Part shown: in pieces, positions 1-61,488 of the stretch | How positions within the stretch are numbered: position 1 is the stretch's first letter | How the letters are laid out: every line of letters starts with the position of its first letter | DNA from: a virus | Lineage: Duplodnaviria; Heunggongvirae; Uroviricota; Caudoviricetes | Direction: 5' to 3' (one strand) | DNA length: 61,488 nucleotides | Virus record (IMG/VR): IMGVR_UViG_2908567220_000003 | Made by a program: the position numbers and the translations under genes | Notes under the pieces: model-generated | What the model saw: only the letters and a program-made list of their open reading frames with translations | Database searches by the model: none | What the model was told of the DNA's origin: nothing

Positions 1-3000
1 TCAATGTTCGCTTCCTGTTAACTGCCGGACAAGTGCAACCAGTTCGCTTACCTGATTTTCCAGAGTGCTGATCCGGGTGCCTGCTGTTGCCAGATTTTGA
101 CGTAGCGTTGTGTTTTCCTCTTCCAGCGCGGTAACGCGATCATCTGTTTCACGGGCGACCTGAACAAGTAAACCCGTCACGGCGGCGTAGTCAACATTAA
201 GATAGCGCGTTTCTTCGCGTAGCTCGTTGCCGTCAACGGTCGGGCCTTGCAACTCTTCACCGTAATGGATGAATGAACCAACGGCCTCCGGGATGGCCTC
301 TTCAACTTCCTGGGCTATAACCCCGGCGCAATGTGCCCCATTCTCCTTGAGCGTGTACGTGTATCCATTAATTTTGCGGATTGCGTCAGTCGCGTTATCG
401 ATAATCTCGATATTTTCTTTCAGTCTGCGGTCTGATGACTGATTCAGTGTGGTGCAGTTAACACTTCCGTTTACAGTAAGGTTTTGCCCGTCTGTTGTTT
501 TTTGCGCATAAAACAGATACGCAGCAGACGTGCCAACCTCAAAAACGTTTTGTCGAGTACTGGAACCCCACACCCTGATACTAACTGGTAGTTCTGAATT
601 ACCTGAATTAAGTAAAGCAAAACGATTGCCAGTCCCTGTTTGTTTTCTAATTACTAAATCGGCAGTTGAGTTAACCTCATCTTTGTTGATGGTTAGCGCC
701 TGCGCTGTAGCACCGTTAACAGTGCCACTTAGTAGTTGAACCGCTCCATCATCGCCATTTAACAGCACTTGAGCGCTGCTTCTGTGGTTTTTCAGGAACA
801 ACATTTTGCCTGTGCTTTCTGATGTGCCTACCGACCACGCCGAATTGGTTCCAGTGCTATCAACACCACGAACGGTACAATTCATGCTGCCATAATCTGA
901 CGTACTTCCAAGCACATCAATCCGCCCGCCACCTAATTTTGATGGAGTCGTCGAGGTTAACGACCTGACGGTTACATCCTGATTCCATCCGGAAACAACA
1001 ACCTGACTCCACGCTGTCCAGTTTCCATTAACAACAAAGCGAACGTATATACGTTTTGTGTCGCTGTTAATCAGCGTTTGCATGTTCGCATAATCTGAAT
1101 CCCTAACCTTACGAGTCGATTCAACACGGAGCAAAAAGTTACCTGTTACGCCGTCAGGCTTGTTGGTGATATTTGCACCACCTGCAGAGGATGGACAAAT
1201 ATAGTATTTAACTGCCCCGGCATCTGACTTGATGATGGTCAGGTTGTTAAGATTAACCGTCTGGCCGTCAATGTTTTCCGGCTCGATGGCTCCTGCTATC
1301 CCGGCACTGAACGTAGCAACGGCTGAAAACGCTGTCGTACCTTTGAAAGCCAGTTGACCACCAATCGTTAATCCCTTGTCGAGTTTCGCTTGCGTGATCA
1401 ATTTGCTGTTTTGTTTCTGATCAGGACTCTCACCAAAAGCCAGATCCCCATTAGTATCAATTCCAAGATACTTTGGGTTCATGTTGTCTAACTTAAACCC
1501 AATGGACACATTTTCAGAAGAACCAGAACGCGTTAAAACCAACGGCGTGTGCTGTACTCCATAGATGCTTAGCGTAGTTGCCGATGAGTCAGTGTCGGTA
1601 TTTGCAATCTCAATCGTTCTGCTTTTAATTTTATACGCTACTGTGAGATCACGGACTTCAACCCTCCCGTCGTGACGAACAACAAGATCCCCTCCTGATG
1701 TCCCCCCTGCTGTCTTTGCCCTGATGCGAACTTCGCCAAGCGAATCAGTGTTAGGACCAGCATAGATTATGCCGCGCTCTGTGTTATCGCCAGTATAAAA
1801 CCGCAAAGCGGTGACTCCACTGTCTGCCCGCAGGAAGACTGACGGTGTACCTTTTTTGATTGTCAAGTCACCGGTCATTGTATCGCCGGTTTTTTTTACC
1901 TGCGCATCGTTCGTTACGTTGCCAAGTCCAACATCCGATTTCGACGGCTTGTTTGCCGAGCCGTATAGCTCATTGACGCTAAAAGTCCCGTTGTTAAGCC
2001 GGGCATCGTTGCCGGCATAGATCTTAATCTTCGCGGTTGAGTAGTCGATATTGATCGCTGACCACGTATCGCCGCACCGCGAGAATATACCAGAACCGTG
2101 GCTATAAATGGTCGCCGTGCTTCCGGTCGGCTTATCACCGCGCCAGAAATGACCACCTTTGTCACGCAGAGCTTTTAAGATCTCTACATCGCTCATCTTG
2201 CCGTTTGTTGATATCCCGCTACCGCCAAGACCGAAAGCGCCTGTAAGCATAGCATTAGAAAGACCCAAATCTGCTTTAGTCGGCTTGTTTACCTGGTCGT
2301 AAATCCTTACAACGGGGCTTTCAACATATCCAGAAGGCGCGGCGGTTTGCTTAACAAATCCGTCTGGGATGTATAATTCTGTGCTTAGTGTTGTCTGCGC
2401 CAGCACCGCAACCTTTGCGTCGTTAATAAACGCACTCTGGAATGCCCAAACCTCAATAAAGCCATCACCTTTAACCAGGCCGTAACGCATCTGGCTGTTA
2501 TTGGCTAGCCCGGTTGACCCTAAGCGGCGTATACTCAGGTAACGAGATACATTATCCTCAGTAAGCGAAGAAGGCAGACCGCGCGCCGAGATCTCGATAA
2601 AGTCAATGTTTCCGTAAGGGGAGCCGTAGTCACCGCCGTTAGTAACCATTAGCGTTACATGGCAATTGTTGCTTCCGGGATCGGAAAGTTTCGCGATCTT
2701 TATGTAAAAAGACTCACTACCAGTAACAACGGGCCAATCGTATTGCGTCATCGGGCTGACGAGTCCCCCGACCTTGTCGAGATATTCTTTCGCCTTGTTC
2801 TCTGACGCTTTAGCGTTGGTTTCGCTGACCTTTGCTGCTGCCTCACTATTTTTCGCGTTGGTTTCTGATTTTTTGGCTGCTGTCGCGGAGTTTGCCGATG
2901 CAGTTTGTGAGTCTGCTGCCGCCTGTGCGCTGTTATCCGCATTCGTCTCAGACGTTTTTGCGGCCTTCGCGGAATTTCCTGCCGCCGTTGCCGAGGAAGC

Positions 3001-3780
3001 TGCACTGCCGGCGCTCGAGGCTGCGCTCGTTTCTGATGATTTTGCCGCCACTTTTGAAGCCGACGCATCCCGGGCTGAGGTGGCAGCTTCTGACGCTTTC
3101 GTGGTCGCGGTGGATGCAGAAGTGGCCGCAGATTTTTGTGATGCTGCGGCATTCGTTTCTGACGTTTTCGCTGCACCGGCACTGGTGGCTGCCGCGCTTT
3201 TTGAAGACTCTGCAGCGGCAGCACTTTTTGATGCTTCAGTAGCCTTTGCTGATGCCGTTCCTGCGCTGGAAGACGCTGACTGAGCCGACGAAGCGGCCTG
3301 TCCGGCTGACGTGCTGGCTGCACGTGCTGAGCCTGCAGCATCAGTCGCATGGGTTGCCGCCTCACGGGCTGATGTGCTGGCATCGCTGGCTGACTTCTTC
3401 GCGGCTGCTGTGTTCTGCGCCACTGCGGACGCGTTACGCGCCACCTCTTCCACCATCAGTTCAAAGCGGCGCAGTGCCTCCGGACGGACATCATCCTCCG
3501 TCATGGCACCGAGAAAATCATTCAGCGTACCCGGTTGTGAGTCTTCATACACGGTGATGGTCCCGGCATGCGATGGCGGGAAGCCTTCCACCAACAGAAT
3601 AACGCTGTACTGACCGTACTCAACGTCCATGCTGTAACGCCCGGCTTCATCCGGATTTTCTGAGGCCACCGTGTTCGCCACCACCGTGGTGCTGTTACGT
3701 TTTGCTTTCAGCTGGATTGTGCAGTTCTGTACCGGTTTACCTGCGCCGTCTTTCAGTACACCTGAAATCTTTACTGCCAT
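1..3780 (-). CDS. stf: side tail fiber protein (lambda Stf-like) with Ala/Ser-rich repeat region and C-terminal intramolecular-chaperone (S74-type) domain
   Basis: ORF track 1..3786 (1261 aa); N-terminus MAVKISGVLKDG matches lambda Stf; ATG at 3780 verified (track start 3786 is GTG); stop TGA at 1..3. Confidence 0.85.
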   Translation of the reverse strand: MAVKISGVLKDGAGKPVQNCTIQLKAKRNSTTVVANTVASENPDEAGRYSMDVEYGQYSVILLVEGFPPSHAGTITVYEDSQPGTLNDFLGAMTEDDVRPEALRRFELMVEEVARNASAVAQNTAAAKKSASDASTSAREAATHATDAAGSARAASTSAGQAASSAQSASSSAGTASAKATEASKSAAAAESSKSAAATSAGAAKTSETNAAASQKSAATSASTATTKASEAATSARDASASKVAAKSSETSAASSAGSAASSATAAGNSAKAAKTSETNADNSAQAAADSQTASANSATAAKKSETNAKNSEAAAKVSETNAKASENKAKEYLDKVGGLVSPMTQYDWPVVTGSESFYIKIAKLSDPGSNNCHVTLMVTNGGDYGSPYGNIDFIEISARGLPSSLTEDNVSRYLSIRRLGSTGLANNSQMRYGLVKGDGFIEVWAFQSAFINDAKVAVLAQTTLSTELYIPDGFVKQTAAPSGYVESPVVRIYDQVNKPTKADLGLSNAMLTGAFGLGGSGISTNGKMSDVEILKALRDKGGHFWRGDKPTGSTATIYSHGSGIFSRCGDTWSAINIDYSTAKIKIYAGNDARLNNGTFSVNELYGSANKPSKSDVGLGNVTNDAQVKKTGDTMTGDLTIKKGTPSVFLRADSGVTALRFYTGDNTERGIIYAGPNTDSLGEVRIRAKTAGGTSGGDLVVRHDGRVEVRDLTVAYKIKSRTIEIANTDTDSSATTLSIYGVQHTPLVLTRSGSSENVSIGFKLDNMNPKYLGIDTNGDLAFGESPDQKQNSKLITQAKLDKGLTIGGQLAFKGTTAFSAVATFSAGIAGAIEPENIDGQTVNLNNLTIIKSDAGAVKYYICPSSAGGANITNKPDGVTGNFLLRVESTRKVRDSDYANMQTLINSDTKRIYVRFVVNGNWTAWSQVVVSGWNQDVTVRSLTSTTPSKLGGGRIDVLGSTSDYGSMNCTVRGVDSTGTNSAWSVGTSESTGKMLFLKNHRSSAQVLLNGDDGAVQLLSGTVNGATAQALTINKDEVNSTADLVIRKQTGTGNRFALLNSGNSELPVSIRVWGSSTRQNVFEVGTSAAYLFYAQKTTDGQNLTVNGSVNCTTLNQSSDRRLKENIEIIDNATDAIRKINGYTYTLKENGAHCAGVIAQEVEEAIPEAVGSFIHYGEELQGPTVDGNELREETRYLNVDYAAVTGLLVQVARETDDRVTALEEENTTLRQNLATAGTRISTLENQVSELVALVRQLTGSEH

Positions 3781-3791
3781 ATTCACCCCAC

Positions 3792-3818
3792 AAAAAAGCC
3801 CGCCTGAACCGGCGGGCT
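3792..3818 (-). terminator. Rho-independent terminator between lom and stf
   Basis: minus-strand stem AGCCCGCC / GGCGGGCT with 6-nt loop followed by T6. Confidence 0.55.
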
Positions 3819-3844
3819 GTCATAACACTGTGTTACCTGGCTAA

Positions 3845-4444
3845 TCAGAACTTATAACCAACACCCACGATGAAACCGTCAGTGCGCCAGTCGCCACTGC
3901 CGGAGCCTTCATAAGCAATATCAATGGCCACGGATTCGGTCGGGTTAAACTGCACGCCAGCTCCCCACGCCAGAGACGTGTTGCTGTGGCGACCGTCATC
4001 ACTTCCGGTCAGCACATCGTGCGTTTTCCCCTTGTTGTCAGTTACGCGGAGATAATCCCCGGAGAAAGTCGACACACGGCTGTAAGCCACACCCGCCATC
4101 GCATACGCGCTGAACCATTCATTCACGCGCACAGACGGCCCCACCATCACGCTGAACCAGCGGTTACGCACGGAATCCTCATGCCAGCGGGTATCGCTGT
4201 AATGCGTTTTTTGCTCATCTTCAGCGTTGGCATAACTGAATGACGTAATCAGCCCCAGCGTGTCCGTAAACTCATAACGGTATTTCACGTTAATCCCGTT
4301 CAGATTATCGCTGCCGGGAGCGTTCGTACGGGCATGAAGATACCCTGCGCTCAGTGTGGCCTGCTGCTCAGACGCCCATGCAGGCGCACCGGATACGGCC
4401 AGACAGATGGCTGCGGACAAAATGGCTGCACAAACTTTACGCAT
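3845..4444 (-). CDS. lom: outer membrane protein Lom (Ail/Lom/PagC family)
   Basis: 199-aa ORF with signal peptide and beta-barrel-like sequence, position between J and stf as in lambda; ATG verified. Confidence 0.85.
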   Translation of the reverse strand: MRKVCAAILSAAICLAVSGAPAWASEQQATLSAGYLHARTNAPGSDNLNGINVKYRYEFTDTLGLITSFSYANAEDEQKTHYSDTRWHEDSVRNRWFSVMVGPSVRVNEWFSAYAMAGVAYSRVSTFSGDYLRVTDNKGKTHDVLTGSDDGRHSNTSLAWGAGVQFNPTESVAIDIAYEGSGSGDWRTDGFIVGVGYKF

Positions 4445-4468
4445 AATTACCTCTCGCTTTTCTGCAAT

Positions 4469-4492
4469 AAAAAAGGCGCCAGAAATGGCGCC
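4469..4492 (-). terminator. Rho-independent terminator between J and lom
   Basis: minus-strand stem GGCGCC / GGCGCC with 6-nt loop followed by T-run. Confidence 0.55.
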
Positions 4493-4512
4493 CGCATATG
4501 GGTTATGAAAAT

Positions 4513-7500
4513 TCAGCTAATCGTGATACCTGCTGTGGATTTCTTCATCACCACAACCAGCAAATCACTGATACTGGCTGTGGGATACCAGTCATTTACC
4601 AGCCACGCTGATACCGAAAACTCCAGCGTCATGTGACCGCGACCAGCAGGCATATCAATAACACCTGTATAAACCAGCGTATTATCCAGCGCGGTACGGT
4701 TATAAATTTCAGCACCGTTTTTCTTCACTATCAGGCGGCATGACGAATAAATATCGTTATTCTCCCGCTCATGTTTAGCGCCACGAAACGCCACCGCGGG
4801 AATAACAATCTGCCGGTCAAACGGCTGATCGTCATAAACCCTGACGGTAATGGTCCCTGATGGCCACCGCTCCGGTGCACGGGAGTCCCGGGGGAAAGCT
4901 TTGCCCACTGTTTTAACGAGATCGCCTTCAATCTGGTTCGCAGACAGTTTTCCCAGAACCCGACAGTTTTCATTTATCGTGACATTGTTGAGCGTCCCGG
5001 CGTTCGCATTCACACTGCCACTGATATCCGCATTTTTCGCCGTCAGTCGCCCGTCCGGTGTAAGGGAAAATGCAGGAGGATTACCGCCGCTGGTAATGGT
5101 GGGAGCCGTCAGATATTTCAGGAACACGTCGTTCATGAATATCTGATCACCCTGACCAACAAACATCGGCTTTGTGTTGCCATTCGCAGGATTAATCATC
5201 GCAATCCTGTCTGCCGCCAGTAGCACCTGACTCTGCATTCCTGCTGGCGTATTCTCAATACCGGCACCGATACCCGCAATATAAAGGCGTCCGTCCTGCA
5301 TCTGCTGCAGTTTCACGGCCCACATGCTGTTCAGGTTATTATTTGTATCAACCTGAACCTTCTGTATCTGCTGGATCGCTGCACTCTGGTCTTCCAGTTT
5401 CTTATTGACGGTCTGTGTGATTTCATTGCTGACATCCGTAATGGATGTCCTGATTTCAGCCAGGTCAGGCGCAAGCTGACCGTTATCAATCTGCGTCCAC
5501 AGCTCCTGAGCCAGATGGGTTTTCCCTATCTCGCCTTTGAAAAAATCCAGATAGCCGGATGCGTCATCACTCGGCTGACCAACAGCCTCCACGAATGCCG
5601 ATTTGCCAACGGTGTTCACACTGCGAACGTAAAAATAATAATTATGGCCCGGTTTGATATTGATACTGGCGGCTATCCAGTACAACGCCGTACCAAGATA
5701 GCGTGCTGTGGTTTCAACCTGCCTGATATCCGCAATCCGCTTTTCCGAGAACCAGAACTCAAACTGTACCGTCGGATCATAAACCGCAAGATGCGGCGTG
5801 GCGGTTATCTGAAAATAGCCCGGCGTCAGCTCAATCCGCGACGGCGCTGCCGGTGCGGCAATCCGGAACGATACCGACGCCGGATCGCCCTGCTGCCCCC
5901 ACGCATTTACTGCCCGGACTGTCAGCCTGTAGTTCCCCAGAGCCAGTTGTGTGAAGCGGTAAGTGGTTTCCGTCGTCCGGGCCGTGCTGACCAGCCGCTC
6001 ACTGCCGTCATCCGCTGCCACGGTCAGGCGAAGCAGGAAGCTCACGCCCTTCACCACCTTCGGCGTGTCCCAGCGGGCCAGCACCTGGTATTCCCCGCTG
6101 TCTGCGGTGACTTCTGCGGTCAGATGCTGCACTGCTGGCGGCGTGACACCATTCACCGTGCCGCTCTGGTCGCCGTCAAAGTGCGTCCCGTTATCCACGA
6201 TGGCCTCTTTTTCCGGTACATGCTGCACGGCAGTGATGGCATACGTGCCGTCATCGTTCTCACGGATACTCACGCAGCGGAACAGGCGCTGGCGCAGCGT
6301 CGGCAGCTTCAGCCCCCATACGCTGTATCCGGCAATGCCGTCAGGAACACGGCTCACTTTCACCTTCACGCCGTCGGTGACGGACTGGACCTCCACGCTG
6401 ACCGGATTGCCACTTCCGTCAACCAGGCTTATCAGCGTGGTACCGGAGGATGGCAGCGTGATTTCACGGTCGAGCGTCAGCGTCCGTGTCTGGCTGTTTA
6501 CCGCCAGCACGCGCCCGCCGGTGCTGATACCGGCATAGTCATCATCGCAGATTTCAATGACATCGCCCGGTACATGGCGAAGCCCTTCAGCACCCACGCT
6601 GAAGTCCACGGTCTGCGTCTCCAGCAGCTCCGTTTTAATCAGCCACAGCCCGGCGCGGTGTGCCTGCCCCCGGCTGGTACAGCCAAAGGCATCCATCTTC
6701 GTAACATTACGACCGTAACGGGCAATGGCCTGCGTATCTTCAACAAGCTCTGTCGCCGTCTCCCAGCCGTTATCCGGGTCAATCCAGTTCACCTCAACGG
6801 CATTATGGCGGTCTTTCAGGGCGCTGAAGCTGTAGCGGAACGGCGCGCCATCATCCGGCATCACCACATTACTGCGGTTATAGGTCCACGCCTTATCCGA
6901 CGGCCGGTCCTGCACGAACGTCAGCGTCTGCCCGTTCCATACCGGCATACAGCGCATCGCCGAGCAGAAATCACTGAGCACATCCCACGCCTTGCGCTGT
7001 GTGGTCAGGTACGCATTACAGGTGATGCGCGGCTCCGTGCCGCCAAAGCCGTCCGGCACTGACTGGTCGCAGTACTGGCCGATGACATACAGCGCCCATT
7101 TATCCACATCCGCCGCACCAAGACGTTTCCCCATGCCGTAGCGCGGATGGGTCAGCATATCCCACAGACACCAGGCCATGTTGTTGCTGTATGCCGGTTT
7201 AAACGTTCCGTCCCAGATACCGCTGTATTGCCGCGTCTGCGGGTTATAGTTCGACGGCACCTGCAGAATACGCCCGCGCAGATGATAATTACGGCTCACC
7301 TGCTGGCTGCCGAACTGCTCCGAGTCCACCTGCACGCCGACCAGTGCCGTGTTCGGGTAGCACTGTTTCACATCGATAATTTCGGTGTATGACGACCAGA
7401 GCGTTTTGTTCTGCAGCTGGTCTGTGGTGCTGTCCGGCGTCATCCTGCGCATCCGGATACTGAACGGGCGCGGCGGCAGGTTATCCACCACCACCGAGGC

Positions 7501-7992
7501 CAGATACTGTGAAGTGGTTTTACCCTTAATGGTGATGTCTTTTTCCGTCACCCAGCCACCGTTACGTTGTATCTGAACCAGCAGGCGGACTTCCGATGGA
7601 TTCCTGTCCCCCTTTGAGGTGGTTTCCACCAGTGCCTGCACGCCGAAGGTAAAACGCAGTCGGTCAATGTTTGCCGACGTGATGGTCCGGGTGATCGGCG
7701 TGTCGTATTTCACTTCCGTACCCAGCACCGTCTCGGAGCCGGAGGATTCAAATCCCTCCGGCGGTGTCTGCTCCTGCTCACCGGCCCGGAACACCACCGT
7801 GACGCCGGAGATGTTGGTATTCCCCTCACTGTCCAGCACTGGCGTACTGTTCAGCAGCACGCTTTTTAATCCATCCACCGGACCTTCAATCGGCCCTTCG
7901 CTGATGGCATCGATCACACTCAGCAACTGCGTGGACTTCAGGTTGTCCTTCGTTTCGCGCGGAGTATGCCCCTTACTGCTGCCTTTACCCAT
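4513..7992 (-). CDS. J: tail tip / host specificity protein J
   Basis: 1159-aa ORF; N-terminus [37 protein letters not shown] matches lambda gpJ; ATG verified. Confidence 0.9.
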
Positions 7993-8052
7993 TCCTCACG
8001 CTCCATAAACGACAAAACCGCCCGGAAGCGGTTTCACATAAAACGTTTTTCA

Positions 8053-8700
8053 TCAACGACCAATCACCACAACCTGACCACCGTCCCCTTCGTCTGCCGT
8101 GCTGATCTCCTGAGAAACCACGCGTGACCCCACGCGCATTTCCCCGTACAGAACGGGCAGAACATTGCCCTGGGCAACCATGTTATCCAGTGAGGAGAAA
8201 TAGGTGTTCTGTTTGCCGTTATCTGTACTTGCTGCCGTGGGCGTCCTGGCTTTCGGTGCCAGCATCTGCGCCACTCCGCCCAGGATCATACTGGCCCCTG
8301 CCGCATACATGCCCGATACAGCCGCGGCACCCAGCCAGCCCACAGGGTTCCACCATGCCACCGCAATCAGCGCCGCCCCCAGCACCACCTGAAACACACC
8401 GCCACTTTTAGCTCCCGCCAGACGCGGCACAATGTGGATCACGGCACCATTTGCCAGCGGCTCATTCAGACGGGCAGACAATTCGGTTTCACCTGCATCA
8501 CGCCCGGCAATGCGTACCTGGTACCAGCCGTCGCTCAGTTTCTGACGAAACGCCGGGACCTGTGTGGACAGCGCCCGGATGGCTTCAGCACCCGTTTTTA
8601 CACGAAGGTCGATGCGGCGGCCAAATCGTTGTAAATCCCCGTAAAGGCAGATGCGTGCCATGCCCGGTGACGCCAGAGGGAGTGTGTGCGTCGCTGCCAT
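8053..8700 (-). CDS. I: tail assembly protein I
   Basis: 215-aa ORF, lambda gpI-like sequence and position; ATG verified; overlaps K by about 100 nt. Confidence 0.8.
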   Translation of the reverse strand: MAATHTLPLASPGMARICLYGDLQRFGRRIDLRVKTGAEAIRALSTQVPAFRQKLSDGWYQVRIAGRDAGETELSARLNEPLANGAVIHIVPRLAGAKSGGVFQVVLGAALIAVAWWNPVGWLGAAAVSGMYAAGASMILGGVAQMLAPKARTPTAASTDNGKQNTYFSSLDNMVAQGNVLPVLYGEMRVGSRVVSQEISTADEGDGGQVVVIGR

Positions 8701-9341
8701 TTGTCGGTATACCTCTCTCGTTTACTCAGTTGTTCAGGAATATGGTGCAGCAGCTCGCCGTCGCCGCAGTAAATAGCGGCATGATTCGGCACCGATGAAC
8801 CAAAACAGCACAGCAGCACATCGCCCGGCTGCGCCGCTGACAACGGCACCTGATACAGCCCTGTGGCCTCCAGATTATCCAGATAGAGATTCTGACCGTG
8901 ACGCCACCAGTCATCCCCGCGATGAAAATCCGGCATCTCAATCCCCGCCAGATGGTAAGCATCCCGGAACAGCGTGTAACAGTCCGTCACCCCGTGCTCA
9001 AAGCGCCGCCCGGTGAGATGCGGCACACAGCGGAATTTATGAATCTCACCCCGGCAGACCAGCCACCACGGCAAATCACTCTGCACCTGCAGCCGCCGGT
9101 CGGCCTCACTCAGCCAGGGCAGACCACCGGGGTGGCTGTGGACCAGCGCCACAATCTCACCCTGCATCTCTGCCCGCAGCCAGTCCTCCGGCGACATCCG
9201 GAAATACTCCTCCGGCTCACCGGAGATATTCACGCAGGGAAAATATCTTTCCCCTTCCGGCGTTCTCACCACGAAGCCGCACGACTCCGCTGGCGCACAT
9301 CGCCGGGCGTGCGCCAGAATCGCTGATTCTGTCTCTGTCAT
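8598..9341 (-). CDS. K: tail assembly protein K (NlpC/P60 and JAB-like)
   Basis: 247-aa ORF, lambda gpK-like, between L and I; ATG verified. Confidence 0.8.
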   Translation of the reverse strand: MTETESAILAHARRCAPAESCGFVVRTPEGERYFPCVNISGEPEEYFRMSPEDWLRAEMQGEIVALVHSHPGGLPWLSEADRRLQVQSDLPWWLVCRGEIHKFRCVPHLTGRRFEHGVTDCYTLFRDAYHLAGIEMPDFHRGDDWWRHGQNLYLDNLEATGLYQVPLSAAQPGDVLLCCFGSSVPNHAAIYCGDGELLHHIPEQLSKRERYTDKWQRRTHSLWRHRAWHASAFTGIYNDLAAASTFV

Positions 9342-9346
9342 GGGAT

Positions 9347-10045
9347 TTACTGCGAAAGTTTGTTAATGGAAAGGTAGCCGCCAAAATTGCCGACGTTATT
9401 GCGGAACTTGCAACCACTCAGGCATTTGCTGCACTTATCCTTCGTGATATCGGACGTTGGCTGGTCATATTCATCCGCGACCGCCGGACCGTGATAACCG
9501 CACTCATCACCGCGATAGGTCCAGGTGCAGGTATTAGCAAGCATGATGCGCCCCGGAAAAACAGCGCCATCCGTTTCCGTCGGTGTGGACAGCACAAAAG
9601 AGGTACTGACCGCGCTCAGTTCGCTGCACTGCTCAATGCGCCAGCGGCTGATCACCTCCTGCTCCGGATCGGCGTCACTGTTTCCGTTGACGAAGTTCAC
9701 CGCATCCAGAAAACGGGCGTAAACCTTACGCCGGACCACCGTTCCGCCGACCAGACTCTGCAGATCTTCCGCCATCCCGGTGACCATGCCGTACAGATTA
9801 GAGACTTTAAGCGTTGGCCTTGCACTGGCTCCTTTGCCGTTCATCTCAAATCCGCTTCCCTGAATGGGATAAGCCTGATACTGCCGCCCCTGCCAGGTGA
9901 CTGGTTCACCTTTTTCGTTCTGCTCATTACAGAAGAAATAACGATCTCCGCCGACCTCTGTCAGATCAATTTCCCAGAGCACGACCAGCGCGGATTGCTC
10001 CGTTTTAGTGCACTCATTGAGTGTTTCCTGCTGTATATCCTGCAT
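9347..10045 (-). CDS. L: minor tail protein L
   Basis: 232-aa ORF, lambda gpL-like; ATG at 10045 overlaps M stop (ATGA). Confidence 0.85.
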   Translation of the reverse strand: MQDIQQETLNECTKTEQSALVVLWEIDLTEVGGDRYFFCNEQNEKGEPVTWQGRQYQAYPIQGSGFEMNGKGASARPTLKVSNLYGMVTGMAEDLQSLVGGTVVRRKVYARFLDAVNFVNGNSDADPEQEVISRWRIEQCSELSAVSTSFVLSTPTETDGAVFPGRIMLANTCTWTYRGDECGYHGPAVADEYDQPTSDITKDKCSKCLSGCKFRNNVGNFGGYLSINKLSQ

Positions 10046-10401
10046 CAGTGAGTGACCTCTTCAAAGGTACAGTTAAAATCGGTATACATGGCATTATCCG
10101 AAATGCTCCACTCCCTGCAGACAACCCGGACAGTCCTGTTGTGTTTTGGCGGACGCCACAAAAAAGCACGAATCCCGGCATGACGGGATAAAAAACTGTC
10201 CAGCGCGGCACGGGAATATTCATCTGTGACACGAAATACTGGTTTAAACGTTTTCAGATCCGCATTCAGACCACCAGCCCGTCGCTGTTCATATCCGTCA
10301 CCAAACTTTACCGTAATAACTGATGGCTTTCGTGTCGTCTCCATCCCCTCACGGGGGATCCAGTTAAAAACTTCAGGCTCAGGCACTGTACAATCCTCCA
10401 T
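10045..10401 (-). CDS. M: minor tail protein M
   Basis: lambda gpM-like core (KFGDGYEQRRAGGLNADLKT); track start 10431 is TTG; ATG at 10401 or GTG at 10386 more likely, start uncertain. Confidence 0.7.
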   Translation of the reverse strand: MEDCTVPEPEVFNWIPREGMETTRKPSVITVKFGDGYEQRRAGGLNADLKTFKPVFRVTDEYSRAALDSFLSRHAGIRAFLWRPPKHNRTVRVVCREWSISDNAMYTDFNCTFEEVTH

Positions 10402-21002: not shown

Positions 21003-21082
21003 AAAACATCCCTGAAAGTAGGTGCCGGTAATACTGAAAATTTATTCCATTAAATGAGCATTGTCCTCTCTCATCCATTCCG

Positions 21083-22744
21083 TTACACACCATCAAACGC
21101 CGCAAGCCGCTCTTTGTGGCTGTCGCTCATATCGAATGCAAATTCCTCATGCTCTGCCTGGAATGTGCCAAACGCCATCAGCGCCGCAACGCTCGGGTCT
21201 ATCTTGTTGGATGATTTTTTCTTGTTCGGCTTGATATTGGCGTTCGCGTCACTCTGCATCACAACATTACTCATTGACCAGGCCAGCACCGGATCACCAC
21301 GATGCACAATCACCTTCCGGTTAACAAAAACTTCGAACGATTTCGCCGCCGGACTGAAACGAAGGTATGTTTGCGGGAACGGCTCCACCTCAAATCCTGC
21401 GCCCTGTAGCTGCGTCCTCAGGTGCGTGGCGTTCCATGTATCGAAGCCCACCAGCCTGATATTGAAATTTTCTGCATCTGCCATGATGTCATCACGGATA
21501 CGGTCATAATCAATGCAGTCACCCGGTGTTGTGCGTATCCAGCCCGCCTTTACCCACTGGCGATAGATGGCGCGGTTTTTATTGGCGGGGTTCTGTAGCT
21601 GAAATTCCGGCAGATAGTGACGGGAAACCAGCATAATCTTTTTACCGACCGGAAAGGCATAGCACACGCTGGAAATATCGCTGGTTGATGATAAGTCCAG
21701 CCCCGCGTAGCACTCCTGCCCGTATAAATCCGCCTCCGCGAACGTTCCGGCGCACTCCGCCCATGCACCGTTACCCATCCACGGCGTAGCCCCCTGACAC
21801 CAGATATTGAATCGCTTGGTGAGCATTTCCACCCACTGCGACGGAATACCCCGCGCTTTCTGGATGGTTGAGGCCAGTTTTTCACGATCGACGGAAACAT
21901 CGATATTGGGATTCGCCTTTATCCACATCGCCGGATCGTCAACCTCGCTTTCATCATCCAGCTCGTAAATCAGCACGAACATGGATTCGTTCACCTCTTC
22001 ACCATCCAGTATCTGGCAGCAATAGTCGTAGTGTTGTTTACAGGCTGAAACAACGTTGCTCCCCGATGTGGTGATGGCAAATAATAACCCCTCCGGACGC
22101 GCCCCCATTCCCAGTTCAAGCGCGGAATAAACCCCGTTGTCAGGGTGCAGGTGATATTCATCCACAATGGCAAGACTCGGGTTTGTACCTTCAATGGTTG
22201 CCGCTTTTGCTGCCAGTGGTTTTAACAGGCTGTTGGTTTTCGGGTGTATCACCTTGTGTGCCTGAATATTTACCCGCTTTCGTAACGGTCGGGATAAAAG
22301 GCACATCTGACGCGCATCATCAAACACGATCCGCGCCTGATCACGACTCACGGCGGCGGTGTAAATATCCTGCTGCCCGTTTTCCATAACCAGAAACCAG
22401 TTAGCCAGGATAGCGGCGACCGTGGATTTGGCATTTTTTCGCGGTACTTCAATGAATGCGCTGGTGTATTTGCGCCGCCCGGTGGCCTTAACCTTAAAGC
22501 CCAGGATGCACGCAAAGGCGAACTGCTGCCACGGCTCCAGCTCAATGGGGCTACCGCGCATTGCGCCTTTTACGTGCGGGCACACCCTGGAAAAGGCAAT
22601 AAACCGCTCCACGACCTCCGGATCGAACGTGTAAAGGGGGTTTTCAAGGTCAGAAAAATACCGTTTAACGGCCTGTTTCAGTCGTTTACAGGCCGTAATT
22701 TTGCCGTTTTTTACGCCTTCTGCGTACTCATGCCAGGCGGTCAA
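21083..22744 (-). CDS. terL: terminase large subunit (satellite copy, intact)
   Basis: 553-aa ORF with ATPase and nuclease regions; track start codon is TTG, overlaps terS end; start uncertain. Confidence 0.85.
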   Translation of the reverse strand: MTAWHEYAEGVKNGKITACKRLKQAVKRYFSDLENPLYTFDPEVVERFIAFSRVCPHVKGAMRGSPIELEPWQQFAFACILGFKVKATGRRKYTSAFIEVPRKNAKSTVAAILANWFLVMENGQQDIYTAAVSRDQARIVFDDARQMCLLSRPLRKRVNIQAHKVIHPKTNSLLKPLAAKAATIEGTNPSLAIVDEYHLHPDNGVYSALELGMGARPEGLLFAITTSGSNVVSACKQHYDYCCQILDGEEVNESMFVLIYELDDESEVDDPAMWIKANPNIDVSVDREKLASTIQKARGIPSQWVEMLTKRFNIWCQGATPWMGNGAWAECAGTFAEADLYGQECYAGLDLSSTSDISSVCYAFPVGKKIMLVSRHYLPEFQLQNPANKNRAIYRQWVKAGWIRTTPGDCIDYDRIRDDIMADAENFNIRLVGFDTWNATHLRTQLQGAGFEVEPFPQTYLRFSPAAKSFEVFVNRKVIVHRGDPVLAWSMSNVVMQSDANANIKPNKKKSSNKIDPSVAALMAFGTFQAEHEEFAFDMSDSHKERLAAFDGV

Positions 22745-23084
22745 GCTCGTCCTCTTCCTCTGTTTCCGGTGGATTTCTGCGGCGGCTTACCGGGTCAAAA
22801 CCCAGCAAAGAAGCCATTTTGATCATTATTCTTTCTGCGTCAGCCTTTGCGCTCAGGGCGGGGTTTCTGCTCTCACTGCCCTGACTGTTAACAATGCTGA
22901 ATCCGCGCGTCGCAAGGTCTTCGACGGCTTTGCGGTATATGGAGTAGTTAACGCAATACAGCTCCAGATTGCTCCAGTCGGCGGGGGTAAGGTCTTCCCG
23001 CCCGGAAAGCTGGCGCGATTTTTCCTTCCACTGCCTGACCGCGATTTCATCCAGGTAAGCGGGGGCTTTTGGTGGTCTTGCCAT
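22728..23084 (-). CDS. terS: terminase small subunit, P27 family (satellite copy)
   Basis: ATG at 23084 (MARPPKAPAYLDEIAV) inside track ORF 22728..23225; between HNH and terL. Confidence 0.7.
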   Translation of the reverse strand: MARPPKAPAYLDEIAVRQWKEKSRQLSGREDLTPADWSNLELYCVNYSIYRKAVEDLATRGFSIVNSQGSESRNPALSAKADAERIMIKMASLLGFDPVSRRRNPPETEEEDELDRLA

Positions 23085-23372
23085 GTTCTTTTTTCGCCCA
23101 ATTATTTTCAAAAAAATTCCCGTGCACAAAAATTTGAGGAGGCGGTCGGTGTCCGGCAGGGACGGTTTCGTCCTGAAAACCTCCCCCACCCCCTCTGACA
23201 GCCTCACCAGCGATTGCGAAAACATTCCATGACCTCGCGGTCACGGTCGGTTAATCGCTTCGGTGTGGTGCGTTCTGTGCGCCCTGTCCTGTTGACTTTG
23301 TGCCCTGTCTCCTGTGTCTTCCATAAGTCACGCTGCCTTATCAGTCCACGTATCAGCCTGTTTTGCTCCTGT

Positions 23373-23813
23373 TCAGTCATCATCGCCATACATCCAGTCG
23401 TTACGATGTGCCGCCCGTTCTTCCTGCTCGCGATACATGCCCGCCTTACGGTTCGCTTTCGTGGCTGGATCTTCCCGTGTCGTCTTACGGTTGTGGCACG
23501 TCTGGCACAATGCCTGGTGGTTCCACTCAGGCCAGAAGAGAACATCACCGCCGCCATTGATGGGAATGATGTGATCCACCACAAGAGCTGGCGTATAAAT
23601 CCCCTTAGCCAGACAACGCACGCATAACGGGTTTTTGCTCAGGTACAGGGCGCGGTATTTGTCCCACTGCCGGGAATACCCACGCGCGCGGCGGTGCCCC
23701 CGTCTGGCATCCTCTGCACGCCATGCAGCCCGCCTGTGCTCTTCACACTTGCCGGACTTCACGCGCTTATTACAGCCCGGCTCAGTGCATCGCCTTAATG
23801 GTTGCCACGGCAT
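23373..23813 (-). CDS. HNH endonuclease (packaging-associated, satellite copy)
   Basis: 146-aa ORF with Cys-rich HNH motifs (CHNRKTT), directly upstream of terS; ATG verified. Confidence 0.8.
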   Translation of the reverse strand: MPWQPLRRCTEPGCNKRVKSGKCEEHRRAAWRAEDARRGHRRARGYSRQWDKYRALYLSKNPLCVRCLAKGIYTPALVVDHIIPINGGGDVLFWPEWNHQALCQTCHNRKTTREDPATKANRKAGMYREQEERAAHRNDWMYGDDD

Positions 23814-24112
23814 CAGTACACCCCCACATCACGATAAACCGACCAGAGCGCAGAAATAGCCATAGGCAGTTCAGACTGTTCCACAGGTGAAACCGCTTCC
23901 CTGTTCTCGTACAGGAAAGCGATGTACATCAGGCAACCAACACGTATTGCCGGGGTAAATTCCAGCCCGTCTTCAAAACGTTTCCCGATATGCTTCTGGC
24001 AGGCTTCCAGCGCCGCATCGGTATACATTTTCAGAAGTTCGCCTTCTCCGGAAAAGTCATCAAGGCGAAGATGTGCCCTGACTTCATCAGGTGTAATTTT
24101 GTCTTCACTCAT
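23813..24112 (-). CDS. gp6-like head-tail connector protein (satellite copy)
   Basis: ATG at 24112 (MSEDKITPDEVRAHLRLDD) with AGGTGA RBS inside track ORF 23813..24199. Confidence 0.55.
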   Translation of the reverse strand: MSEDKITPDEVRAHLRLDDFSGEGELLKMYTDAALEACQKHIGKRFEDGLEFTPAIRVGCLMYIAFLYENREAVSPVEQSELPMAISALWSVYRDVGVY

Positions 24113-25319
24113 CTTTTTCACCTTTAATTTCCACAGTCTGCTTCCATGCCTGGCTGAACTCGTCGCCACCTTCACGCGGCGGCATTCCCTCACGCTCACG
24201 GGCTTCGTTCGGATTCATGATCCCGTTCTTAATCCCTTTCTCATACGTGGCGTAACGTTCGGTAGGGGTGGCGCGCAGTAAATCGGCTGAATCAAACTCA
24301 ACCAGATAACGGGTACCAGGTACGGGAGAAGCCACCAGCAAAGCGGCCTTGATTTGCTGTTCGAAGTTCGCCAGCCACGGACGCATTGTCATAGTCAGAA
24401 ACGCGCGGCTTGCCTCACTGAAATTGCTGTAGGTGCTGTTGCTGTATTCCTGAAGAAAAATCGGCGACACGTTGAACATACGGGCAATGTCTTCAATGGA
24501 GAAGCGACGGGAGGCCAGCCATTCAGCATCCTGGTTACTCATTCCCAGTTGCTTGTAATCCATGCCCCCTTCAAGGATTGGCGTTTTTCCGGCATTTTTC
24601 GCCCCCTTGTAGCGTTCCAGTGCGTCTAATGCCTGTTTACCTTTCACGCCGTCCAGCCATTCGCCTGACGTGATAATCCCTGCCGCCATCATGCCATCTT
24701 TCATAATGCTGGCTCCGTGGCGCTGTTGAGCAAGGCCAAGCCCCAGCGCCTCACGGCAAATCGTGACAGGGGAGCGCCCCAGAAAGCCATCATCCGAGGC
24801 ATAGCGGAGATGCAGAACTTCTTCCTGTAAATACGTGCGCACCGTTCCTGTACAGGGTTCGGTGATGGTATAGCGGTATTTGTGTGCGCCTGTGCGTTCC
24901 GGTACAACACACCCCGGCGCATAAGGATGAAGTGATTTTGGCTGCCCGTCCTGCCCCCACTCAATAACCGCATAGGCGTTACCGTTCAGCAGACAGTGAC
25001 GCATCATTGTGCGTTTAAACTGGTAAGGTGTCTGGCACGAATTAGGCTGCTCATTCAGCAGAATATCTACCGGATGACTGTCCAGCCATTCCCGCGCCTC
25101 CCTGCCCTTGTCATTACGTACCAGATACAGATAACACGGCATCGTGGCCACCGCCTCAGCGATGACAGAAACCGCGTTCATCACAGCAGGCAATGATTCA
25201 GCCGTCCCGGCAGAAACATATTCTCCGGATCCGGTATTCGGTACGCCGGACAGCGCCAGAAAATCATCAATGGACAGGTTACGTTGCTCGCTTTTTTTAC
25301 GACTAAAAGGCCACCACAT
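24105..25319 (-). CDS. portal protein, HK97 family (satellite copy)
   Basis: track ORF 24105..25409; ATG at 25319 just after protease stop. Confidence 0.85.
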   Translation of the reverse strand: MWWPFSRKKSEQRNLSIDDFLALSGVPNTGSGEYVSAGTAESLPAVMNAVSVIAEAVATMPCYLYLVRNDKGREAREWLDSHPVDILLNEQPNSCQTPYQFKRTMMRHCLLNGNAYAVIEWGQDGQPKSLHPYAPGCVVPERTGAHKYRYTITEPCTGTVRTYLQEEVLHLRYASDDGFLGRSPVTICREALGLGLAQQRHGASIMKDGMMAAGIITSGEWLDGVKGKQALDALERYKGAKNAGKTPILEGGMDYKQLGMSNQDAEWLASRRFSIEDIARMFNVSPIFLQEYSNSTYSNFSEASRAFLTMTMRPWLANFEQQIKAALLVASPVPGTRYLVEFDSADLLRATPTERYATYEKGIKNGIMNPNEAREREGMPPREGGDEFSQAWKQTVEIKGEKDE

Positions 25320-25320
25320 A

Positions 25321-25881
25321 TCACAACCCCGCCAGTTCAGCCCAGCGATGACGATTATTTCCTGCCGGGCGTAATTCAGGGTGCTGTGCAAACAACGAAC
25401 GGTGGGCAATCTCCACGCCAGATTCTGGATAAGCAGGCATCGACGTTATTGTGATTTCTCGGAGTTCAGCGGCGGTTACGGTACGCAAATACGGTTTTTG
25501 CGCGATATTCCATTCTTCGCATAATGCGCGAAAGCCAAAGCTCATTCCTGTAATGTCGCCACGCGACACCAGCGTGAGCACATCTTTTCCAAGCTGGGTA
25601 TCAGGCGGTGTCAGTTCAAAACGTAGCCCGGTGTTGTCCCCAGTCAGTACCAGAGTGCCGGATTTGGTGCGCCCCAGCAGTTGGGTATAGTCATGCTCAT
25701 ACAGGCAGCGCACATCATTACCCGCCGCCAGATAGTCAGCAAAAGCCCCCGGCGTGAACTGTTCGCGGAATTCGTCCCAGATAATTTCTGAAAGGCTGTT
25801 CCAGCGAACGGCATACCCCACCAGCTTTTTATTGCTGGCGGTCAGTTCAGATGTGCGGATTTCAAAATCGGTGTTTTTCAT
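25321..25881 (-). CDS. prohead protease, HK97 family (satellite copy)
   Basis: 186-aa ORF between MCP and portal; ATG verified. Confidence 0.85.
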   Translation of the reverse strand: MKNTDFEIRTSELTASNKKLVGYAVRWNSLSEIIWDEFREQFTPGAFADYLAAGNDVRCLYEHDYTQLLGRTKSGTLVLTGDNTGLRFELTPPDTQLGKDVLTLVSRGDITGMSFGFRALCEEWNIAQKPYLRTVTAAELREITITSMPAYPESGVEIAHRSLFAQHPELRPAGNNRHRWAELAGL

Positions 25882-25935
25882 CGGTGTACTCCATAAAGCT
25901 GAAAAAGGAGGCCGCAGCCTCCTCCTTACTCATGA

Positions 25936-27105
25936 CTAGCCAGCTTTCATTTCCAGAATTTTGATGGCGTTTGAATCCACCACACCACCGCCCAGATATT
26001 TATCCGTGTGGACCTTGTAGAATCCGGGTTCAGTAATGTTGTCCGGTCGGGTGCGAATCCCTGTTACATGATCAACGATGAAATAACCACGACTGAAATC
26101 GCCAACCGCTAGCGGTGCTTTTCCTGCGCCGATGTCCGGCATGGACTCCAGGCAGAAAACAGGACGACCAAGCAACATATCCGGCGCACCTTCTTTAAGG
26201 CTGTCGCGCCAGATATAATCGCCATTCTCATTTTTCAGCTTCTGTAGTGTCCCTGCCGTGCCCGAGTTCATCACCCAGACGGCATTTTTGCGGTATTTCG
26301 CTTTCAGCTTGTAGAGAATGTCGATCAGTTCGTCCGCTGTAATGGCGGTTCCACTTGCCGCTACCACTTTTTCAATGGTGCCAAAAGCGCGGGTTTTGTC
26401 ACTGGTCGCCGCACGGGTGTAAGCCATGAAGCCTTTCGGCTTGCCGTTACCGTCGCCATTAACAAAATCATCCTCTTCGGTGCTGGCGAACGTGTCGGCA
26501 ATTTCGGAGGATAACCAGCCCAGAATATCCACCTCTGAAAAATCCAGGATTTCCTGCGTGGTTTTCGGGTAGGCGTAGATCGGATTCAGCTTGATGGTTA
26601 CACGTTCAATTTTCGGGGTGTTGGTTTCACTACGTGCGCTGCCTTCTGTGCCTCGTCCTACAGTTGCGCCGCCAGTGGAAACCAGTTTCTGAAACTCATT
26701 TGATTTTGCGGTCTTCACGGTCGCGATCACGCGCATAACACTGTCATCCTGTAGCTGGCGCATGACTTCGCGATCAAGCTCAGGAATTACGGTATATCCG
26801 CCATCCCTGCCGCTGTCAGTGCTGGTGGTCAGTGATCGCACATCTCCGGTTACGATGTAGTTACGCAATTCATCAGATGATAATTTCTGGATGCCCGTTC
26901 CTGGCTTGCTGCGTTCTTCATCAGCCACAGACTCGAGGCGGGAAATTTCTGTGTCGAGGGAATCGGCTTTTGCACGCAGTTCATCAAACTGTTTGCCCTC
27001 GTCATCGTTCAGGCTGCGGTTTTCACTGTCGGCTTTTTCCAGCAGGGATCGCATCTGGTTTTTCAGGGCGGTTTTTTGCTGGCGGAGTTCGATTAATTTC
27101 TTCAT
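25936..27105 (-). CDS. major capsid protein, HK97 family (satellite copy)
   Basis: 389-aa ORF with coiled-coil delta domain; ATG verified; paralog of 16633..17850. Confidence 0.85.
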   Translation of the reverse strand: MKKLIELRQQKTALKNQMRSLLEKADSENRSLNDDEGKQFDELRAKADSLDTEISRLESVADEERSKPGTGIQKLSSDELRNYIVTGDVRSLTTSTDSGRDGGYTVIPELDREVMRQLQDDSVMRVIATVKTAKSNEFQKLVSTGGATVGRGTEGSARSETNTPKIERVTIKLNPIYAYPKTTQEILDFSEVDILGWLSSEIADTFASTEEDDFVNGDGNGKPKGFMAYTRAATSDKTRAFGTIEKVVAASGTAITADELIDILYKLKAKYRKNAVWVMNSGTAGTLQKLKNENGDYIWRDSLKEGAPDMLLGRPVFCLESMPDIGAGKAPLAVGDFSRGYFIVDHVTGIRTRPDNITEPGFYKVHTDKYLGGGVVDSNAIKILEMKAG

Positions 27106-27391
27106 GAAGGTTTTCTCGTATTGGTTAAGATTCAGGACGTGAAACCAACACGGAGGGAGCGCCGCCCGACACTCTCGGCATCTCGCAGATCAACCCGGCA
27201 TCGCGCAGGGGGTCAGGCGGCATTGTGGCGGCTCACGTCTGAGTGCCACACGCCAACATATACATAAAAATCAGTATGTAAACACCTGTCAGTAAGGCCG
27301 AACAACCACGAAAAAACACGAACAAATAATTTACAAAAGAAGTAAACCATGGCCTATTATTGCTACCTCTGACTACAACAAAGGACGCATC

Positions 27392-27898
27392 ATGAATTTA
27401 AGCGCAATGGTATACCCTGATACTTTCATAATTAATGGCGAATCATTTAAAGGTAAAAGAAACGCAAAAGAAAACAAGGTATTAATTCCATATACAAATG
27501 AACCGGAAGTAACTATTGGTCAACACATTATCCAGTGTGTCGGTAAAAACGAGATAAATCTAAAAATTATAGATATGAAGTTGCTTCCCAATGGAACCCT
27601 CAGACAGGGAACCAACCATCCAAATATGTTGACGCTCTATATTGAAAATATCACGGGAAATGAACATATGACGCCACCTAAAAGTAATACATTTAACATT
27701 GGTTCAATTAGTGGTAATCAAGTGCAGATAGGTGAGCATAACCATATGCTGGTAAACATCAGCATCACTGAACTGGTTGAAAAAGTCTCTAAATCGGGGG
27801 ATGTACAAGCCAAATCAGTATTAAAGCAGTTACTGGAAAACAGTACCGTTGCCAGCATTGTTGGGGCTGGCGCAAGTGCCTTAATAGGCTTACTGTAA
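27392..27898 (+). CDS. hypothetical protein with C-terminal hydrophobic tail (satellite accessory gene)
   Basis: 168-aa ORF, ATG with AAAGGA RBS, AT-rich, opposite strand to the rest of the element. Confidence 0.5.
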   Translation: MNLSAMVYPDTFIINGESFKGKRNAKENKVLIPYTNEPEVTIGQHIIQCVGKNEINLKIIDMKLLPNGTLRQGTNHPNMLTLYIENITGNEHMTPPKSNTFNIGSISGNQVQIGEHNHMLVNISITELVEKVSKSGDVQAKSVLKQLLENSTVASIVGAGASALIGLL

Positions 27899-27904
27899 AA
27901 AAAT

Positions 27905-27924
27905 GGCCTGGATTTTACCAGGCC
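27905..27924. terminator. bidirectional Rho-independent terminator between convergent genes
   Basis: stem GGCCTGG / CCAGGCC with 6-nt loop, flanked by A7 upstream and T-rich downstream. Confidence 0.6.
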
Positions 27925-27933
27925 TTTATCATT

Positions 27934-28182
27934 TTACCGTTTCACGGGATCCCGCATTCTGCTTCTTAGTTTCCACAGGTATTCGATCATCGCTTCCACC
28001 TGCTCACGGTTGGTTGCGAAAATTTCCCCGGTCAGTGAGCTGCGCAGAAAATCATGATGATCCACAACAAACAACGCATCGGAAGAAAGCAGACGGCGAT
28101 ATTTTTTTGCTGTCGTGGTTTCCAGATCATCAAAACCATGAAACTTTTTATGTTGCTGAACTTCTTCAAATGTCACAGGCAT
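27934..28182 (-). CDS. hypothetical protein
   Basis: ATG at 28182 with AGGAGG RBS inside track ORF 27934..28221. Confidence 0.5.
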   Translation of the reverse strand: MPVTFEEVQQHKKFHGFDDLETTTAKKYRRLLSSDALFVVDHHDFLRSSLTGEIFATNREQVEAMIEYLWKLRSRMRDPVKR

Positions 28183-28227
28183 GTTTCCTCCTGCTACCAC
28201 GATACCAGAAACAGTTAACAACCGTTA

Positions 28228-28512
28228 TCAATTATCCCCTTTTTTTTTCGGGTAGTTCCTGAACATCTCACCGCCAGGTTTCTGTAAGCCCATCCCGGTA
28301 TGTGTGCGGTTTATGGCCTCTTTCAGTATTCCGAAATTATCCGGTATGACTGGTTGGCGCGCTGCCTTACGGATACATTCCGCGCGACGCTTTGCCACCT
28401 GTTCGCGCTCCTTGTCAGTGCTCACCAGCCACATAACATCAGCCCAACGTGCCGCCGCTCTCCGGTACAGCCCTTTAGCCTCCAGTTCTTCCGCTTTGCT
28501 GTCTTTAATCAT
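28228..28512 (-). CDS. PerC-family transcriptional activator-like protein
   Basis: ATG at 28512 (MIKDSKAEELEAKGLYRRAAARW); assignment from remembered PerC N-terminal motif. Confidence 0.5.
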   Translation of the reverse strand: MIKDSKAEELEAKGLYRRAAARWADVMWLVSTDKEREQVAKRRAECIRKAARQPVIPDNFGILKEAINRTHTGMGLQKPGGEMFRNYPKKKGDN

Positions 28513-28527
28513 GCTGTACCTCACTGC

Positions 28528-28953
28528 TTAAAACGGTATCCCGTCCCCGTACGGATCATCGTGCTGGCCTGTCTGTTGTTTTGCCCTGTTCAGTGCGTCA
28601 GTAGCCTGGCCCTGCTGGCCTTTTTTGCCGCCCGGTCGCGCCGTTCGCGCACTGATTACGCTGTCTGCGATGACCTGCCAGCCCTGCCGCATTTCGCCGT
28701 TCTGGCCTGTCCACTGGCTTACCTGCATGTTACCCGCCACACTCACCAGTTCGCCTTTCTGGTGTTTTGCCAGTGCATCGGCCTGTCTGCCAAACGCCAG
28801 GACGGATAACCACATCGTCGCCGTTCCGTCATCTGCCTGGCTGCACGGCAGGGGAACCGCCATACTCGCCATAGCCATTTGTGTCCCCTTGCTGGTGGTC
28901 TTTAACTGCGGGTCAGCCACCAGCCGCCCGTAAGCCGCTATCTGTGCTGTCAT
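28528..28953 (-). CDS. ssb: single-stranded DNA-binding protein (SSB-like OB fold with C-terminal DIPF tip)
   Basis: 141-aa ORF ending GDGIPF, Gly/Gln-rich linker; ATG verified. Confidence 0.65.
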   Translation of the reverse strand: MTAQIAAYGRLVADPQLKTTSKGTQMAMASMAVPLPCSQADDGTATMWLSVLAFGRQADALAKHQKGELVSVAGNMQVSQWTGQNGEMRQGWQVIADSVISARTARPGGKKGQQGQATDALNRAKQQTGQHDDPYGDGIPF

Positions 28954-29017
28954 GCTGTCTGTTCTCCGGTTTTAACGTTGATTGTTACGCTTGTTTACAC
29001 CCTTACGGTGAAATCCT

Positions 29018-29140
29018 GCGGGTTATAATCGCACTTTTGCGGGTTATAACTGCCGTTTTGCGGGTTACGTGCGGGTTACTGATTTCCTTTTTATTCATAC
29101 AGTTAATGCACTTATACACAGGATAACCCGCATAACCCGC
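29018..29140. repeat. iteron cluster 2 (candidate replication origin): four direct GCGGGTTA(T/C) repeats, AT-rich spacer, two inverted copies
   Basis: direct copies at 29018, 29039, 29060, 29071; AT-rich 29081..29120; inverted ATAACCCGC at 29123 and 29132; downstream of primase/helicase gene. Confidence 0.7.
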
Positions 29141-29163
29141 AACTTTTCACCTCACACAGGGGG

Positions 29164-31284
29164 TTAATCTTCTGCCTCAGGCTGGAACATCAGCACGTAA
29201 AAAACATGCTGCTTCCCCCCAATTTTGCCGAGCGCCTTTTTCTTGTAACGGCGATCGTTACCCGCTTCCAGCATTCCGGCAGCACTCAACGCGCGGGCAA
29301 AGTGAGACGGATTAAATCCCTGTGCTATCTCACCCTCAAATACATGCGGGAACGTGTAAAAACGGAACTCGTCATCTTCGTTTCTGATACTCCCCTTTCT
29401 GTATCCGGCAAGCTCTTTAATCGGTAAATCACGCTCGTCGGTGTTGGGCCACGGAAGGTATCTGCTGAATCCGAACGACGCTAAAAAAGCCTCTGCCTGT
29501 TCAACCATCTGTTTAAACTCCCTGTTACCCGTGCCGAACTCCTTCACCCAGGCATTAAAATTATGCTGAATGGCATCGCGGCACGCCTGAACATCCCAAC
29601 CAGTAATATGGACGGAAAGCACCAGCGCCGACTCCAGCATGGCGAATCGTTCCCCCACACGGTGAACCTGTTCGCCGTAACTCTCCGGTATCAGGTTGCG
29701 CCACCGTTCACGGCATGCCCTTACCGTATCCTTTGCCTCCTGCTGGTGGTCTGCCAGCCATTTAACCCATTCACGCCCCGCCGCCCCGTGATTTTCTGTC
29801 CAGGCATCCTTTAACGCGTCTGCGTGTGCCTTTCCGGTGCTGTATTCGTGAAACTGCGTGGCTTTTTCCATTGGCACGTTAAGCAGGCGGACAAGCTGCC
29901 CCGCCTTGACTTTTATCCCCTCCGTTTTGAGGAATGTCTCAACGTCCATTTCTCCGGTGCTGATTGCCACCGTGCGCCAGTGTTTGATCTCCCTGTTGCC
30001 GCCGTCCTTCGCCCCCTGTAATTTCCCCGAACCGTTAAACAGCGTATAAGCCGACGTGGACACTTCCCGCGCGTTTCCGGCCTGACCTATTTCATCCAGG
30101 GGTAATAGCCCGTCATTGTGCGCCTCTGCCTCGTTGGCGATGCCTAACGCTGTACCGTACCAGGTCAGCCGTTGCGCGTCCGGCTCTCCCCATAAACTGG
30201 ATGCGATGTTCTGTGTGGTGGTTTTCCCTGCCGATGACTGTTCGAAAAGATGTACCCCGAAGCCGTCAGCACCCACCAGCCCGATTAATGGTGCGGATAA
30301 CGATACCGCCACACCCAGCATCATGGACGGATTACCACCAGCCAGCCGCGCAACGGTATCGCGCCAGCCCTCCGCCGTTCCTGCCACAGAATAGCCATTA
30401 ACGGCAGCCGTTTTTCCGGTAAACAGGATCGGTTTTTCAGACTCACCAATGACTGAACCGTCCGGCATGATGTACGCACCAAAATGCCAGCCCGTTGTTG
30501 TGCTTAACTGCCATTCCTCATGGTTTCCGCTTAACTGCATCCAGTCAGCCAGGATAGCCCTGTATTTGCCGTTAGTTGTTACGTTAAGGCCGTGGTCTTT
30601 CAGCAACCGCCAGCCGTCACGGTCGCCAATGCCCCCGCACGGAACCGCCATTGTGATGACTTCATGGTTTGCGGGTTTCTTCCAGCGCATCACGCGGTAA
30701 TGCTCTTTGCCGATTGTCCCCGTTCCCAGTAGTTCAAGCGGGGAACATAACCACGTCTCAGGCCGGATAATTTCGCCTGACTGCTTGTCAACTTTGGGCG
30801 TTACCCAGAAAACACCATCGGCGCGACTTTCAACGCGGGGCTTTAATTCATCATCGCCCTGGCTTTCTGTGATTTTTTTCTTTAAGGGCAACACCAGACT
30901 TTCCCCGCGCTCGTATTCGTCTTTCAGCCGGGCAAGCTGCGGTGTCCAGTCCTCCAGTAGTTCACCGTTCTCGTCACAAAAACTGGCTTCCTTAACACCA
31001 GCCACTGCCAGCAGGGTTTCAATCTGTAACGCCTGTCTGTCATCCAGCTTTCCGGCACGTCTGACCATGGCGCGTAACCGTCCATCATCCACAATACGCA
31101 GGTTTTCCAGATTACCCAGGTCACGCCGCCCGAGATAAACAGGTGGTATTTTGTCGCCGCGCTTTCTGGCTTCTCCGCCCTGCATGTAATGCTCTGCGTG
31201 GCTGTATGCGTCATCCCCCGCAAAAATCACTGCATCCTCGCCTTTATCTTTCGGTAACAGTTTTACGTTCGGTGCCAGTTTCAT
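29164..31284 (-). CDS. replication primase/helicase (DUF927-type P-loop NTPase)
   Basis: 706-aa ORF with Walker A (SSAGKTTT); ATG verified; adjacent to iterons. Confidence 0.65.
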   Translation of the reverse strand: MKLAPNVKLLPKDKGEDAVIFAGDDAYSHAEHYMQGGEARKRGDKIPPVYLGRRDLGNLENLRIVDDGRLRAMVRRAGKLDDRQALQIETLLAVAGVKEASFCDENGELLEDWTPQLARLKDEYERGESLVLPLKKKITESQGDDELKPRVESRADGVFWVTPKVDKQSGEIIRPETWLCSPLELLGTGTIGKEHYRVMRWKKPANHEVITMAVPCGGIGDRDGWRLLKDHGLNVTTNGKYRAILADWMQLSGNHEEWQLSTTTGWHFGAYIMPDGSVIGESEKPILFTGKTAAVNGYSVAGTAEGWRDTVARLAGGNPSMMLGVAVSLSAPLIGLVGADGFGVHLFEQSSAGKTTTQNIASSLWGEPDAQRLTWYGTALGIANEAEAHNDGLLPLDEIGQAGNAREVSTSAYTLFNGSGKLQGAKDGGNREIKHWRTVAISTGEMDVETFLKTEGIKVKAGQLVRLLNVPMEKATQFHEYSTGKAHADALKDAWTENHGAAGREWVKWLADHQQEAKDTVRACRERWRNLIPESYGEQVHRVGERFAMLESALVLSVHITGWDVQACRDAIQHNFNAWVKEFGTGNREFKQMVEQAEAFLASFGFSRYLPWPNTDERDLPIKELAGYRKGSIRNEDDEFRFYTFPHVFEGEIAQGFNPSHFARALSAAGMLEAGNDRRYKKKALGKIGGKQHVFYVLMFQPEAED

Positions 31285-31580
31285 TTTTTACCTCTGGATG
31301 CGCTGAGCATGCTTTTTATTTTCTTAATATTTTCCCGTGCTTTTTCCCTGCTGGTGGGCTTACCGCGTGTTGCGTTCTGTACCAGAGAAAAATCACGCCG
31401 GAACTGATAAACAGGCATCACGCAGTCATAGCCGTACCCATCACGGCGGTAAGTAACGCACCGTCCCGCCACGCTTTTAATCGTTACCGTGCCGCCGTAG
31501 TTATCCCGGAAAATATCGCCGGGGCGGATTTCAGGCCGAGCGGGGCCGCTGGCAGTAAAGCCAGAAATTTTCTGTTTCAT
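31281..31580 (-). CDS. hypothetical protein
   Basis: 99-aa ORF, ATG verified, stop overlaps primase start. Confidence 0.4.
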   Translation of the reverse strand: MKQKISGFTASGPARPEIRPGDIFRDNYGGTVTIKSVAGRCVTYRRDGYGYDCVMPVYQFRRDFSLVQNATRGKPTSREKARENIKKIKSMLSASRGKK

Positions 31581-31585
31581 GGTTT

Positions 31586-31819
31586 TTATTTCCCGGTGTG
31601 TTGCTCTTTATATCTGTCGTGCAAGATGTCTATTTCTTGCAGTTCATTTATTACAGGCTCAAGAAGCGTTATTAATGCTGTTGCAATATTGCTGTTGCGT
31701 TTATCTCTTTCATTATCGCCAAGCGTTTCAAGCCATAAGCGCAATATTTCAAGCATGTTTTCACTGTAAGCAAGTGCGCTGTATGCATGATCTACTGTGT
31801 CATTGTAAATATCATGCAT
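31586..31819 (-). CDS. hypothetical protein
   Basis: 77-aa ORF, ATG verified. Confidence 0.4.
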   Translation of the reverse strand: MHDIYNDTVDHAYSALAYSENMLEILRLWLETLGDNERDKRNSNIATALITLLEPVINELQEIDILHDRYKEQHTGK

Positions 31820-31822
31820 GGC

Positions 31823-32023
31823 TCACCCCCCCTGAATATTCGCGTTAATCATTCCGACACGCTCTGCGAGTTCCTGTAATGATTCCCTTGTTGCGACAAT
31901 TGCTTCATCTGGCAGGTGGTAATTACTCACCACGCGACCTTTATCCACATTGACTAGCAACTGCCCGGTGAATTTCTCACGAAACTGGATGCGGTTAAGG
32001 TCGGTAAGTGACAGGTTAATCAT
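31823..32023 (-). CDS. hypothetical protein
   Basis: 66-aa ORF, ATG verified. Confidence 0.4.
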   Translation of the reverse strand: MINLSLTDLNRIQFREKFTGQLLVNVDKGRVVSNYHLPDEAIVATRESLQELAERVGMINANIQGG

Positions 32024-32219
32024 GGTGTACCCCCTGACGAATACGGGCGGCGAATACCATCACGCAGCCAGCCGGGGATTGCTGGCGTGCTTCCTGTTCG
32101 CTGGTGGCCTCAATGGTAATCACGCGCGGTTGTGCCGTGCTCAGGGCGATAAAACGCCAGATATATTTATTCAGGTTGTGCGAGTCCCGCCCTTGCGGGT
32201 GTGTGGTATGATTTCTCAT
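32016..32219 (-). CDS. hypothetical protein, first gene of leftward operon from the divergent control region
   Basis: ATG at 32219 with GAGGT RBS; only the 3-prime 67 codons of track ORF 32016..33089 are plausible. Confidence 0.4.
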   Translation of the reverse strand: MRNHTTHPQGRDSHNLNKYIWRFIALSTAQPRVITIEATSEQEARQQSPAGCVMVFAARIRQGVHHD

Positions 32220-32316
32220 AGCTACCTCGATACTCTTGCTATCGTTGGTGGTTAGACGCCCTGCATGTGTTGCGAGCACTGCGGGGCGTTGCTTAATTTG
32301 AGTGACAAAACTCAAA

Positions 32317-32395
32317 CTGTGCGCACAGATTAAAATCATGTGTGCGCACATGTCAATACTTAACATCTCATTTTTTTTGCTGTATTGTGTGCGCC
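32317..32395. promoter_or_regulatory. divergent promoter/operator region with TGTGCGCACA palindromes
   Basis: perfect 10-bp palindromes at 32319..32328 and 32341..32350 (23 bp centre to centre) plus TGTGTGCGCC half-site near 32386. Confidence 0.6.
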
Positions 32396-32424
32396 CATAA
32401 AGTCCATTTAAGTGAGGTGCATCA

Positions 32425-32622
32425 ATGTCTAGCGGTAACACAAACAACAAATCAGCAAAGAAAAATATTCGATTCCCACATGAGCTTATAGATGGGATTG
32501 ATGCCAGCGTTGAACAAGAAAAATTAACTAATCCTAGTGCTAATTTTTCCGCATGGGTCTTAGATGCCTGTGGACGCAAATTAAAATATGAACAGCGCCG
32601 GAAGGCCAAAGAATCAGAATAA
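32425..32622 (+). CDS. ribbon-helix-helix-type DNA-binding regulator (candidate satellite master repressor)
   Basis: 65-aa ORF, ATG with GTGAGGTG RBS; NIRFPHELIDGIDASVEQ pattern fits beta-strand plus helix of RHH fold. Confidence 0.45.
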   Translation: MSSGNTNNKSAKKNIRFPHELIDGIDASVEQEKLTNPSANFSAWVLDACGRKLKYEQRRKAKESE

Positions 32623-32664
32623 TCACTATCAGCGCCGTGGTGTGAGTAACTACGGCGCATTGCT

Positions 32665-32853
32665 ATGCAGGACAACACAATGACCGATAAAGAATTGACC
32701 AAAACATTATCACCGACACGGAAAAGACGGCGCAGAAAGATAGAGCATGAATCAGAAAGATTCGCACCTTGTTCGTTTGCTCTTGAGAAATTCCTTAAAG
32801 AGCGCAGGAAAAAGCTCTCGTTGCAAACCTTGGAACGAACCAAATCTGACTGA
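32665..32853 (+). CDS. hypothetical small basic protein
   Basis: 62-aa ORF, ATG verified; followed by GC hairpin and T-run. Confidence 0.35.
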   Translation: MQDNTMTDKELTKTLSPTRKRRRRKIEHESERFAPCSFALEKFLKERRKKLSLQTLERTKSD

Positions 32854-33233
32854 TCACATTGCCCACCAGCCGCAAATGTGGCATTGTTGGTGATGCTTTT
32901 GTTTTCCCTTGTTCCCACTGGCGACCCTTTTGCGGTCGCCTTTGTTTTGCCTGTTATCCGGCAATAGTGGCGCTTCGTCACCTGTCTGATATAATTCCAC
33001 AGCTTATATTCATTTTTTGCGCAGTAGGTTAATTGTTCGCAAGGGCGCTCCGGCAACGGGGCGCTTTTTGTTTTTACCCACCAGCACAATAAAAATCTTC
33101 ATTTTCCATTTTTGTAAAATTTCATGCTTTCCGGACGACTGGTCATATGTCATTTTTTAGCAGAAGATTTTGCCTTGCTGGTGGGTAGCTTCCCGGTCAA
33201 CACGATGTACCGTATAATCAACACCGCGTGTGG

Positions 33234-33812
33234 TTACTGAATACGCTCACCAAAGTAAAACTCAGGCTGGTATTCACGTATCAGCCTTTTTTCTTCTTCC
33301 TCCAGCTCACGCTTTTTGCGCTTACATGCCTGTAGCTCCCTCCCCTTCTCACTGGCACTTATCTGGTATTGCTCTTTGCGGCGGGAAAAATCCTGTAATG
33401 CGCCCCACGGGATACCATAAGCCCCCGTTTTTCTGATACCCGGTATCACATTTCTGAATACCCAGTTACTGAAACGATGAGCAAATGTGCCAGGCGTCGT
33501 TGCTTTGCGGCTGCGGGCTATTAGTTTGTAGAAACCTGATTCGGAGATAATGCTCATATTCTGATTTCCTCCGGGGGTGTAAGTTAAATTTACTCCCTTT
33601 TCGTCATCATCAAGCATCTGCAACGCCGTACGCGAATTGGTCAGTTCCAGCGCAGCACAAACATCCTTTGCAACAAACCACGGATCGCCGTTTAGATACA
33701 CCACACGAACATCCACGCCATCAAAGCGCAGAACGACCAGATCACGAATATCACAGAATTTTTTCACATGACGTGCGTCACCCTTGCCCGTCACGGCAAT
33801 ATTTTTATTCAT
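33234..33812 (-). CDS. Bro-N domain protein (antirepressor-like)
   Basis: 192-aa ORF with N-terminal Bro-N-like region and C-terminal charged coiled coil; ATG verified. Confidence 0.65.
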   Translation of the reverse strand: MNKNIAVTGKGDARHVKKFCDIRDLVVLRFDGVDVRVVYLNGDPWFVAKDVCAALELTNSRTALQMLDDDEKGVNLTYTPGGNQNMSIISESGFYKLIARSRKATTPGTFAHRFSNWVFRNVIPGIRKTGAYGIPWGALQDFSRRKEQYQISASEKGRELQACKRKKRELEEEEKRLIREYQPEFYFGERIQ

Positions 33813-33869
33813 TGCTTTTTACCTCACATACAAAAAACCCCGCATTGCGTGGTGCGGGGTTGTCGGTAA

Positions 33870-34148
33870 TTACTTATTGGCGTTTTTGTATGGGCTGTTT
33901 ACTTCCTTTACTCCTGGCGGATGCATAACCCACCAGAGCACATCAGAGAGCAACCAGGAAACAGACACTTTCCCTAAATGAGCACGAGCAGGAAATGCTC
34001 CCTCCTGTTCAAGTACCCAACGTCTGCTTCTTGAAAGCCCGGTACGATTGGCACACTCATGTTCGCGTATACGGCGATCATACGGTTCGCCATGATCTTT
34101 CAGAATCTGAATGCGTTCTTCGGGTGTAGGATAAATAAATTTTTGCAT
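33870..34148 (-). CDS. alpA: AlpA-family transcriptional regulator
   Basis: ATG at 34148 with AGGTGA RBS; motif GLSRSRRWVLEQEGAFPARAHLGKVSVSWLLSDV; downstream of integrase. Confidence 0.7.
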   Translation of the reverse strand: MQKFIYPTPEERIQILKDHGEPYDRRIREHECANRTGLSRSRRWVLEQEGAFPARAHLGKVSVSWLLSDVLWWVMHPPGVKEVNSPYKNANK

Positions 34149-34379
34149 AAAAATATCACCTATAAAAAAACCCGCCAAAAGACGGGTTGATTATATCTCA
34201 TTTAATTTAGCTCAGGGTTTCCATTCACCTTTTACCCATTCCAGCACCTCAGATAAGCGCCAGACTTTTGTTTGTGGGCCAATACATATTTTTCGTAACC
34301 GTCTCATTTAAACCGTCTTTCGCCTCCCTTTCCTGTTTCCGATACTAATGTCCATTTTCGCAGTAAAGGGACATTTAAG

Positions 34380-35030
34380 ATGAATGCACGAAAAGCGGTA
34401 CTGGCAGACAATCCGGAATTGATCCTGCGTGTGCTACAGCTGAGATTTGACGAGTCACTGTCGTACCCGCGCATTTCTGCGCAGACCGGTGTCAGCAAAA
34501 CCGCCATTTTTTCTCTGGTGAGGCGATTTCACCAGGTATTCACTGACTGGCCTCTTTCCGGTGAATATTCCTGCGGGCAACTGGCCCGGGCTCTTTTCCC
34601 GGGGCGATACCCTTCAGCCCCGACCGTGACTCAGCCTGTGAAAGCAGAGAAACCCCGCCGGAACCGATTTTCACCGGAGTTTAAATGGAGACTGGTTCAG
34701 CAAACTCTTTTACCCGGTGCCTGTGTCGCACAAATAGCTCGAGAGAATGGAATTAACGATAACCTGCTCTTTAACTGGCGGCATCTCTGGCGTAACGGTG
34801 GCCTGCAACCGCCCGGCGAACATGAAACATCGCTACTTCCCGTGACGTTAACTCCGGAGCCGGATAATAAAATCCCGGCACCAGTGCAGATACCTGAACA
34901 GATAAATACACTGCCAGACAGTCTGTGCTGCGAGCTGGTTCTGCCGGCCGGAACTCTCAGGCTGAAAGGTGAACTGACACCGGCGTTATTACAGACACTT
35001 ATCCGCGAAATGAAAGGGAGCAGCCACTGA
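34380..35030 (+). CDS. IS66-family accessory protein (orf1, HTH)
   Basis: 216-aa ORF, first of three in the IS. Confidence 0.7.
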   Translation: MNARKAVLADNPELILRVLQLRFDESLSYPRISAQTGVSKTAIFSLVRRFHQVFTDWPLSGEYSCGQLARALFPGRYPSAPTVTQPVKAEKPRRNRFSPEFKWRLVQQTLLPGACVAQIARENGINDNLLFNWRHLWRNGGLQPPGEHETSLLPVTLTPEPDNKIPAPVQIPEQINTLPDSLCCELVLPAGTLRLKGELTPALLQTLIREMKGSSH

Positions 35031-35377
35031 TGATATCTCTCCCTGCCGGTTCGCGTATCTGGCTGGTTGCCGGTATCACCGATATGCGAAATGGCTTTAA
35101 CGGCCTGGCCTCAAAAGTTCAGAACGTCCTGAAGGATGACCCGTTCTCCGGGCATCTGTTCATCTTCCGCGGACGCCGGGGTGACCAGATAAAAGTGCTG
35201 TGGGCTGACAGTGACGGACTGTGCCTCTTCACCAAACGCCTGGAGCGGGGCCGCTTCGTCTGGCCGGTCACCCGCGATGGAAAGGTTCACCTTACTCCGG
35301 CTCAGTTGTCCATGCTTCTCGAAGGCATCGACTGGAAGCACCCGAAACGAACGGAACGCGCTGGCATCCGCATATAA
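35030..35377 (+). CDS. tnpB: IS66-family TnpB (orf2)
   Basis: 115-aa ORF, ATGA overlap with orf1, typical IS66 orf2 size and sequence. Confidence 0.8.
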   Translation: MISLPAGSRIWLVAGITDMRNGFNGLASKVQNVLKDDPFSGHLFIFRGRRGDQIKVLWADSDGLCLFTKRLERGRFVWPVTRDGKVHLTPAQLSMLLEGIDWKHPKRTERAGIRI

Positions 35378-35396
35378 CCCGTTGTAAAGTGAGGAT

Positions 35397-36968
35397 ATGG
35401 ACACCTCACTTGCTCATGAGAATGCCCGCCTGCGGGCACTGTTGCAGACGCAACAGGACACCATCCGCCAGATGGCGAAATACAACCGCCTGCTCTCACA
35501 GCGGGTGGCGGCTTATGCTTCCGAAATCAACCGGCTGAAGGCGCTGGTTGCGAAACTGCAGCGCATGCAGTTCGGTAAAAGCTCAGAAAAACTTCGCGCT
35601 AAAACCGAACGGCAGATACAGGAAGCCCAGGAGCGAATCAGCGCACTTCAGGAAGAAATGGCGGAAACGCTGGATGAGCAATATGACCCGGTACTGCCAT
35701 CCGCCCTGCGCCAGTCTTCAGCCCGTAAGCCGTTACCGGCCTCACTTCCCCGTGAAACCCGGGTCATCCGGCCGGAAGAGGAATGCTGCCCGGCCTGTGG
35801 TGGTGACCTCAGTCCTCTGGGGTGTGATGTGTCAGAGCAACTGGAGCTTATCAGCAGCGCTTTTAAGGTTATCGAAACACAACGTCCGAAACTGGCCTGT
35901 TGCCGGTGCGACCATATCGTGCAGGCACCAGTACCTTCAAAACCCATTGCACGCAGTTATGCCGGAGCGGGGCTTCTGGCTCATATCGTCACCGGGAAGT
36001 ATGCAGACCATCTGCCGTTATACCGCCAGTCAGAAATATACCTTCGTCAGGGCGTGGAACTGAGCCGCGCCACGCTGGGGCGCTGGACCGGTGCCGTTGC
36101 TGAACTGCTGGAGCCGCTGTATGACGTGCTGCGCCAGTATGTGCTGATGCCCGGTAAAGTCCATGCGGATGATATCCCCGTTCCGGTCCAGGAGCCGGGC
36201 AGTGGTAAAACAAGAACTGCCCGGCTGTGGGTCTATGTCCGTGATGACCGTAACGCCGGTTCACAGATGCCCCCGGCGGTCTGGTTCGCGTACAGCCCGG
36301 ACCGGAAAGGTATCCATCCACAGAATCACCTGGCCGGTTACAGCGGTGTGCTTCAGGCAGATGCTTACGGTGGTTACCGGGCGTTATACGAATCCGGCAG
36401 AATAACGGAAGCCGCGTGTATGGCCCATGCCCGGAGAAAAATCCACGATGTGCATGCAAGAGTGCCAACCGACATCACCACGGAAGCCCTGCAGCGTATC
36501 GGTGAACTGTATGTCATCGAGGCAGAAGTCCGGGGATGTTCAGCAGAACAGCGTCTGGCAGCAAGAAAAGCCAGAGCGGCTCCACTGATGCAGTCACTGT
36601 ATGACTGGATACAGGAACAGATGAAAACACTGTCGCGTCACTCGGATACGGCAAAAGCGTTCGCATACCTGCTGAAACAGTGGGAGGCCCTGAACGTGTA
36701 CTGCAGTAATGGCTGGGTGGAAATCGACAACAACATCGCAGAGAACGCCTTACGGGGAGTGGCCGTAGGCCGGAAAAACTGGCTCTTCGCGGGTTCCGAC
36801 AGCGGTGGCGAACATGCGGCGGTGTTGTACTCGCTGATCGGCACATGCCGTCTGAACAATGTGGAACCAGAAAAATGGCTGCGTTACGTCATTGAGCATA
36901 TCCAGGATTGGCCGGCAAACCGGGTACGCGATCTGTTGCCCTGGAAAGTTGATCTGACCTCTCAGTAA
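35397..36968 (+). CDS. tnpC: IS66-family transposase (orf3)
   Basis: 523-aa ORF with leucine-zipper-like N-terminus and Cys-rich motif. Confidence 0.8.
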
Positions 36969-37122
36969 ATATCAATACGGTTCTGGCGAGCCGCTTACTA
37001 TTTTTCGTGGAAATTTTCCTTCCTTTTCAAGTAACGATCTGTGTCTCCTGCCAAGAGCGGTTAACCATGCACATTCATCTTCCTTAATCATCCTGTCGAT
37101 TGTTTCATCATTTTCAAGTTCT

Positions 37123-38346
37123 TCACGCGTAACTATTTGAATCATTACTGTCACCACTAATTTGCTTATTCAGATAGTCGTACCACCAGTTCATAGCTTC
37201 TTTTTTTCTGTCCATATACTGGCTTCTGTTATAAACCCCGGCAACACCGCCTAATGTGTGCCCAAGCAACTGTTCAACCACATTATGTTCAAAACCATGA
37301 TCACTTAGTTTTGTGGCAAACACTCTTCGCATATCATGCGCCGTCCATTTCTCCGAGTGTTTCATCCTTTTCCATGTCTTACCGATAGTTACGCTTGCCG
37401 TACACTGACGCATATCAAACCCAATCACATTTTCTTTGTTACCTGTTATTTTTTTTAACGTAACTAACCAGTTAAACATGCCATCAGGAATCGGTCTGAT
37501 TATTTCCCTGCCATTTTTGCTATGATCAGCGGGAACGCGCCATAATTTCTTATCAAAATCCCACTCTACCCAGGACGACAGTAATACTTCTGACAGTCGA
37601 CAACCAAAAACTACCAGGAAACGTAAAATAATTCGGTTTTCATATGATAATTCGTGATTGTCATAATCAGTATTAATACTTCGCCATAAATCTCTGATTT
37701 CATCATCTGTTAAAACCCTGCTTCTTCGCGCAGACTTTTTTCCCACATCACAGACCTCAAGATCATCAATTTCATGACTAATCGCGTATTTTCTTACCCT
37801 ACAAAATTTAAGCGCCTGTTTTGATATACGCAACAAAGCTCCGGCCTGTACAGGTGCTACTTTTTTTATTTTGTCAAAACACTTAATCCACATAGATATA
37901 GAGCAATCACTAAGTGGTACATGACCAATCACCGGATAAATATGTTTACCAAAGCACTGCCTGATATGTTCTGCTCCCCTACGCTTATCCATTGCATAAT
38001 TATCAAGCCAGTATTCAAGTGCCTCACGAACGGTAACAGGTTGCAAGGTGGCTTCCCGTTCAATTTTTATCTGAATCCGTGGATCTCTGCCCTCCGCAAG
38101 CCAAGTTCGACACTGATCGCGCATCTCTCTCGCTGATTTGAGACTCAGATCAGGATATTTTCCAAGTGTCAGCCAGATGGGCGCGGTTTCCCTTCCCGCC
38201 AGTCTGTAAAAGAAAACAAAACTAACACATCCGTATTTACTGACCCGTACCGAAAGCCCGTTACCATCAGCGATGGTTTCCTGCCTCTCACTCCTGCGTC
38301 CAAGCAGGGAACGAAGTTTTTTATCGCTCAGTTTGTTTAGCGCCAT
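37123..38346 (-). CDS. int: tyrosine integrase, P4-type (satellite)
   Basis: ATG at 38346 (MALNKLSDKKLRS) inside track ORF 37123..39546; C-terminal R..H..GH..Y catalytic pattern; adjacent to right junction. Confidence 0.85.
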   Translation of the reverse strand: MALNKLSDKKLRSLLGRRSERQETIADGNGLSVRVSKYGCVSFVFFYRLAGRETAPIWLTLGKYPDLSLKSAREMRDQCRTWLAEGRDPRIQIKIEREATLQPVTVREALEYWLDNYAMDKRRGAEHIRQCFGKHIYPVIGHVPLSDCSISMWIKCFDKIKKVAPVQAGALLRISKQALKFCRVRKYAISHEIDDLEVCDVGKKSARRSRVLTDDEIRDLWRSINTDYDNHELSYENRIILRFLVVFGCRLSEVLLSSWVEWDFDKKLWRVPADHSKNGREIIRPIPDGMFNWLVTLKKITGNKENVIGFDMRQCTASVTIGKTWKRMKHSEKWTAHDMRRVFATKLSDHGFEHNVVEQLLGHTLGGVAGVYNRSQYMDRKKEAMNWWYDYLNKQISGDSNDSNSYA

Positions 38347-38518
38347 GTGATTTATAACCCGTTTTTGCAATACACAGTGCAATACACAAATGATGAAAAC
38401 AGCCAGAACCTTCCAGAAAAAACAAAAACGACGAACAAGAAAAAAATCTTTTTCTTTCATTTGGTTACTAAAAAAATCAGGACAGGTCGCACTGTTGTTA
38501 CGGCGTGATGTTACTTTC

Positions 38519-39546
38519 TTGGTAAAAAAATTCACCCGCGCAGAGACCTGCTCCTTCGCTTTTTTCGCCAGACGACGCAGATCATCCCAGCGTTTACAGA
38601 TGCCCAGGCCAGGATTCGCTTTCTGCCAGACCGTTTCATCAAACGGATCATCTCCCTCATCGAGCGTGTAAATGATCGCAAAGTAGGAGTCGTCTTTTAC
38701 CGCGCCCTCCACGTCGCTGTTATAGCCTCGCAATACCTTAATGGCGTAATCGCGCTGCTCGTAGCAAATCCCTTCCTTGTTAAAGCCAGCCGTGGTGATG
38801 CCAAATAACAGAGACTGCAGACGGGCACCGGTTGCCGTTTCCAGAACGTCCCACACGTCACGGGTTTTATGAGCATGCAGCTCATCAATAATGGCACAGT
38901 GGATGTTCAGACCGTCCAGGTTGTTTGCATCCGAGGAAAGCGGTTCAAATTTTGATGCGCTCTGCTCCTGGTAAATCGCCAGCTTGTTGAAGTCAAACAA
39001 CCGCCCGAGTGTCGACCGGGCTTTTCTGACCATATTTTTGGCGTCTTCAAACACAATTCTGGCCTGGTCACGCGTGGTTGCGGCTGAATACACCTCAGCC
39101 CCGCCTTCACCATCTGCCCCCGTCATATACAGACCGATACCCGATGACAGGGTTGATTTTGCGTTTTTACGGGCAACTTCGTTGTATGCTGTCCGGAACC
39201 GGCGCACCATCACCGGGCGTCCACTGCCATCGCTGCGCATGACAACTTCCCCGGTTTCTTCATTCACCAGCGGAATGACAAAACCAAAAATATTAATGAG
39301 GATAAACACATGCCAGTCCATCAACTCAATGGGCTGACCTGCCAGCGCCCCTTTCACATGGGGTACAAATTTGTAGAAATTAAGGATGTGCTGTGCACGA
39401 GGTTCACTGAAATAAATCCCCCGCTCTTCGCCGTACTTCAGATCATCAAGAAAACGCTGGCAGGCCAGACGGACAAATTCGCCAGCAACAATTTCTCCTG
39501 CAACAACACGTTCGGCGTAGCGGATCCCGTCAGCCACTTTTGCCAT
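38519..39546 (-). pseudogene. terL: terminase large subunit, N-terminal (ATPase) fragment of the interrupted prophage terL
   Basis: first ~345 codons of track ORF 37123..39546 align to N-terminal half of TerL 21083..22744 up to the FFTKK motif; ATG overlaps terS stop. Confidence 0.8.
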
Positions 39547-40028
39547 CAGTCTCTCGCTTTTAAAAGCTCTGCCAGCGGATCAACATCATCCGGTCCGGCG
39601 GTATTTACTTTCGCCCGGCTTGCCGGTGACATACCAAACTCTGCAAGCATCGCCCGAATCCGCTTCCAGGCATCAGCCTTCATCGCAGCAGCCGGGTGTG
39701 CCTTGATCAGCACATCGCCATTCTGCGTTTCCGTGCGGTAGGTATAACCCTCAACATCGAGTATTTCGCAGTGATGCCGGTATTCGGTGTAGGCTTCCAC
39801 CAGTAACTCGAGCGCACGTGCATCGAGCTGAGAAATGATCCCTTCCGCATTCAGCTCTTCCGCCATTCGCCTGAACCAGTACTTCCCCTGCGCCCCTAAA
39901 TGTTGCGGAATTTTAGGGAGACATTTTTCATCCTTTTTAGCGGTTTTTTTTGGGTCTTTAACGGGGCGCTTTGAGGGGTTGCCTCGTATCAAATGCAGGC
40001 GTGGCGGGGTTTTCAGGGGTCCTGACAT
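39546..40028 (-). CDS. terS: terminase small subunit, P27 family (prophage copy)
   Basis: 160-aa ORF directly upstream of terL N-fragment; ATG verified. Confidence 0.75.
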   Translation of the reverse strand: MSGPLKTPPRLHLIRGNPSKRPVKDPKKTAKKDEKCLPKIPQHLGAQGKYWFRRMAEELNAEGIISQLDARALELLVEAYTEYRHHCEILDVEGYTYRTETQNGDVLIKAHPAAAMKADAWKRIRAMLAEFGMSPASRAKVNTAGPDDVDPLAELLKARD

Positions 40029-40175
40029 AATTGGTTTTACCTATCAATCATTTAATCACATTCCAATAAAAAGTTTTCGAACCTGCGGCGATGCGAGGAA
40101 AGGTCAGGCGGCGGTACTGAGCAGCCAGGGTTGCAGAGATTTGACCTGCCCCTCCCCTACAGATGGGAACTGTTA

Positions 40176-40526
40176 TCAATTGATGCGTTCGCGCGCTGTT
40201 TTTGCTTTATGACAGGGCCAGCACAGACTCTGCAGGTTACTGTCTGCATCCGTGCCACCATGAGCTTTCGGAATGATGTGGTCCACAGTTCTGGCTTCAA
40301 CGGCTCTCCCATTGCGCAGGCAGTTCTGACACAGATGATTATCACGCTTCAGTATGCGCGCACGTATGGCATCCCATTTCGAGCCATAGCCACGCTGGTG
40401 GCGGCTCAGTCCGCGTTGATGCTGTACCCATCCTTCGCCACGATGTTTATCGCAGTAACCAGAACTGTCTGTGGTTGTACCTGCACATCCACGCTTACGG
40501 CAGGCGCGTGGGATTCGTGGGGGCAT
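40176..40526 (-). CDS. HNH endonuclease (packaging-associated, prophage copy)
   Basis: ATG at 40526 (MPPRIPRACRKRGC) inside track ORF 40176..40625; paralog of 23373..23813. Confidence 0.75.
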   Translation of the reverse strand: MPPRIPRACRKRGCAGTTTDSSGYCDKHRGEGWVQHQRGLSRHQRGYGSKWDAIRARILKRDNHLCQNCLRNGRAVEARTVDHIIPKAHGGTDADSNLQSLCWPCHKAKTARERIN

Positions 40527-41051
40527 ATGTACTCCAATGAAGAAGCCACCGACATAGCCTCCTCCATTCATAGTGAAACTATTTTCATCTACCCAGTAAT
40601 GAATTCTTTGTAGAGTTGTGATCAATACAACTCACTAATGGAGAGGCTTGTCCAACACGTTGGACAAGTTTCCTGTTTGATTTACTGGACACTATAGAAG
40701 GACAGAATGCCTTCATCACTCGAATAACATCAATTAAGGAGGTTCAACATGTTTCATTCCACAAATCATCAGGCTGTAATTATGGCTGCATCAGCTTGTG
40801 CCACAGACCTTTTCCGCTTCACTTTGAGCCTGATTCATTTCTACCTGACCGGCTCGCCTCTATCTTTTTAATCCCCGCTTTATCCAAATTGCATTGCCAG
40901 AATGCCGACAACAGACTGACATTCAAATCCTGACTACCTCCGATAGGCTGAGCATCCACCTATATAGTTTTAATTTTCATCAATCCATTTAACTATCGTT
41001 TAATTGTTGTCACATAGGATTCTGCCGTTTTTAACAATGCAGGATAATAAG

Positions 41052-41345
41052 ATGAAAAAAATGTTGTTTTCTGCCGCTCTGGCAATGCTTATTACAGGAT
41101 GTGCTCAACAGACGTTTACTGTTGGAAACAAACCGACAGCAGTAACACCAAAGGAAACCATCACCCATCATTTCTTCGTTTCGGGAATTGGACAGGAGAA
41201 AACTGTTGATGCAGCCAAAATTTGTGGCGGCGCAGAAAATGTTGTTAAAACAGAAACCCAGCAAACATTCGTAAATGGATTTCTCGGTTTTATTACTTTA
41301 GGCATTTATACTCCACTGGAAGCGCGTGTGTATTGCTCACAATAA
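41052..41345 (+). CDS. bor: Bor/Iss-family lipoprotein
   Basis: ATG at 41052 (MKKMLFSAALAMLITGC lipobox) inside track ORF 41004..41345; opposite strand to late genes as in lambda. Confidence 0.85.
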   Translation: MKKMLFSAALAMLITGCAQQTFTVGNKPTAVTPKETITHHFFVSGIGQEKTVDAAKICGGAENVVKTETQQTFVNGFLGFITLGIYTPLEARVYCSQ

Positions 41346-41376
41346 TTGCATGAGTTGCCCATCGATATGGGCAGCT

Positions 41377-41838
41377 CTATCTGCACTGCTCATTAATATA
41401 CTTCTGGGTTCCTTCCAGTTGTTTTTGCATAGTGATCAGCCTCTCTCTGAGGGTGAAATAATCCCGTTCAGCGGTGTCTGCCAGTCGGGGGCTGGTTGCA
41501 TTATCCACGCCGGAGGCGGTGGTGGCTTCACGCACTGACTGACAGACTGCTTTGATGTGCAACCGACGACGACCAGCGGCAACATCAGCGCGCAGAGTTT
41601 CATTTTCAGCTTTCGCATTGGCTAATTCTCTCGAGTACTTTGCATCGAGTGCAGCAACATCACGCTGACGCTGCTGCATGTCAGCGATAGTGGCGATCGC
41701 CTGCTTCAGCTCACTGACTTTTTTATCACGCTGTTCTTTGTAGGCGATGGCGTTATCACGGTAATGATTGACCGCCCACGACAGGCAGACGATGATGCAG
41801 ATAACCAAAGCATAAATAATCGCGGCGACTCTGCTCAC
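41377..41838 (-). CDS. Rz: i-spanin Rz
   Basis: lambda Rz-like; track start 41853 is TTG; GTG at 41838 overlaps R stop (GTGA). Confidence 0.8.
41436..41618 (-). CDS. Rz1: o-spanin Rz1 lipoprotein embedded in Rz
   Basis: 60-aa ORF in +1 frame inside Rz; lipobox LVVVGC and proline-rich stretch; ATG verified. Confidence 0.8.
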
Positions 41839-42368
41839 TGCTCTATCCCCCAACAGGCTAATGCGCTTTCCTGGTCACGACGAATAACCTGTCCATAGCA
41901 GTTATTTGAACGTATGCGGCAATCGCGCCCACCATCTTTTATCCACCAGCGAATCGCCTCGCATGCGCCCTTACGATCACCGGCATTCAGCCGCTTATAA
42001 AACGTCGACGGGAAACACTTACCGGGGCCAATGTTATAGGGACAGAATGACGCTATACCCGCTTTTTGTGGTTCGGTCAGTGGTACTTTAATATTGCGCT
42101 CCACCCATGCCAGCGCCTTATCACGCTCAATGGCGTTGACCTGGTCGCATTTTTCCTTCGACAGTTTCATACCGGGAAAAACGGGTTTTCCATCCACCAT
42201 CGTGGCACCCCGACAGATGGTCCAGATGCCGGACCCATCGCGGTATGCCGTTGTGTGGTTACCTTCTTTTTCATCCAGAAACTGGTCGAGAATATCAGGC
42301 GCGGGCGCACAGACGGCAATCAGTGCCAGAACGGCAGCCGACAGGCCGTATCTGATTTTTGCGTTCAT
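41835..42368 (-). CDS. R: SAR endolysin (lysozyme with N-terminal signal-anchor-release segment)
   Basis: 177-aa ORF with hydrophobic N-terminus and lysozyme catalytic region ([22 protein letters not shown]); ATG verified. Confidence 0.8.
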
Positions 42369-42431
42369 GGATATTTATCAGGATTTATCGGTTTCTGCCC
42401 ACGGACAGGTTTATCTGTTCCGGTCAGTGAC

Positions 42432-42782
42432 TTAAGGTTGTGATTCCGGAGGAGTCTTCAGAGAACCAGTAATTCTTCCCGGTAGCTTTCCTTTGTAGGT
42501 TATCCATACATTCTGCGCCTCTAAAATTACGGGGCGCTTTTCCGGCGACTGCTCATCCCCTTCACATAACCCGGCAGCAACATCCAGGAAGACCTGTCTG
42601 ATGCTCATTCTGGCTGCTGCCTCATAAAACTCCAGCGCGGCACCTTCAACACGGTCCAGCGAGATGTCCAGGTCAAAAATTTCACCGTCAAAGCGTTTTT
42701 TGTCCCGTAACGCTAAAGTTACCGTAACTTTATTCTCAAAATTGCGGATCCCTTTCACAATCAGTTCATAGTTTTGAGTCAT
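42432..42782 (-). CDS. hypothetical protein between holin and endolysin
   Basis: 116-aa ORF, ATG verified. Confidence 0.4.
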   Translation of the reverse strand: MTQNYELIVKGIRNFENKVTVTLALRDKKRFDGEIFDLDISLDRVEGAALEFYEAAARMSIRQVFLDVAAGLCEGDEQSPEKRPVILEAQNVWITYKGKLPGRITGSLKTPPESQP

Positions 42783-42786
42783 TGAA

Positions 42787-43002
42787 TTACTCTCCCCGTG
42801 CCGCCTTACGACGGTCCTCTCTGATTTTGAAATACAGGTTAGTCAGATATGTCAGCAGCCCAAACAGCAGACTCCCCAGCACGCCTATTGCCGCCCACTG
42901 AGACGGGGAAACCCTGTCCAGCAACTGCAGGAACCAGTAGCCCGTTCCCACCGCTGACGTGGTGTATGACACACCTGTTGTGATTTTTTCCATCTGGTCC
43001 AT
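42787..43002 (-). CDS. S: holin (phage 21 S-like pinholin) with dual-start motif
   Basis: ATG at 43002 (MDQMEKI) inside track ORF 42787..43107; two TM segments, charged C-terminus. Confidence 0.8.
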
Positions 43003-43309
43003 ACCCCGTCTCCCGTTATCCGGAAGCTGACAACAATAAAAAAGCCACCAGTTAACTACTGATGGCTCTGATAACTCATGCAAGCGTCTCAGACGACCCA
43101 CTGACACTACCGGTGAGTTTAACGATATCTTCCATTTGACTGGCTCACTTTTTATGATGATGCCGGTGCATTTATCTCCAGCACCAGACTTTCTATCTCA
43201 ACGCCATACGTTGCATTTTTGGTAATATCCGTCAGCGTCAGTGCATTTAGTCCCACTGCCAGACTGTCTTTTATGGCCTGGAATGCCGGGCCAGTACGAT
43301 GACGTAGTA

Positions 43310-43513
43310 TCACTCCGGCTCAGTTGCACCACTGACCACCACATCACCTTCTGCTGCAATCGCCTGCATCAGGGTATAAGGGGTTATGGCCACCGGACTA
43401 CCAAACGGCTGCCAGCCCTCTTTCAGTTTATGTGTCAGCTTTTCCGCAAGATCTGACGGCGGCGCCGCCCTGACAACATCATAGTGTTTAAATGCCATGG
43501 TTCTTTCCACCAT
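43310..43513 (-). CDS. hypothetical protein (YdfR-like)
   Basis: 67-aa ORF; ATGs at 43513 and 43498; possibly truncated. Confidence 0.4.
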   Translation of the reverse strand: MVERTMAFKHYDVVRAAPPSDLAEKLTHKLKEGWQPFGSPVAITPYTLMQAIAAEGDVVVSGATEPE

Positions 43514-43758
43514 CTGAAAAATAATTCTTTAAAATACCAGACATGTAACACAGAAAAAACACAAAACCATACCTTAAATAGAAACCTGATCATCAAGCAG
43601 ATATGCATGGATAAACTACAAGACGAGATATAAACCACCCTGCATTTAAATAAACAATAAACAACATCAGAAAAATAATTCTGCTCTATGGTTTATATTC
43701 AAAAATATCATTTATACTTTTCAGAACATCACCAGCAAGGCATAAACAAGGAAGCTAA

Positions 43759-44094
43759 ATGAAGTGGATTGTGATTGATACAGTTATCCAGCCATCATGC
43801 GGAATATCTTTTTCAGTCATATGGAGTAAAGTAAAATTAATAATCTGGTATCAATCGGATGCTTTCTTACCTCCTGAAAGTATATTTACACTGACTCACA
43901 CAGGTATCATGCTCAATAACAAAGTGCTACCTGTAACCATTTACAACGTAGTACCATTCAATAAAACATTCTGGAATTTAATCAAAAACAGCCAGGAATG
44001 CCCTACAAATACAGATAACGTATTGAATGAATGCTTTAATAACCGTTGCACTCTGCAAATATGTCCTTATGGACTAAAACAACAAAGTCCATAA
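43759..44094 (+). CDS. hypothetical protein (AT-rich moron)
   Basis: 111-aa ORF with AAGGAAG RBS, opposite strand to late genes. Confidence 0.35.
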
Positions 44095-44541
44095 GGAGTT
44101 TACTCACATCTGACAAAATCAATATAAACAGCCCCTCCGGAGAGGGGCTGGAGAGTGGCGCTATGTGCCATTGCATGGTGCCGGGTGCCTCCCGGTGAAT
44201 TCAGTACCAGCACCTGAATCCGCGATTATCCCATATACCTACTCGCTGATTGCCCCTCCGCACAGGGGGATTCACCATGCCAGTTTCTTTTAACAAACTC
44301 CCCGCAAACCAGACAACAGTCAACCGCCTGAATTGTGAAGTATTTAAAAATTTCTCCCGCTAACTGATACCCGGCTAACAGTCTGGCGTTTTCTTTTTCA
44401 GCAACGGGAAAGCAACAACCACCACACCCGCCACCAGCACACCGTCAGCCAGCACTGACATTATCCGGCTGCTGCAATGCCACTCACAAAAACAGTAAGC
44501 AATCACTTTTTACCGTAACAAGTGATAATCCAGATATGTAT

Positions 44542-44868
44542 CTACCCCAGATGAGTAATCCGAAGTTCATCCATACCACAGGTACTGGCTATTCTGTTGT
44601 ACTCCTGAACAAGAGCAAATAATTCTGAATTAGCAACCATGAACTCATCGCAAACCCTCTGTATAGCATCACTATTCAGAATAATAACGTCTCTTCCCGA
44701 AAGACGATCAGGAGTACAGAACAAAACTGCCAAACGGCTGAAGGCCTTTGCTCGTCCTGCATTGACTATATCAATACGCTGCCTAAGGATGAAACACCCC
44801 GACGCCTCATCAATATTCACTCTACCCACACCATATGAATGATAAATATTTAATGCTGAAAAAACCAT
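44542..44868 (-). CDS. hypothetical protein (moron downstream of phage tRNAs)
   Basis: track ORF 44542..44895 starts at TTG; first ATG at 44868; AT-rich. Confidence 0.35.
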   Translation of the reverse strand: MVFSALNIYHSYGVGRVNIDEASGCFILRQRIDIVNAGRAKAFSRLAVLFCTPDRLSGRDVIILNSDAIQRVCDEFMVANSELFALVQEYNRIASTCGMDELRITHLG

Positions 44869-45008
44869 TAAACCGTATAACAAACACTCAATCAATACTT
44901 AACAGAACTTTTATTTTTGACAAACATAAAATATTTTCAACAATATCCTGAGCCAGGTATATTTCAGTATAAGGCTCTGCCGGAAGGAATCTGGAAGAAT
45001 GAATATAG

Positions 45009-45082
45009 CGCGCTGTACTGGATTCGAACCAGTGACCGATTGCTTAGAAGGCAATTGCTCTGTCCGGCTGAGCTAACAACGC
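45009..45082 (-). tRNA. tRNA-Arg (anticodon UCU)
   Basis: manual fold: 7-bp acceptor stem, D arm GCTC/GAGC, anticodon loop CTTCTAA, T loop GGTTCGAATCC; no encoded CCA. Confidence 0.75.
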
Positions 45083-45183
45083 TGAATACCGATAATGGAC
45101 CGCCATCGGGGACCCGCCCCCGCACCAACAACCCTGTTATCGTGTCGTCTGCTCTTCCTGATAAGCTAATGGCGGTTTGTGAT

Positions 45184-45258
45184 GGTGGCCCTTGCTGGAT
45201 TTGAACCAGCGACCTGGCGATTATGAGTCGCTCGCTCTCACCACTGAGCTAAAGGGCC
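45184..45258 (-). tRNA. tRNA with anticodon CAU (Ile2/Met type, ileX-like)
   Basis: manual fold: acceptor GGCCCTT, anticodon loop CTCATAA, T loop GGTTCAAATCC, encoded CCA. Confidence 0.75.
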
Positions 45259-45401
45259 GGGAGCAGAATAATAACGGTCCGTAATTAATTCCGCAATAAA
45301 AAACCCGCTCGGCGGCGGGTTGTAGAAACTCTTCTAACGTCAGGCATAAAAAGCCCATTGTTATGACGAATTTACCACAGATTCCGGAAAAATCAACCTT
45401 G

Positions 45402-46223
45402 TTACCTAGTTACCTTTTTTAACTGCCGCTCAGCCCATGCTTCTTCAATATCAAACCGGGTCACCAGCGCATCATAGAATTTCTTAACTGTTTTTTCCCA
45501 TGACGCGCGTGTTATCTGGTTTGTCACCTCGCATATAGCATTAAATGCCTCCGTTGATGGTAGTCTTTCATAGCCACGACCACCACAACGCTGGCAGTCT
45601 CTGATAACAGGCATACCACGTTTTACCGACTCTTCACGATGAATGGCGACACCACGCCCACGGCAATCCTTACAGGCGGTGGAAACCTCACCCTTTCCGC
45701 CACACTCCGGACAGGCAACTTTTACCACCTCCCTGACTTTTTTCCATTCTTCCCAGTAAGACGAATACACACCTTTCGTACACTTTGCCCATACCGGCGG
45801 CTTACCATCCGGATACTGGACCTTGTTTGTAAAAACTACGCTTTCAATAAATTTTTCCCCATAGCAACAAGGGCACTGCTTTTTACTCGCTGCGCTGCGG
45901 GCATAATCCTCAAAAGCGTACGAAGCCATAATGCGCATCACTACCGGTTTTATTTCTGCCGGAAGTTTTCTCAACGCCGCCACACGATCGCACCGACTGA
46001 GTGCATAATCTGCCAGTAATTCTGTTGCCCGCGCCCTGTCATTCATACTGATGCCCATTTTCCCCAGGAACGCAGAAAAACCCATCTCAGCCCGATTCTG
46101 TGTCATGCCCTGCGCGGCCATCACATCAGTGATACTCAGCGCATCTTTTGACGTTGAGGCCGATGCATCGGTCAGGCCAGGGGATTTTGGGGAGTAGTAT
46201 TTCGGTAAATCTTCCAGTTTCAT
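45402..46223 (-). CDS. Q: antitermination protein Q-like (zinc-binding)
   Basis: 273-aa ORF with CxxC clusters, between rusA and the tRNA/lysis region; ATG verified. Confidence 0.65.
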   Translation of the reverse strand: MKLEDLPKYYSPKSPGLTDASASTSKDALSITDVMAAQGMTQNRAEMGFSAFLGKMGISMNDRARATELLADYALSRCDRVAALRKLPAEIKPVVMRIMASYAFEDYARSAASKKQCPCCYGEKFIESVVFTNKVQYPDGKPPVWAKCTKGVYSSYWEEWKKVREVVKVACPECGGKGEVSTACKDCRGRGVAIHREESVKRGMPVIRDCQRCGGRGYERLPSTEAFNAICEVTNQITRASWEKTVKKFYDALVTRFDIEEAWAERQLKKVTR

Positions 46224-46237
46224 TTTTTGACCTGCTC

Positions 46238-46600
46238 TTAATGCATTATGGGGTAAATCTTCACCCCCAGACGTCCACCAGATACTGGCTGACCACGAAC
46301 GATATTGATTTCATCAAACTGCTCATCGTCCATTAACACTCCCGCATGCGTCAGCGCATCCAGCGGTGCTTTCAGGATATTGTCCAGGTCGCGACGACGC
46401 TTATCCGGTGGCTCTGCAATCACCTTTATCGCCAGCCTTCCGGACAGGTTTAATTTCAGCCGCTGCTGGCGAACAATTAGCGCCACATCACGGCGATAAC
46501 GCTTTCCGGCCTCCGAGATGAAATACGTATTGCCATGACGTCGCCAGTAGGTATTCACCGTCGGCGGGTAAGGCAAAACAAATTCTATGCGTTCAGTCAT
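46238..46600 (-). CDS. rusA: Holliday junction resolvase RusA
   Basis: 120-aa ORF, RusA-like sequence, upstream of Q; ATG verified. Confidence 0.8.
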   Translation of the reverse strand: MTERIEFVLPYPPTVNTYWRRHGNTYFISEAGKRYRRDVALIVRQQRLKLNLSGRLAIKVIAEPPDKRRRDLDNILKAPLDALTHAGVLMDDEQFDEINIVRGQPVSGGRLGVKIYPIMH

Positions 46601-47659
46601 TCATGCTTTCCACTTCAGGACACCCGAATTTCTCGCGTGCATTAAAAAACGAATCAGCAACAACAGCTGGCTGCCGTGTTTTTCTTCAAAATCTTTTACC
46701 CCGGCGTGCAGTTCGTTATGACATTTACGGCACAGCGGAATAACAAACAAATCATCAGCCTTTGTTCCCATACCTCCCAGGCCATGACCAATGATGTGAT
46801 GCGGATCATCTGCCTGATTACCGCACGTCATGCATTTCTGCGTTTTTACCCAGCGCGTGTATACAGGCATCTCTTCCCGTTGTGGTTTCTGGCGCTGGAG
46901 ATACTGAGCCGGAGACTCCGGATCAACGGCGATGCTTACTAACGTCTTTTCCTGGAGTGGGGGCTGTTGCTGGTGGACGTGAAGTGGCAGCGCAATATTT
47001 TTTGTGCGCTGCTTCAGTATGCTGGTGGCAGTCTGTTCTCCCGGTACGATGTCACTCTCACGGTATACGGAGCGGATTTTTTCCACCGGTAATCCCAGTG
47101 AACGACACAATACAGACTCCGGAAGCGCATCAGCCACCTGATTGCAGACCGCCCACCAGGATAATTCGGCCAGCGATAACTCCCTCTCCTGCGTACCGCT
47201 GATTGCGTGACGGATGACGTCAATCATCCATGCTGACAAGTTTTGGTGAGCAAGTTGCTCAAGTGATTCTGAGGTCTGGTCACGCAACTGGTTGTCGCAG
47301 TGCCAGCACAACACCATTGCGCCGGTACCATAACGGTGAATGACGGTTTCACTGTGGTGATAATCACCGTGTGGCCACTGGCAGGATTTAATATGGCGCA
47401 ACAGCCAGTCAGACAGTGCACCAGCGCCGCCAGCAGCACGAATCACACGCTCATTGCTGAAAAATGGCAGTAATGATTTATCCTCCGCCAGCGGCTGGCG
47501 AACGGCAGGGACGACTCCGGATGGCAGGCCGCACATGCTTTTCGGTTCCGGCTCCACCAGCACTCGAGGATTATGAAATATCTGTATGGATTCACGGCCC
47601 GGCTTAAGGACCACCAGCCCAAGCTCAGGCACCAGAACAGGTCTAAGTAATACCCGCAC
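46601..47659 (-). CDS. DUF968-family phage protein (HNH-like Cys/His motifs)
   Basis: 352-aa ORF; track start is GTG; IS66 copy 2 lies 30 bp upstream. Confidence 0.55.
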   Translation of the reverse strand: MRVLLRPVLVPELGLVVLKPGRESIQIFHNPRVLVEPEPKSMCGLPSGVVPAVRQPLAEDKSLLPFFSNERVIRAAGGAGALSDWLLRHIKSCQWPHGDYHHSETVIHRYGTGAMVLCWHCDNQLRDQTSESLEQLAHQNLSAWMIDVIRHAISGTQERELSLAELSWWAVCNQVADALPESVLCRSLGLPVEKIRSVYRESDIVPGEQTATSILKQRTKNIALPLHVHQQQPPLQEKTLVSIAVDPESPAQYLQRQKPQREEMPVYTRWVKTQKCMTCGNQADDPHHIIGHGLGGMGTKADDLFVIPLCRKCHNELHAGVKDFEEKHGSQLLLLIRFLMHARNSGVLKWKA

Positions 47660-47774
47660 GTTACCTCCAGATCCGTTGCTGGAAAGTGCGTAACCGTCTC
47701 ATTTAAACCGTCTTTCGCCTCCCTTTCCTGTTTCCGATACTAATGTCCATTTTCGCAGTAAAGGGACATTTAAG

Positions 47775-57598: not shown

Positions 57599-60070
57599 AT
57601 GAGTAAAGTCTTTATTTGCGCCGCCATTCCTGACGAACTGGCAACAAGGGAAGAAGGCGCTGTGGCTGTAGCCACAGCCATTGAAGCTGGCGACGAACGC
57701 CGTGCTCGAGCAAAATTTCACTGGCAATTCCTGGAACATTATCCGGCTGCTCAGGACTGCGCTTATAAATTTATTATCTGCGAGGATAAACCTGGCATAC
57801 CCCGCCCTGCCCTCGATTCATGGGATGCTGAATATATGCAGGAAAACCGCTGGGATGAGGATTCTGCTTCTTTTGTCCCGGTTGAGACTGAATCCGATCT
57901 GATGAACGTCACTTTTGACAAGCTGGCCCCTGAAGTACAGAACGCTCTCATGGTTAAGTTCGACACATGTGAAAACATCACCGTTGATATGGTTATTAGC
58001 GCACAGGAATTGTTGCAGGAAGACATGGCAACATTCGACGGACATATCGTTGAAGCGTTGATGAAAATGCCAGAAGTTAACGCCATGTATCCGGAGCTTA
58101 AGCTGCATGCCATCGGGTGGGTTAAGCATAAATGTAAGCCTGGTGCCAAATGGCCCGAAATTCAGGCAGAGATGCGCATCTGGAAAAAACGTCGCGAAGG
58201 TGAACGCAAGGAAACCGGAAAATACACGTCTGTTGTTGATCTCGCCCGCGCCAGAGTCAATCAACAGCACACTGAAAATTCAACAGGAAAAATCAGCCTG
58301 GTCATTGCTGCCATTCATCGCGAATACAAGCAGACATGGAAAACACTGGATGACGAACTGGCCTACGCTCTCTGGCCTGGTGATGTGGATGCCGGAAACA
58401 TTGACGGCAGCATCCATCGCTGGGCAAAAAATGAAGTTATCGACAACGACCGCGAAGACTGGAAGCGTATCTCGGCATCAATGCGCAAACAGCCTGATGC
58501 CCTTCGCTACGACCGCCAGACTATTTTTGGCCTTGTCCGTGAACGTCCGATCGACATTCACAAAGACCCTGTGGCACTGAACAAATACATTACTGAATAC
58601 CTGACTACAAAGGGCGTGTTTGAAGATGAAGGAAGAAATCAGAGCGCAACTGATACTCTCTCGTCGCCAGTACCAGAAACTGATGCAGTGGAAACGGCAA
58701 TTCCGGACAACGAAAAAACCGAATGCAAAGTGGAAGTCGAACCATCTGTAGAGCGTGAGGGGCCGTTCTACTTCCTCTTCACCGACAAGGATGGCGAAAA
58801 ATACGGTCGCGCAAACAAACTTTCTGGTCTGGATAAGGCACTGGCTGCCGGGGCTACTGAAATCACGAAAGAAGAATATTTCGCCCGCAAAAACGGTACA
58901 TACTCAGGTTCACAACAAAATACTGGTGCATCTGACACGACCGCACAACCAGGGCCGGTAAAAGTTACCGCTGACGAAGTAAACAAAATTATGCAGGCAG
59001 CCAATATCAGCCAGCCTGACGCCGATAAGTTGCTTGCTGCCTCTCGCGGAGAATTTGTTGCAGGGATTAGCGACCCGAATGATCCGAAATGGGTTAAGGG
59101 GATCCAGACCCGCGATTCTGTAAACCAGAACCAGCATGAATCGGAACGGAACTACCAAAAAGCGGAACAAAACAGCCCAAATGCGTTACAAAACGAGCCA
59201 GAAACGAAACAGCCTGAACCAGTGGCGCAACAGGAAGTGGAAAAAGTCTGCACCGCCTGCGGTCAGACCGGCGGCGGCAACTGCCCTGATTGTGGCGCGG
59301 TGATGGGCGACGCAACATACCAGGAAACATTCGATGAAGAGTATCAGGTTGAAGTTCAGGAAGATGATCCGGAGGAAATGGAAGGCGCTGAACATCCACA
59401 CAAGGAGAATACTGGCGGCAATCAGCATCACGATAGCGATAATGAAACTGGCGAGACGGCAGATCACTCAATTAAGGTGAACGGTCATCAAGAAATCACA
59501 TCCACCAGCAGGACGTGTGACCATCTAATGATCGACCTTGAAACCATGGGAAAAAATCCTGATGCCCCGATCATCTCAATAGGTGCAATATTTTTCGATC
59601 CGCAAACCGGAGATATGGGACCGGAATTTAGTAAGACTATCGATCTGGAAACTGCTGGCGGAGTCATTGATCGAGACACCATTAAATGGTGGCTTAAGCA
59701 ATCACGCGAAGCGCAATCTGCCATTATGACCGATGAAATCCCGTTAGATGATGCACTGTTACAATTGCGGGAATTTATCGACGAAAACTCCGGTGAATTT
59801 TTTGTTCAGGTCTGGGGAAATGGAGCCAACTTCGACAACACGATTTTGCGCCGTTCATACGAACGGCAGGGGATCCCCTGCCCGTGGCGTTACTACAACG
59901 ATCGCGATGTACGCACAATCGTTGAGCTGGGGAAAGCCATAGACTTCGATGCCAGAACGGCTATTCCATTCGAAGGTGAGCGCCATAATGCACTTGATGA
60001 CGCCCGTTACCAGGCAAAATACGTTTCAGTTATCTGGCAAAAACTGATCCCGAGTCAGGCTGATTTTTAA
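57599..60070 (+). CDS. large early protein with C-terminal DnaQ-like 3-prime-5-prime exonuclease domain
   Basis: 823-aa ORF; C-terminal Exo motifs (IDLETMG, WGNGANFD, HNALDDARYQ); ATG verified. Confidence 0.6.
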   Translation: MSKVFICAAIPDELATREEGAVAVATAIEAGDERRARAKFHWQFLEHYPAAQDCAYKFIICEDKPGIPRPALDSWDAEYMQENRWDEDSASFVPVETESDLMNVTFDKLAPEVQNALMVKFDTCENITVDMVISAQELLQEDMATFDGHIVEALMKMPEVNAMYPELKLHAIGWVKHKCKPGAKWPEIQAEMRIWKKRREGERKETGKYTSVVDLARARVNQQHTENSTGKISLVIAAIHREYKQTWKTLDDELAYALWPGDVDAGNIDGSIHRWAKNEVIDNDREDWKRISASMRKQPDALRYDRQTIFGLVRERPIDIHKDPVALNKYITEYLTTKGVFEDEGRNQSATDTLSSPVPETDAVETAIPDNEKTECKVEVEPSVEREGPFYFLFTDKDGEKYGRANKLSGLDKALAAGATEITKEEYFARKNGTYSGSQQNTGASDTTAQPGPVKVTADEVNKIMQAANISQPDADKLLAASRGEFVAGISDPNDPKWVKGIQTRDSVNQNQHESERNYQKAEQNSPNALQNEPETKQPEPVAQQEVEKVCTACGQTGGGNCPDCGAVMGDATYQETFDEEYQVEVQEDDPEEMEGAEHPHKENTGGNQHHDSDNETGETADHSIKVNGHQEITSTSRTCDHLMIDLETMGKNPDAPIISIGAIFFDPQTGDMGPEFSKTIDLETAGGVIDRDTIKWWLKQSREAQSAIMTDEIPLDDALLQLREFIDENSGEFFVQVWGNGANFDNTILRRSYERQGIPCPWRYYNDRDVRTIVELGKAIDFDARTAIPFEGERHNALDDARYQAKYVSVIWQKLIPSQADF

Positions 60071-60131
60071 TGTTCAACCGTCGCCAGTTGTCGTTGATAT
60101 TCTGCAACTGGCGCGTTCCGGAGTGATAGCC

Positions 60132-60401
60132 ATGAGCGAACAGTACCTGATAACGCTCGACGAGTGGAAACCAAAACGGTTCAGTCTCCCAATAACAAAC
60201 ACTACCCTGGTGAAATACGGAAAACTAGGATACATCGTTCCAAGGCCACAAAAAATTCGTGGGCGTTGGCTGATAGATCGCCGAGCAGTATTTGTTGGGC
60301 CTGGTGAAACGGGAATTGCGCCGGAAATTCATACTGGCGATGATGATGCACTGAAGGAGATTTTAACTCATGTCACCGAGGCCACGAAAAAACAGCACTG
60401 A
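60132..60401 (+). CDS. xis: excisionase-like protein
   Basis: track ORF 60123..60401 starts at GTG; ATG at 60132; overlaps int start. Confidence 0.6.
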   Translation: MSEQYLITLDEWKPKRFSLPITNTTLVKYGKLGYIVPRPQKIRGRWLIDRRAVFVGPGETGIAPEIHTGDDDALKEILTHVTEATKKQH

Positions 60402-61488
60402 CGTAGCCGGTCTTTACGAAAAGTTTGATCGCAGAACTGGCAGAGTTTACTACCAGTATAAAAATCCTGTGACTGGAAAATTTCACGGACTCGGAACAGA
60501 CAAAGGTAAGGCAGAAAAAATCGCTTCCACAGCCAATCAGCGAATAGCTGCAGCAGAAGCTGAATATTTCATGCGCAAAATTGATGAAAGTCCGTCAGCA
60601 ACAAAACGTCGGGGTATCAGATTAAAGGCATGGGTTGATCGATATCTGAAAATACAGGACACACGACTGAAAAATGGAGATATTGCAGCTACAACTCACA
60701 AAGAAAAAACTCGAATGGCTGCATACCTGGTTTCCCGTCTGGGAAACCACCCATTGAAAGAACTGGAAGTAAGAGACTTTGCATTAATACTGGATGAGTG
60801 GCTGGATAAAGACATGGTCAGCACAGCGAGAGTAAATCGTGGATTATGGGTTGATATTTATAAAGAAGCACAGCATGCAGGGGAAGTTCCTCCTGGATGG
60901 AATCCTCCGGAGGCTACCCGTAAACCGATCCCTAAAGTAACCAGAGCCAGGCTCACCATGGAAGACTGGCAAAAAATTTACAATGCAACGCCTGAAAAAC
61001 ACTTTATCCGTAACGCAATGCTTCTTGCGATTGTTACTGGTCAGCGCCGTGATGACATTTGCCACATGCGTTTTTCAGATGTGTGGAACGAACACTTGCA
61101 TATCACCCAGGGAAAAACCGGAATGCGTCTGGCGTTACCGCTTACACTACGCTGTGATGCCATTGGGATAACGTTAAAAGAAGTTATTGATGGGTGCCGA
61201 GACAGAATATTAAGTCCATATCTAATCCATAGTCGGCACCAGAAACAACCGAAGCCGATGAGTAAAGACAACCTGAGCGACTACTTTGCCAAAGCACGGG
61301 ATCTGGCTGGGATAATTCCACCAGCAGGAAAAACTCCGCCAACATTTCATGAACAACGCTCTCTATCAGAACGGCTGTACCGTGCACAGGGTATCGATAC
61401 AAAAACATTACTAGGACATAAAGTCCAGGCAACCACCGATCGCTATAACGATACTCGAGGTCAGGAATGGGTTAAGTTGGTTATTTAA
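60370..61488 (+). CDS. int: tyrosine integrase, lambda family (prophage)
   Basis: 372-aa ORF with C-terminal catalytic region; stop TAA at window end. Confidence 0.85.
   Translation: MSPRPRKNSTDVAGLYEKFDRRTGRVYYQYKNPVTGKFHGLGTDKGKAEKIASTANQRIAAAEAEYFMRKIDESPSATKRRGIRLKAWVDRYLKIQDTRLKNGDIAATTHKEKTRMAAYLVSRLGNHPLKELEVRDFALILDEWLDKDMVSTARVNRGLWVDIYKEAQHAGEVPPGWNPPEATRKPIPKVTRARLTMEDWQKIYNATPEKHFIRNAMLLAIVTGQRRDDICHMRFSDVWNEHLHITQGKTGMRLALPLTLRCDAIGITLKEVIDGCRDRILSPYLIHSRHQKQPKPMSKDNLSDYFAKARDLAGIIPPAGKTPPTFHEQRSLSERLYRAQGIDTKTLLGHKVQATTDRYNDTRGQEWVKLVI

Follow-up and report, generated by a model that had tools for sequence, protein, structure and literature searches.

A satellite with its own head and packaging genes, very probably a cf-PICI, embedded in the large-terminase gene of a prophage

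In the viral record IMGVR_UViG_2908567220_000003 (61,488 nucleotides, the whole of which is called the window here), a 6-kb block of capsid and packaging genes lies in an element that interrupts the large-terminase gene (terL) of a prophage. This block is very probably the late module of an integrative satellite, which is by its content a capsid-forming PICI (cf-PICI) of the EcCIEDL933 lineage and by its integration one of the helper-embedded PICIs (HE-PICIs) of the site group A:Terminase_1:246. EcCIEDL933 is the prototype and experimentally studied cf-PICI (Alqurainy et al. 2023, Cell Host Microbe; preprint 10.1101/2022.09.08.507074), and the cf-PICI papers describe a canonical order of the module and show by experiment that each of its genes, as well as the tails of a helper, is required. 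The helper-embedded PICIs of the above site group are the subject of Tommasini, Mageeney and Williams (2023, PMC10111431), who catalogued the identical element of Escherichia coli 042 as the HE-PICI Eco33.15.A_Terminase_1_246 (FN554766.1/2250958-2235714), inside the prophage Eco33.57.zinT|mtfA and with the identity block ttaccaa; the assignment of this element to the group is given in the supplementary table of the same paper. Since the identical E. coli 042 element is already in the literature, the finding is correct but ordinary. In the available part of the main text of PMC10111431 the terL-embedded group is not described as capsid-forming, and our literature search found no paper connecting the HE-PICI and cf-PICI classes beyond citation.

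Results

Seven co-oriented genes on the minus strand make up the capsid and packaging block at 21083-27105 (Table 1), as checked by ORFs and by Pfam and PHROGs profiles, with Pfam E-values down to 1e-93. In the direction of transcription their order is MCP-protease-portal-connector-HNH-terS-terL, and all seven ORFs are intact. The initial annotation had named these seven genes, with their places, strand and order, all of which the profile assignments bear out; its list overlooked a conserved ORF of 61 aa between HNH and terS, which possibly corresponds to what the cf-PICI paper calls "hypothetical gene 1792". Its description of the set as complete is slightly too strong, in that a head-closure gene is absent. 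The connector is assigned by PHROG 40 "head-tail adaptor Ad1" (1e-28), its Pfam match to gp6-like reaching only 9e-4, under the gathering score. Neither the other ORFs of the element (by Pfam and PHROGs) nor the RefSeq annotation of the E. coli 042 twin contains tail, tape-measure or fibre families, in agreement with the earlier statement that tail genes are missing, and lysis genes were likewise not found in these two sources. Upstream of terS, a conserved 20-mer in the putative cos region is identical to the final 20 bases of vB_KppS-Ant, a linear 16.5-kb record from an induced lysate; judging from the sequence, the candidate cos site probably lies just there, near 23170.

As for head closure, a tblastn search with the closure protein of relatives as query gave nothing significant for Phage_HCP in the element, and the portal and connector genes overlap by 8 nt, with no head-closure gene at the place where EcCIEDL933 and its close, closure-bearing relatives have one. 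One of the eight genes of the canonical cf-PICI module is absent here, and of the two head-tail joining genes there is the Ad1 adaptor only. Under the SatelliteFinder scheme, a variant from which one of the 11 core components is missing continues to be classed as cfPICI, "Type B"; in EcCIEDL933, according to the cf-PICI paper, transfer was abolished or severely reduced whichever of the module genes was lost. The closure-less arrangement is present in 143 complete E. coli genomes, where the integration modules that accompany it are of at least two kinds, and this distribution, together with the clean 8-nt gene overlap, speaks for a working variant. The Phage_HCP protein of the prophage shares 62% identity with those encoded by the element's closure-bearing relatives, and because this variant of the element is without such a gene, the helper closure protein is probably borrowed too.

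The module is paralogous to the corresponding prophage set yet clearly divergent from it, as had been noted before. The amino-acid identities are 31-33% for TerL (measured against the prophage TerL fragments), 27% for TerS, 41% for HNH, 29% for the portal, 38% for the protease and 25% for MCP, while blastp of the connector against the prophage set gave no significant match; the gene order also differs, and at the nucleotide level the two modules have essentially nothing in common. With identities of only 25-41% and no nucleotide similarity, the module did not arise by duplication of the prophage set, so that the recent duplication which the initial annotation had named as a refutation of its reading is not the case. 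Among the records of a phage collection, MCP and TerL matched at 61-83% a few non-canonical ones only, namely three of satellite size (10.7-16.5 kb), one fragment of 3.8 kb and one record of 106 kb, and the next-best matches were genuine phages with at most 37% identity for both proteins. The surrounding prophage has an HK97-type head and a lambda-type tail, its tail module is intact, and sequenced phage records match its region from head to tape measure at 98-99% identity.

The satellite spans 20561-38525 inside the prophage terL, where a P4-type tyrosine integrase has inserted it at the 7-bp core TTGGTAA; terL is split with no replacement sequence supplied, and the core genes of the element all share the strand of the prophage late operon. 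It measures 17,958-17,965 bp in the window, the exact figure varying with the way of counting the duplicated 7-bp core, and 2,712 bp of this are an IS66-family insertion with its target duplication, because of which the element has 17.96 kb instead of 15.25 kb; the IS-free size (15,245 bp in E. coli 042) is conserved across genomes. Joining the flanks at TTGGTAA gives an intact terL reading frame, which many genomes match at 100%. The reconstructed attB is found in one piece at 100% identity, with at least 80% of it covered in 901 of 5426 genomes, and the occupied attL junction is present in 35 genomes. In four independent loci, one of them a prophage with different head genes, the same terL site holds the element, and in every locus inspected the site is either empty or occupied by this element; the cf-PICI trait of an attachment site that prophages never occupy, as worded, hardly bears on a site within a prophage gene. 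The doubled motif at both ends of the element matches the HE-PICI-specific tgTGTATTGCantgTGTATTGCa, with its two copies co-oriented. Measured from the centres of the cores to the nearer edge of each copy, the distances are about 79 and 135 bp, and PMC10111431 gives 81 +/- 2 and 132 +/- 2 bp, though perhaps measured in another way. The capsid-module finding of the initial annotation was silent on both the location inside the prophage terL and the published HE-PICI class.

Outside the late module, the accessory ORF of 168 aa has no Pfam or PADLOC match and is not in the APEC17 relative. There are two Phage_AlpA genes, of which the intact one is the paralogue most like the AlpA of EcCIEDL933 and the integrase-proximal one is split by the IS66-family element. 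The E. coli 042 element, identical in all other respects, does not have this IS; in the window, a second identical copy of it lies in the prophage early region. Because the integrase-proximal alpA paralogue is split, the window copy may be immobile. The integrase frame is open from the prophage terL start in the window (an 807-aa ORF), which is not conserved.

Table 1. Positions in the window of the satellite genes, its boundaries and the related prophage features
Feature	Position	Strand	Remarks
Prophage head-closure protein (Phage_HCP)	15892-16230	-	Candidate substitute, supplied in trans, for the gene absent from the element
Prophage terL, C-terminal fragment (nuclease domain)	19831-20567	-	Roughly 245 codons
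Left attachment core TTGGTAA	20561-20567	.	Junction of prophage terL C-terminal fragment and element end
Doubled arm-type motif, terL-side copy	20643-20663	-	GTGTATTGCgctGTGTATTGC (reverse complement given)
Element TerL (large terminase)	21083-22744	-	553 aa; TerL_ATPase 4e-26, TerL_nuclease 2e-52
Element TerS (small terminase), P27 family	22728-23084	-	118 aa; Terminase_4 4e-23; RefSeq start, longest ORF reaches 23225
Putative cos region, intergenic, upstream of terS	23085-23203	-	Conserved 20-mer at 23170-23189
Small conserved ORF between HNH and terS	23204-23389	-	61 aa; phrog_3173
HNH endonuclease	23373-23813	-	146 aa; HNH 9e-10; phrog_144 4e-45
Head-tail adaptor Ad1 / gp6-like connector	23813-24112	-	99 aa; RefSeq start, longest ORF to 24199
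Portal	24105-25319	-	404 aa; 8e-93; RefSeq start, longest ORF to 25409
HK97-type prohead serine protease	25321-25881	-	186 aa; Peptidase_S78 4e-45
HK97-fold MCP	25936-27105	-	389 aa; Phage_capsid 4e-71
Accessory ORF in AT-rich patch	27392-27898	+	168 aa; phrog_5789, function-unknown family
PerC-family regulator	28228-28524	-	
SSB	28528-28953	-	
DUF927 primase/helicase-like protein	29164-31284	-	Replication zone
DUF4222 protein	31281-31580	-	Replication zone
Bro-N domain protein	33234-33812	-	"Bro zone"
AlpA-family regulator, intact copy	33870-34148	-	92 aa; 58% identical to EcCIEDL933 AlpA
IS66-family insertion sequence (tnpA, tnpB, tnpC)	34295-36998	+	8-bp target duplication TATTTTTC
Tyrosine integrase, P4-type	37123-38370	-	415 aa; Arm-DNA-bind_3 and Phage_integrase domains
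Doubled arm-type motif, integrase-side copy	38367-38387	-	
Right attachment core TTGGTAA	38519-38525	.	Junction of element and prophage terL N-terminal fragment
Prophage terL, N-terminal fragment	38519-39546	-	342 codons

Discussion

The element has what is expected of a cf-PICI in its size (about 10-18 kb), in being free of tail and lysis genes, in its integrase, AlpA and own replication module, in its own capsid and terminase genes in the canonical order, and in the kinship of the module to the prototype together with its distance from phages; it departs from the class in the head-tail joining genes, having the adaptor but no connector/closure gene beside it. With the HE-PICIs it shares the doubled TGTATTGC motif in two co-oriented copies, the co-orientation with the late operon and the disruption of a late target gene without replacement.

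From what experiments with EcCIEDL933 and the HE-PICI 11capE have shown, we infer induction, excision, small capsids and tail borrowing for this element as well. Upon induction, the composite prophage would excise and replicate, and an AlpA-dependent excision of the satellite would restore the prophage terL. The satellite would then replicate from its own origin and build small capsids of its own proteins, its HNH/TerS/TerL set would cut and package the cos-bounded satellite genome, and the filled heads would be joined to tails of the surrounding prophage. In the window copy, the IS may keep the satellite from leaving, in which case the prophage terL would stay broken for good.

Regarding this copy, it is possible, though we doubt it, that the element is an inert cf-PICI-derived fossil and that neither it nor the prophage forms particles, owing to the missing closure gene and the IS. 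The absent closure gene, the AlpA-family gene split by an IS whose identical second copy sits in the prophage early region, and the broken prophage terL all speak for it; however, the closure-less arrangement is clean and recurs in the 143 genomes and at least two integration modules noted above, all seven module ORFs are intact, and so is the second AlpA paralogue, the closest to that of EcCIEDL933. Moreover, such inertness bears on the present copy only and not on the identity of the element.

A further suggestion, which we put forward only tentatively, is that the terL-embedded, closure-less form follows a distinct satellite strategy, by which it takes its seat in the terminase gene of its tail donor and uses the closure protein of the helper; our literature search found no paper stating such a strategy explicitly. 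The closure gene might then have been shed because the helper closure protein can plug the satellite heads and dock the tails, so that the satellite would take a head-completion protein plus tails from its helper. If this is true, helper packaging would be blocked until the satellite leaves the terminase gene of the tail donor, helper late transcription would run straight into the satellite, and the satellite would be costly to its helper, whereas EcCIEDL933 is reported as commensal.

Much less probable is a recent capture of the module from the helper prophage as a backup of the interrupted late genes. PMC10111431 does propose that helper late genes are captured near the integration site and back up the interrupted gene, and the head-closure gene of the relatives is, at 62% identity, far closer to that of the helper than the rest of the module is. 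Nevertheless, the resident prophage genes are only 25-41% identical, with no DNA similarity and another gene order, while DNA identity is 87.5% to the module of EcCIEDL933, which has a chromosomal site and a different integrase, and 98% to that of the chromosomal cf-PICI of E. coli AST19. The module therefore belongs to an old lineage of satellites and has been joined by recombination to the integration module of an HE-PICI, and exchange with the helper is plausible only for the tail-interface genes. It is hardly credible that the block represents what is left of another HK97-like prophage that inserted into the first, degraded and was deprived of its tail and lysis genes: the module proteins do belong to ordinary phage families, prophage nesting and decay occur often in E. 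coli and IS activity is visible in the window, but the clean att boundaries with a 15.25-kb size conserved across genomes, the satellite order (int, AlpA, Bro, primase, late) in place of a prophage early/late order, the synteny with an experimentally proven satellite, the presence of the module in 538 complete genomes, tail-free in all loci inspected, and the identity of at most 37% of MCP and TerL to any genuine phage all argue against it.

Comparison with known satellites

The satellite reading, which the initial annotation had proposed by likening the block to cf-PICIs, is supported by setting the element side by side with EcCIEDL933. This prototype has 15.4 kb against 15.25 kb of the present element, thus the same size class, and both are without tail and lysis genes. 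The order from int to terL is the same, with int, alpA, Icd-like, DUF4222, DUF927 primase, SSB and PerC followed by MCP, protease, portal, connector, HNH, small ORF, terS and terL, and the 87.5% nucleotide identity extends over the region from terL to the connector. Protein identities are highest for TerL (93.5%), TerS (88%), HNH (84%), DUF927 (82%) and the portal (81%) and lower for MCP (63%), the protease (62%) and the connector (57%), and the small ORF at the same position is 80% identical to the 61-aa ORF of the element. On the other hand, the integrases are just 42% identical, and the site of EcCIEDL933 is chromosomal, between phoQ and roxA, instead of inside a prophage terL; unlike EcCIEDL933, the element has a Bro-N gene, two AlpA paralogues and no head-closure gene, and this copy has the IS66-family insertion.

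The closure-less cf-PICI of E. coli AST19, which is chromosomal (allC/allE) and not prophage-embedded, has 98.2% DNA identity over the packaging module and the same direct connector-portal junction, but differs in integrase, attachment site and primase, and a ProQ/FinO-family gene replaces PerC. The "phage" record vB_KppS-Ant (LR881103.1) has the same module order, with TerL 82.8% and MCP 75.3% identical, and its linear sequence holds terS-terL at one end and MCP to HNH at the other; it differs by a head-closure-like gene (gp9), a large accessory gene after terL, and another integrase and early genes. What P4-like satellites have in common with the element is limited to the P4-type integrase and the AlpA and Icd-like genes, and their capsid-size and transactivation markers Psu, Delta and Sid were not found among the submitted element ORFs by Pfam and PHROG families.

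Among HE-PICIs, whose four zones (Integration, Bro, Replication and Late) are all found in the element, 11capE is the only one with experimentally shown excision after helper induction, by which the late gene was restored, and the authors were unable to obtain virions from the composite that served as their model (PMC10111431). 11capE is seated in a capsid gene, has 11 kb, is without terS and is presumed to use the packaging machinery of its helper, whereas the present element comes with the capsid and terminase genes of a cf-PICI as a whole set.

Capsid and packaging module of the element

All seven co-oriented minus-strand ORFs of the module at 21083-27105 were found in the ORF map, and profile searches gave each of them a family (see the table). 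The initial annotation had described this seven-gene set, transcribed in the order MCP-protease-portal-connector-HNH-terS-terL, as paralogous to the prophage genes yet divergent from them, and as unaccompanied by tail genes; all these points hold. Compared with the resident prophage copies, the module shares 25-41% protein identity and essentially zero nucleotide similarity, and no match of the adaptor to its prophage counterpart is detectable; thus the two head sets are distant paralogues. The same amino-acid identities, together with the absent DNA similarity, rule out that the prophage head module was recently duplicated. Family searches of the remaining element ORFs returned no tail, tape-measure, fibre or lysis families, and RefSeq annotates none either in the identical element of E. 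coli 042. The module also includes a 61-aa ORF, overlooked at first, which may correspond to "gene 1792"; in the study of the capsid-forming PICI (cf-PICI) EcCIEDL933 (Alqurainy et al.), transfer was severely reduced when that gene was lost.

Coordinates of features of the element, its flanks and its relatives, with protein identity to EcCIEDL933
Feature	Coordinates	Strand	Identity	Remark
TerL	21083-22744	-	93.5%	ATPase and nuclease domains
TerS, P27 family	22728-23225 (RefSeq start 23084)	-	88%	profile search
Small ORF, 61 aa, between HNH and terS	23204-23389	-	80%	conserved in EcCIEDL933
HNH endonuclease	23373-23813	-	84%	profile search
Ad1/gp6-like head-tail adaptor	23813-24199	-	57%	PHROG 40, 1e-28; weak Pfam match, 9e-4
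Portal	24105-25409	-	81%	profile search, 8e-93
S78 prohead protease	25321-25881	-	62%	profile search
HK97-type major capsid protein	25936-27105	-	63%	profile search, 4e-71
Opposite-strand ORF, 168 aa	27392-27898	+		phrog_5789 (function unknown); between replication and capsid modules
DUF927			82%
Tyrosine integrase	37123-38370	-	42%	first from integrase end
Prophage terL, C-terminal fragment	19831-20567	-		split by insertion
Prophage terL, N-terminal fragment	38519-39546	-		split by insertion
Core TTGGTAA	20561-20567 and 38519-38525			both junctions
IS66-family copy 1	34295-36998			8-bp target duplication TATTTTTC
IS66-family copy 2	~47688-50393			8-bp target duplication GAAAGTGC
Satellite head-closure genes of closure-bearing relatives	L003 9707-10045; L004 9709-10047			product 62% identical to that of window 15892-16230

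Besides the module, the element encodes its own replication genes and zero tail genes. After the integrase come two AlpA-family regulators, Bro-N, Icd-like and small unknown ORFs, DUF4222 and the DUF927 primase-type gene, SSB and PerC, and then the seven genes. The opposite-strand ORF (GC about 0.43), with a bidirectional hairpin beside it at 27905-27924, is found in 042, NRZ96606 and NRZ106056 and missing from APEC17, so that its region looks like an accessory-gene slot; PADLOC and Pfam searches for a defence function were both empty for it and for the other unknown ORFs. In the promoter and terminator scan, this hairpin and a promoter-like site at 27282-27255 upstream of the MCP gene are consensus-level matches only. 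An Rfam scan of 20300-38800 detected neither P4-type immunity RNAs (C4/isrK) nor any other family at E <=0.1.

Insertion in the prophage large-terminase gene

The module forms the distal part of a discrete insertion which breaks the terL gene of the helper, supplies no replacement sequence and is co-oriented with the prophage late operon. When the flanks are joined at the core, an unbroken TerL frame results (...ARVNFFTKHMNVWVTAESAW...), and this 222-bp reconstruction has a single 100% match within intact terL genes. At least 80% of it is covered in 901 of 5426 complete E. coli genomes, and the occupied junction is present in 35 genomes. Close relatives hold the exact terL site in four independent genomes (042, NRZ96606, NRZ106056 and APEC17), including the APEC17 prophage with different portal, protease and capsid genes, which indicates that this site is the target of the integrase, not a matter of chance. 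Six attB sites are mentioned by Alqurainy et al. The lambda-type tail module of the surrounding prophage is intact, and sequenced phage records match the prophage's head-to-tape-measure region at 98-99% identity.

Relationship to EcCIEDL933 and other records

Homologues of the terL-to-adaptor segment occur in 538 of 5426 complete E. coli genomes, EDL933 among them, whose locus is the prototype EcCIEDL933. The proposal that the element is a cf-PICI is supported by the same int-to-terL gene order, by 87.5% nucleotide identity over that segment and by the closeness of TerL. The low integrase identity fits an integration site differing from that of EcCIEDL933. In the phage collection, MCP and TerL matches of 61-83% were confined to a few non-canonical records, namely three of satellite size (vB_KppS-Ant of 16.5 kb, and Pasteurella Pmp7 and Pmp8 of 10.7-15.3 kb), a 3.8-kb fragment and one 106-kb record, and the genuine phages that follow reach at most 37%. 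This distance agrees with published work claiming that the capsid and terminase genes of cf-PICIs form deep lineages separate from phages.

The linear record of vB_KppS-Ant (LR881103.1), obtained from an induced lysate, opens shortly before terS and closes shortly after the small ORF following HNH; window 23170-23189 has the same sequence as its final 20 bases. This is a hint, no more, of a cos site between the small ORF and terS; if cos lay there, the packaged genome would run terS, terL, int ... primase ... MCP, protease, portal, adaptor, HNH. The gene that immediately follows terL in the same record (2036-4333; 765 aa) is named "tail length tape measure protein", at a position where no relative has a tail gene; it is more likely a mis-named accessory gene.

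The missing head-closure gene

The capsid set had been called complete, which goes too far. In the close relatives NRZ106056, APEC17, EDL933 and vB_KppS-Ant, a Phage_HCP head-closure gene lies between portal and adaptor, whereas the window element has none: 121 bp stand in place of the 466 bp of NRZ106056, and the adaptor has diverged over its first third. A tblastn search with the closure protein of a relative found nothing significant elsewhere in the element. The absence is not a private lesion of the window copy, the direct adaptor-portal junction being seen in 143 complete E. coli genomes, one of which, AST19, carries a cf-PICI at a chromosomal site whose integrase and primase differ.

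The closure proteins of the relatives are 62% identical to the one that the helper prophage encodes at 15892-16230, far above any other pair, and we infer that closure-less variants may use the helper's protein. As a separate observation, the contrast between 62% and the 25-41% of the remaining capsid module is consistent with exchange, or with convergence, at the interface where tails dock.

State of the window copy

The element is 100% identical to that of 042 over 20400-34296, up to an IS insertion, whereas the int-terL-N-terS stretch past the IS (36996-40527) is 98.1% identical and the prophage outside the satellite (5534-20400 and 41396-56438) shows 85-98.6% identity. Since, in addition, neither IS copy is present in 042, the window comes from a genome that is related to 042 yet distinct from it. 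Either the satellite recently moved between related helper prophages or the prophage recombined around it.

The two IS66-family copies, about 2.7 kb each with tnpA/tnpB/tnpC, are 100% identical, which suggests two recent transpositions in the lineage. Copy 2 lies in the early region of the prophage, within a hypothetical gene, and copy 1 interrupts the integrase-proximal AlpA-family gene within its HTH domain. The AlpA paralogue at 33870-34148 is intact and is the closer of the two to that of EcCIEDL933, the induction of which requires alpA (Alqurainy et al.). Through the interruption by copy 1, the element in the window may be locked in, with the prophage terL permanently broken.

Effects on annotation

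An 807-aa ORF (37123-39546, minus strand) joins the TerL N-terminal fragment in frame with the integrase across attR and an arm-site motif. It is open in four of five loci and frameshifted in NRZ106056, and such ORFs have been flagged as an annotation problem (PMC10111431); on these two grounds a real fusion protein was set aside, and the ORF is probably an artefact. Over-long integrases are called by RefSeq in terL-embedded loci, and PGAP-style tools yield the fusion ORF. The integrase also aligns through its C-terminal part with positions 690-811 of the PHROG 9 "terminase large subunit" profile (E 3e-25), which suggests contamination of this profile by fusion ORFs of terL-embedded satellites. 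Prophage finders will report a single 57-kb "prophage" here.

Discussion

Following the experiments with EcCIEDL933 and with 11capE, an experimentally followed helper-embedded PICI (HE-PICI), SOS induction would lead the composite to excise and to replicate; excision of the satellite would then restore terL, and the satellite would replicate, build small heads from its own proteins, package its own cos-bounded DNA and join helper tails via its own adaptor. Published work assigns tail specificity of cf-PICIs to adaptor and connector. Because cf-PICIs supply the capsids themselves and depend on the helper for tails alone, identical islands can spread across species, and HE-PICIs are satellites that control their helper in cis. 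The biological value of the window, a clean case of both in one element, lies in asking whether a closure-less terL-embedded cf-PICI needs more than tails, namely a head-completion protein, and whether it restrains helper packaging or costs the helper.

As a discovery the element adds little, both classes being published and the element already catalogued: the supplement of Tommasini, Mageeney and Williams, who described HE-PICIs, lists Eco33.15.A_Terminase_1_246 (FN554766.1/2250958-2235714, identity block ttaccaa) in prophage Eco33.57.zinT|mtfA (PMC10111431), and FN554766 is E. coli 042. Our literature search found no paper saying outright that terL-embedded HE-PICIs are cf-PICIs, and this link is a small synthesis, not a discovery. 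EcCIEDL933 builds its own small capsids, self-packages by its own HNH, TerS and TerL, and borrows tails alone from its helpers, phages HK106 and HK446; with each module gene lost in turn, transfer was either abolished or severely lowered (Alqurainy et al.). HE-PICIs are marked by late-operon co-orientation and by a doubled motif tgTGTATTGCantgTGTATTGCa either side of the attP core (PMC10111431), and the window element shares this motif at both ends (20643-20663 and 38367-38387). The element is a cf-PICI of the EcCIEDL933 lineage whose integration module is of the helper-embedded kind.

Follow-up and report, generated by a model that had tools for sequence, protein, structure and literature searches.

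The window, by which we mean the whole stretch of 61,488 nucleotides that was analyzed (IMG/VR record IMGVR_UViG_2908567220_000003), carries a satellite that interrupts the large terminase gene (terL) of a helper prophage and that also encodes a terL of its own. The preliminary description of this DNA had drawn attention to a short segment of the own terL that resembles the integration site in the helper gene. The features relevant to this resemblance are the following.

21801..21826, minus strand: flagged segment, own TerL codons M-L-T-K-R-F-N-I (from the sequence and the TerL alignment)
21816..21822, minus strand: own-terL heptamer TCACCAA, one mismatch from either core allele
21083..22744, minus strand: own terL of the satellite, 553 aa, with TerL_ATPase and TerL_nuclease domains
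20561..20567, minus strand: core TTACCAA at the junction between the terL-side end of the satellite and the helper terL C-fragment (attR of Tommasini et al., PMC10111431)
38519..38525, minus strand: core TTACCAA where the helper terL N-fragment meets the int side of the satellite (attL of Tommasini et al.)
19831..20567, minus strand: C-terminal fragment of the helper prophage terL, annotated in strain 042 as 'TerL endonuclease subunit, missing N-terminus'
38519..39546, minus strand: N-terminal fragment of the helper prophage terL, its frame open across the junction into int
37123..38346, minus strand: tyrosine integrase, 407 aa from MALNKL, with Arm-DNA-bind_3 and Phage_integrase domains
20643..20662, minus strand: doubled TGTATTGC arm motif of the P arm, half-sites starting at -98 and -86 from the core centre
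38367..38386, minus strand: doubled TGTATTGC arm motif of the P' arm, just upstream of int, half-sites starting at +136 and +148
37946..37952, plus strand: perfect TTACCAA inside int, in inverted orientation, flanks matching attB at 10/20 positions
20568..38518, minus strand: predicted helper-embedded, capsid-forming PICI, genes on the minus strand (042 RefSeq annotation)
34297-36995: IS66-family element interrupting the satellite, absent from 042

The window is 100% identical to E. coli 042 between positions 20000 and 30000 and ~98.5% identical to it outside this stretch; it comes from another strain. The integrases of the window and of the 042 element have the same DNA sequence (100% identity). 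RefSeq annotates the 042 region as the late operon of an HK97-like prophage with a terL split by an element of ~15 kb. The satellite genes, on the minus strand, comprise int, HTH regulators, Bro, an Icd-like protein, a DUF927 primase, SSB and PerC together with the major capsid protein, prohead protease, portal, connector, HNH, terS and terL, so that the packaging and replication genes all lie on the strand of the helper late operon.

The class to which such an element would belong has been described: Tommasini, Mageeney & Williams (2023, NAR Genom Bioinform 5:lqad036; PMC10111431) introduced HE-PICIs and mapped 491 of them to 14 prophage late-gene sites. Supplementary File 1 of PMC10111431 lists the 042 counterpart as Eco33.15.A_Terminase_1_246 (FN554766.1/2250958-2235714), with helper Eco33.57.zinT|mtfA, att identity 'ttaccaa' and the note 'reannotate term_int fusion', and a variant att block, 'tcacgaa', also appears in the lists. 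Three traits that characterize the group are present in the window. The helper terL is split by co-oriented genes; one of the two published blocks, TTACCAA, stands at both junctions, at the homologous terL codons; and the reconstructed attP has a doubled tgTGTATTGCantgTGTATTGCa on both arms, its half-sites at -98/-86 and +136/+148 agreeing with the doubled arm motif published at ~81 bp upstream and ~132 bp downstream of the attP centre (PMC10111431). The integrase would belong to the 11capE integrase clade, being identical at the DNA level (100%) to that of a catalogued member and having the Arm-DNA-bind_3 and Phage_integrase domains. The genes also include the full capsid-forming set (capsid, portal, protease, connector, HNH, TerS and TerL) in the absence of tail and lysis genes, which marks a cf-PICI, an assignment made from gene content, as annotated by RefSeq in the identical region of 042 and by Pfam for terL. 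As a member of this class, the satellite would form small capsids of its own and take only tails from the helper. Judged by sequence, then, we assign the satellite to the helper-embedded capsid-forming PICIs, site group A:Terminase_1:246, inserted in the helper terL.

The own-terL codons and the att core

On the minus strand, positions 21826..21801 read ATG CTC ACC AAG CGA TTC AAT ATC TG, encoding M L T K R F N I, and the four codons CTC ACC AAG CGA are in frame (phase 0) with the own terL, an ORF of 553 aa at 21083..22744 on the minus strand; the own-terL heptamer TCACCAA within them covers 21816-21822 on the same strand. The att core TTACCAA is found, again on the minus strand, at 20561-20567 and 38519-38525, and comparison of the two junctions returned it as their sole block of identity. 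Seven copies of TTACCAA are present in the window, not above shuffle expectation, and two of these, both on the minus strand, are located exactly at the break of the helper terL. When the helper fragments 38519..39546 and 19831..20560 are joined at the core, an uninterrupted ORF for a TerL of 585 aa results. In a protein alignment, the reconstructed helper TerL and the own TerL are 32% identical and align without gaps in the vicinity of the site, with VNFFTKHMNVW of the helper opposite VEMLTKRFNIW of the satellite, i.e. own M-L-T-K-R-F-N-I opposite helper F-F-T-K-H-M-N-V. Because there is no gap in this region, the position of the own-terL heptamer is truly homologous to that of the core. Thus, the preliminary description was correct that the own terL reads CTC ACC AAG CGA in frame on the minus strand, with TCACCAA replacing TTACCAA, and that this site is homologous to the integration site.

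TTACCAA is not the only core in use. A scan for the integrase together with scans for junction patterns revealed a second core allele, TCACGAA, and the own heptamer has one mismatch to each allele, at position 2 to TTACCAA and at position 5 to TCACGAA. Among the IMG/VR genomes in which both junctions were readable, the two heptamers agreed in 16/16 (12 with TTACCAA and 4 with TCACGAA), and the window is a 17th case, with TTACCAA at both junctions. The core alleles match synonymous alleles of the helper, TTT ACC AAA or TTC ACG AAA, which rank first and second among the 120 intact helper sites (92 and 14). Because a crossover between unlike cores would give disagreeing junctions, the agreement in 16/16 implies that attP itself exists in two alleles. 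We also considered a crossover outside the heptamer and rejected it because it predicts disagreeing junctions when the alleles differ, of which there were 0 in 16 genomes. Overlap identity therefore seems to matter to the integrase. Irrespective of the core used, the own terL had TCACCAA in 17/17 readable elements.

To these counts we can add those from 5426 complete E. coli genomes, obtained with 49-nt junction queries in which each 28-mer seed spans the heptamer. TTACCAA matched in 655 genomes, with 21 sites occupied by the satellite and at least 634 intact; TCACGAA matched in 63, with 13 occupied and at least 50 intact; and TCACCAA matched in 3, with 0 occupied and at least 3 intact, the intact counts being lower bounds because helper variants with GGGTAAC (versus GGGTCAC) at the query end cannot seed a 28-mer when unoccupied. 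Of the matches listed for the 13 sites occupied with TCACGAA, 8 are near-identical OkiPb isolates. The 49-nt junction query found no TCACCAA-core junction in the 5426 complete genomes, and a metagenome scan found three more junctions, all with known alleles and none with a core equal to the own-terL heptamer. Because an intact helper allele with TCACCAA is present in only 3 complete genomes, the absence of occupied ones has almost no power and is uninformative.

The two core alleles are interspersed among elements that are nearly identical. Over 1400 nt, L126 has a single difference from L124 and L139, and L131 and L133 differ by 1-2 nt per 1400 nt from L130, L132 and L134, with core alleles differing in these comparisons. 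This interleaving implies repeated core switching or recombination between elements and offers a modest handle on the drift of att specificity in the integrase clade.

Origin of the one-base difference

The heptamer runs from the second base of a hydrophobic codon (TTT for Phe in the helper, CTC for Leu in the satellite) through the whole Thr codon to the second base of the Lys codon. The protein determines positions 1, 3, 4, 6 and 7 (second base of the hydrophobic codon, AC of Thr, AA of Lys), which leaves only the wobble positions 2 and 5 free to vary. To estimate how the two gene families would match by chance, we used back-translated patterns to sample 120 own-type and 120 helper-type terL loci from IMG/VR. 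The own-type loci had TGACCAA in 69, TCACCAA in 33, TAACCAA in 4, TTACCAA in 2 and other heptamers in 12 cases; the intact helper-type loci had TTACCAA in 92, TCACGAA in 14, TCACAAA in 10, TCACCAA in 3 and TTACTAA in 1. Random pairing of the allele frequencies of the two families gives probabilities of 0.02 for no mismatch, 0.76 for one and 0.22 for two, values that are rough because many of the loci sampled from IMG/VR are close relatives of one another. Given the homology of the two genes, the 6/7 match between the own terL and the core is no more than expected by chance. One mismatch is the modal neutral outcome, and the lack of a perfect match is the default. Only Leu CTT would yield the core in the own terL, and it was seen in 2/120 family members.

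The distribution of TCACCAA leads in the same direction. It is present in 25/25 IMG/VR loci with a terL at least 93% identical in nucleotides to that of the window. These loci include elements that end in the hpt 3' end (L026 and L053), one with a fis identity block (L076) and one adjoining a tRNA gene (L101), as well as two (L043 and L065) with integrases only 41-47% identical to that of the window. The element ends of further loci among the 25 are unlike those of the window. We rejected the possibility that the C is specific to the terL-targeting lineage because the whole own-terL clade has it; being clade-wide and shared with elements at hpt, fis and tRNA genes, TCACCAA is not an adaptation of that lineage. 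Avoidance of self-targeting should appear as a difference specific to, or enriched in, lineages with a matching core. What we found is a clade-wide state (25/25) against a neutral rate of perfect matches of 2%. We conclude that the choice of Leu CTC is a property of the terL clade, not a response to the acquisition of an integrase that targets TTACCAA.

The preliminary description had proposed to compare the own-terL codons of related elements, among which a perfect core would speak against its idea. No related element has a perfect core in its own terL among the 17 readable ones, all of which have TCACCAA, a result in line with the idea and of low power, as the integrase forms one tight lineage. 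In E. coli, it was found in 36/5426 genomes at an identity of at least 95%; in a contig scan of 185,579 species, the sole matches were two loci of Xenorhabdus, both 66% identical and both outside terL; and IMG/VR gave one further relative at 66% identity. With a single tight lineage, a powerful comparative test within the site group is impossible. In Xenorhabdus, a truncated ORF was considered as a possible portal fragment; the 71-aa fragment had no Pfam match, and the gene order there (gpA terminase, gpW, fragment) lends the portal guess indirect support only.

The picture is similar in independent lineages. Arsenophonus nasoniae has four copies at the homologous codons of the helper terL, the identity block there being 15 bp long (AATTTTATAACAAAG). 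The four share the packaging module and encode an own terL with 75% protein identity to that of the window, which at the homologous place reads GAGATGTTAACCAAA, matching the block at 8/15 positions; over the equivalent of the heptamer it has TAACAAA versus TAACCAA, one mismatch. The Klebsiella group A:Terminase_1:132 has a 10-bp block, AATATCACGA, and the own terL reads AATACCACCT (7/10) or AGTACCACCT (6/10). The general pattern, as far as sequence comparison can suggest, is that protein conservation imposes a near-match and that the differences fall at wobble or non-conserved positions. In every lineage examined, the own terL differed from the core that the element uses, as a safeguard would predict, although the neutral expectation of this is ~98% anyway.

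Several lines of evidence thus point to a neutral by-product, and we consider it likely (probability roughly 0.7) that the near-match results from protein conservation in a published type of HE-PICI, with the mismatch inherited and no dedicated safeguard. In this scenario, the flagged 26 bases would be the codons of a conserved stretch, hydrophobic-Thr-Lys-(Arg/His)-x-Asn-(Ile/Val)-Trp, in the HK97-type large terminase that the satellite encodes, and the arm-binding tyrosine integrase would recombine its 7-bp overlap (TTACCAA or TCACGAA) with the corresponding codons in the helper terL. The 6/7 resemblance would follow from five positions set by the amino acids and two wobble positions, and the single mismatch would be the inherited, clade-wide Leu CTC, older than the terL-targeting integrase or independent of it. 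Self-integration is probably rare, and we infer that the features that prevent recombination are the lack of helper-type flanks at the own-terL site and the heterologous overlap. The mismatch may add to this barrier as a by-product; such a contribution is plausible because overlap identity is clearly constrained. The statement in the preliminary description that one mismatch in the overlap would block self-integration accordingly survives in its premise, that overlap identity counts, which fits the 16/16 agreeing junctions; the single base as a barrier is unsupported.

The flanks also provide the basis for a first alternative, in which the mismatch is irrelevant because discrimination lies wholly in the overlap flanks (core-type sites) and the arm architecture of attP, such that even a perfect heptamer in the own terL would go unused. 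Using flank identity as a proxy for the sequence bound by the integrase at core-type sites, the own-terL site agrees with attB at 10/20 flanking positions and at 44/87 over 87 nt, whereas the 120 intact helper alleles show almost no variation in their attB flanks. The perfect, inverted TTACCAA in int (37946-37952) has an attB flank match of 10/20, equal to that of the own-terL site, and elements with the TCACGAA core have a direct perfect copy of it 860 bp inside the junction plus 2-4 inverted copies. As these elements appear stable, a perfect heptamer alone is evidently tolerated inside them and, to judge from the sequences, would not be a target by itself. Similarly, the published argument for 11capE invokes 'extensive sequence differences', not one base. 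The agreement of the junction cores in 16/16 genomes nevertheless shows that the heptamer itself is constrained, and the flanks are no absolute filter, as indicated by an off-target chromosomal insertion with very different flanks. We therefore regard complete irrelevance of the mismatch as rather unlikely.

A second alternative is that the C at heptamer position 2 is an evolved safeguard and that selection keeps CTC over CTT. If so, a mobile element would be editing a synonymous site against self-cutting, and the evolution of captured late genes would be tied to the choice of integration site. Recombination of attP with the own terL would delete ~1.26 kb, given the direct orientation of the two sites. 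HE-PICI integrases sometimes hit late genes on other PICIs (C:CLP_protease:110), and tyrosine integrases tend to require identity over an exchange segment of ~7 bp (PMC10111431). The agreement of the junction cores and their tracking of the helper alleles fit a safeguard, as does the fact that the own terL has one mismatch, and never zero, to either core allele, and likewise to the equivalent of the core in Arsenophonus; the lack of a TCACCAA-core junction in 5426 complete genomes would do so too, except that the 3 intact TCACCAA alleles make it uninformative. Against selection stand the presence of TCACCAA in elements at hpt, fis and tRNA genes, which have no reason to avoid TTACCAA, the neutral chance of ~98% for an imperfect match, the rarity of CTT, the one codon that makes the core (2/120), the tolerance of perfect core heptamers elsewhere in the elements, and own-terL flanks that are just 10/20 attB-like. 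The proposal that this single base is kept to prevent self-integration thus gave way to a clade-wide TCACCAA (25/25) and an expectation of 76% for one mismatch, and we deem it improbable.

A related possibility concerns attP instead of the own terL. The attP overlap would switch between TTACCAA and TCACGAA and yet be barred from the one-step intermediate TCACCAA because this is the own-terL heptamer and would make the element cut itself. Were this true, helpers with the rare TCACCAA alleles of terL would be sheltered from the satellite, and the captured late gene would limit the helper alleles that the satellite can parasitize; we consider it highly improbable. Finally, the least credible reading is that self-integration, or insertion in the terL of a sibling, does occur at low frequency and that its products (a deleted or nested satellite) are lost and hence unseen: core switching between near-identical elements (1-2 differences/1400 nt) and an off-target insertion sharing only GAA do imply that recombination across heterology happens, but no attP/own-terL junction was present in any locus examined, and the interleaving of alleles could also stem from homologous recombination between elements.

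Relation to known systems

Lambda Int has a 7-bp overlap over which the partners must be identical for strand exchange to be efficient; at heterologous secondary sites, rare recombination events can alter the overlap carried by attP. The overlap-homology rule and the behaviour at secondary sites (saf) were reportedly worked out for lambda Int by Weisberg and colleagues in 1983 and by Kitts and Nash in 1987. By analogy, the agreeing core alleles and the off-target insertion described here would fit the overlap-homology picture. The 16/16 agreement and the match to the helper alleles conform to a rule of the lambda type, yet in Eco2384.15.A246_DUF333|yeaN, an off-target member of the A:Terminase_1:246 site group, the junctions share only GAA, with TTGCACT at the heptamer positions versus TTACCAA (PMC10111431), so that heterology is no absolute block. 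The satellite integrase also differs from lambda Int in being P4-like, with an Arm-DNA-bind_3 domain and its own doubled TGTATTGC arm motif.

With respect to gene content, the satellite resembles cf-PICIs such as EcCIEDL933 (Alqurainy et al.; bioRxiv 10.1101/2022.09.08.507074), which have the same packaging module and no tail genes. The own-terL clade is common to the satellite and to cf-PICI-like elements at hpt, fis and tRNA sites. The cf-PICIs in that work were chosen for attachment sites 'never occupied by prophages' and have a chromosomal attB, whereas the satellite in the window lies inside a prophage gene.

Eco33.15.A_Terminase_1_246 of strain 042 represents the same element family at the same site, with the same 'ttaccaa' block and terL-int fusion ORF; it differs in lacking the IS66-family insertion (34297-36995) of the window element. 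In the text of PMC10111431 and the supplements searched, the own-terL codons of A:Terminase_1:246 receive no comment. The same authors did, for their model HE-PICI Eco567.11capE at E:Phage_cap_E:80, compare the homologous segment of the own capsid gene (PMC10111431). The parallel is close: 11capE is a satellite within a helper late gene (capsid) that carries its own homologue, and the argument about self-integration has already been made for it. They further reported 24 HE-PICIs of another site group inserted in a late gene carried by another PICI, from which it follows that the late genes of satellites are genuine potential targets. Thus, both the element and the idea of self-integration are already published, and the preliminary description re-derives the inference for a sister site group. 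The value of the present analysis is mostly clarifying, in that it recognizes a published kind of element, traces the near-match to protein conservation and places the idea in the existing literature. The two cases differ in that 11capE has a 10-bp identity block and 'extensive' differences, and the satellite described here a 7-bp block that differs at one base, with the other differences in the flanks.

Core alleles and helper occupancy

In the IMG/VR loci collected for comparison (L122-L139, L003-L080 and L263-L276), the attP core of the satellite, a helper-embedded capsid-forming PICI (HE-PICI), occurs as two alleles, TTACCAA and TCACGAA, and both junctions of an element carry the same allele every time. 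The two alleles are interleaved among elements whose int regions are separated by only 1–2 differences per 1400 nt, a pattern implying that the core has been switched repeatedly or that elements have recombined with each other.

Occupancy of the helper allele apparently also differs by heptamer: the TTACCAA allele is occupied by a satellite in 21 of 655 matched E. coli genomes and the TCACGAA allele in 13 of 63, where the intact-allele counts are lower bounds for both heptamers and eight of the TCACGAA rows among the matches listed are near-identical OkiPb isolates. As a separate observation, the elements contain further perfect core heptamers internally, including one in int:

37946-37952, + strand: perfect core heptamer in the satellite int gene

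Elements with the TCACGAA core among L126-L136 have a perfect core copy in direct orientation at offset 860 from the junction.

The interrupted terL and the frame across the junction

The integration site falls at three residues of the helper TerL:

38519-38527 and 20559-20567: helper TerL residues 341-343, integration site

This position is ~60 residues inside the Pfam TerL_nuclease model (283-563 of helper TerL) and C-terminal to the Pfam ATPase model (112-268) and, therefore, the N-fragment of the helper TerL retains the whole ATPase domain. The C-fragment carries a separate annotation, "endonuclease subunit". Of note, the helper TerL N-fragment, the attP arm and the integrase form a single 807-aa ORF (37123-39546, − strand), with ~57 codons of attP arm in frame between the junction and the integrase; the same fused frame in the counterpart element of E. 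coli 042 is flagged in the published catalogue of HE-PICI sites with "reannotate term_int fusion" (PMC10111431).

Insertion sequences and tRNA genes

34297-36995: IS66-family element in the satellite, three ORFs (216, 115 and 523 aa)
47689 to ~50390: second, identical IS66-family copy, in the early region of the helper prophage
45008-45258, − strand: two helper-prophage tRNA genes

The first IS66-family element, which lies close to the int 3' end and within the adjoining HTH gene, is lacking in E. coli 042. The tRNA genes, flanked by an antiterminator on one side and lysis genes on the other, encode tRNA-Arg(tct) and a CAT-anticodon tRNA that ARAGORN assigns to Met whereas the 042 annotation gives Ile.

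Elements outside E. coli

One Arsenophonus nasoniae genome (IMG genome 2836755666) contains four copies (L277-L280) of a diverged HE-PICI that has the same packaging module as the satellite; each copy interrupts the helper terL at the homologous codons, with an identity block of 15 bp. Beyond E. coli, the most closely related integrases (66% identity) belong to two Xenorhabdus loci, L140 and L142 (region 9644-10000), and to locus L141 (region 9600-10000). In all three loci, int is preceded by the doubled TGTATTGC-like motif that is described on both attP arms (PMC10111431). The L141 element interrupts an EamA-like transporter gene, an insertion that may be off-target. The element in L140 and L142 directly follows gpA terminase and gpW, i.e. 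it occupies the lambda-B (portal) slot, and this location is probably the putative B:Phage_portal_2:21 site of the published catalogue (PMC10111431).

Follow-up and report, generated by a model that had tools for sequence, protein, structure and literature searches.

What an AT-rich gene of opposite orientation encodes, and to what end, when it sits between the capsid gene and the replication block of a viral element, is the question raised by positions 27,392 to 28,182 of the stretch of DNA analysed here, which is 61,488 nucleotides long (the window). The two open reading frames at this locus (27392..27898, plus strand, ATG start, 168 aa, WP_001053661.1; and the convergent 27934..28182, minus strand, 82 aa, WP_001145405.1) are real genes, because both are annotated in RefSeq and because a search with the 168-aa protein at E<=1e-3 finds 98 cluster representatives. 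These representatives, each of about 168-171 aa and every one annotated as hypothetical, come from the Enterobacterales, Pseudomonas, Shewanella and Xanthomonas, that is, from gamma-proteobacteria. The window region is 99.9% identical to E. coli 042, and the host strain type is a human pathogen, enteroaggregative E. coli. On the capsid side of the slot the minus strand carries genes for TerL, TerS, HNH, a gp6-like connector, portal, protease and HK97 capsid; past the slot lie the 82-aa gene, PerC, SSB, a DUF927 primase, small genes, AlpA and integrase, and neither the reading frames nor the annotation of the element include tail or lysis genes. By its layout the element is a capsid-forming phage-inducible chromosomal island (cf-PICI), the gene set of which is present from integrase, AlpA and primase/replication, through its own HK97 capsid, protease, portal and connector, to HNH, TerS and TerL.

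The 168-aa gene occupies a discrete cassette of 579 bp (27339..27917, plus strand), the sharp boundaries of which are given by alignment of filled islands (the window and L002) with empty ones (L003-L005), where about 30 bp stand in its place. Its left flank is a conserved backbone region of 233 bp (27106..27338, minus strand, 5' of the capsid gene) that is nearly 100% identical in an alignment of five islands differing in cargo and replication genes; an Rfam search of this region and its surroundings returned nothing credible. The cassette (GC 37.8%) brings its own -10-like element, ribosome-binding site, gene and left hairpin arm. Within it the gene has a GC content of 37.3% (GC3 36%), where the island as a whole has 50.8% and the neighbouring genes have 51-60%, and a Shine-Dalgarno AGGA read from the sequence (27382..27385, plus strand) stands 6 nt 5' of the ATG; the AT-richness and good ribosome-binding site reported in a preliminary description of this DNA are thereby borne out. 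That description also called the gene the only sizeable one on the plus strand, which holds for the satellite backbone, where it is the only such gene above 100 aa, but not for the element at large, since a 65-aa YlcI/YnfO gene (32425..32622) and an inserted IS66 (34380..36968) lie on the plus strand as well. A possible, weak sigma-70 promoter (27330..27360, plus strand; TTTACA - 19 nt - TATTAT) may precede the gene, and would be composite, the TTTACA coming from the backbone and the -10-like TATTAT from the cassette; the consensus promoter scan accepts spacers of 16-18 nt only and therefore leaves this candidate unreported.

The far end of the cassette is likewise built from two sources. A hairpin terminator at 27905..27924 (GGCCTGG-ATTTTA-CCAGGCC) is detected on both strands, with folding energies of -14.4 and -15.2 kcal/mol, which relative to shuffled sequence correspond to z of -4.5 and -3.2, in keeping with its earlier designation as bidirectional. 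Its T-run, however, is strong (ATTTTTTT) only when read on the minus strand, as for the 82-aa gene, and weak (TTTATCATTTT) when read on the plus strand. Left arm and loop are contributed by the cassette. The right arm, CCAGGCC, belongs to the backbone, and islands with an empty slot use it in the 82-aa gene's own terminator; the stop of the convergent 82-aa frame lies ten bases past the hairpin.

Filled and empty versions of the slot coexist in nature. The island of strain 2D has both genes, whereas in the islands of O177:H21, OkiPb01701 and MSB1_8B the 168-aa gene is absent and the 82-aa gene is kept immediately 5' of the capsid gene. A survey of 5,426 complete E. coli genomes found the capsid gene of the island lineage in 156 and the 168-aa gene in 76 (51 copies being close alleles and 25 an allele of about 71% identity), and about half of the related cf-PICIs carry it. 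Given the sharp 579-bp indel, the low GC content and the absence of the gene from otherwise near-identical islands, the evidence supports the view that the 168-aa gene is discrete, horizontally acquired and variable cargo in an accessory slot, and the variability at this position, which the preliminary description had proposed to check, is real. The arrangement is like that of hotspot cargo in PICI and P4 elements in several respects, namely that the slot is discrete, variable and flanked by conserved modules, that the cargo is low in GC, oppositely oriented and equipped with its own expression signals, and that it is present or absent among near-identical islands. It is unlike PICI/P4 defence cargo in that the 168-aa protein matches no catalogued defence system. 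No description of the cf-PICI slot as a hotspot was found in the searchable literature.

The convergent gene is a different matter. The preliminary description had treated both genes as AT-rich acquired cargo, a view that stands for the 168-aa gene alone: the 82-aa gene is only mildly AT-rich (GC 45%), is retained in islands with or without the 579-bp cassette, and has homologues of 41-48% identity in the corresponding position of islands from Klebsiella and Serratia, all with the motif DHHDF[LVI]RS. Because it is kept independently of the cassette and recurs at that position in other genera, it is conserved satellite backbone, neither cargo nor part of the proposed 168-aa device; for this gene, then, the outcome that the preliminary description had named as contrary to its view has come about. 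The family is narrow. The helical protein matches phrog_1957, a PHROG family with no assigned function, and its AlphaFold2 (AF2) model is uninformative (pLDDT 52); it has no Pfam or NCBIfam match above threshold and no PADLOC-DB match at E<=1. Physical adjacency and the common hairpin might suggest that the 168-aa protein belongs to the core of the satellite, in a structural or regulatory capacity, and is paired with the 82-aa protein, for example as a toxin-antitoxin system. Yet the 82-aa gene occurs without the 168-aa gene in many islands, roughly half of the islands being devoid of the latter, and the 168-aa family occurs in prophages and chromosomal islands that are devoid of the former. 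A toxin-antitoxin pair is rejected by these patterns of presence and absence, and any such core role is most improbable.

What, then, does the cassette encode? The 168-aa protein has three parts: an N-terminal beta-barrel, a strongly conserved segment that AF2 predicts as disordered (FNIGSISGNQVQIGEHNHMLVNISI), and a helical end with a hydrophobic tail. In an AF2 model built with a 91-sequence alignment, codons 1-92 (27392..27667, plus strand) form the barrel with a pLDDT of about 85-91, a candidate sensor or ligand-binding part. Residues 93-122 have a pLDDT of 55-59 and no secondary structure; most of them fall within the motif TFNIGSISGNQVQIGEHNHMLVNISI (codons 100-125, 27689..27766, plus strand), in which hydrophobic and polar residues alternate and are interrupted by Gly/Asn breaks. 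Two amphipathic helices of the pattern D-x-x-AK...L..LLEN follow (codons 126-150, 27767..27841, plus strand; modelled at 125-135 and 138-149, pLDDT 86-94), and the protein ends in a hydrophobic, small-residue-rich helix, STVASIVGAGASALIGLL (codons 151-168 and stop, 27842..27898, plus strand; modelled at 151-167), which is a putative tail anchor or membrane-insertion segment. The hydrophobic C-terminal tail named in the preliminary description is confirmed, as the hydropathy maximum of the protein lies in TVASIVGAGASALIGLL (aa 152-168; 17-residue Kyte-Doolittle mean 1.91). At about 17 residues the hydrophobic helix is short, and the AF2 model may show it packed into a small bundle rather than a membrane. 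Conservation, expressed as mean majority frequency, is highest in the C-terminal helix (0.84), followed by residues 100-125 (0.75) and the N-domain (0.68), and D137, A140 and N150 of the helical unit are invariant in 91 homologues. Residues 100-125 are thus conserved above the barrel yet unstructured in the AF2 prediction. They are no variable linker, and such a pairing of conservation with predicted disorder is what one expects of an amyloid switch.

The N-domain is of ambiguous identity. Foldseek comparison of the domain with the PDB and with BFVD viral models gave nothing significant. A PilZ domain (c-di-GMP binding) was rejected since the RxxxR and [DN]xSxxG signatures are absent, and the sole match of the whole-protein profile to the PDB, a weak one to CsrA (E 0.15), is taken as chance.

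The segment between barrel and helices is the most informative part of the protein. Its core is V111-Q112-I113-G114 with N117, that is, [IV]-Q-[IV]-G with an Asn three residues on; I103, Q112, G114 and N117 are invariant in 91 homologues, and when 58 diverse module sequences are included the Q, G and N remain invariant and the V/I positions nearly so. The only Pfam match of the window protein is to RHIM (PF12721), at 14.8 bits (E 0.021), short of the gathering cutoff of 20 bits, and RHIM is also the most frequent Pfam match among relatives (ranked first in 8 of 35, at E<=1, the best 0.0039), all of them sub-threshold. A profile of the motif, made from 58 diverse 32-residue segments and searched against 177,635 distinct PDB sequences at E<=10, gave ten matches, all ten of them RHIM amyloid-core constructs: RIPK1 (3.6e-5 and 4.1e-5), RIPK3 (0.04-0.5) and a viral RNR-like RHIM protein (0.06). 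A column-permuted control profile gave one unrelated match (E 1.8). Some relatives read NSEGIQIGDHN where mouse RIPK1 reads NSSGIQIGNHN. In sequence, then, the segment at aa 100-125 is specifically similar to RHIM amyloid cores. The motif is short, so that convergence with RHIM is possible.

In animals, RHIM motifs drive necroptosis and antiviral signalling, and herpesviruses copy them. The segment shares with metazoan and viral RHIMs (RIPK1, RIPK3, ZBP1, TRIF, MCMV M45, HSV ICP6; PF12721) the core I/V-Q-I/V-G-x-x-N, an I-x-x-x-I-x-N/S ahead of it, an alternation of hydrophobic and polar residues after it, and, by AF2 prediction, the lack of structure in the monomer. It departs from them in its carrier, a 168-aa protein of a bacterial satellite with no kinase or death-domain context, and in its place, since it lies inside the chain and is followed directly by a helical hydrophobic tail. 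The window protein moreover reads G-N-Q-V-Q-I-G, with the upstream Gly displaced by two residues from the canonical G-phi-Q-phi-G and Q, not G, at -4 from the core G, and its Pfam score is below threshold. No report of RHIM-like motifs in proteobacteria, in their phages or prophages, or in satellites was found in the literature.

Curated resources otherwise have little to say on this protein. No Pfam or NCBIfam model matches it above threshold, PADLOC-DB 2.0.0 has no match at E<=1 for it, for the 82-aa protein or for PerC, and PHROGs offers only families of unknown function for the 168-aa and 82-aa proteins; no prior description under its accessions or under phrog_5789 was found in the literature. 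No curated family covers the motif-helix-tail module. The statement in the preliminary description that no family could be recognised is accordingly correct as far as curated libraries go, and what it overlooked is the RHIM-like motif.

The reach of the module is wider than that of the 168-aa family. An exhaustive profile search of 1.84 billion representatives at E<=1e-3 returned 241 proteins, many of which match in the C-terminal 75 residues only, comprising motif, helices and tail, and clustering of the N-terminal parts among the matches listed shows the module joined to at least 17 unrelated N-terminal groups in gamma-proteobacteria, with named carriers in Vibrio, Citrobacter, Enterobacter and Salinivibrio. 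None of the alternative N-domains tested was assigned to a Pfam family, and a module-only search of a set of 5.8 billion proteins gave mostly fragments and no new domain architectures. A few relatives (P0130, P0136 and P0201) keep helix and tail and are missing the VQIG core; judged by such sequences, the tail unit can exist without the motif. One module on many N-domains is the sensor-swapping pattern typical of immune proteins.

The positions at which the family is found are those typical of accessory or defence cargo. The gene fills the same slot, likewise in opposite orientation, in Serratia, Salmonella and Klebsiella cf-PICIs whose replication modules differ; it lies at the end of P2-like prophages of Enterobacter and Pseudomonas, after gpD/ogr; in lambdoid phages it stands between Rz and HNH/terminase or, in reverse orientation, between Q and the lysis genes; and in Xanthomonas and Shewanella it lies within chromosomal islands. 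Genes directly adjoining these distant Xanthomonas and Shewanella homologues match the PADLOC candidates PDC-S31 (2e-23) and PDC-S60 (2e-30), and a Pseudomonas neighbourhood holds a defence-type subtilase. The preliminary description had proposed an anti-phage or helper-interference function for cargo of this kind, and that proposal is strengthened by the modularity of the domains and by the defence-candidate neighbours.

Whether the protein acts alone is pertinent to any mechanism. Two tandem genes on the plus strand, both motif-bearing, fill the slot of E. coli MS20657 and of a Klebsiella island: the first encodes 254-255 aa with motif and helix in its C-terminal part (NIFNIATVNSQYVQLGTNNNINIQELSEFFSKIA) and without the hydrophobic tail, and the second a 169-aa homologue of the window protein. 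The partner scores against the motif with E 9e-6 in locus L006 and 7e-4 in L020, and the 254-aa protein has, for its N-part, relatives among family members that bear the full module. The window, over its whole 61 kb, has a single motif-bearing reading frame, as do L008-L013, L018, L019 and L021, and no partner gene is conserved across the loci examined. Genes of about 200 aa upstream of the Pseudomonas and Enterobacter copies were considered as partners and rejected, being mutually unrelated and neither of them motif-bearing.

We tentatively favour, as a plausible reading that falls somewhat short of probable, a single-protein anti-phage effector in which sensing would drive RHIM-like polymerisation and membrane attack. 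We infer for it amyloid formation, membrane insertion, a trigger and an anti-phage phenotype, in the following order. In the resting cell the protein would be monomeric, with its RHIM-like segment disordered and its cytoplasmic N-terminal barrel poised to recognise a trigger, probably a phage component. During infection the N-domain would be engaged or crowded, and this would nucleate RHIM-like polymerisation by cross-beta stacking; the polymer would line up many C-terminal hydrophobic, Gly/Ala-rich helices, and these aligned helices might insert into the inner membrane or disrupt it. The infected cell would thus be killed or arrested, as in abortive infection, with protection of the clone and of the resident satellite.

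Such a device would have both precedents and peculiarities. RHIM-like BASS3 motifs form prion-like fibrils in bacteria and are reported only from multicellular (filamentous) Actinobacteria and Cyanobacteria, in two-gene NLR systems with the motif at the C-terminus of the effector and the N-terminus of the NLR (bioRxiv 10.1101/2020.01.06.895854). The 168-aa family is like BASS3 and fungal PP in its short RHIM-like motif, its putative membrane-targeting helices and its immunity-type contexts, and the variant of MS20657 and Klebsiella recalls the BASS3/PP gene pairs in placing the motif in two adjacent genes. It is unlike BASS3 in that the gene usually stands alone with no NLR/STAND partner nearby, in that the chain would run from a sensor-like domain through an internal motif (aa 100-125) to a membrane part, and in that its hosts are unicellular gamma-proteobacteria. 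No sequence or fold match links its helical unit, with the hydrophobic terminal helix, to Bell/HeLo domains. Closer in host is Bab/Agp (BASS11) of E. coli ECOR25, where a membrane-active effector, and with it abortive infection, is under the control of an amyloid motif (bioRxiv 10.1101/2024.11.07.622273). Both cases involve E. coli, a mobile element and a small protein with an amyloid or amyloid-like motif and a predicted membrane-active helical part. They differ in the motif family, BASS11 in the one and RHIM-like in the other, and in layout, Bab having its hydrophobic helix at the N-terminus and its motif at the C-terminus and needing the adjacent 1,094-aa sensor Agp; no sequence similarity to Bab/Agp was detected. 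Unlike every characterised amyloid-signalling system, most loci of the 168-aa gene are without a second motif partner.

The same facts can be read more conservatively. The protein may be an ordinary tail-anchored moron, serving for example superinfection exclusion or some other membrane-associated form of lysogenic conversion, with the conserved segment as a beta-strand oligomerisation interface of merely convergent RHIM likeness, and with neither an amyloid switch nor cell death. The moron or cargo positions in prophages and satellites, the hydrophobic C-terminus, the Pfam RHIM score under the gathering threshold, the relatives that have helix and tail without the VQIG core, and the usual absence of a motif-bearing partner all accord with such a moron. 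It accounts poorly for a motif profile that picks RHIM cores exclusively from 177,635 PDB sequences while its permuted control fails, for a segment that is invariant at exactly the RHIM core positions and lies outside any modelled fold, and for a constant module with at least 17 N-domains, which is more typical of sensor-effector immune proteins. A moron of this type is consequently a rather unlikely explanation, albeit one to be reckoned with.

Helper interference is a further candidate, and an improbable one. Here the barrel would imitate a phage protein of the head-closure or stopper type and bind the connector on capsids of the helper or of a competitor, whereupon polymerisation and membrane tethering would sequester the heads so bound, leaving tails free for satellite capsids, or would simply block completion of virions. 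The resemblance of the modelled N-domain to a phage neck protein is a lead only; sequence comparison gave no link between the N-domain and head-closure proteins (Phage_HCP, PF05521). Finally, similarity to the cores of RIPK1 and RIPK3 in a strain type that infects humans might call to mind mimicry of eukaryotic RHIM by a pathogen that disturbs RIPK1/RIPK3 necroptosis, as herpesvirus RHIM proteins do. A protein without a signal peptide or secretion signal, in a family whose members occur in environmental and plant-associated Pseudomonas, Xanthomonas, Shewanella, Vibrio and Salinivibrio and are carried on phage-related elements beside defence candidates, makes this scarcely credible.

Beyond the single protein, a bolder generalisation may be drawn, which we advance with considerable doubt: a RHIM-type amyloid switch with a membrane tail and interchangeable sensors might together, in one chain, make up a single-gene abortive-infection module that is widespread among phages and satellites of gamma-proteobacteria. 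If this generalisation is true, RHIM-based death signalling would extend to unicellular Gram-negative bacteria, and the motif of animal necroptosis would either go back to an anti-viral ancestor in prokaryotes or have a remarkable counterpart that arose by convergence. With such a segment in an E. coli protein of only 168 aa, carried by a satellite that can be mobilised, there would likewise be a very simple and genetically tractable model, one that could reveal how membrane damage is tied to an amyloid switch, and, if the device is real, a compact, sensor-swappable effector would be added to the anti-phage repertoire. More immediately, the cargo slot of these cf-PICIs is now defined and can be mined for further functions.

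The satellite, a capsid-forming PICI, is inserted in a prophage terL gene, whose two parts lie on the minus strand of the window, within 19831..20556 and 37123..39546. The second of these is an 807-aa ORF that runs in one frame from TerL_ATPase and the first 64 positions of TerL_nuclease into an Arm-DNA-binding domain and then Phage_integrase; the remaining part of TerL_nuclease is found at 19831..20556, on the opposite side of the island. RefSeq annotates the region as int and a split terL pseudogene. Given that terL is split by the island, the terminase of the resident phage was therefore disrupted through integration, and the same event may have placed the satellite integrase behind the late operon of the phage. 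Between the AlpA gene and the integrase of the island there is, in addition, an IS66-family element (34380..36968, plus strand) consisting of an HTH_Tnp_1 protein, a 115-aa TnpB-like ORF and a DDE_Tnp_IS66 transposase; the E. coli 042 locus in RefSeq is without this element and is approximately 2.7 kb shorter at that point.

Within the structural genes, a gp6-like connector gene is present (in 23813..25409), with no head-closure (Phage_HCP) gene between the connector and portal genes; such a gene is present in related islands of E. coli O177:H21, Serratia, Salmonella and Klebsiella (L003, at 656..994, and L018-L020). Upstream of the capsid gene, a stretch of 233 bp (27106..27338) aligns at nearly 100% identity across five islands that differ in their cargo and replication genes. 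It has a high GC content and several short palindromes, and a search of the region against Rfam returned no match. This stretch could be a late promoter, a leader or another cis-acting site.

The conserved 82-aa backbone gene (27934..28182, minus strand), convergent to the cargo gene, is adjoined by a PerC-family transcriptional activator (28228..28524; E 3e-35), and other islands encode a ProQ/FinO-family protein either instead of this activator or alongside it. A second variable position therefore flanks the 82-aa gene directly on its right.

The cargo itself also occurs in a two-gene version, in E. coli MS20657 (L006, 5260..6563) and in Klebsiella (L020, 5230..6510). The first protein (254-255 aa) has the RHIM-like motif and a helix and lacks the hydrophobic tail, and the gene directly after it encodes a 169-aa protein with the full motif-helix-tail module. 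Among the arrangements seen here, only this one resembles a two-component amyloid-signalling pair. A few relatives from the profile search (P0130, P0136 and P0201) are natural variants without the motif, as the VQIG core is missing, replaced in P0136 by a proline-rich linker, while the helical part and hydrophobic tail are retained. These motif-less proteins could be used as controls.

Follow-up and report, generated by a model that had tools for sequence, protein, structure and literature searches.

A 65-residue protein of the YlcI/YnfO family is probably the satellite-encoded, autoregulated, and element-specific ribbon-helix-helix (RHH) repressor of the replication and packaging operon that diverges from its gene, a reading to which we assign a probability of roughly 0.7 on the strength of sequence comparisons, and this protein together with three operator-like sites (O1, O2, and O3) in the intervening control region most likely forms the on/off switch of the satellite. 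In the mechanism that we propose, YlcI dimers would bind three related 10-12-bp sites, and occupancy of both O2, in the spacer, and O1, at -10/+1, would turn off a strong leftward promoter, P_left, and with it expression from the Icd-like gene through primase, SSB, PerC, and the capsid and packaging genes. Occupancy of O3, the proposed autoregulatory site, would result in negative autoregulation of the ylcI promoter.

The window, by which we mean the whole stretch of 61,488 nucleotides that was analyzed, is 99.97% identical in its left part to Escherichia coli 042 (NC_017626.1) and ~98% identical further right; the gene names of the element are those of the RefSeq annotation of the 99.97%-identical region of 042. 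The control region sits in an element of ~18 kb (~15 kb if insertion sequences are discounted), in which int, a small minus-strand HTH gene broken by an IS insertion, alpA, and bro are followed by the plus-strand gene for the 65-aa protein and then by a leftward operon that starts with an Icd-like gene:

37123-38460, minus strand: int
33870-34178, minus strand: alpA (Pfam Phage_AlpA)
33234-33812, minus strand: Bro-N gene (bro)
32425-32622, plus strand: ylcI-family gene for the 65-aa predicted RHH repressor (RefSeq WP_000094457.1)
32016-32219, minus strand: Icd-like gene, first of the leftward operon, starting at 32219

The leftward operon (minus strand) continues from the Icd-like gene through three small ORFs, DUF4222, a DUF927 primase, SSB, and PerC into the genes for major capsid protein, prohead protease, portal, connector, HNH protein, TerS, and TerL, and the annotation agrees in this respect with the preliminary description, which had the operon run from 32219 into replication and capsid genes. 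This gene set is that of a capsid-forming PICI (cf-PICI) as described in 10.1101/2022.09.08.507074: int, alpA, a primase, and the element's own capsid, portal, protease, and terminase genes are all present, and there are no tail or lysis genes, as is expected of a capsid-forming, helper-embedded PICI. The element splits the terL gene of a prophage, leaving the C-terminal fragment on its left (19831-20556) and the N-terminal fragment on its right, the latter in frame with int so as to yield a mechanical ORF of 807 aa (37123-39546). Insertion in a prophage late gene is the helper-embedded configuration of Tommasini et al. (PMC10111431).

The two divergent genes are separated by 205 bp (32219 on the minus strand to 32425 on the plus strand), close to the gap of 200 bp given previously, and the two perfect 10-bp palindromes that had been reported there, 23 bp apart center to center, are confirmed. 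A third site, described earlier as a half-site 40 bp nearer the rightward gene, is real as well; it is a copy matching in nine of ten positions and lies 47 bp from O2, start to start. The sites and the promoter elements around them are as follows:

32318-32327 (12-mer frame 32317-32328), unstranded: O1, perfect TGTGCGCACA, overlapping -10/+1 of P_left
32341-32350 (12-mer frame 32340-32351), unstranded: O2, perfect TGTGCGCACA, filling the P_left spacer and abutting the -35
32388-32397, unstranded: O3, TGTGCGCCCA, 9/10, overlapping -10/+1 of the ylcI promoter
32351-32356, minus strand: P_left -35, TTGACA, read from the sequence and directly abutting O2
32327-32332, minus strand: candidate P_left -10, TAATCT, with an 18-nt spacer (alternatively TTTAAT at 16 nt)
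32360-32388, plus strand: P_right, TTAACA-17 nt-TATTGT, promoter of the 65-aa gene from a consensus scan

A repeat finder returns a single family here, three 13-mers with spacings of 23 and 47 bp, and no iteron-like array at the control region. Exact TGTGCGCACA occurs exactly twice in 61 kb, where the chance expectation for the window is 0.07, and at least two exact copies arise in 1 of 100 shuffles of the window. With up to one mismatch allowed, the element contains no further copy of this type beyond O1-O3, and the single additional match in the 61 kb, at 59908, falls outside it. The P_left hexamers were read by eye, the consensus promoter scan not having reported the -10 of P_left; O3 starts on the final base of the -10 of P_right. 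Because O1 and O2 overlap the core of P_left, a protein bound there would keep RNA polymerase off this promoter. The spacing of 23 bp, some two bases off two helical turns, counts against the repressor reading.

The 65-aa protein, named YlcI/YnfO family protein in RefSeq, scores 59 bits against NCBIfam NF041551 (YlcI_YnfO_N; cut-off 30) and 28.3 bits against Pfam DUF3950 (PF13132; cut-off 25). An alignment of 39 homologues reveals an invariant R-F-P followed by two helices joined by a short turn, the first of them amphipathic and the second containing an invariant F-S-x-W-V. The strand-helix-helix pattern noted previously is borne out by structure prediction: in the AlphaFold2 monomer model (mean pLDDT of 75.6) residues 14-18 are extended and residues 19-35 and 41-63 form helices, and the best structural matches of this model are nearly all RHH DNA-binding proteins. 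The model thus presents what defines that fold, namely an N-terminal strand and two helices within ~45 residues that superpose on solved RHH domains. At the sequence level, none of the 39 YlcI/YnfO members matches a curated RHH family profile above threshold; HicB_lk_antitox is matched below threshold by 8 of the 39 (best E of 0.002), and Arc, NikA-like, CopG_antitoxin, and RHH_1 by one member each. A sequence search of the PDB with the 65-aa protein gave chance-level matches or none, and a PDB profile search gave none. On the basis of the model we assign the predicted RHH fold with good but not complete confidence. No function for DUF3950, YlcI, or YnfO was found in the literature searched, a search whose coverage leaves out most subscription journals.

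We scanned one genome per species, which yielded 45 loci of 42-82% identity with 40 unique control regions. These loci derive from Serratia, Rahnella, Klebsiella, Pectobacterium, Enterobacter, Xenorhabdus, and Brenneria and further from Pantoea, Proteus, Morganella, Arsenophonus, Gilliamella, and Orbus, so that the module ranges from Enterobacterales to Orbaceae. At loci with sufficiently long flanks, the gene has int, sometimes accompanied by alpA and bro, on one side and the Icd-like/primase operon on the other; several loci have ylcI followed directly by a convergent int, and capsid genes are present at some loci and absent from others. Of the 45 loci, 14 have a detected Icd-like gene at the corresponding position, and more than these share an N-terminal motif at the first leftward start codon. 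AlpA and Bro go undetected in many loci that retain the sites.

Every locus harbors two related 12-mers, the second of which abuts GTCAA, and a third copy beside a TAnnnT hexamer. The spacing of O1 and O2 is 23 bp in 37 of the 40 unique control regions and that of O2 and O3 is 44-49 bp in 32; the -35 is TTGAC and occupies the same place in 37, with a TAnnnT 18 nt downstream of it in 36. At 30 of 40 loci a TAnnnT overlaps the start of O3, which is commonly the most degenerate of the three copies. Repeated operator-like sites over the core elements of two divergent promoters are accordingly a feature of the relatives as well as of the window. The palindrome itself is exactly conserved in some of them: elements of the same type in Rahnella, Klebsiella, and Erwinia carry TGTGCGCACA at all three positions, between flanks that diverge, and the same-type element of Xenorhabdus carries a close variant. 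A perfect TGTGCGCACA occupies the O3 position in L007, L008, L010, and L033, and in an alignment of seven sequences from five to six genera O1, O2, and GTCAA are invariant and the spacers vary. Elements of the GTGTTTAAACAC type (L011, L016, L021, L022, L027, and L037) harbor a fourth site between O2 and O3, which are 70-71 bp apart there.

Other elements have different repeats at the same positions within a shared frame, (G)TG-N6-CA(C), with site cores that include GTGCAyAwACAC, GTGTTTAAACAC, GTGTGnACCCAC, GTGCGGCCACAC, GTGTGTAGACAC, and TGTCCGyACA. Within one element all three sites change in concert, a pattern indicative of a factor that the element itself encodes and whose recognition is specific to that element. 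Two elements of different types reside together in Serratia sp. Ag1 (L003/L006) and in Xenorhabdus kozodoii (L028/L031); among 5,426 complete E. coli genomes, the exact type of the window is found in 69, none of which has it more than once. Operator type goes with the residues just before the IRFP strand of the protein, here termed the arm (nine residues preceding that strand), as a comparison of positions 12 and 14 illustrates:

Positions 12 and 14, K and N: operator TGTGCGCACA
Positions 12 and 14, T and G: operator GTGCAyAwACAC
Positions 12 and 14, Y/F and G: operators with TTTAAA cores
Positions 12 and 14, K and H: operators with ACCCAC cores
Positions 12 and 14, R and D: operator TGTCCGyACA

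In Mantel tests, arm distance correlates with O2 distance with r = 0.70 (p ≤ 2e-4), or 0.63 when the rest of the protein is controlled for, values that may retain some signal of shared ancestry and linkage, whereas the remainder of the protein correlates with the operator at 0.08 (not significant) once the arm is accounted for. Linkage is a concern here because the arm codons lie only 37-85 bp from the sites. Arm distance correlates with that of the intervening non-operator DNA at 0.20 (O2-O3 spacer) and 0.49 (5' UTR), and the partial correlations of arm and operator controlled for this DNA are 0.61-0.68. Two Gilliamella loci (L039 and L045) encode an identical 42-residue core and differ in five of nine arm residues and in four of 12 operator bases; conversely, proteins of 50-57% core identity have arm and operator in common. 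Every second side chain of an RHH strand points toward the DNA, as in Arc and MetJ. By analogy, positions 12 and 14 with the invariant R16 would fit this alternating pattern, and we propose that specificity is determined by the N-terminal arm together with the first part of the β-strand, at residues about 5-14 and chiefly at 12 and 14 before R16. The covariation of arm and operator also lends indirect support to a homodimer that would place its paired strands in the major groove at each repeat. With specificity in the arm, elements would carry different arm/operator pairs, that is, immunity types.

These patterns bear directly on the possibility, which we consider unlikely, that the repeats are the operators of another factor, be it AlpA, the Icd-like protein, Bro-N, or a protein of the helper phage or host, and that the 65-aa protein has nothing to do with them. 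AlpA is the only regulator of Gram-negative PICIs shown experimentally (PMC6092414), the PHROGs label for Icd-like families is "transcriptional repressor," and Bro-N proteins are able to bind DNA (PMC10111431). The sites, however, differ among elements within one host and follow the YlcI arm and not the Icd type, AlpA and Bro are undetected at many loci that have them, they lie within or downstream of the core promoter and not at activator positions, and O3 is on the ylcI promoter itself. The Icd-like protein in particular can be set aside as the site-specific factor, since Icd type does not go with operator type: the window shares its Icd type and not its operator with L003/L004, and its operator and not its Icd type with L007/L008.

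The same module is found in well-known satellites. EcCICFT073 (NC_004431.1, 1377930-1388654), the prototype PICI of Gram-negative bacteria, is arranged as int, alpA, an opposite-strand 57-aa ORF and a 59-aa YlcI/YnfO gene (C_RS30120), and an Icd-like gene leading on to primase, with the ylcI-operator-icd module at 8243-9053 of locus L051. Its protein is 34% identical to that of the window and scores 67 bits against NF041551. The module there has GTGTGGCCCAC sites: GGTGTGGCCCAC occurs twice in the intergenic region, 23 bp apart, with the second copy abutting GTCAAG, and a third site, CTGTCCCCCAC, follows TATACT on the ylcI promoter. Locus tags suggest that a later round of re-annotation introduced both small genes. 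In O157:H7 F6321, a classical PICI between clpS and cspD contains the same module at 99.7% identity. In LR881103.1, the deposited record of a packaged cf-PICI, ylcI is unannotated and a long antisense ORF is annotated over its place (L048, 6997-7971), as a result of which the element would look unidirectional; in the window, a mechanical ORF on the minus strand (32016-33089) likewise runs antisense across ylcI. That the gene is small and, in at least this one record, hidden under an antisense ORF is probably why the module went unnoticed.

Phage lambda (J02459.1, 48142-48303, minus strand; L047) encodes an unannotated 54-aa homologue of 43% identity (38 bits against NF041551). No three-site array was seen by eye upstream of it, and the family may thus have another role in true phages. 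That the family adjoins cos/nu1 in lambda and lambdoid prophages, and that accessory factors of DNA processing such as NikA (a sub-threshold match here) are among the RHH proteins, would suit a protein that binds its sites for DNA transactions (packaging or cos recognition, excision directionality, or replication) and not for repression. We regard this as quite improbable for the satellites, where the geometry is fixed relative to the -35 and -10 of two divergent promoters across 40 loci, the location is remote both from the packaging genes and from the ori, which is expected to lie downstream of pri (PMC10111431), and three sites are present with no iteron-like array.

The ylcI transcription unit contains one further small gene and ends at terminator-like sites:

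32665-32853, plus strand: small basic ORF 3' of ylcI, in the ylcI transcription unit, 62 aa, or 57 aa from an MTDKEL start
32920-32940, plus strand: second terminator-like site of the rightward unit
33041-33068, plus strand: terminator-like hairpin with T run, end of the rightward unit

A homologue of the 62-aa ORF, C_RS30800, follows ylcI in EcCICFT073, though the ylcI alleles are only 34% identical. That the 65-aa protein is an RHH antitoxin which autoregulates only an operon of ylcI and a 62-aa toxin, and is not the switch of the satellite, is a reading that we think very improbable and have rejected because the toxin partner gene is not conserved. The 62-aa ORF has no homologue in the other 45 related loci, several of which have the convergent int directly after ylcI; its sole match is a PHROG family of unknown function, with none in Pfam or NCBIfam; and two of the three sites are on the promoter of the divergent operon and not on that of ylcI. 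That the palindromes are an artefact of chance or composition, as the one shuffle in 100 with two exact copies somewhere in the window might allow, is hardly credible, being refuted by the conservation of the sites: the copies are adjacent, a third is present, and identical positions are occupied in other genera.

How repression by YlcI might be relieved can be framed around AlpA. Gram-negative PICIs are described as AlpA-activated, with the repressor of such elements called "unclear" (PMC6092414), and later work takes AlpA as the regulator. AlpA is required for induction of EcCICFT073 and EcCIEDL933 (PMC6092414; 10.1101/2022.09.08.507074), its over-expression alone induces EcCICFT073, for which no repressor was reported (PMC6092414), and packaging by cf-PICIs is reported to occur even when no inducing phage is present (10.1101/2025.02.11.637232). 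Induction by AlpA alone and helper-free packaging imply that repression is leaky or bypassable. As a first guess, AlpA-activated transcription of int-alpA-bro could read through, antisense to ylcI, and past the operators. No terminator on the minus strand was detected by a scan of the interval from bro to P_left, two of the terminator-like sites there, including the strong hairpin at 33041-33068, being on the plus strand only; because no leftward terminator precedes P_left, AlpA-driven read-through is one possible reconciliation. As a second guess, the Bro-N protein, which PHROGs place with antirepressors, could inactivate the repressor.

A candidate RNA may add a further layer over the leader of the Icd-like gene:

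32256-32299, plus strand: conserved hairpin (32256-32289) with a T-rich tail, reading as an intrinsic terminator antisense to the icd leader
32204-32212, plus strand: candidate extended -10, TGgTATGAT, for the putative antisense RNA, read from the sequence

The hairpin is located between the start codon of the Icd-like gene and O1 and is kept in all loci, with compensatory changes in seven of its eight predicted pairs. About 42 of 256 pair cells are G·U on the plus strand only and C·A mismatches on the operon strand, and the plus-strand 81-mer folds with -38.7 kcal/mol (z = -5.4), as compared with -24.0 kcal/mol (z = -3.35) for the minus strand. Given the pairs possible on the plus strand only and the stronger fold of that strand, the hairpin looks like an intrinsic terminator of a rightward antisense RNA; a terminator on the operon (minus) strand was rejected on account of the C·A mismatches in the stem and the lack of a U tail. 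Upstream, within the first codons of the Icd-like gene, each of the 35 loci whose start codon could be anchored has a TAnnnT at offset 16 or offset 10 relative to the complement of that codon, a position kept although the encoded residues vary; in four of the loci with offset 10, the true start lies a few bases off, which would return the hexamer to offset 16. The terminator-like hairpin and the fixed -10-like hexamer together make plausible a cis-antisense RNA of ~80 nt (~32219-32299) that would cover the Shine-Dalgarno sequence and the start of the Icd-like gene. Rfam searches of 27000-40000 (E ≤ 1) and 32150-32440 (E ≤ 10) gave no credible family and matched neither C4 nor IsrK; a match to the R1162 antisense RNA (18 bits against a gathering score of 55) is noise, as are matches to miRNAs. 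Identity of the hairpin RNA with the AgvB/AsxR prophage anti-sRNAs was rejected as well, since those sit at the lambdoid P_R' moron site (PMC4104026).

In its logic, the proposed switch is closest to the immI region of P22, in which the RHH repressors Mnt and Arc, the divergent promoters P_ant and P_mnt, and the antisense RNA sar are combined. In both, a small RHH repressor gene would diverge from the operon that it represses, the operators overlap core promoters, and the N-terminal arm and β-strand would read specificity; the possible antisense RNA over the ribosome-binding site of the first gene would be the counterpart of sar. In contrast to P22, there is no detectable sequence homology with Arc or Mnt (one sub-threshold Arc match among the 39 members), three sites separated by 23 and 47 bp take the place of one compact operator, and what is controlled would be the replication and capsid operon of a satellite and not an antirepressor. 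In the tripartite operator of lambda, a third, weaker site autoregulates the repressor promoter. The OR1-OR3 sites of CI and Cro resemble the present array in that three related sites lie between divergent promoters, a weaker third is on the promoter of the repressor, and allelic pairs are heteroimmune; however, the lambda proteins are HTH and not RHH, and no Cro counterpart or SOS-cleavable domain is identified here. RHH antitoxins and CopG-type autoregulators differ in that YlcI has no conserved toxin partner and its main target would be the divergent operon of ~10 kb. Stl is a larger protein of the helix-turn-helix class, and in P1, c4 controls icd. Stl/Rpr of SaPIs and Gram-positive PICIs (PMC6092414) would be resembled by position, lying between int and the replication operon, divergent from the latter, and with element-specific alleles; unlike the RHH gene, which converges on int, Stl is transcribed in the direction of int and is inactivated by a helper-phage protein. 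The CI RNA of P4 and c4-icd-ant of P1 (PMC10111431) likewise place the immunity of a satellite or phage on an operon with an Icd-like first gene and an RNA layer over its leader, but the P4 and P1 RNA is processed from the sense transcript whereas the candidate here is cis-antisense, the predicted main repressor here is a protein, and C4 and IsrK are not matched.

We tentatively extend this reading, at somewhat below even odds, to the proposal that the master repressors hitherto missing from Gram-negative PICIs and cf-PICIs, EcCICFT073 included, are YlcI/DUF3950 proteins, with heteroimmunity set by arm and operator, the cis-antisense RNA as backing, and AlpA read-through and/or Bro overriding repression on helper infection. 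We found no report of an RHH-type repressor for Gram-negative satellites, EcCICFT073 among them, in the literature searched, to which most subscription journals do not belong; the assignment of a repressor role to DUF3950, the occurrence of this family in Gram-negative PICIs and cf-PICIs, the prototype among them, and the matched arm/operator types appear to be new. If the proposal holds, Gram-negative and Gram-positive PICIs would have the same logic in common, the islands would fall into immunity types that predict which of them can coexist, and small repressor/operator pairs would become available as an orthogonal set for engineered PICI "drones." A function would also be assigned to DUF3950, a family of the E. 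coli K-12 y-ome (ylcI and ynfO), and to the unannotated lambda ORF, and the switch is directly testable by simple reporters.

Finally, individual copies show lesions of their own. In Erwinia tracheiphila (L033, 5950-6010) ylcI is frameshifted in an A-run, and a Symbiopectobacterium MAG (L038, about 5990-6010) lacks part of the N-terminal arm; both may represent decay of the gene in host-restricted bacteria. The window itself contains two IS66-family copies, at 34297-36995 and about 47690-50394, with ORFs of 216, 115, and 523 aa. The first of these has no counterpart in RefSeq 042; it disrupts the satellite's small HTH gene between alpA and int and may have crippled excision or induction of the present copy.

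Follow-up and report, generated by a model that had tools for sequence, protein, structure and literature searches.

RecBCD enters DNA at a double-strand end and degrades it until Chi is met from the 3' side, whereupon it nicks the DNA and RecA is loaded; the forms exposed to its attack are the tails made by rolling-circle replication and linear genomes upon injection, and elements without a RecBCD inhibitor can compensate with Chi (PMC12315714; 10.1101/2021.07.08.451572). The same logic has been proposed for P1 and for Chi-rich lambdoid phages devoid of Rec modules (PMC12315714), a class that includes LLS and is presented by Zheng et al. (2025; PMC12315714), with Bobay et al. (2013) as cited there. 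Chi ranks first among the octamers of LLS and P1 (Zheng et al. 2025; PMC12315714), where it occurs once per 1.86 kb and once per 1.90 kb, respectively, compared with once per 4.6 kb in E. coli K-12, the octamer used in the same work as the Chi of Pseudomonas being GCTGGCGC (PMC12315714). A second point of reference is given by the capsid-forming PICIs, whose prototype is EcCIEDL933 and whose description mentions neither Chi nor RecBCD (10.1101/2022.09.08.507074); likewise, no link between PICIs or satellites and Chi abundance was found in the literature that we searched. Here, we describe an island that resembles the capsid-forming PICIs in its genes and the Chi-rich, Rec-less elements in its Chi content.

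The window, i.e., the whole stretch of 61,488 nt that was analyzed (IMG/VR record IMGVR_UViG_2908567220_000003), matches part of the chromosome of E. coli 042 at 98–100% identity. It corresponds to a lambdoid prophage carried by a chromosome like that of E. coli 042, and an island of about 15 kb interrupts the prophage terL, the gene for the large terminase. As a search for att repeats of this island gave nothing above 11 nt, its ends were taken from the split prophage terL. The gene set of the island was established from the RefSeq annotation of the 99.5%-identical region of E. coli 042, complemented by Pfam and PHROG scans, and the features needed to follow the argument are these:

20576–38518 (approximate ends), minus strand: capsid-forming PICI-like island, with 14 Chi in 15.2 kb of island DNA when IS66 is left out
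32425–32622, plus strand: ylcI/ynfO-like gene (DUF3950)
32665–32853, plus strand: orf62, an ORF of 62 aa with a PHROG match
33234–33812, minus strand: BRO-N domain gene, bro (Pfam Bro-N, E = 7e-20)
34297–36995: IS66 insertion inside the island, present in the copy carried by the window

The order of the island genes begins with int, two AlpA-type HTH genes, bro, a stretch of 380 bp, the ylcI/ynfO-like gene, and orf62, continues with an icd-like gene and the genes for DUF4222, a DUF927 primase (29164–31284), SSB, and PerC, and finishes with those for the major capsid protein, the prohead protease, the portal, the head–tail connector, HNH, TerS, and TerL; Pfam matches were obtained for AlpA, DUF927, and Bro-N. 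The main island genes all lie on the minus strand, with the ylcI/ynfO-like gene and orf62 on the plus strand. The capsid-forming PICIs (10.1101/2022.09.08.507074) share with this island int, alpA, a replication gene, and a size of about 15 kb, as well as the capsid, protease, portal, connector, HNH, TerS, and TerL genes and the lack of tail genes, none of which appears in the island annotation; this match is one of gene content and size to the published description. Where the present copy departs from the description of EcCIEDL933 is in its location within a prophage terL and in its IS66 insertion. No RecBCD inhibitor (Gam, Abc2), recombinase, strand-annealing protein, or recombination nuclease was recognizable in the island, either in the RefSeq annotation or in a PHROG scan of the small ORFs, and an SSB gene is present. 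An anti-RecBCD protein could nonetheless hide among the island ORFs without assigned function, and Gam may come from helper phages.

The stretch of 380 bp is a noncoding zone at which the rightward ylcI–orf62 unit and the leftward int–alpA–bro unit converge, and into which transcripts of the ylcI–orf62 unit would run. The preliminary description had reported, within an intergenic stretch, three Chi octamers (GCTGGTGG) and a perfect 12-bp inverted repeat whose arms are separated by about 90 bp of AT-rich DNA. Each of these elements proved to be accurately described: the stretch is noncoding between the stop of orf62 (32853) and that of bro (33234), the three octamers are exact copies, the arms of the repeat are 100% complementary, with centers 101 bp apart, and the spacer measures 89 nt. 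From left to right, the stretch and its border with bro contain the following features:

32857–32908, plus strand: t0, a terminator-like hairpin with a U-rich tail after orf62 (fold of 32845–32955, z = −2.3)
32863–32870, minus strand: Chi-1, 10 nt past the orf62 stop and in the 5' arm of hairpin t0, with a 13-nt core TTGCCCACCAGCC
32920–32950, plus strand: t1, an intrinsic terminator made of GGCGACC...GGTCGCC (32920–32940) followed by TTTGTTTTG
32987–33076, plus strand: candidate small-RNA gene, with an extended −10 element, a putative start at about 33001, and terminator t2 (z = −2.2)
33041–33068, plus strand: stem of terminator t2, which is followed by a T-run and ends the candidate small RNA
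33075–33086, minus strand: left arm of the inverted repeat, TACCCACCAGCA, with Chi-2 at 33078–33085, directly after the T-run of t2
33087–33175, no strand: AT-rich spacer of 89 bp, belonging to the noncoding module that follows the bro allele
33176–33187, plus strand: right arm of the inverted repeat, TGCTGGTGGGTA, with Chi-3 at 33177–33184
33213–33296, plus strand: candidate cis-antisense RNA opposite the 3' end of bro, with a −10 element TATAAT (33213–33218) and a hairpin (33264–33287) followed by a T-run

The three octamers differ in their surroundings. According to PMC5041463, active Chi shows a preference for A or G at nucleotides 4–7 after the octamer, which enhances activity, and the 3' flank of Chi-2 (gtaAAAA) is a match to this preference with four purines out of four; those of Chi-1 (ATGT, two of four) and Chi-3 (GCTT, one of four) fit less well. 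As for the spacer, its predicted RNA structure does not differ significantly from shuffles on either strand (z = −0.24 and +0.16), and no promoter-like site was found in it by a consensus scan, the manual candidates being weak. Two small ORFs were considered as possible proteins and rejected: in the plus-strand ORF of 38 aa (33124–33240), variable sites fall 5, 8, and 9 times on codon positions 1, 2, and 3, a distribution without coding signature, and one copy is frameshifted, and in the minus-strand ORF of 47 aa (33010–33153), an early stop interrupts the frame in a sister lineage (lineage B, below).

Chi is strikingly abundant well beyond these 380 bp. Over the whole 61.5-kb window, 28 Chi were counted versus 2.4 expected from dinucleotide-preserving shuffles, and within the island, IS66 left out, Chi is the first of 10,784 octamers by rank, with 14 copies in 15,226 bp for which Markov models of order 2 to order 4 predict only 0.9–2.2 and a rate of 1 per 4.6 kb yields a Poisson P of 1e-5. 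The expectation rises to 12.6, near the observed 14, under an order-6 Markov model, which implies that the overlapping 7-mers are also common. The enrichment is nevertheless specific to the octamer, in that the 24 one-substitution variants of Chi occur on average 0.83 times in the island and at most three times, exact Chi being about 16 times commoner. The adjoining late region of the prophage holds one Chi in 20 kb. Set against the host background, a comparison that the preliminary description had suggested along with one to the rest of the window, the Chi density is thus remarkable, the island reaching about four times the value of the chromosome. The clustering of three Chi within 322 bp is another matter: its probability is 0.02 at the average density of E. 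coli and 0.32 at the density of the island, so that the local cluster is unremarkable and is explained by the island-wide enrichment.

The same enrichment extends to the relatives of the island, which we gathered as a family of 57 related loci fetched through the DUF4222 protein, some of them including flanking DNA. Over the 724 kb that these loci represent, 668 Chi were counted (0.92 per kb), a count to which they do not contribute independently since they are related. Chi ranks first among octamers in 49 of these 57 loci, and its 668 exact copies compare with a mean of 42 and a maximum of 197 for the one-substitution variants. At about four times the Chi density of the E. coli chromosome, the family also exceeds the Chi-rich phages LLS and P1 by a factor of about two. 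This family-wide, octamer-specific Chi enrichment of PICI-type satellites is the notable result of our analysis. With regard to the options raised in the preliminary description, that of a relation to RecBCD therefore finds support at the scale of the whole island, where Chi is the rank-1 octamer, and at that of the family (49 of 57 loci), but not as something special to the stretch of 320 bp (P = 0.32).

With respect to layout, the Chi of the island are split between the gene strand (8) and the opposite strand (6), those of the family are split 395 to 273, and neither the island nor the family displays a polarity switch or an end cluster. This is where the island parts from LLS, whose Chi are split about 20:3 and cluster at the right end. 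In other respects, the island is like the Rec-less lambdoid phages of the LLS class and P1: no RecBCD inhibitor or recombinase is recognizable among its annotated genes, Chi is the top octamer, its density lies well above that of the host, and the logic that we propose, the use of host RecBCD and Chi instead of an own Rec system, is the same. Beside strand layout, the differences are that the island is a satellite (PICI) rather than a phage, that its density is about twofold higher (1 per 1.1 kb vs. 1 per 1.9 kb), and that it carries an SSB gene. Because the strand bias and the end clustering are not found in it, we regard the island as working like the Rec-less, high-Chi class and not as a lambdoid member of that class. 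Within the window, close Chi pairs are also more numerous than expected (six gaps of at most 100 bp, P = 8e-4). A family-wide excess of such pairs was considered and set aside, as it amounts to only 81 pairs versus 60 expected and is mostly due to a single conserved pair within the gene for SSB.

On this basis, the explanation to which we give a somewhat better than even chance is that the octamers are genuine Chi, part of an island- and family-wide enrichment directed at RecBCD, in a capsid-forming PICI-type satellite without a recognizable RecBCD inhibitor or recombinase, and that the inverted repeat is incidental. Both RecBCD action and a selective advantage are what we infer here from the observed sequences, enrichment, and conservation patterns. 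As Chi is found on both strands and about every kb, RecBCD entering from either end of the island would soon meet a correctly oriented Chi, stop degrading, and load RecA, which may protect the element and may promote the recombination that gives packageable concatemers. In terms of orientation, minus-strand Chi would act on an enzyme moving to higher coordinates and plus-strand Chi on one moving to lower coordinates; by this rule, RecBCD arriving from the primase/capsid side would be met by Chi-1 and Chi-2 and RecBCD arriving from the int side by Chi-3, and the 8:6 split of the island could be seen as cover from both ends. The inverted repeat would then be a by-product, two opposed Chi with similar flanks having been brought together in one lineage, presumably where the terminator of the candidate small RNA joins the noncoding tail of the bro gene.

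If this explanation is true, the rule by which elements without an own recombination system carry many Chi would extend from lambdoid phages and P1 to satellites, and the higher density and the two-strand layout would hint that satellite DNA is exposed to RecBCD in a different way. It would also provide a testable handle on the replication and survival of PICIs in RecBCD-positive cells, with helpers that do or do not encode Gam, and make Chi density a cheap sequence signature for finding such islands. A stronger version, which we advance tentatively and judge somewhat less probable than its contrary, would make the PICI and cf-PICI satellites of E. coli the replicons with the highest Chi density described (about 1 per kb, on both strands); they would depend on host RecBCD, Chi, and RecA for concatemers or for the survival of linear DNA, and possibly also for keeping RecBCD degradation products away from CRISPR adaptation; in this stronger version, the 13-mer TTGCCCACCAGCC would be a selected cis element rather than a passenger.

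Could Chi be abundant without having a function? It might have accumulated through the usage of codons or oligonucleotides, or because the island has long resided in the chromosome of E. coli, with the three intergenic copies present by chance. Such a reading accommodates several observations, namely that coding sequence accounts for 11 of the 14 Chi of the island, that Chi contains the commonest leucine codon (PMC12315714), that the order-6 Markov expectation comes near the observed count, and that three sites in 322 bp are unremarkable at island density. Yet, the island exceeds about fourfold the very chromosome toward which it would ameliorate, the adjacent late region of the prophage is almost devoid of Chi, with its single copy in 20 kb, and the variants at one substitution are some 16-fold rarer than Chi. 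Moreover, Zheng et al. (PMC12315714) argue from a comparison of lambda with LLS that the abundance of Chi is not accounted for by codon usage alone. Finally, noncoding Chi-1 is kept across many flank contexts: its 13-mer is intact in 53 of the 56 homologous copies anchored on the right and in all 31 of those anchored on the left, amid at least nine different left contexts and at least four different right contexts. We therefore deem an abundance without function unlikely. Chi-3 for its part lies inside an almost invariant block of 36 nt (33150–33185) that is common to two lineages of the module, A and B. The conservation of Chi-1 and Chi-3 is consistent with selection on these sites, and given that it reaches some bases past the octamer, another or an additional function of both is possible.

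The preliminary description had also envisaged that the repeat is a pair of regulator binding sites. In this alternative, an island regulator (BRO-N, an AlpA-type HTH protein, or YlcI) would bind both arms, looping or occluding the spacer so as to control transcription across the junction, and the match to Chi would be incidental. The 12/12 repeat itself speaks for such a pair, since, given two opposed Chi, the probability that four further flank bases match is only about 0.007 (a post hoc figure, computed with the flank frequencies of the family), and so do the near-invariance of 33150–33185, right arm included, in lineages A and B and the fact that the module always accompanies the C-terminal half of the bro allele, to which the low-diversity block 33025–33475 joins it.

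What bears on the matter is how the repeat is distributed among relatives. An exact-pattern scan retrieved both arms in 27 IMG/VR contigs, where the repeat units measure 112 or 113 nt and are, apart from a 1-nt deletion in one copy, 96–100% identical to the window, and among the 230 complete E. coli genomes that match the region, 52 carry the repeat at full length. However, the repeat exists solely within one near-identical block of about 450 bp (33025–33475) with diverse flanks on both sides, so that the agreement among its copies reflects recent common descent and not constraint on the arms; as the copies of lineage A are at least 96% identical, their conservation is uninformative. Spacer variation among them is confined to 33132–33149. 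Lineage B, which consists of E. coli IMT16316 and four IMG/VR loci, retains the spacer and the right arm at about 85% identity, but has unrelated sequence in place of the left arm and a right arm, TGCTGGTGGGGA, that is one base different, its Chi being intact. Lineage C (seven loci) possesses the same bro allele at 94–97%, but there t1 directly abuts the bro stop, and the whole segment of 282 bp (32952–33233) is absent with both arms. No related module was found downstream of BRO-N homologs of other genera (53–63% identity; Providencia, Erwinia, Serratia, Klebsiella, and others). Besides, GCTGGTGGGYA has no other mismatch-free occurrence in the window, and candidate operators of a different kind stand elsewhere, as three TGTGCGCACA palindromes (32318–32398) between ylcI and the icd-like gene. 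We accordingly consider a pair of operator half-sites quite unlikely, for the two are not both kept in diverged relatives (no left arm in lineage B, neither arm in lineage C), and, the conservation on which the preliminary description had invited a judgment being absent for the repeat as a pair, the latter is probably best read as a lineage-specific coincidence and not as a conserved functional site.

The variable surroundings of the octamers raise the further idea that short conserved sequences bearing Chi are linkers, at which RecBCD-stimulated exchange would mark or create the boundaries of exchangeable satellite modules. The many contexts between which Chi-1 is found could be taken in this sense, as could the presence, in many islands, of an extra Chi right after the stop of the ylcI-type gene, 18 nt upstream of Chi-1, and the position of Chi-2 exactly where about 180 of the 230 E. 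coli genomes, which share 33040–33076, diverge from the window. Raw endpoints likewise lie within 100 nt of Chi more often than expected (25.7% vs. 16.9%, about 1.5-fold). Nonetheless, this excess is gone once junctions are de-duplicated and the null is restricted to the same span: over 343 junctions, 2.6% versus 2.5% fall within 10 nt of Chi and 17.5% versus 18.6% within 100 nt, and Chi was rejected on these grounds as a general marker of mosaic junctions. The divergence at the left arm has a simpler cause, which is that this arm is the first sequence after the T-run of t2, a variable boundary after which other islands continue in at least four other ways; the junction at Chi-2 is the natural end of the small-RNA terminator, and it forms a boundary in every lineage, with or without Chi. 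A linker role is, on balance, very doubtful.

Concerning replication, TAACCCGC ranks second to Chi among the octamer families of the island. Its copies, which run in both orientations, are grouped by six at two places, directly past the primase gene (29018–29140) and close to the island end (20849–21001). The look of these clusters is origin-like, as one would expect for a PICI origin and for a pair of the P4 ori/crr type. In SaPI and PICI origins, repeats (iterons) flank AT-rich DNA, and the inverted repeat, with its short arms around some 90 bp of AT-rich spacer, bears a superficial likeness to these origins and to P4 ori/crr, on which the last proposal of the preliminary description, that of a cis-acting site, can draw. 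We considered as such a site a replication origin, cos/pac, or a small transposon bounded by terminal inverted repeats. The proposal is barely tenable, in that the arms are only two, inverted, identical to Chi, and not kept in sister lineages, that the pattern of P4 ori/crr is shown by the separate TAACCCGC clusters, made of another motif and located at two other sites, that the islands carrying the repeat differ in their left flank while other family members have other replicase types, and that the cos site, which we take to lie next to terS as in HNH/TerS systems, would here be near 23.1–23.4 kb. A MITE or other terminal-inverted-repeat element was rejected as well: there is no target-site duplication, the phage collection yielded no match, and all copies, 52 of full length in E. 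coli and 27 in IMG/VR, form one homologous block, every annotated or examined copy of which adjoins bro. The palindrome is hence not worth pursuing as an operator or as an origin.

Apart from its Chi, the stretch is best read, on the strength of predicted folds and promoter motifs, as a zone of convergent transcription termination with three rightward terminators, which would house a candidate small-RNA gene. Terminator-like t0 comprises a hairpin (32857–32895, inner stem 32869–32882) followed by CUUUUGUUUU. Between t1 and t2, a perfect extended −10 element TGATATAAT (32987–32995) is kept in 27 of 28 distinct aligned variants from related islands, L034 having TGATATAAC, and two versions of the terminator stem exist among relatives, each of them still self-complementary; the misalignment of these two versions made RNAalifold uninformative on the small-RNA alignment. 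Together, promoter, body, and terminator make up a candidate small RNA of about 75 nt, whose transcription we infer from these motifs. No Rfam family reaches its gathering score in the stretch (best match 19 bits, at chance level), and no trans target was found for the candidate in the island transcripts, the best non-self duplex (−31.1 kcal/mol) being no better than shuffles. By its organization, i.e., a short RNA gene, putatively under a constitutive promoter and ended by a terminator, within the regulatory region of a satellite that has an icd-like gene at the head of its early operon, the candidate is reminiscent of P1 c4 and P4 CI RNA (Rfam C4). It differs from them in that it has no Rfam match, lies on the strand opposite to icd at a distance of about 800 bp, and has no target in island transcripts that does better than shuffles.

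Lastly, a second candidate RNA is found at the border with bro, where the segment 33222–33296 folds with a z of −3.4, none of 200 shuffles folding as well. Its −35 element is weak by eye, and the combination of TATAAT with a strong hairpin and T-run suggests that the 3' end of bro may be covered there by a short antisense RNA.

The 380-bp non-coding zone that separates the leftward BRO-N gene (bro) from the rightward ylcI-orf62 unit of the island, a capsid-forming satellite, holds or adjoins two candidate RNAs and an annotated pseudogene.

Candidate RNAs and annotated pseudogene in or beside the non-coding zone (window positions)
32987-33076, plus strand: candidate small RNA of about 75 nt, with an extended -10 and an intrinsic terminator
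33213-33296, plus strand: TATAAT, then a strong hairpin and a T-run, lying within the BRO-N gene at its 3' end
32618-33089, minus strand: "hypothetical protein, incomplete" pseudogene of the RefSeq (PGAP) annotation, spanning the non-coding zone

For the candidate small RNA, both the extended -10 (TGATATAAT, read as TGATATAAC in one variant) and the intrinsic terminator are conserved across 28 distinct variants from related islands, and the -35 region is covered by a hairpin that exists in two complementary versions, GTGGCGcttCGCCAC and TGGTCatttcGACCA. It has no match in Rfam, and no clear target was found among the island transcripts. The hairpin inside bro (fold z -3.4) possibly belongs to a cis-antisense RNA to that gene. 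The PGAP pseudogene, which appears in the annotations of E. coli 042, UMNF18, and PapRG-04-4, lies antisense to orf62, to two terminators, and to the candidate small RNA; it is probably a spurious call. By megablast, 1488 of 5426 complete E. coli genomes match the region comprising ylcI, orf62, Chi-1 (the Chi copy just past the orf62 stop), and the small RNA, at a median of one place and a maximum of six in each genome, and it is on the basis of these matches that we regard this island family as very common in E. coli.

Repeated sites elsewhere in the island may bear on its replication and regulation.

Repeated sites within the island (window positions)
29018-29140, both orientations: TAACCCGC cluster directly past the stop of the DUF927 primase gene
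20849-21001, both orientations: TAACCCGC cluster between the island terL and the end of the island
32318-32398: TGTGCGCACA palindrome, three copies in the interval from which the ylcI/ynfO-like and icd-like genes diverge

With six copies of the octamer apiece, the two TAACCCGC clusters look like the island origin and a second cis replication site, in a layout that resembles the paired ori and crr sites of P4. The TGTGCGCACA palindromes look like operators, and on this basis the island replication operon may be under the control of either the small DUF3950 protein or a protein of AlpA type.

Chi octamers (RecBCD recombination hotspots) lie close together in the window more often than random placement predicts, with six gaps <=100 bp (P=8e-4).

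Close Chi pairs (window positions)
28891-28924
30273/30335
46969/47021
47554/47611
54466/54511

In 42 related loci the SSB gene retains the inverted Chi pair of its 5' portion, and family-wide the excess of close pairs is small (81 vs 60 expected). The prophage's own DNA carries Chi highly unevenly (window 1-20000 vs 38500-61488), as the late (head/tail) region has a single copy in 20 kb and the early/nin/lysis side has 12 in 23 kb.

In the resident lambdoid prophage, the island lies within the large-terminase gene and splits it in two (approximately 19832-20575 and 38519-39547), and E. coli IMT16316 shows the same layout, a truncated terL adjoining a truncated integrase gene. A satellite lodged in a packaging gene of a potential helper could make prophage packaging depend on its own excision. 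The island is itself interrupted.

34297-36995: IS66-family element (orfA, orfB, transposase) between AlpA-type genes

Absent from the E. coli 042 copy of the island, this insertion may cut off int, together with the upstream alpA-type gene, from the remaining island.

Known RNAs of the prophage (window positions)
44120-44309: STnc100
45008-45258: two tRNA genes
50966-51137: sok
56903-56954: DicF

Near sok, the prophage part of the window also carries hokD.

Follow-up and report, generated by a model that had tools for sequence, protein, structure and literature searches.

The continuous reading frame of 807 codons found on the minus strand of the window, i.e., the whole stretch of 61,488 nt of viral DNA analysed (IMG/VR record IMGVR_UViG_2908567220_000003, Caudoviricetes), exists and is a by-product of the integration of a satellite in the large terminase gene (terL) of its helper prophage. 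The reading that probably accounts for the whole arrangement is that: (i) a satellite of the helper-embedded PICI type (HE-PICI) is inserted in terL; (ii) the fusion of terL with the integrase gene (int) is an unselected by-product of this insertion; (iii) the integrase (Int) is made from its own ATG.

In the list of open reading frames, ORF 37123..39546 (minus strand) is a single 807-aa frame, which runs from the N-fragment of the prophage terL (terL') through the attL core and a 172-nt satellite arm into int. The Pfam domains detected along this ORF are TerL_ATPase (residues 112-268), TerL_nuclease (residues 283-345, first 64 of 286 positions only), Arm-DNA-bind_3 (residues 406-492) and Phage_integrase (residues 611-777). 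No Pfam domain is found between the TerL_nuclease part and Arm-DNA-bind_3, and the satellite arm has none. The domains agree with the original prediction, according to which the ORF is a chimera of the terL N-fragment and of the integrase, joined at the integration junction. The limits of the interval 38346-38525 are exactly the ATG of int and the outer end of the 7-bp att core, and the frame analysis indicates that the terL frame continues into satellite DNA and not into a duplicated terL end. This interval had been described as 50 codons without a stop: the stop-free run is found again, its length has to be corrected to 172 nt, i.e., about 57 satellite-derived codons before the ATG. The remaining two frames of the arm contain 3 and 4 stops. 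The features of the window are collected in Table 1. Upstream, the stop of the helper small terminase gene overlaps the start of terL (ATGA). PGAP calls the terL N-fragment a pseudogene missing its C-terminus in every copy fetched and, in strain 042, the terL C-fragment a pseudogene missing its N-terminus.

Table 1. Position of the helper and satellite features in the window, with the evidence for each assignment.
Feature	Position	Strand	Evidence
Helper small terminase subunit, P27 family	39546..40028	-	Pfam Terminase_4, 89.6 bits; PGAP name in 042
Helper terL N-fragment, codons 1 to about 343, ends in att core	38519..39546	-	Pfam
att identity block TTACCAA (7 bp), attL copy	38519..38525	-	Sequence; same block at attR
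Satellite attachment-site arm, 172 nt, non-coding	38347..38518	-	Frame analysis; equals published group attL
T7 homopolymer, length sets frame	38440..38446	-	Alignment and frame tracing, 14 complete-genome copies; published attL set
Doubled motif of HE-PICIs, (g)TGTATTGCacTGTGTATTGC, 20 nt ahead of the int ATG; candidate arm-type sites for the integrase	38367..38387	-	
TAA closing the terL frame in T6 copies; out of frame in the window	38352..38354	-	
Satellite tyrosine integrase, 407 aa, start ATG 38346	37123..38346	-	Pfam Arm-DNA-bind_3 and Phage_integrase
alpA-like helix-turn-helix gene, overlaps int end, truncated by the insertion sequence	36972..37157	-	Phage_AlpA positions 1-33 of 51
Insertion, presumed IS66 family	34294..36998	+	Three ORFs: 34380-35030, 35030-35377, 35397-36968
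Rest of satellite	20568..34293	-	Pfam; PGAP annotation of 042 copy; repeats
Second AlpA gene	33870-34178	-	
Bro-N	33234-33812	-	
DUF927 primase	29164-31284	-	
Iterons	29017-29141		
SSB	28528-28953	-	
Capsid	25936-27105	-	
Prohead protease	25321-25881	-	
Portal	24105-25409	-	
Head-tail connector	23813-24199	-	
HNH	23373-23813	-	
Satellite terS	22728-23225	-	
Satellite's own complete terL	21083-22744	-	
Iterons, second set	20848-21002		
Doubled motif, attR-side copy	20643-20663	-	
attR copy of the att core TTACCAA	20561..20567	-	
Helper terL C-fragment	19831..20560 (ORF 19831..20556)	-	Pfam TerL_nuclease positions 64-283 of 286

Joining in silico the two flanks of the satellite gives a TerL of 585 aa. 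The empty site rebuilt in this way (483 nt) is 100% identical to the uninterrupted terL of strain EC32. Among 5426 complete E. coli genomes, 905 have this site. The integrase together with the arm is found in 36 of the 5426, and terL adjoins in all of them. The satellite carries a terL of its own; self-targeting of that gene is rejected, as its product shares with the TerL of the helper an identity of only 32% and differs at the target site.

The proposed course of events is the following. The tyrosine integrase would insert the satellite at about codon 343 of terL in a lambdoid prophage, so that the satellite arm and int come to lie directly downstream of the N-fragment of terL and co-oriented with it. 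This arm is non-coding DNA made of T-tracts and of the doubled TGTATTGC motif; being A-poor near int, it happens to be stop-free in the frame of terL. One extra T in a homopolymer run, present in a minority lineage, brings this frame into that of int, hence the 807-codon ORF. Int itself would be made from the ATG at 38346, the fusion not being a selected product. Excision would restore an intact terL, as judged in silico, which recalls regulated gene integrity (the term used in PMC10111431), where precise removal likewise restores an intact gene. The present case differs in two respects: the disrupted gene belongs to another mobile element, the presumed beneficiary being the satellite, and excision is probably impaired in the window copy.

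HE-PICIs have been described by Tommasini, Mageeney and Williams (2023, NAR Genom Bioinform, PMC10111431), and a reference to satellites located within prophages is given by de Sousa et al. (2023). In the study PMC10111431, 491 HE-PICIs were mapped to 14 late-gene sites; int, alpA and the primase gene are co-oriented with the interrupted late gene, and a doubled motif, tgTGTATTGCantgTGTATTGCa, occurs in two co-oriented copies, ~81 bp upstream and ~132 bp downstream of the attP centre (PMC10111431). The same features are found in the window: (i) a late gene of the prophage, terL, is split without replacement sequence, its two Pfam halves being complementary; (ii) int, alpA and the primase gene are on the minus strand together with the helper terS and terL; (iii) the doubled motif has two matches in the 61-kb window, both on the minus strand, for 0 expected. 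The end of one motif copy lies about 79 nt ahead of the core centre, and the other copy starts about 135 nt past it (134 nt in the copies with six T in the homopolymer of the arm, hereafter T6 copies).

Judged from these features and from its att sequences, the element is a HE-PICI of the published site group A:Terminase_1:246, with a gene content like that of capsid-forming PICIs (cf-PICIs). The att core of the window and 100 nt of its arm are identical to the published attL entries of A_Terminase_1_246 (identity block 'ttaccaa'). The target gene, the codon, the 7-bp core TTACCAA and the nucleotide-identical attL arm are shared with this group, as are the presence of the doubled TGTATTGC motif in each arm, the succession of the zones (int-alpA, Bro, replication, late), the orientation with reference to the late gene and the disruption of the target without replacement sequence. 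The window copy differs from the group by the IS66-family insertion in its alpA-like gene and by the minority T7 allele. The copy of E. coli 042 is a listed member: its int plus arm are 100% identical to those of the window over 621 nt, with 0 differences in 1500 nt, and the membership of the window integrase in the HE-PICI clade is inferred from this identity. In the supplementary table of PMC10111431 the 042 copy appears as Eco33.15.A_Terminase_1_246 (FN554766.1/2250958-2235714), where it bears the remark "reannotate term_int fusion"; another entry is marked "reannotate terminase/int fusion", and 14 fusions of int with a late gene made by integration needed splitting, according to the authors. 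Both the element and the TerL-Int ORF fusion are already on record (PMC10111431). The polymorphism of the T-run and the position of the stop with reference to the ATG of int are outside the analysis published there.

The late genes of the satellite recall cf-PICIs (Alqurainy et al., bioRxiv 10.1101/2022.09.08.507074), satellites which form small capsids of their own and use the tails of the helper. In its gene content, the present satellite likewise has capsid, prohead protease, portal, connector, HNH, TerS and TerL, and no tail or lysis genes were found in it by Pfam or in the PGAP list of the 042 copy, as in cf-PICIs. Its size without the insertion sequence (15.2 kb) lies within the 10-18 kb of cf-PICIs. 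Alqurainy et al. mention six attB sites located in the chromosome of E. coli, whereas the present element sits inside a prophage gene.

The distance between the two terL halves is 17,958 bp, i.e., about 15.2 kb of satellite plus an insertion of 2.7 kb, which we take, from its three-ORF layout, to be of the IS66 family. A second copy of this insertion, 100% identical to the first, is found in the helper (47689-50393). From the comparison with 042, the first copy interrupts the alpA-like gene, whose sequence overlaps the 3' part of int. This gene is intact in other copies (222 nt), and its product in the window matches only a part of Phage_AlpA (Table 1). In such satellites, the part of excisionase/activator is played by AlpA-type proteins (PMC10111431); the satellite of the window is therefore probably locked in place, and the helper terL probably permanently split.

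The conservation of the fusion was followed in two sets of sequences. In the first one, the 36 complete E. coli genomes with the junction were classed by span length, and 14 copies were fetched for tracing of the terL frame. The fused length is found in 7 of the 36 genomes, all seven being sequence-checked (4 of the form AT7 and 3 of the form GT8, fused like the window); the T6 length is found in the other 29, of which seven were sequence-checked. In each of these seven T6 copies, the terL frame is open for 55 codons and ends at a TAA located 5 nt before the ATG of int. The original prediction had held that stops of this kind, within the interval of other copies, would speak against a fusion. 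One of the T6 copies, that of UMNF18, has an additional frameshift within terL itself. In the second set, i.e., the 32 attL sequences of E. coli type from the supplement of PMC10111431, the T-runs were read directly: 23 are T6, 4 are T7, 4 are GT8 and 1 has an extra T in the first run leading to an in-frame TAG, thus 8/32 have the fused length and 24/32 have not. One of the 23 T6 sequences has an additional in-frame TAA. The fused copies form one close island lineage (0-4 differences per 1500 nt), and the helper terL haplotypes beside them differ by 3-40 per 1000 nt. The fused allele persists, in that it has gained a further A-to-T change (GT8) and is present next to differing helper terL haplotypes, a point that counts against the unselected reading.

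In the other HE-PICI site groups and integrase relatives examined, the late-gene frame is closed 10-84 nt past the core. According to the published attL sequences, it closes 10 nt after the core in A:132, 49 nt in portal B:241, 57 nt in both Arsenophonus A:246 and B:227, and 84 nt in B:38. In the copies examined of capsid E:80, the largest HE-PICI group, a stop closes the capsid frame 132 nt ahead of int. A scan for the integrase, with one genome per species, matched only two Xenorhabdus loci, a number too small for a survey, which were used as outgroups: their integrases are 66% identical to that of the window and their arm architecture is alike, but the frame upstream closes some 150 nt short of int. 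Frame continuity is absent from all these other site groups and relatives and, from the sequences compared, is peculiar to the E. coli A:246 arm. Because most copies are T6, the checked T6 copies have the TAA and the other groups close the frame early, the fusion is best read as an unselected accident, due to an A-poor arm and to homopolymer slippage.

The probability that the 172-nt arm has no stop in the terL frame is 1.8% from shuffles of the stretch itself, 2.1% from the composition of the stretch and 5.4% from the composition of the island. The original prediction was right to propose chance as a possible explanation of the open frame, and the value of about 10 percent that it gave is too high. 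Such an open frame of 57 codons, with only a 2-5% chance per single junction, counts against the unselected reading. The same is true of the fact that both common alleles bring the terL' ribosomes to the start of int, the joint probability of which is ~0.3% in segment-wise shuffles, a figure that comes from a test chosen after seeing the data and uncorrected for the 14 site groups. Composition was also considered as a sufficient cause of the stop-free run: the 93 nt nearest to int are indeed poor in A, yet the shuffles give only ~2%, thus composition helps and is not the full explanation. With 14 site groups at a 2-5% chance each, one open junction is not remarkable. These statistics being after-the-fact and the site groups 14 in number, one such case is unsurprising, yet the figures leave room for selection.

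Concerning the start of Int, the alignment with the Xenorhabdus integrases pairs its N-terminus MALNKLSDKKL with their MAVNKLSDKKL, and PGAP starts int at ATG 38346 (407 aa) in the seven T6 copies fetched. From this alignment and this annotation, Int is most likely translated from its own ATG. The lack of an obvious Shine-Dalgarno (SD) sequence at this ATG, noticed previously, is borne out by the best anti-SD duplex, of −3.7 kcal/mol. The corresponding energies are −3.8 and −12.0 kcal/mol for the two Xenorhabdus relatives and −4.7 kcal/mol for the capsid-E group; the latter group and one Xenorhabdus being equally weak, the weak SD is not special to the window copy.

On the minus strand between terL' and int, no sigma-70 match of at least 9/12 (best 7/12) and no terminator-like site were found. 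A leaderless int mRNA starting from the TATAAA located 5 nt before the ATG was also considered and dropped, as there is no −35 element at a usable spacing. The absence of a good promoter or terminator in this interval fits the idea of a read-through of the late operon, and from it we infer that the int mRNA would most likely come at least partly from the late operon of the helper. It had been pointed out from the present DNA that the position of int permits helper late transcription to read in; this holds, and late transcription running into int is already a published hypothesis for HE-PICIs (PMC10111431).

The same observations bear on a translational coupling between terL' and int, which we consider as improbable. 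According to this explanation, in the ancestral T6 form the terL' ribosomes would stop at the TAA 5 nt upstream and re-initiate at the SD-less ATG of int, the T7 and GT8 forms being tolerated derivatives; the synthesis of Int, hence the excision of the satellite and the repair of terL, would be timed by the late translation of the helper. The 55 open codons and the stop position in all seven checked T6 copies, the weak SD, the absence of a promoter-like site in the arm and the low joint probability of both allelic paths are in favour of it, as is the late satellite excision measured for a related HE-PICI, 11capE (PMC10111431). The T6 copies also resemble known cases of termination-reinitiation, with a long upstream ORF that ends 5 nt before an ATG devoid of a good SD. 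However, they differ from these cases in that the upstream ORF is a gene fragment that belongs to another element and was brought there through recombination, and in that the arrangement is not conserved in related satellites. The copies examined of the capsid-E group, to which the late-excising 11capE belongs, close their frame well before int, thus coupling is not needed for late excision. Moreover, all the other site groups and integrase relatives examined close the frame early, relatives without frame continuity have equally weak SDs, two published copies of A:Terminase_1:246 itself have early in-frame stops, and one chance case among 14 site groups is expected at roughly 15-50%.

A more elaborate form of this explanation, for which we have little confidence, is that the stop-free arm is a selected device delivering the terL' ribosomes to the SD-less start of int (in T6 copies, through re-initiation past the TAA). 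The late translation of the helper would in this case gate excision and the repair of terL, and the slippery T-tract would switch the lineage between a coupled and a fused, possibly excision-poor, state.

It is very unlikely that the fusion is functional, either as a TerL-N-Int protein or as the product of a phase-variable T-tract that toggles between the fusion and a separate Int. The frequency of the allele (7/36 complete genomes and 8/32 published copies) and the persistence of the lineage, which has had time to acquire a second change (GT8) and is found beside different terL haplotypes of the helper, could be taken in its favour. Nevertheless, it is the minority allele of a single island lineage, it is not seen in any other HE-PICI group examined, and the authors of the catalogue handled the fusion as an annotation artefact (PMC10111431). 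In addition, 400 residues, i.e., the TerL part plus a hydrophobic low-complexity linker without domain, would precede the arm-binding domain. A selected TerL-N-Int fusion, as had been envisaged, is thus not supported, the frame being interrupted in most other copies, and in the other site groups and the integrase relatives examined. Finally, errors in homopolymer length are common in some long-read assemblies, but it is hardly credible that the extra T is an error of sequencing or assembly and that the ORF is absent from the real genome, since seven independent complete genomes, among them that of E. coli 042, share the fused length with eight draft genomes of the published set, and three complete genomes have the derived GT8 form of equal length.

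By itself the fusion, an ORF generated by recombination, matters little. A satellite that is parked in the terminase gene of its helper and holds this gene hostage is of interest, but was published in 2023. The sole new detail is that both alleles bring the terL' ribosomes to the start of int; if functional, it would constitute a concrete cis-mechanism for the late excision of the satellite, so far explained only by the read-through hypothesis.

The fusion is also a matter of annotation, as gene callers mishandle an ORF made by recombination. In some fused copies PGAP starts int at ATG 38460 (445 aa) and in other fused copies at a GTG inside terL' (470 aa); these N-terminal extensions are artefacts of the open frame. 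Together with the 407-aa form of the T6 copies, PGAP thus proposes three N-termini for Int, which depend on the allele of the T-run.

In RefSeq/PGAP, one integrase is annotated with three N-termini (window 38346-38535), following the allele of the T-run located at 38440-38446. Its length is 407 aa in the copies having T6 (L003-L009) vs. 445 or 470 aa in the E. coli copies having the terL-integrase fused frame (L001, L002 and L017-L021). The 470-aa version has a GTG start within the terL fragment and overlaps the annotated terL pseudogene. Length variation is observed in both homopolymers of the satellite arm, i.e., the run at 38440-38446 and the further T7 run: one published copy, Eco13099, has T8 in the latter, leading to an in-frame TAG.

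The fused-allele copies belong to a single satellite lineage, with 0-4 differences per 1500 nt. The helper terL haplotypes around them are up to 4% divergent. Either this lineage is still mobile between helpers or recombination has taken place on the helper side.

The two copies of the IS66-family element (so labelled from its three-ORF layout) are 100% identical to each other. Since one lies in the satellite alpA-like gene and the other in the helper early region, satellite and helper prophage of the composite are probably both defective.

TGCGGGTTA is present in 11 exact copies in the satellite vs. 0.47 expected (whole window). Cluster 1 is likely a replication origin. The candidate roles for cluster 2 are: (i) a second origin; (ii) a packaging site; (iii) regulator sites.

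Features located in the satellite and the helper prophage
Feature	Window	Location
T7 run	38470-38476	satellite arm
IS66-family element, 2705 bp	34294-36998	interrupts satellite alpA-like gene adjoining the integrase gene
IS66-family element, 2705 bp	47689-50393	helper prophage early region
TGCGGGTTA cluster 1	29017-29141	directly downstream of DUF927 primase gene
TGCGGGTTA cluster 2	20848-21002	between satellite terL stop and attR

An integrase of Xenorhabdus bakwenae (locus L010, region of interest 2280-2510) is 66% identical to that of the window, and the arm and the doubled motif are common to both. The L010 copy probably arose by integrating off-target, an event on record for helper-embedded PICIs (Tommasini, Mageeney and Williams 2023, PMC10111431). 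The frames upstream of the integrase in L010 and in L011, another Xenorhabdus relative, share a terminal YIKFMFNRV tail. The gene upstream in L010 encodes a hydrophobic, membrane-protein-like product and does not appear phage-derived; that of L011 resembles a phage portal gene.

Follow-up and report, generated by a model that had tools for sequence, protein, structure and literature searches.

Several described systems come close to the locus analyzed here. The morons of lambdoid phages, such as bor of lambda, have promoters of the host type and are active in the lysogen. The late promoters of P4 are activated by the P2 protein Ogr. Phage-triggered suicide was engineered in Lactococcus in the 1990s by placing a lethal gene behind a phage-inducible promoter. 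Among natural systems, AbiD1 is described as an Abi gene that is switched on by a phage product (PMC2661086). In the locus described below, positions 40621-40871 of an Escherichia coli prophage probably constitute one + strand expression cassette that would remain silent until the RNA polymerase of a superinfecting phage transcribes it, and whose peptide product would act in exclusion or abortive infection.

The window, i.e. the whole stretch of 61,488 nucleotides that was analyzed, is a lambdoid prophage of E. coli whose late genes lie on the - strand. The locus is situated in a 525-bp gap between the gene of an HNH endonuclease and bor (Table 1).

Table 1. Position of the cassette elements and of the neighboring genes in the window
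Feature	Position	Strand	Description
P27-family small terminase gene	39546-40028		large terminase gene next
HNH endonuclease gene, packaging module	40176-40526	-	Pfam HNH; left border of the conserved block
Small inverted repeat	40613-40633		GAGTTGT-GATCAAT-ACAACTC; overlaps P1 (-27 to -7)
P1, T7-group promoter (Studiervirinae, Berlinvirus type)	40621-40643	+	ATCAATACAACTCACTAAT followed by GGAG; predicted start G40640
Hairpin	40643-40672	+	13 pairs including G-U, loop CACG; then T-rich GTTTCCTGTTTGATTT
P2, SP6-group promoter (Molineuxvirinae, Vectrevirus/K1E type)	40680-40702	+	ATTTACTGGACACTATA followed by GAAGGA; predicted start G40697
5' stem-loop of the P2 transcript	40697-40714	+	GAAGG-acagaatg-CCTTC; predicted 5-bp stem
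Shine-Dalgarno sequence AAGGAGG	40736-40742	+	6 nt ahead of the ATG at 40749
40-codon ORF	40749-40871, including stop	+	MFHSTNHQAVIMAASACATDLFRFTLSLIHFYLTGSPLSF; N-terminal half variable, C-terminal LSLIHFYLTGSPLSF conserved
lysC (Rz1-like o-spanin) 3'-end relic	40819-40937	-	antisense to ORF codons 24-40
bor/iss lipoprotein gene	41052-41345	+	Pfam Lambda_Bor; same strand as the ORF, 180 nt downstream
Rz/Rz1 genes of the window	41377-41853		

Two promoters of the kind recognized by the single-subunit RNA polymerases of virulent Autographiviridae, P1 and P2, are found on the + strand within 130 bp upstream of the ORF, both pointing toward it. The idea that they are promoters arose from comparing the block with Klebsiella prophages encoding a related peptide, and the transcript starts were deduced by alignment with phage promoters. 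With a matrix made from the 12 annotated promoters of Berlinvirus FE44 (T7 group), P1 scores 30.2 bits compared to 8.2 bits for the next best site in the 61-kb window and a background mean of -30.7, while the promoters of FE44 itself score 14.5, 33.6 and 38.1 bits (minimum, median and maximum, leave-one-out). The allele of P1 in Shigella phage SfIV reaches 35.3 bits with the same matrix. P2 scores 37.5 bits with a matrix of 11 K1E (SP6 group) sites, the next best site in the window being at 6.6 bits and the promoters of K1E itself at 21.2, 34.0 and 37.4 bits (minimum, median and maximum). P1 and P2 score 22-31 bits over every other site on both strands of the window, and by sequence they are a T7-group and an SP6-group promoter, respectively. 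In addition, P2 shares an identical stretch of 24 nt (GATTTACTGGACACTATAGAAGGA) with the K1E site at 13935 and agrees with the SP6 consensus at 18 of 23 positions, the unique top score in the window. P1 was not singled out by its Hamming distance to the T7 consensus (15/23), and matrices of Berlinvirus promoters were needed to recognize it.

Two 33-mers around P1 and P2 were compared by BLASTN with 50,697 phage records. Prophage copies aside, the P2 33-mer matches almost only K1E/SP6-like coliphages of the genus Vectrevirus, with identities of 27/28 to 28/29 at 7-9 places per phage genome, corresponding to their repeated promoter; one of these matches, in the record of phage K5, carries the annotation 'promoter'. 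The P1 33-mer, again with prophage copies aside, matches for the most part phages of the T7 group (Yersinia Berlin and Yepe2, Erwinia FE44, E. coli 285P, Kvp1 and T7). Its matches are annotated 'promoter' in Yepe2, FE44 and Kvp1 and extend over 21/21 positions in FE44, 285P and PP74, and the FE44 promoter at 12530 has its first 19 nt in common with P1. Among 5426 complete E. coli genomes, the cassette block is present in 633 and the K1E-type promoter in 628, and the latter is therefore essentially confined to the cassette in these genomes. Conserved promoter positions are altered in some alleles (e.g. CTCGCTA in the O157 allele, CACTTTAG in SfIV), and such copies may be weak or dead. By our reading of an alignment, the small inverted repeat that overlaps P1 shows allelic changes that preserve full pairing only when it is read as - strand RNA.

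The hairpin between the two promoters immediately precedes P2 and corresponds to +4 to +33 in the transcript from P1. It contains the inverted repeat CTTGTCCAAC-AC-GTTGGACAAG, with perfect 10-bp arms at 40647-40656 and 40659-40668. The earlier note had reported this palindrome as a 9-bp repeat at 40650-40672; the repeat is real, and the position was off by about 2-4 nt, as the 9-bp version (TTGTCCAAC/GTTGGACAA) occupies 40648-40667. A perfect 10-bp palindrome is not rare as such, with 43 short inverted repeats in the window. Across 16 prophage and phage copies of the hairpin, 84.6% of the cells pair, compared to 32-46% with a slid partner, and none of 500 shuffles matches the observed pairing score. 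A compensatory swap of CA/TG to TC/GA is found in 7 of the 16 copies, where two adjacent pairs change together (CG to UA and AU to CG).

Near copies of this hairpin occur in virulent phages. K1E has four copies of (G)GCTTGTCTCACATGTGAGACA(GGC), at 6806, 6988, 9574 and 32587, the first two of which follow the RNA polymerase gene and run directly into phage promoters. The Klebsiella SP6-like phage F4M1D has GGGCTTGTCCAACACGTTAGACA at 7706, likewise after the polymerase gene and followed by the first phage promoter. These two hairpin types (K1E and F4M1D) recur in the cassette as the window allele GTCCAACACGTTGGAC and the O157 allele GTCTCACACGTGAGAC. A terminator scan rated the hairpin as terminator-like on the + strand, with an interrupted tail (GUUUCCUGUUUGAUUU) and a stem that is not G+C rich. 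Most likely, it insulates the cassette against stray host transcription and also provides transcripts from P1 with a 5' stem; should it terminate phage polymerases efficiently, there would be little use for P1. The palindrome had been suggested as a possible operator or part of the cos region, but it is neither, because it is a phage-type hairpin that directly precedes a promoter in K1E-like and Klebsiella SP6-like phages, with compensatory changes in both arms and a G-U extension on the + strand only. Furthermore, there is no host promoter nearby on which an operator could act, and in the related phage SfIV the genome ends are found on the terminase side of the HNH gene, at a distance of 58 nt from it. 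The palindrome also literally fits the TGT-N12-ACA dyad of late promoters activated by P2 Ogr and P4 Delta; the promoter scan detected no suitable -10 element, and the identity with the SP6-like hairpin fits better.

The predicted stem-loop at the start of the P2 transcript is similar to the stems with which K1E late transcripts start, and the leader around the Shine-Dalgarno sequence and the AUG has less structure than its shuffled versions (z +1.08). The AAGGAGG that had been noticed ahead of the ATG is present. In 99 copies of the cassette gathered from IMG/VR and genomes, ATTAAGGAGGTT(C/A)AAC-ATG is kept in 97, with AAGGAAG and AAGAAGG as rare variants, and this ribosome-binding site resembles the leader of the K1E capsid gene (TATAAGGAGGTTTATTAATG). 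Pairing of a CCUCCUU in the late mRNA with the HNH leader, as an anti-Shine-Dalgarno element, was considered and dropped once the + strand promoters accounted for the conservation.

In Klebsiella prophages, the same C-terminus of the peptide is encoded behind the same hairpin and AATAGTGGCGAGTATAGAAC, which is the promoter of Klebsiella Molineuxvirinae (29-32 bits with an F4M1D matrix, 9-11 matches per phage genome). Farther upstream, these prophages have either a T7/Berlin-type or a K11/Przondovirus-type promoter; the latter matches 144 phage records, nearly all of them of Klebsiella T7-like phages. A weak third match in the Klebsiella cassettes is to KP34-like phages (21/22). Low scores are obtained when the E. 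coli cassettes are scanned with the Klebsiella matrix, and likewise in the reverse combination; the promoter match follows the host genus. The strong ribosome-binding site and the ATG are kept in Klebsiella, even though the upstream and N-terminal sequences are unrelated to those in E. coli.

The elements are thus arranged in the order P1, terminator-type hairpin, P2, short 5' stem, strong ribosome-binding site and 40-codon gene. No sigma-70-type promoter was found on either strand in a scan of 40527-40750, and no single-subunit (T7-type) RNA polymerase gene is encoded in the window. Host RNA polymerase would have no promoter here and its stray read-through would be stopped by the hairpin; because lytic transcription also runs on the opposite strand, the gene would be silent both in the lysogen and during the lytic growth of the prophage itself. 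Upon infection by a virulent T7-like (Berlinvirus type) or SP6-like (K1E type) phage, the polymerase of the invader would use P1 or P2 and produce abundant mRNA built like its own late messages, from which the peptide would be translated. Such expression would escape the shut-off of host transcription that T7- and SP6-like phages impose. The peptide would most likely harm the membrane or another essential function, by which the infection would be aborted or excluded and sister lysogens protected. T7-like phages degrade host DNA within minutes, and the time window for expression of the cassette would therefore be short. We infer from sequence comparison that phage polymerases fire at P1 and P2, that the peptide is the effector and that defence is the outcome. 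The promoters, the hairpin and the ribosome-binding site match those of the phages, and the ORF is under selection at the protein level, with the counter-point that the N-terminal half of the peptide shows no purifying selection.

The ORF starting at ATG 40749 on the bor strand is confirmed with all 40 residues exactly as first quoted, and the frame is intact in 99 of 99 copies with conserved start signals. It is very likely a real small protein gene, as judged from these signals and from its pattern of substitutions. Codons 24-40 overlap lysC by 51 nt, and among E. coli and Klebsiella alleles this part differs by eight synonymous changes and one non-synonymous change in the ORF frame, whereas the same nine changes are one synonymous and eight non-synonymous in the LysC frame. 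In LysC, IKKIEASRSGRNESGSK is thereby changed to IRRIEASRSGRSESGSK, or to IRKIEESRLGRSESGSKG and variants, the LysC frame is interrupted by stops in some copies of the relic in which the ORF is whole, and a divergent Klebsiella allele shows conservative replacements (ILSVAHYFLTGSPLSF). Since all but one of the changes are silent in the ORF and all but one alter LysC, and stops occur only in LysC, the C-terminal half of the peptide (15-17 residues) is selected as protein. The signature of a coding sequence is thus found in codons 24-40 and not in codons 2-23, where pN exceeds pS (0.29 and 0.10, window compared to SfIV) and variation consists almost only of amino-acid changes. This is compatible with absence of constraint and neutral drift or with diversifying selection.

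The peptide family is small and comprises only the E. coli/Shigella and Klebsiella types among 5.8 billion clusters, and the peptide has no match in Pfam, PHROGs, PADLOC or NCBIfam. Capture of the gene from Autographiviridae was rejected, as tblastn gave no match there, and the variable half of the ORF likewise gave no match as an antisense 'spacer' against these phages. In Autographiviridae records, the promoters and the hairpin are the only parts of the cassette that occur, and peptide sequence is absent. RefSeq/PGAP leaves the position of the ORF unannotated in the E. coli genome records examined. The peptide is also absent from two Ribo-seq/small-ORF supplements, the first of which concerns strain Sakai, whose 300-320 kb region lacks the cassette. 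Rfam detected no family in 40000-41500 (E up to 10), nor in this region at gathering score in a search of the whole window. The window does contain a sok RNA at another position. AlphaFold predicts one helix at residues 2-34 (mean pLDDT 83.8), and the best 19-residue Kyte-Doolittle window scores 1.40 in this allele, 0.90 in SfIV and 1.83 in Klebsiella. The ORF had been called hydrophobic, which holds only moderately, and the hydropathy of the E. coli alleles is lower than normally required of a membrane span. The initial suggestion of a small protein or toxin that acts on membranes is a fair guess because the peptide is predicted to form one long, fairly hydrophobic helix.

The peptide need not be the useful product. 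P1 and P2 could fire to yield a long + strand RNA, with the ORF merely stabilizing or marking the message, and this RNA could act through a downstream moron (bor/iss), as antisense through the lysis and late genes, by polymerase collisions or as double-stranded RNA. The absence of a terminator after the ORF and the unconstrained N-terminal half of the peptide would fit such a role, and so would the + strand genes that follow, namely bor, which could be co-transcribed from P1 and P2, and a 125-residue gene downstream of the ORF in the Klebsiella loci L158 and L160. However, the downstream neighbor is inconstant: bor follows in 56 of about 90 cassette copies and is absent from the remainder, the cassette being found without it in SfIV-type and Klebsiella prophages. 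Together with the joint at about 40937 discussed below, this argues against bor as a functional partner of the ORF. An RNA as the product would also leave unexplained that the C-terminus of the ORF is kept as protein at the expense of LysC and that the ribosome-binding site and ATG are retained in Klebsiella despite unrelated surroundings, and no antisense target for the variable part was found among Autographiviridae. We therefore consider this explanation unlikely.

The cassette could also be a non-functional fossil, in which pieces of Autographiviridae were captured by illegitimate recombination during co-infection and have persisted at an often-exchanged mosaic joint of lambdoid phages. 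The locus is indeed mosaic. Megablast splits the gap at 40937-40938, with 40530-40938 matching the lysC-HNH stretch of SfIV at 85% and 40937-41060 matching the DNA upstream of lambda bor at 99%. As the - strand equivalent of 40819-40979 is annotated as the 3' end of lysC in SfIV and E. coli JNE120393, the window has kept a relic of lysC to which bor was joined at about 40937. On the other side, about 30% of the sites in the HNH gene (57% of third codon positions) differ from most relatives, while block 40527-40940 has only 0-2 differing sites compared to the same relatives; there is therefore a mosaic breakpoint at the start of the HNH gene, and the block moves as a unit. In Klebsiella, the block is shared by prophages with different terminase families, and the ORF sits between lysis genes and quite different packaging modules without an HNH gene. 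At 58 loci of other genera with HNH homologues, the upstream regions are dissimilar and a search with a loose promoter-core pattern gave nothing convincing.

The sharp borders of this recombination unit would suit a fossil, as would the contiguity of hairpin and promoter in SP6-like phages and the promoter-weakening changes in some alleles. Nevertheless, two promoters from different phage subfamilies stand in the same orientation ahead of a conserved translated ORF, and E. coli and Klebsiella have independent, host-matched promoter sets. P1 and P2 score as high as sites in the phages themselves, there is less diversity in the block than in the adjacent HNH gene, and the ORF is under purifying selection, all of which makes a fossil improbable.

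In T7, promoters and nearby DNA act as replication origins, the primary origin being the tandem phi1.1A/B promoters with an AT-rich stretch. By analogy, the promoters of the cassette, which are also in tandem, could act at the DNA level as origins from which the prophage segment is replicated, recombined or carried by the invader. Such parasitism is very improbable, as the two promoters differ in polymerase specificity, the region shows neither a packaging signal nor an AT-rich stretch resembling an origin, conservation of the ribosome-binding site and of the ORF is left unexplained, and the cassette sequence does not recur in Autographiviridae records beyond promoters and hairpin.

Finally, the view of the earlier note, that host polymerase expresses a small membrane toxin or other protein in the lysogen with the palindrome as operator or part of cos, would suit the strong ribosome-binding site, the conserved ORF and a position typical of lysogenic-conversion genes such as bor, yet it is hardly tenable given that no sigma-70 promoter was found but only T7- and SP6-group promoters, for which the window encodes no polymerase, that the palindrome, a hairpin of phage type, has G-U pairs and compensatory changes as expected of an RNA, that cos lies beyond HNH in SfIV, that the examined RefSeq records of E. 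coli have no PGAP annotation at this place and that no Rfam family, antitoxin RNAs included, matches the region.

A cassette that the polymerase of the invader switches on suggests an undescribed way of sensing infection. In the open-access literature, prophage-borne T7- or SP6-type promoters or a cassette of this kind were not found described, and a report in a subscription journal is possible. More generally, we tentatively propose that temperate phages of enterobacteria may carry 'promoter-mimic sensors', i.e. arrays of exact copies of the promoters of local virulent T7- and SP6-like (perhaps also KP34-like) phages that are insulated from host transcription and from which the polymerase of the invader would express a suicide or exclusion peptide. 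If so, these would form a new class of sensing that reads the transcription specificity of the invader instead of a protein or nucleic-acid pattern. They would also select for diversification of the polymerase-promoter pairs of Autographiviridae, providing a testable reason for the specificity changes among T7-like phages. Should the cassette work in this way, it would give roughly one in nine of the sequenced E. coli strains, as well as many Klebsiella, a defence to which host shut-off makes no difference, since its transcription is carried out by the attacker. K1E-, K1-5-, KP32- and SP6-like phages are common candidates for therapy, and the cassette would therefore bear on phage therapy. The 40-residue protein, born antisense to a spanin gene, would join the real microproteins that annotation pipelines skip, and a general search strategy is suggested in which bacterial genomes are scanned with the promoter matrices of their virulent phages.

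In its architecture, the cassette resembles the late units of T7- and SP6-like phages, such as T7 phi10-gene 10 and the K1E capsid unit, with a 23-bp promoter, a 5' stem-loop, an unstructured leader and AAGGAG(G) 6-8 nt ahead of the ATG. The hairpin directly precedes a promoter, as it does after the polymerase gene in K1E and F4M1D. Unlike those units, the cassette resides in a temperate lambdoid prophage without such a polymerase, combines two polymerase specificities and drives a gene that is absent from Autographiviridae.

The peptide resembles type I toxins (Hok, TisB and Ibs) in being shorter than 50 residues, helical, hydrophobic and prophage-encoded, and in that it would have to be kept off. 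No sequence relationship between the peptide and these toxins was found, and the hydropathy of the E. coli alleles is lower than that of typical membrane toxins. Unlike for type I toxin-antitoxin systems, neither an antisense antitoxin RNA nor a host promoter was found, which leaves the locus outside that class. With the morons of lambdoid phages, such as bor of lambda, the cassette shares the insertion site between lysis and packaging genes, an orientation against late transcription and a mosaic distribution, but it differs from them in carrying only foreign-phage promoters.

The P4/P2 Ogr system also has silent genes of a resident element behind promoters that are usable only by the transcription machinery of another phage. 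There, the helper supplies a protein that activates host polymerase, and the satellite uses the helper for its own spread, whereas in the cassette the whole polymerase would come from an unrelated invader and no hijacking of packaging is apparent. As in the engineered suicide systems and AbiD1, a harmful product would be made only after a trigger from the invader, and infected cells would release no progeny. Unlike these, the cassette would be a natural version, with a presumed toxicity and role in defence, that carries copies of the promoters of the invader's own polymerase.

The terL gene of the prophage is split by an inserted integrase-bearing element (region 28000-38300), as shown by the 807-residue ORF in which the N-terminal part of terL, comprising the ATPase and the beginning of the nuclease, is fused to a tyrosine integrase. 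A Bro-N protein and a DUF927 primase-like protein are encoded next to it, and the arrangement resembles a satellite of the P4/PICI type or else a second prophage that has integrated into the first. Since a second, complete large terminase gene is encoded elsewhere in the window, two packaging modules are present, and the window probably contains two phage-derived elements in tandem. An IS66-family insertion sequence also occurs twice in the window; each copy carries, besides a DDE_Tnp_IS66 transposase, an HTH transposase ORF and an ORF of 115 residues. The copies are spaced 13395 bp apart and agree completely in at least their first 300 nt. Several RNA genes are added by Rfam matches that exceed the gathering score.

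Features of the window and of related loci
Feature	Location	Strand	Remarks
Second large terminase gene	window 21083-22744	-	complete (ATPase and nuclease domains)
DUF927 primase-like protein	window 29164-31284		adjoins terL-integrase fusion ORF
Bro-N protein	window 33234-33812		adjoins terL-integrase fusion ORF
IS66-family insertion sequence, copy 1	window 34294-36968	+	
807-residue ORF	window 37123-39546	-	terL N-terminal part, Arm-DNA-binding domain, tyrosine integrase
Inverted repeat GAGTTGT-GATCAAT-ACAACTC	window 40613-40633		overlaps promoter P1
STnc100 sRNA	window 44120-44309	-	Rfam
tRNA genes (2)	window 45009-45258	-	Rfam
IS66-family insertion sequence, copy 2	window 47689-50363	+	
sok antitoxin RNA	window 50966-51137	-	Rfam
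DicF RNA	window 56903-56954	+	Rfam
1050-residue gene	L163-L166 4730-6123	+	Metallophos and weak NACHT matches; SfIV-type E. coli prophages

Within the cassette, allelic variation affects both the inverted repeat at P1, the T7-group promoter, and the peptide. In other alleles the left arm of the repeat reads GAGTCGC, whether or not the promoter carries the matching change, so that full pairing is kept by the - strand alone, via G-U pairs. In the O157-type alleles (L003, L004, L005 and relatives; equivalent of window 40707-40748), CAC replaces the TAA of 40726-40728, as a result of which an in-frame upstream ATG, itself lacking a good ribosome-binding site, gives a 54-residue form of the peptide (MPSSLESHQLRRFN-MFHS...). 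In the SfIV-type E. coli prophages, the 1050-residue gene with Metallophos and weak NACHT matches lies beyond the holin gene on the same strand as the cassette and is a candidate defence gene.

Promoter-like stretches are also found in other loci. In two Photorhabdus loci, TATTAGCGTAGCCACTATTGAAAT (L030, around 2191) and TATTGTCGTAATCACTATTGAAAT (L036, around 2109), both on the - strand, share the T7-like core CACTATTG. They lie on the strand opposite to the HNH gene, approximately 300-400 nt upstream of it, and may be the counterparts of these promoters in a further genus. The Klebsiella cassette L159 contains a third promoter-like stretch, CCTTTAATGTTACACGAGTAGG (2911-2932), which might represent a third polymerase specificity within this array and which matches, at 21 of 22 positions with a weak E-value, a sequence occurring once per genome in KP34-like (Drulisvirus) phages.

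Follow-up and report, generated by a model that had tools for sequence, protein, structure and literature searches.

We propose that the interval between the antiterminator gene Q, with its PR'-tR' region, and the lysis genes of a lambdoid E. coli prophage is a cargo slot of the late operon, and that the small reading frame it holds, here called ORF92, is a real gene encoding a 92-aa accessory protein which acts by binding a partner. Taken as a whole, this reading is the best explanation available to us, with a probability of roughly 60%. In lambdoid phages, conversion genes such as those for Shiga toxin reside in the Q-S slot, and ORF92 would be a new member of this known kind, i.e. late-operon cargo or 'moron'. 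On homologous phage backbones ORF92 is replaced by stx2AB or by tciA-tciB, and among close relatives it is either present or absent.

Layout of the slot and its tRNA cluster

All positions refer to the window, i.e. the whole stretch of DNA analysed (61,488 nt, IMG/VR record IMGVR_UViG_2908567220_000003), and the features are collected in Table 1. The minus strand carries Q, a strong terminator at 45321-45302, ORF92 and the holin gene (42787-43002), ORF92 lying between PR'-tR' and the holin; the lysis cassette closes the slot, and STnc100 forms the right-hand border of its variable part. A preliminary description, made from the sequence alone, had placed two tRNA genes downstream of Q and upstream of the lysis genes, an arrangement borne out by ARAGORN and Rfam, by the Pfam Antiterm match and by the position of the lysis genes (41835-43107). 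It had also placed an AT-rich ORF on the late strand ahead of the lysis genes. Strand and position hold, but the ORF is not the sole item there, the interval down to the lysis genes also containing tciB/DUF3927, STnc100, a nanS-p remnant and, on the plus strand, iraM. The tciB gene is annotated as 'DUF3927 family protein' by PGAP, the terminator of STnc100 is at 44150-44129 (terminator scan), and the DUF1737 ORF shares 96.7% identity with the 5' end of yjhS in phage JLK-2012. GC content is 0.49-0.51 in Q, in the lysis genes and across the window, and lower in ORF92 (0.44) and in the 187 nt upstream of it (0.31). ORF92 departs in base composition from the phage backbone, as late-operon cargo does, and its AT-richness is moderate.

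Table 1. Features of the region from the lysis cassette to Q (window coordinates)
Feature	Coordinates	Strand	Evidence
Q antiterminator gene, 273 aa	45402..46223	-	Pfam PF03589 Antiterm, E 6.3e-55; PGAP 'antitermination protein' in EC958 and 042
Candidate late promoter PR' and terminator tR'	45294..45396	-	Terminator scan; hexamers by eye
tRNA-Ile2, anticodon CAU, ileX/ileZ type, CCA encoded	45183..45258	-	ARAGORN; Rfam 72.5 bits
Decayed argN-type tRNA-Arg pseudogene	45083..45182	-	Alignment with the middle tRNA-Arg of Stx2_EH1846
tRNA-Arg, anticodon UCU, argO/argU type	45008..45082	-	ARAGORN; Rfam 68 bits
AT-rich untranslated spacer / ORF92 5' leader	44821..45007	-	Base composition, promoter scan, variable-site density
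ORF92, 92 aa, likely GTG start, TAG stop	44542..44820	-	dN/dS, frame conservation, PHROG 2873
tciB / DUF3927 small membrane protein gene, 43 aa	44375..44506	-	Pfam PF13064, E 1.7e-27; PHROG 1470 'TciB-like'
STnc100 (PasD-related) prophage sRNA	44120..44309	-	Rfam RF02076, 132.4 bits (gathering score 47)
iraM homologue, anti-adaptor for RssB	43759..44094	+	NCBIfam NF007393, E 7e-48, above cut-off; PGAP
DUF1737 ORF, 5' remnant of nanS-p/yjhS esterase gene	43310..43513	-	Pfam DUF1737; PGAP: partial
Lysis cassette: class II holin, YdfR/DUF1327, lysozyme	41835..43002	-	Pfam Phage_holin_2_1 and DUF1327; PGAP

Elsewhere in the prophage, terL carries an inserted capsid-forming satellite of the PICI type. 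A 21-bp repeat (38367-38387 and 20643-20663) was considered as its att core and rejected, the true junctions being at 38519 and 20561.

The tRNA cluster is of the ileZ-argN-argO type, with tRNA-Ile2 intact, argN decayed and tRNA-Arg(UCU) intact. The preliminary description had named both intact tRNAs correctly (UCU and CAU) and overlooked the decayed third one, which makes up the 100-nt 'spacer' between them. This argN remnant, which gives no call with ARAGORN or Rfam, retains the acceptor/D and T/acceptor ends, its anticodon arm being replaced, and it is hypervariable among 79 copies, including changes in poly-G length. The CAU tRNA is nearly invariant across 79 copies. It is identical to K-12 ileX at 68 of 76 positions, against 52 of 77 for metT/metU, has the acceptor stem GGCCC as in ileX and is labelled tRNA-Ile by PGAP; given this ileX-like body, its assignment as tRNA-Met was rejected. 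In tRNA-Ile2 (ileX/ileY/ileZ), C34 is made lysidine by TilS, and the tRNA is charged by IleRS and reads AUA, as the CAU tRNA of the window is predicted to do. The tRNA-Arg(UCU) is alignable with argU and with argO of Stx phages; in this copy its 3' end is CUA and not CCA, position 45007 being C in 55 of 79 copies and T in the other 24. An ileZ-argN-argO cluster of phage 933W was reportedly described by Plunkett et al. in 1999. The order is the same in the window and in 933W and other Stx phages, the cluster being 88% identical to that of an Stx2a phage, and the CAU and UCU tRNAs would decode the rare codons AUA and AGA/AGG; unlike in the Stx-phage cluster, argN of the window has lost its anticodon arm and drifts, and the UCU tRNA ends in CUA.

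A codon-usage comparison with the tRNAs, suggested in the preliminary description, found a 5- to 25-fold enrichment of AUA and AGA/AGG in ORF92, in iraM and Q and in the lysis genes, the head and tail genes showing no such enrichment. Per 1000 codons, ORF92 has 32 AUA and 43 AGA+AGG, and the lysis genes have 18.5 AGA; the corresponding values are 4.5 (AUA) and 0.9 (AGA) in K-12 housekeeping genes and 2.4 (AUA) and 0 (AGA) in the prophage head genes. Both intact tRNAs have been conserved, in contrast to the drifting argN remnant.

The functions of PR' and tR' are proposed by likeness to those of lambda. Candidate PR' comprises a -35 hexamer TTGATT (45396-45391), a 16-nt spacer and an extended -10 TGgTAAATT (hexamer 45374-45369), these hexamers having been read by eye with 8 of 12 matches, below the threshold of the promoter scan. 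Putative tR' is a stem-loop of 7 pairs, 5 of them GC, with a T run (TTTTTATT tail), detected by the terminator scan at the position given above. On induction, Q-modified RNA polymerase coming from PR' would read through tR', and the tRNAs and ORF92 would be transcribed together with the rest of the late operon; judged from its position, late-promoter expression of ORF92 is plausible. A weak promoter-like site in the leader (44940-44913, TTGAAA-16-AAAAAT, 9 of 12 matches), such sites being no more numerous than in shuffled sequences, may add some expression in the lysogen. The first terminator past ORF92 in the window is the one after STnc100. Three other lineages (L002, L011 and L012) have a strong terminator 24-40 nt past the ORF92 homologue, and L012 has another ahead of it.

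Coding status and start codon of ORF92

ORF92 is a genuine protein gene under purifying selection. Its dN/dS is 0.24-0.27 between three lineages, the other sense frames being at about 1, and its frame is the only one open in all six diverged lineages, each other frame being interrupted by stops in five or more of these lineages; the same open frame in six lineages, together with this dN/dS, makes ORF92 more than a chance ORF. The reading frame is undamaged in all of about 80 close copies, where six of ten variable sites fall on codon position 3, and it stays open in lineages down to 32-40% protein identity. Codon 22 varies (G/A/E) and may be a site of diversifying selection. Since length and both ends are identical across all lineages, the idea that ORF92 is a piece of a larger gene was rejected.

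PGAP implicitly takes the opposite view, RefSeq having no annotation for ORF92 in every close copy inspected. There would then be no gene, only a chance open frame in an AT-rich spacer, or a conserved RNA, or an antisense ORF (44639-44842, plus strand), and this view can point to the low dN/dS of antisense frame 1 and to a terminator-like hairpin within ORF92 (44706-44688). Against it, Rfam gives no match inside ORF92 at E≤1, profile searches return full-length homologues of 91-97 aa, the AlphaFold fold is confident, and PGAP itself annotates an L002-type copy (63% protein identity) as WP_001017777.1. Antisense frame 1 is open in L002 but carries 2-7 stops in each of the other five lineages, the sense frame being open in all six, and a low antisense dN/dS is a known mirror effect of the sense frame; an antisense gene was therefore rejected. 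We consider that ORF92 is extremely improbable as a non-gene, a view already largely refuted.

The ORF ending at 44542 is open as far as GTG 44820 (92 aa), ATG 44868 (108 aa) and TTG 44895 (117 aa). From sequence comparison, translation likely starts at GTG 44820, so that the product would have 92 aa and not the 108 aa of the preliminary description. A GTG or ATG is aligned at this position across the E. coli and Citrobacter lineages, with unrelated sequences upstream, and Shine-Dalgarno motifs were recognised in L002 (AGGAG) and L012 (AAGGG). The density of variable sites is 10.7-13% in the leader (44821..45007) and 3.6% in ORF92, i.e. a three-fold drop at the GTG. A longer protein, of 108 aa from the ATG or 117 aa from the TTG, is the form given by most gene callers; the extension is in frame and open in nearly all window-lineage copies, databases include clusters of 108 and 117/118 aa, and the profile of PHROG 2873 has 108 positions. 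The extension has no counterpart in L002, L003 or Citrobacter, where the ORFs begin at the aligned GTG or ATG, its variable-site density (10.7%) resembles that of the non-coding flank, its GC3 is 0.12, and in one haplotype a 1-nt deletion at 44864, just after the ATG, breaks the 108-aa frame and leaves the 92-aa ORF unharmed. We regard the longer form as very unlikely. The corrected coordinates render ORF92 testable.

Exchange with stx2AB and tciA-tciB

The flanks of ORF92 align with those of the toxin genes of Stx2-converting phages (Stx2_EH1846, LC567840; 933W type). These share with the window the order Q, tRNA(CAU)-tRNA-Arg-tRNA-Arg, cargo, then STnc100-like, iraM (opposite strand), nanS-p and holin. 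On one side, the tRNA cluster (45298-44998) aligns at 88% with that of the Stx2a phage Stx2_EH1846; on the other, 44338-43341, with STnc100 and iraM, aligns with the sequence directly downstream of stx2B, where iraM adjoins stx2B in the same place as iraM of the window. STnc100 is located 75 nt downstream of stx2 (PMC12370729). Between these flanks, 660 bp (upstream spacer, ORF92 and tciB) stand in for the 1369 bp with stx2A-stx2B. These alignments show ORF92 and tciB to be allelic to stx2AB of Stx2 phages, which they replace exactly, in agreement with the earlier suggestion that the ORF sits where Stx phages carry their toxin genes. The stx2AB genes are on the same strand as ORF92, and the dependence on Q and PR' established for stx2 would by position extend to ORF92.

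The cargo itself is unrelated, the predicted ORF92 product being a cytoplasmic helical hairpin of 92 aa with neither a signal peptide nor AB5 similarity. It gave no Pfam or PDB sequence match to Shiga or AB5 toxin subunits and has no N-terminal hydrophobic segment, and its all-helical model appears unlike the folds known for the Stx A and B subunits. Nothing indicates that ORF92 is a toxin.

A second kind of cargo is found in phage JLK-2012, which has tciA-tciB where the window has ORF92 (order Q-tRNAs-tciA-tciB-STnc100-nanS-p-S). The succession of tciB and STnc100 is kept in the window, and ORF92 occupies the position of tciA with no homology to the Tci proteins of the P1 type, namely TciA (a TerB-domain protein), TciB (a DUF3927 membrane peptide) and TciC, neither TerB nor DUF3927 being matched in Pfam. 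In both JLK-2012 and P1, tRNA genes are linked to tciA/tciB, including an ileX-like tRNA-Ile2 in P1. A tblastn search of ORF92 against 50,697 phage records gave mEp460_ev081 as the sole match, P1 and JLK-2012 not being matched.

ORF92 and the tci genes might therefore be thought to form one cassette acting on the envelope, cell division, colicin/phage exclusion or lysis timing, with ORF92 as a cytoplasmic regulator or partner of TciA/TciB. In E. coli (L011) and Citrobacter braakii (L005 and L012), tciA-tciB-holin comes after the ORF92 homologues, which are only 39% identical to the ORF of the window, L003 retains a tciB remnant after ORF92, and the gap between ORF92 and tciB is 35 nt in essentially every window-lineage copy. 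We hold such a cassette to be rather unlikely, as ORF92 and tciA have a strong intrinsic terminator between them in L011 and L012, and such a terminator also comes after ORF92 in L002, which has no tci gene there. Moreover, tciA-tciB is common without ORF92, being found in P1, in JLK-2012 and in 104 phage records when ORF92 is found in a single one, the co-occurrence may reflect merely a shared hotspot, and tci function is given only 'by homology' in the annotation of P1. The literature searched on DUF3927 and TciA/B held annotation-level mentions only.

Product, possible role and distribution of ORF92

The AlphaFold model of ORF92 (pLDDT 82) is an antiparallel two-helix hairpin with helices at residues 3-35 and 50-81, and the pI is 4.8-5.4; the product is thus modelled as a soluble, mildly acidic hairpin with no catalytic features. 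Many polar surface residues are invariant, as is a TPDRxSG loop; R23, N64 and Y74-N75 are also invariant.

As stated in the preliminary description, the protein is unrecognised. Neither Pfam (with ORF92 alone or with ten family members) nor NCBIfam returned a match, nor did the enzyme, defence and DNA-binding families. With the defence models of PADLOC, ORF92 had no match and one of ten family members matched HEC-06 at E 0.009; the family profile had no match among PDB sequences (best E 0.039). The only family match is to PHROG 2873, a phage family of unknown function of which ORF92 is a full-length member (E 3.8e-69; all 108 profile positions are covered, by residues 10-117 of the 117-aa form); the model includes the 16-residue N-terminal extension, which the comparative data above indicate to be untranslated. 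Word-indexed searches of 5.8 billion proteins yielded no function, and an exhaustive HMMER profile search of 1.84 billion representatives yielded 22 relatives, all small unnamed proteins except P0036, a 696-aa repeat protein regarded as spurious. A weak match to DUF6847 in one distant member (E 0.0013) was absent from every other member, and DUF6847 was rejected as the family of ORF92. The homology and structure searches proposed earlier for this ORF thus gave no functional match, Foldseek against PDB and BFVD returning nothing below E 0.26. Generic two-helix hairpins (ROP, prefoldin, FliJ/FlgN, SMC coiled-coil arms, designed helical hairpins) share 3-23% identity with ORF92 at Foldseek E of at least 0.26, and since this fold class is common to unrelated proteins, no function transfers from them. 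Literature searches with the protein accession and the PHROG identifier found nothing.

Because the hairpin has no catalytic features and its surface polar residues and TPDRxSG loop are invariant, the most likely mode of action of ORF92 is stoichiometric binding to another protein, probably as a dimer or a four-helix bundle. We infer a dispensable, Q-dependent accessory protein, i.e. a factor for lysogenic conversion or directed at the host or a competitor, and not one that takes part in virion assembly or lysis. It could instead serve the phage itself, as a small late-phase regulator that acts, for instance, on lysis timing, on the triggering of the holin or on late transcription or translation: ORF92 always precedes the holin at a short distance, on the late strand, and the distant relatives P0037 and P0039 are likewise within late (tail) operons. 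ORF92 is nevertheless missing from most phages that share this Q, these tRNAs and these lysis genes, stx or tciAB is swapped for it on homologous backbones, and it has no membrane segment as in antiholins, which makes such a regulator distinctly unlikely.

An extension of the accessory-protein reading, which we judge unlikely, is that ORF92 founds a class of helical-hairpin conversion factors competing with Shiga toxin and tciAB for the Q-controlled slot. Such a factor would bind and redirect a specific protein of the host or of a rival phage, e.g. a component of the envelope, division or stress response, possibly together with TciB and STnc100. It would act on induction, or at low level in lysogens, and would give its carriers a selectable phenotype, which if true would concern about 24% of E. 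coli, including ST131 and EAEC 042. Should ORF92 have a phenotype, it would be a new factor at a well-studied virulence hotspot; should it have none, it would be one more orphan phage gene. The content of the Q-S slot in non-Stx phages also bears on the evolution of the locus and on its role for the host.

ORF92 belongs to a very small prophage family of the Enterobacteriaceae, which a genome scan by species, using a five-sequence alignment, found solely in E. coli and Citrobacter braakii. About 1,300 of 5,426 complete E. coli genomes have it at this same position, with EC958/ST131 and EAEC 042 among the carriers. Some 1,180 complete E. coli genomes have it unannotated in RefSeq, and this near-general omission hides it from pangenome, transcriptome and proteome work based on annotation. 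ORF92 is present in only some of the phages having the same tRNA cluster: 3194 genomes match a 1-kb query with that cluster, mostly over part of its length only, against 1312 with ORF92.

A constrained gene in the stx slot

We show that the ORF ending at 44542 on the minus strand (ORF92) is a real, constrained and non-universal gene in the slot that holds stx in Stx phages, beside conserved rare-codon tRNAs. Homologues were found on contigs of E. coli (L002, L003 and L011) and Citrobacter braakii (L005 and L012). Three starts are possible, i.e. GTG 44820 (92 aa), ATG 44868 (108 aa) and TTG 44895 (117 aa), and GTG 44820 was retained on the following grounds: (i) L002-type and L003-type ORFs of E. 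coli, whose proteins are 63 % and 59 % identical to ORF92, span exactly 92 codons from the aligned GTG to the aligned stop; (ii) among 80 copies of the window lineage (IMG/VR, phage and genome), all with an intact 92-aa ORF, variable sites amount to 3.6 % in the ORF (6 of 10 at position 3), 10.7 % in the TTG-to-GTG "extension" and 13 % in the spacer farther upstream; (iii) a 1-nt deletion at 44864 in one haplotype breaks the ATG-108 frame and keeps the 92-aa ORF; (iv) upstream sequences are unrelated between lineages; (v) a Shine-Dalgarno motif precedes the aligned start (AGGAG in L002, AAGGG in Citrobacter). A longer product of 108 or 117 aa, which the ATG and TTG would permit, is on these grounds quite improbable; the preliminary description was right about the presence of a gene but not about its 108-aa length. 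It had also called the ORF AT-rich, which holds moderately (GC 0.44, against 0.49-0.51 in the neighbours; 0.31 in the upstream leader).

Conservation, on which that description had made the standing of the ORF depend, was found: pairwise dN/dS is 0.24-0.27 in the ORF92 frame, compared with about 1 in either of the remaining sense frames, third-codon-position differences between lineages are about twice those at position 1 or 2, and the sense frame is open in six of six lineages, Citrobacter and metagenomic relatives of 32-40 % identity among them. RefSeq carries no feature over ORF92 in any close copy inspected, including E. coli EC958 and 042, and lists the diverged copy of L002 type as encoding a hypothetical protein; given the coding signature, that there is no gene, or an RNA in its place, is hardly credible. 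An antisense gene was rejected, as antisense frame 1 echoes the low dN/dS but contains 2-7 stops in 5 of 6 lineages. Codon 22 (44755-44757, minus strand) has Gly, Ala and Glu alleles among 25 haplotypes, the rest of the gene being very conserved; other ORF92 lineages have Glu there.

Searching 1.84 billion representative proteins exhaustively with HMMER gave 22 hits. Across 185,579 species (one genome each), carriers were E. coli, C. braakii and one Bacillota-binned contig only (2.7 kb), encoding a protein with no difference from the L002-type sequence of E. coli. ORF92 occurs in 1312 of 5426 complete E. coli genomes, 1185 at no less than 95 % nucleotide identity and 126 at 60-80 %. Distant relatives are small inserts within tail-gene operons (24 % and 22 % identity; E-values 1.6e-5 and 2.4e-4). 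The finding is chiefly of value because it corrects the model of a gene that is widespread, lacks annotation and sits at a locus of medical relevance.

Late region, slot borders and tRNAs

The late region of the lambdoid prophage occupies the minus strand of the window, and the arrangement proposed earlier, with two tRNAs downstream of Q and the ORF and lysis genes beyond, is present there in full.

Features of the late region and of the slot
Feature	Coordinates	Strand	Remarks
DUF968 gene	46601-47659	-	
RusA gene	46238-46600	-	
Q	45402-46223	-	Pfam Antiterm, E-value 6e-55
Putative lambda-PR'-like promoter	TTGATT 45396-45391; -10 ending 45369		Read from sequence, between Q stop codon and first tRNA; 16-nt spacer, extended -10 TGgTAAATT
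Strong intrinsic terminator	45321-45302		Downstream of PR'-like promoter
CAU tRNA	45183-45258	-	Rfam
tRNA-Arg(UCU)	45008-45082	-	Rfam
STnc100 sRNA + terminator	44120-44309	-	Rfam 132 bits (gathering score 47); follows tciB; right border of slot
iraM homologue	43759-44094	+	Opposite strand, inside late region; GC 0.35; AUA 5/12 Ile codons
67-aa DUF1737 ORF	43310-43513	-	5' remnant of nanS-p/yjhS sialate esterase gene
Holin, YdfR, lysozyme	41835-43107	-	After ORF92 and further cargo

If lambda and Stx phages are a guide, Q-modified polymerase alone would transcribe everything past the terminator. Consensus promoter sites upstream of ORF92 (44940-44913) are no more than expected by chance.

The Stx2a phage Stx2_EH1846 (LC567840) has the order ydfU-Q-methylase-tRNA(CAU)-tRNA-Arg-tRNA-Arg-stx2A-stx2B-iraM (opposite strand)-nanS-p-holin. 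Window positions 45298-44998 are 88 % identical to its tRNA cluster, and 44338-43341 align with its sequence starting 46 nt past stx2B. Because these flanks align, 660 bp of the window (leader, ORF92 and tciB, a DUF3927 small membrane protein gene) are allelic to 1369 bp with stx2AB, and ORF92 and tciB thus stand in place of the toxin genes, as had been supposed for the ORF. The iraM gene, encoding an anti-adaptor that stabilises RpoS, has the same position in Stx2_EH1846, directly past stx2B. Stx and related phages carry nanS-p/yjhS where the window has the DUF1737 ORF, the esterase part being deleted. In the lambdoid phage JLK-2012 the corresponding slot is occupied by tciA-tciB-STnc100. STnc100 was placed 75 nt downstream of stx2 in independent work (PMC12370729) and is related to PasD prophage sRNAs (Zhu, Shabalina and Storz, bioRxiv 10.64898/2026.05.13.724894). 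Contig L003, whose lineage has a backbone of Stx2-phage type (90 % identical), bears four tandem STnc100 copies past the ORF92 homologue and a fifth elsewhere (2186-3165, 4925-5137).

The tRNAs form a cluster of the known ileZ-argN-argO type. The CAU tRNA matches K-12 ileX at 68/76 positions vs 52/77 for metT/metU, shares the ileX acceptor stem GGCCC and is labelled tRNA-Ile by PGAP; judged from its sequence it is an ileX/ileZ-type tRNA-Ile2, predicted to decode AUA once lysidine-modified. The 100-nt "spacer" between the tRNAs (45083-45182, minus strand) aligns at both ends with the middle tRNA-Arg (argN) of the Stx2a phage, with its anticodon arm replaced, and is read as a decayed argN-type tRNA-Arg. 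Among 79 copies this remnant is hypervariable, with many substitutions and poly-G length changes, and tRNA-Ile2 and tRNA-Arg(UCU) are nearly invariant. The latter ends in CUA, not CCA, in the window (45005-45007, minus strand; T allele in 24 of the 79 copies, CCA in 55) and carries a U4-G69 wobble in place of the U-A pair of the Stx-phage copy; a CUA-ended tRNA would need CCA repair or addition to mature.

The suggested comparison of tRNAs with late genes gave a divided answer: AUA and AGA/AGG are enriched in slot cargo, regulatory and lysis genes but not in late structural genes. ORF92 makes heavy use of the codons read by the adjoining rare-codon tRNAs.

Rare-codon rates per 1000 codons (rates rest on small counts)
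Genes	AUA	AGA	AGA+AGG
ORF92	32	21.5	43
iraM	45	0	0
Lysis genes	11.8	18.5	23.6
Q/RusA/DUF968	12	6.7	13.4
Prophage head genes	2.4	0	4.0
K-12 housekeeping genes	4.5	0.9	1.4

The ORF92 product and its neighbours

ORF92 belongs to PHROG 2873 (E-value 4e-69), a family of unknown function, and has no match in Pfam, NCBIfam, PADLOC or PDB sequences, in keeping with its description as unrecognised; it falls outside the Tci and Stx/AB5 families and all PADLOC families. AlphaFold, run on a five-sequence alignment, predicts with confidence (pLDDT 82) that residues 3-35 and 50-81 form long antiparallel helices, joined by a loop with an invariant TPDRxSG motif. With a pI of 4.8-5.4 the protein is mildly acidic; it is also rather hydrophobic, and its sequence properties indicate no membrane segment.

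In L011 (L002 type) and in Citrobacter L005 and L012, the homologue is followed by tciA, tciB and holins, the adjacent TciA having a TerB domain and 87 % identity to P1 TciA. Such neighbourhoods would suit a functional unit of ORF92 with tciA/tciB, which we consider unlikely: in L011 and L012 a strong terminator lies between the homologue and tciA, L002, which lacks tci genes, has this terminator past its homologue as well, and tciAB, common without ORF92, was found in 104 phage records vs one for ORF92. This pattern points to ORF92 as an independent small cargo gene carried in late operons. In the respects that can be tested it acts like late-operon cargo at the Q-S hotspot, a type of system already known, of which its protein is an uncharacterised member.

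Transcription of ORF92 would start at PR' and depend on antitermination by Q, perhaps supplemented by a weak promoter belonging to the gene, and translation would begin at its GTG, aided by the co-transcribed tRNAs; the product would be a helical hairpin that binds a host or phage protein stoichiometrically and serves as a dispensable accessory factor. To this joint reading of a real slot gene we give a probability of about 0.6, most of the uncertainty sitting in the accessory-binder step. A phage-directed late regulator would also suit a small protein encoded in late operons, and is distinctly unlikely for a cargo gene of such non-universal occurrence.

Between E. coli and Citrobacter, the terminator past the homologue (L002 3436-3453; L011 1341-1358; L012 6316-6335) and about 60 nt 3' of it show stronger conservation than the ORF. 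The stretch past the terminator reads …GCGCACATCAAAAAC(C)ACAGAGCCTTTCAGGG… and has no Rfam match at the gathering threshold; together, terminator and stretch may serve as a tciA leader or as some other RNA element. In L012, a perfect TATAAT with a strong terminator about 30 nt on (5880-5941) immediately precedes the Citrobacter homologue; the pair resembles a short promoter-terminator unit of PR'/tR' type, and lies about 5 kb from the Q gene of that phage.

A satellite-like element in terL

The 807-aa ORF at 37123-39546 is an in-frame fusion of the 5' part of the prophage terL with an integrase, the missing 3' part being the ORF at 19831-20556. terL is open again when the flanks are joined at the TTACCAA that they share (38519/20561); hundreds of E. 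coli genomes contain this joint uninterrupted and 100 % identical, and 36, including E. coli 042, have the occupied junction. Window 20562-38519 is an integrative element of about 18 kb inserted in terL. It encodes an integrase, Bro-N and a DUF927 primase-like protein, then capsid-protease-portal-connector-HNH-terS-terL; the capsid-to-terL order is that published for proteobacterial capsid-forming PICI satellites. A satellite located in the terminase gene of what may be a helper prophage could merit its own study.

Two IS66-family copies of 2705 bp (34294-36998 and 47689-50393), 100 % identical and in the same orientation, lie one inside the element and the other just upstream of the DUF968 gene, bracketing the Q-to-terS region; E. 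coli 042 has otherwise the same arrangement without either copy. In the early region of the prophage, Rfam matches at gathering level were obtained for sok (50966-51137, minus strand), beside a hokD-type locus, and for DicF (56903-56954, plus strand).
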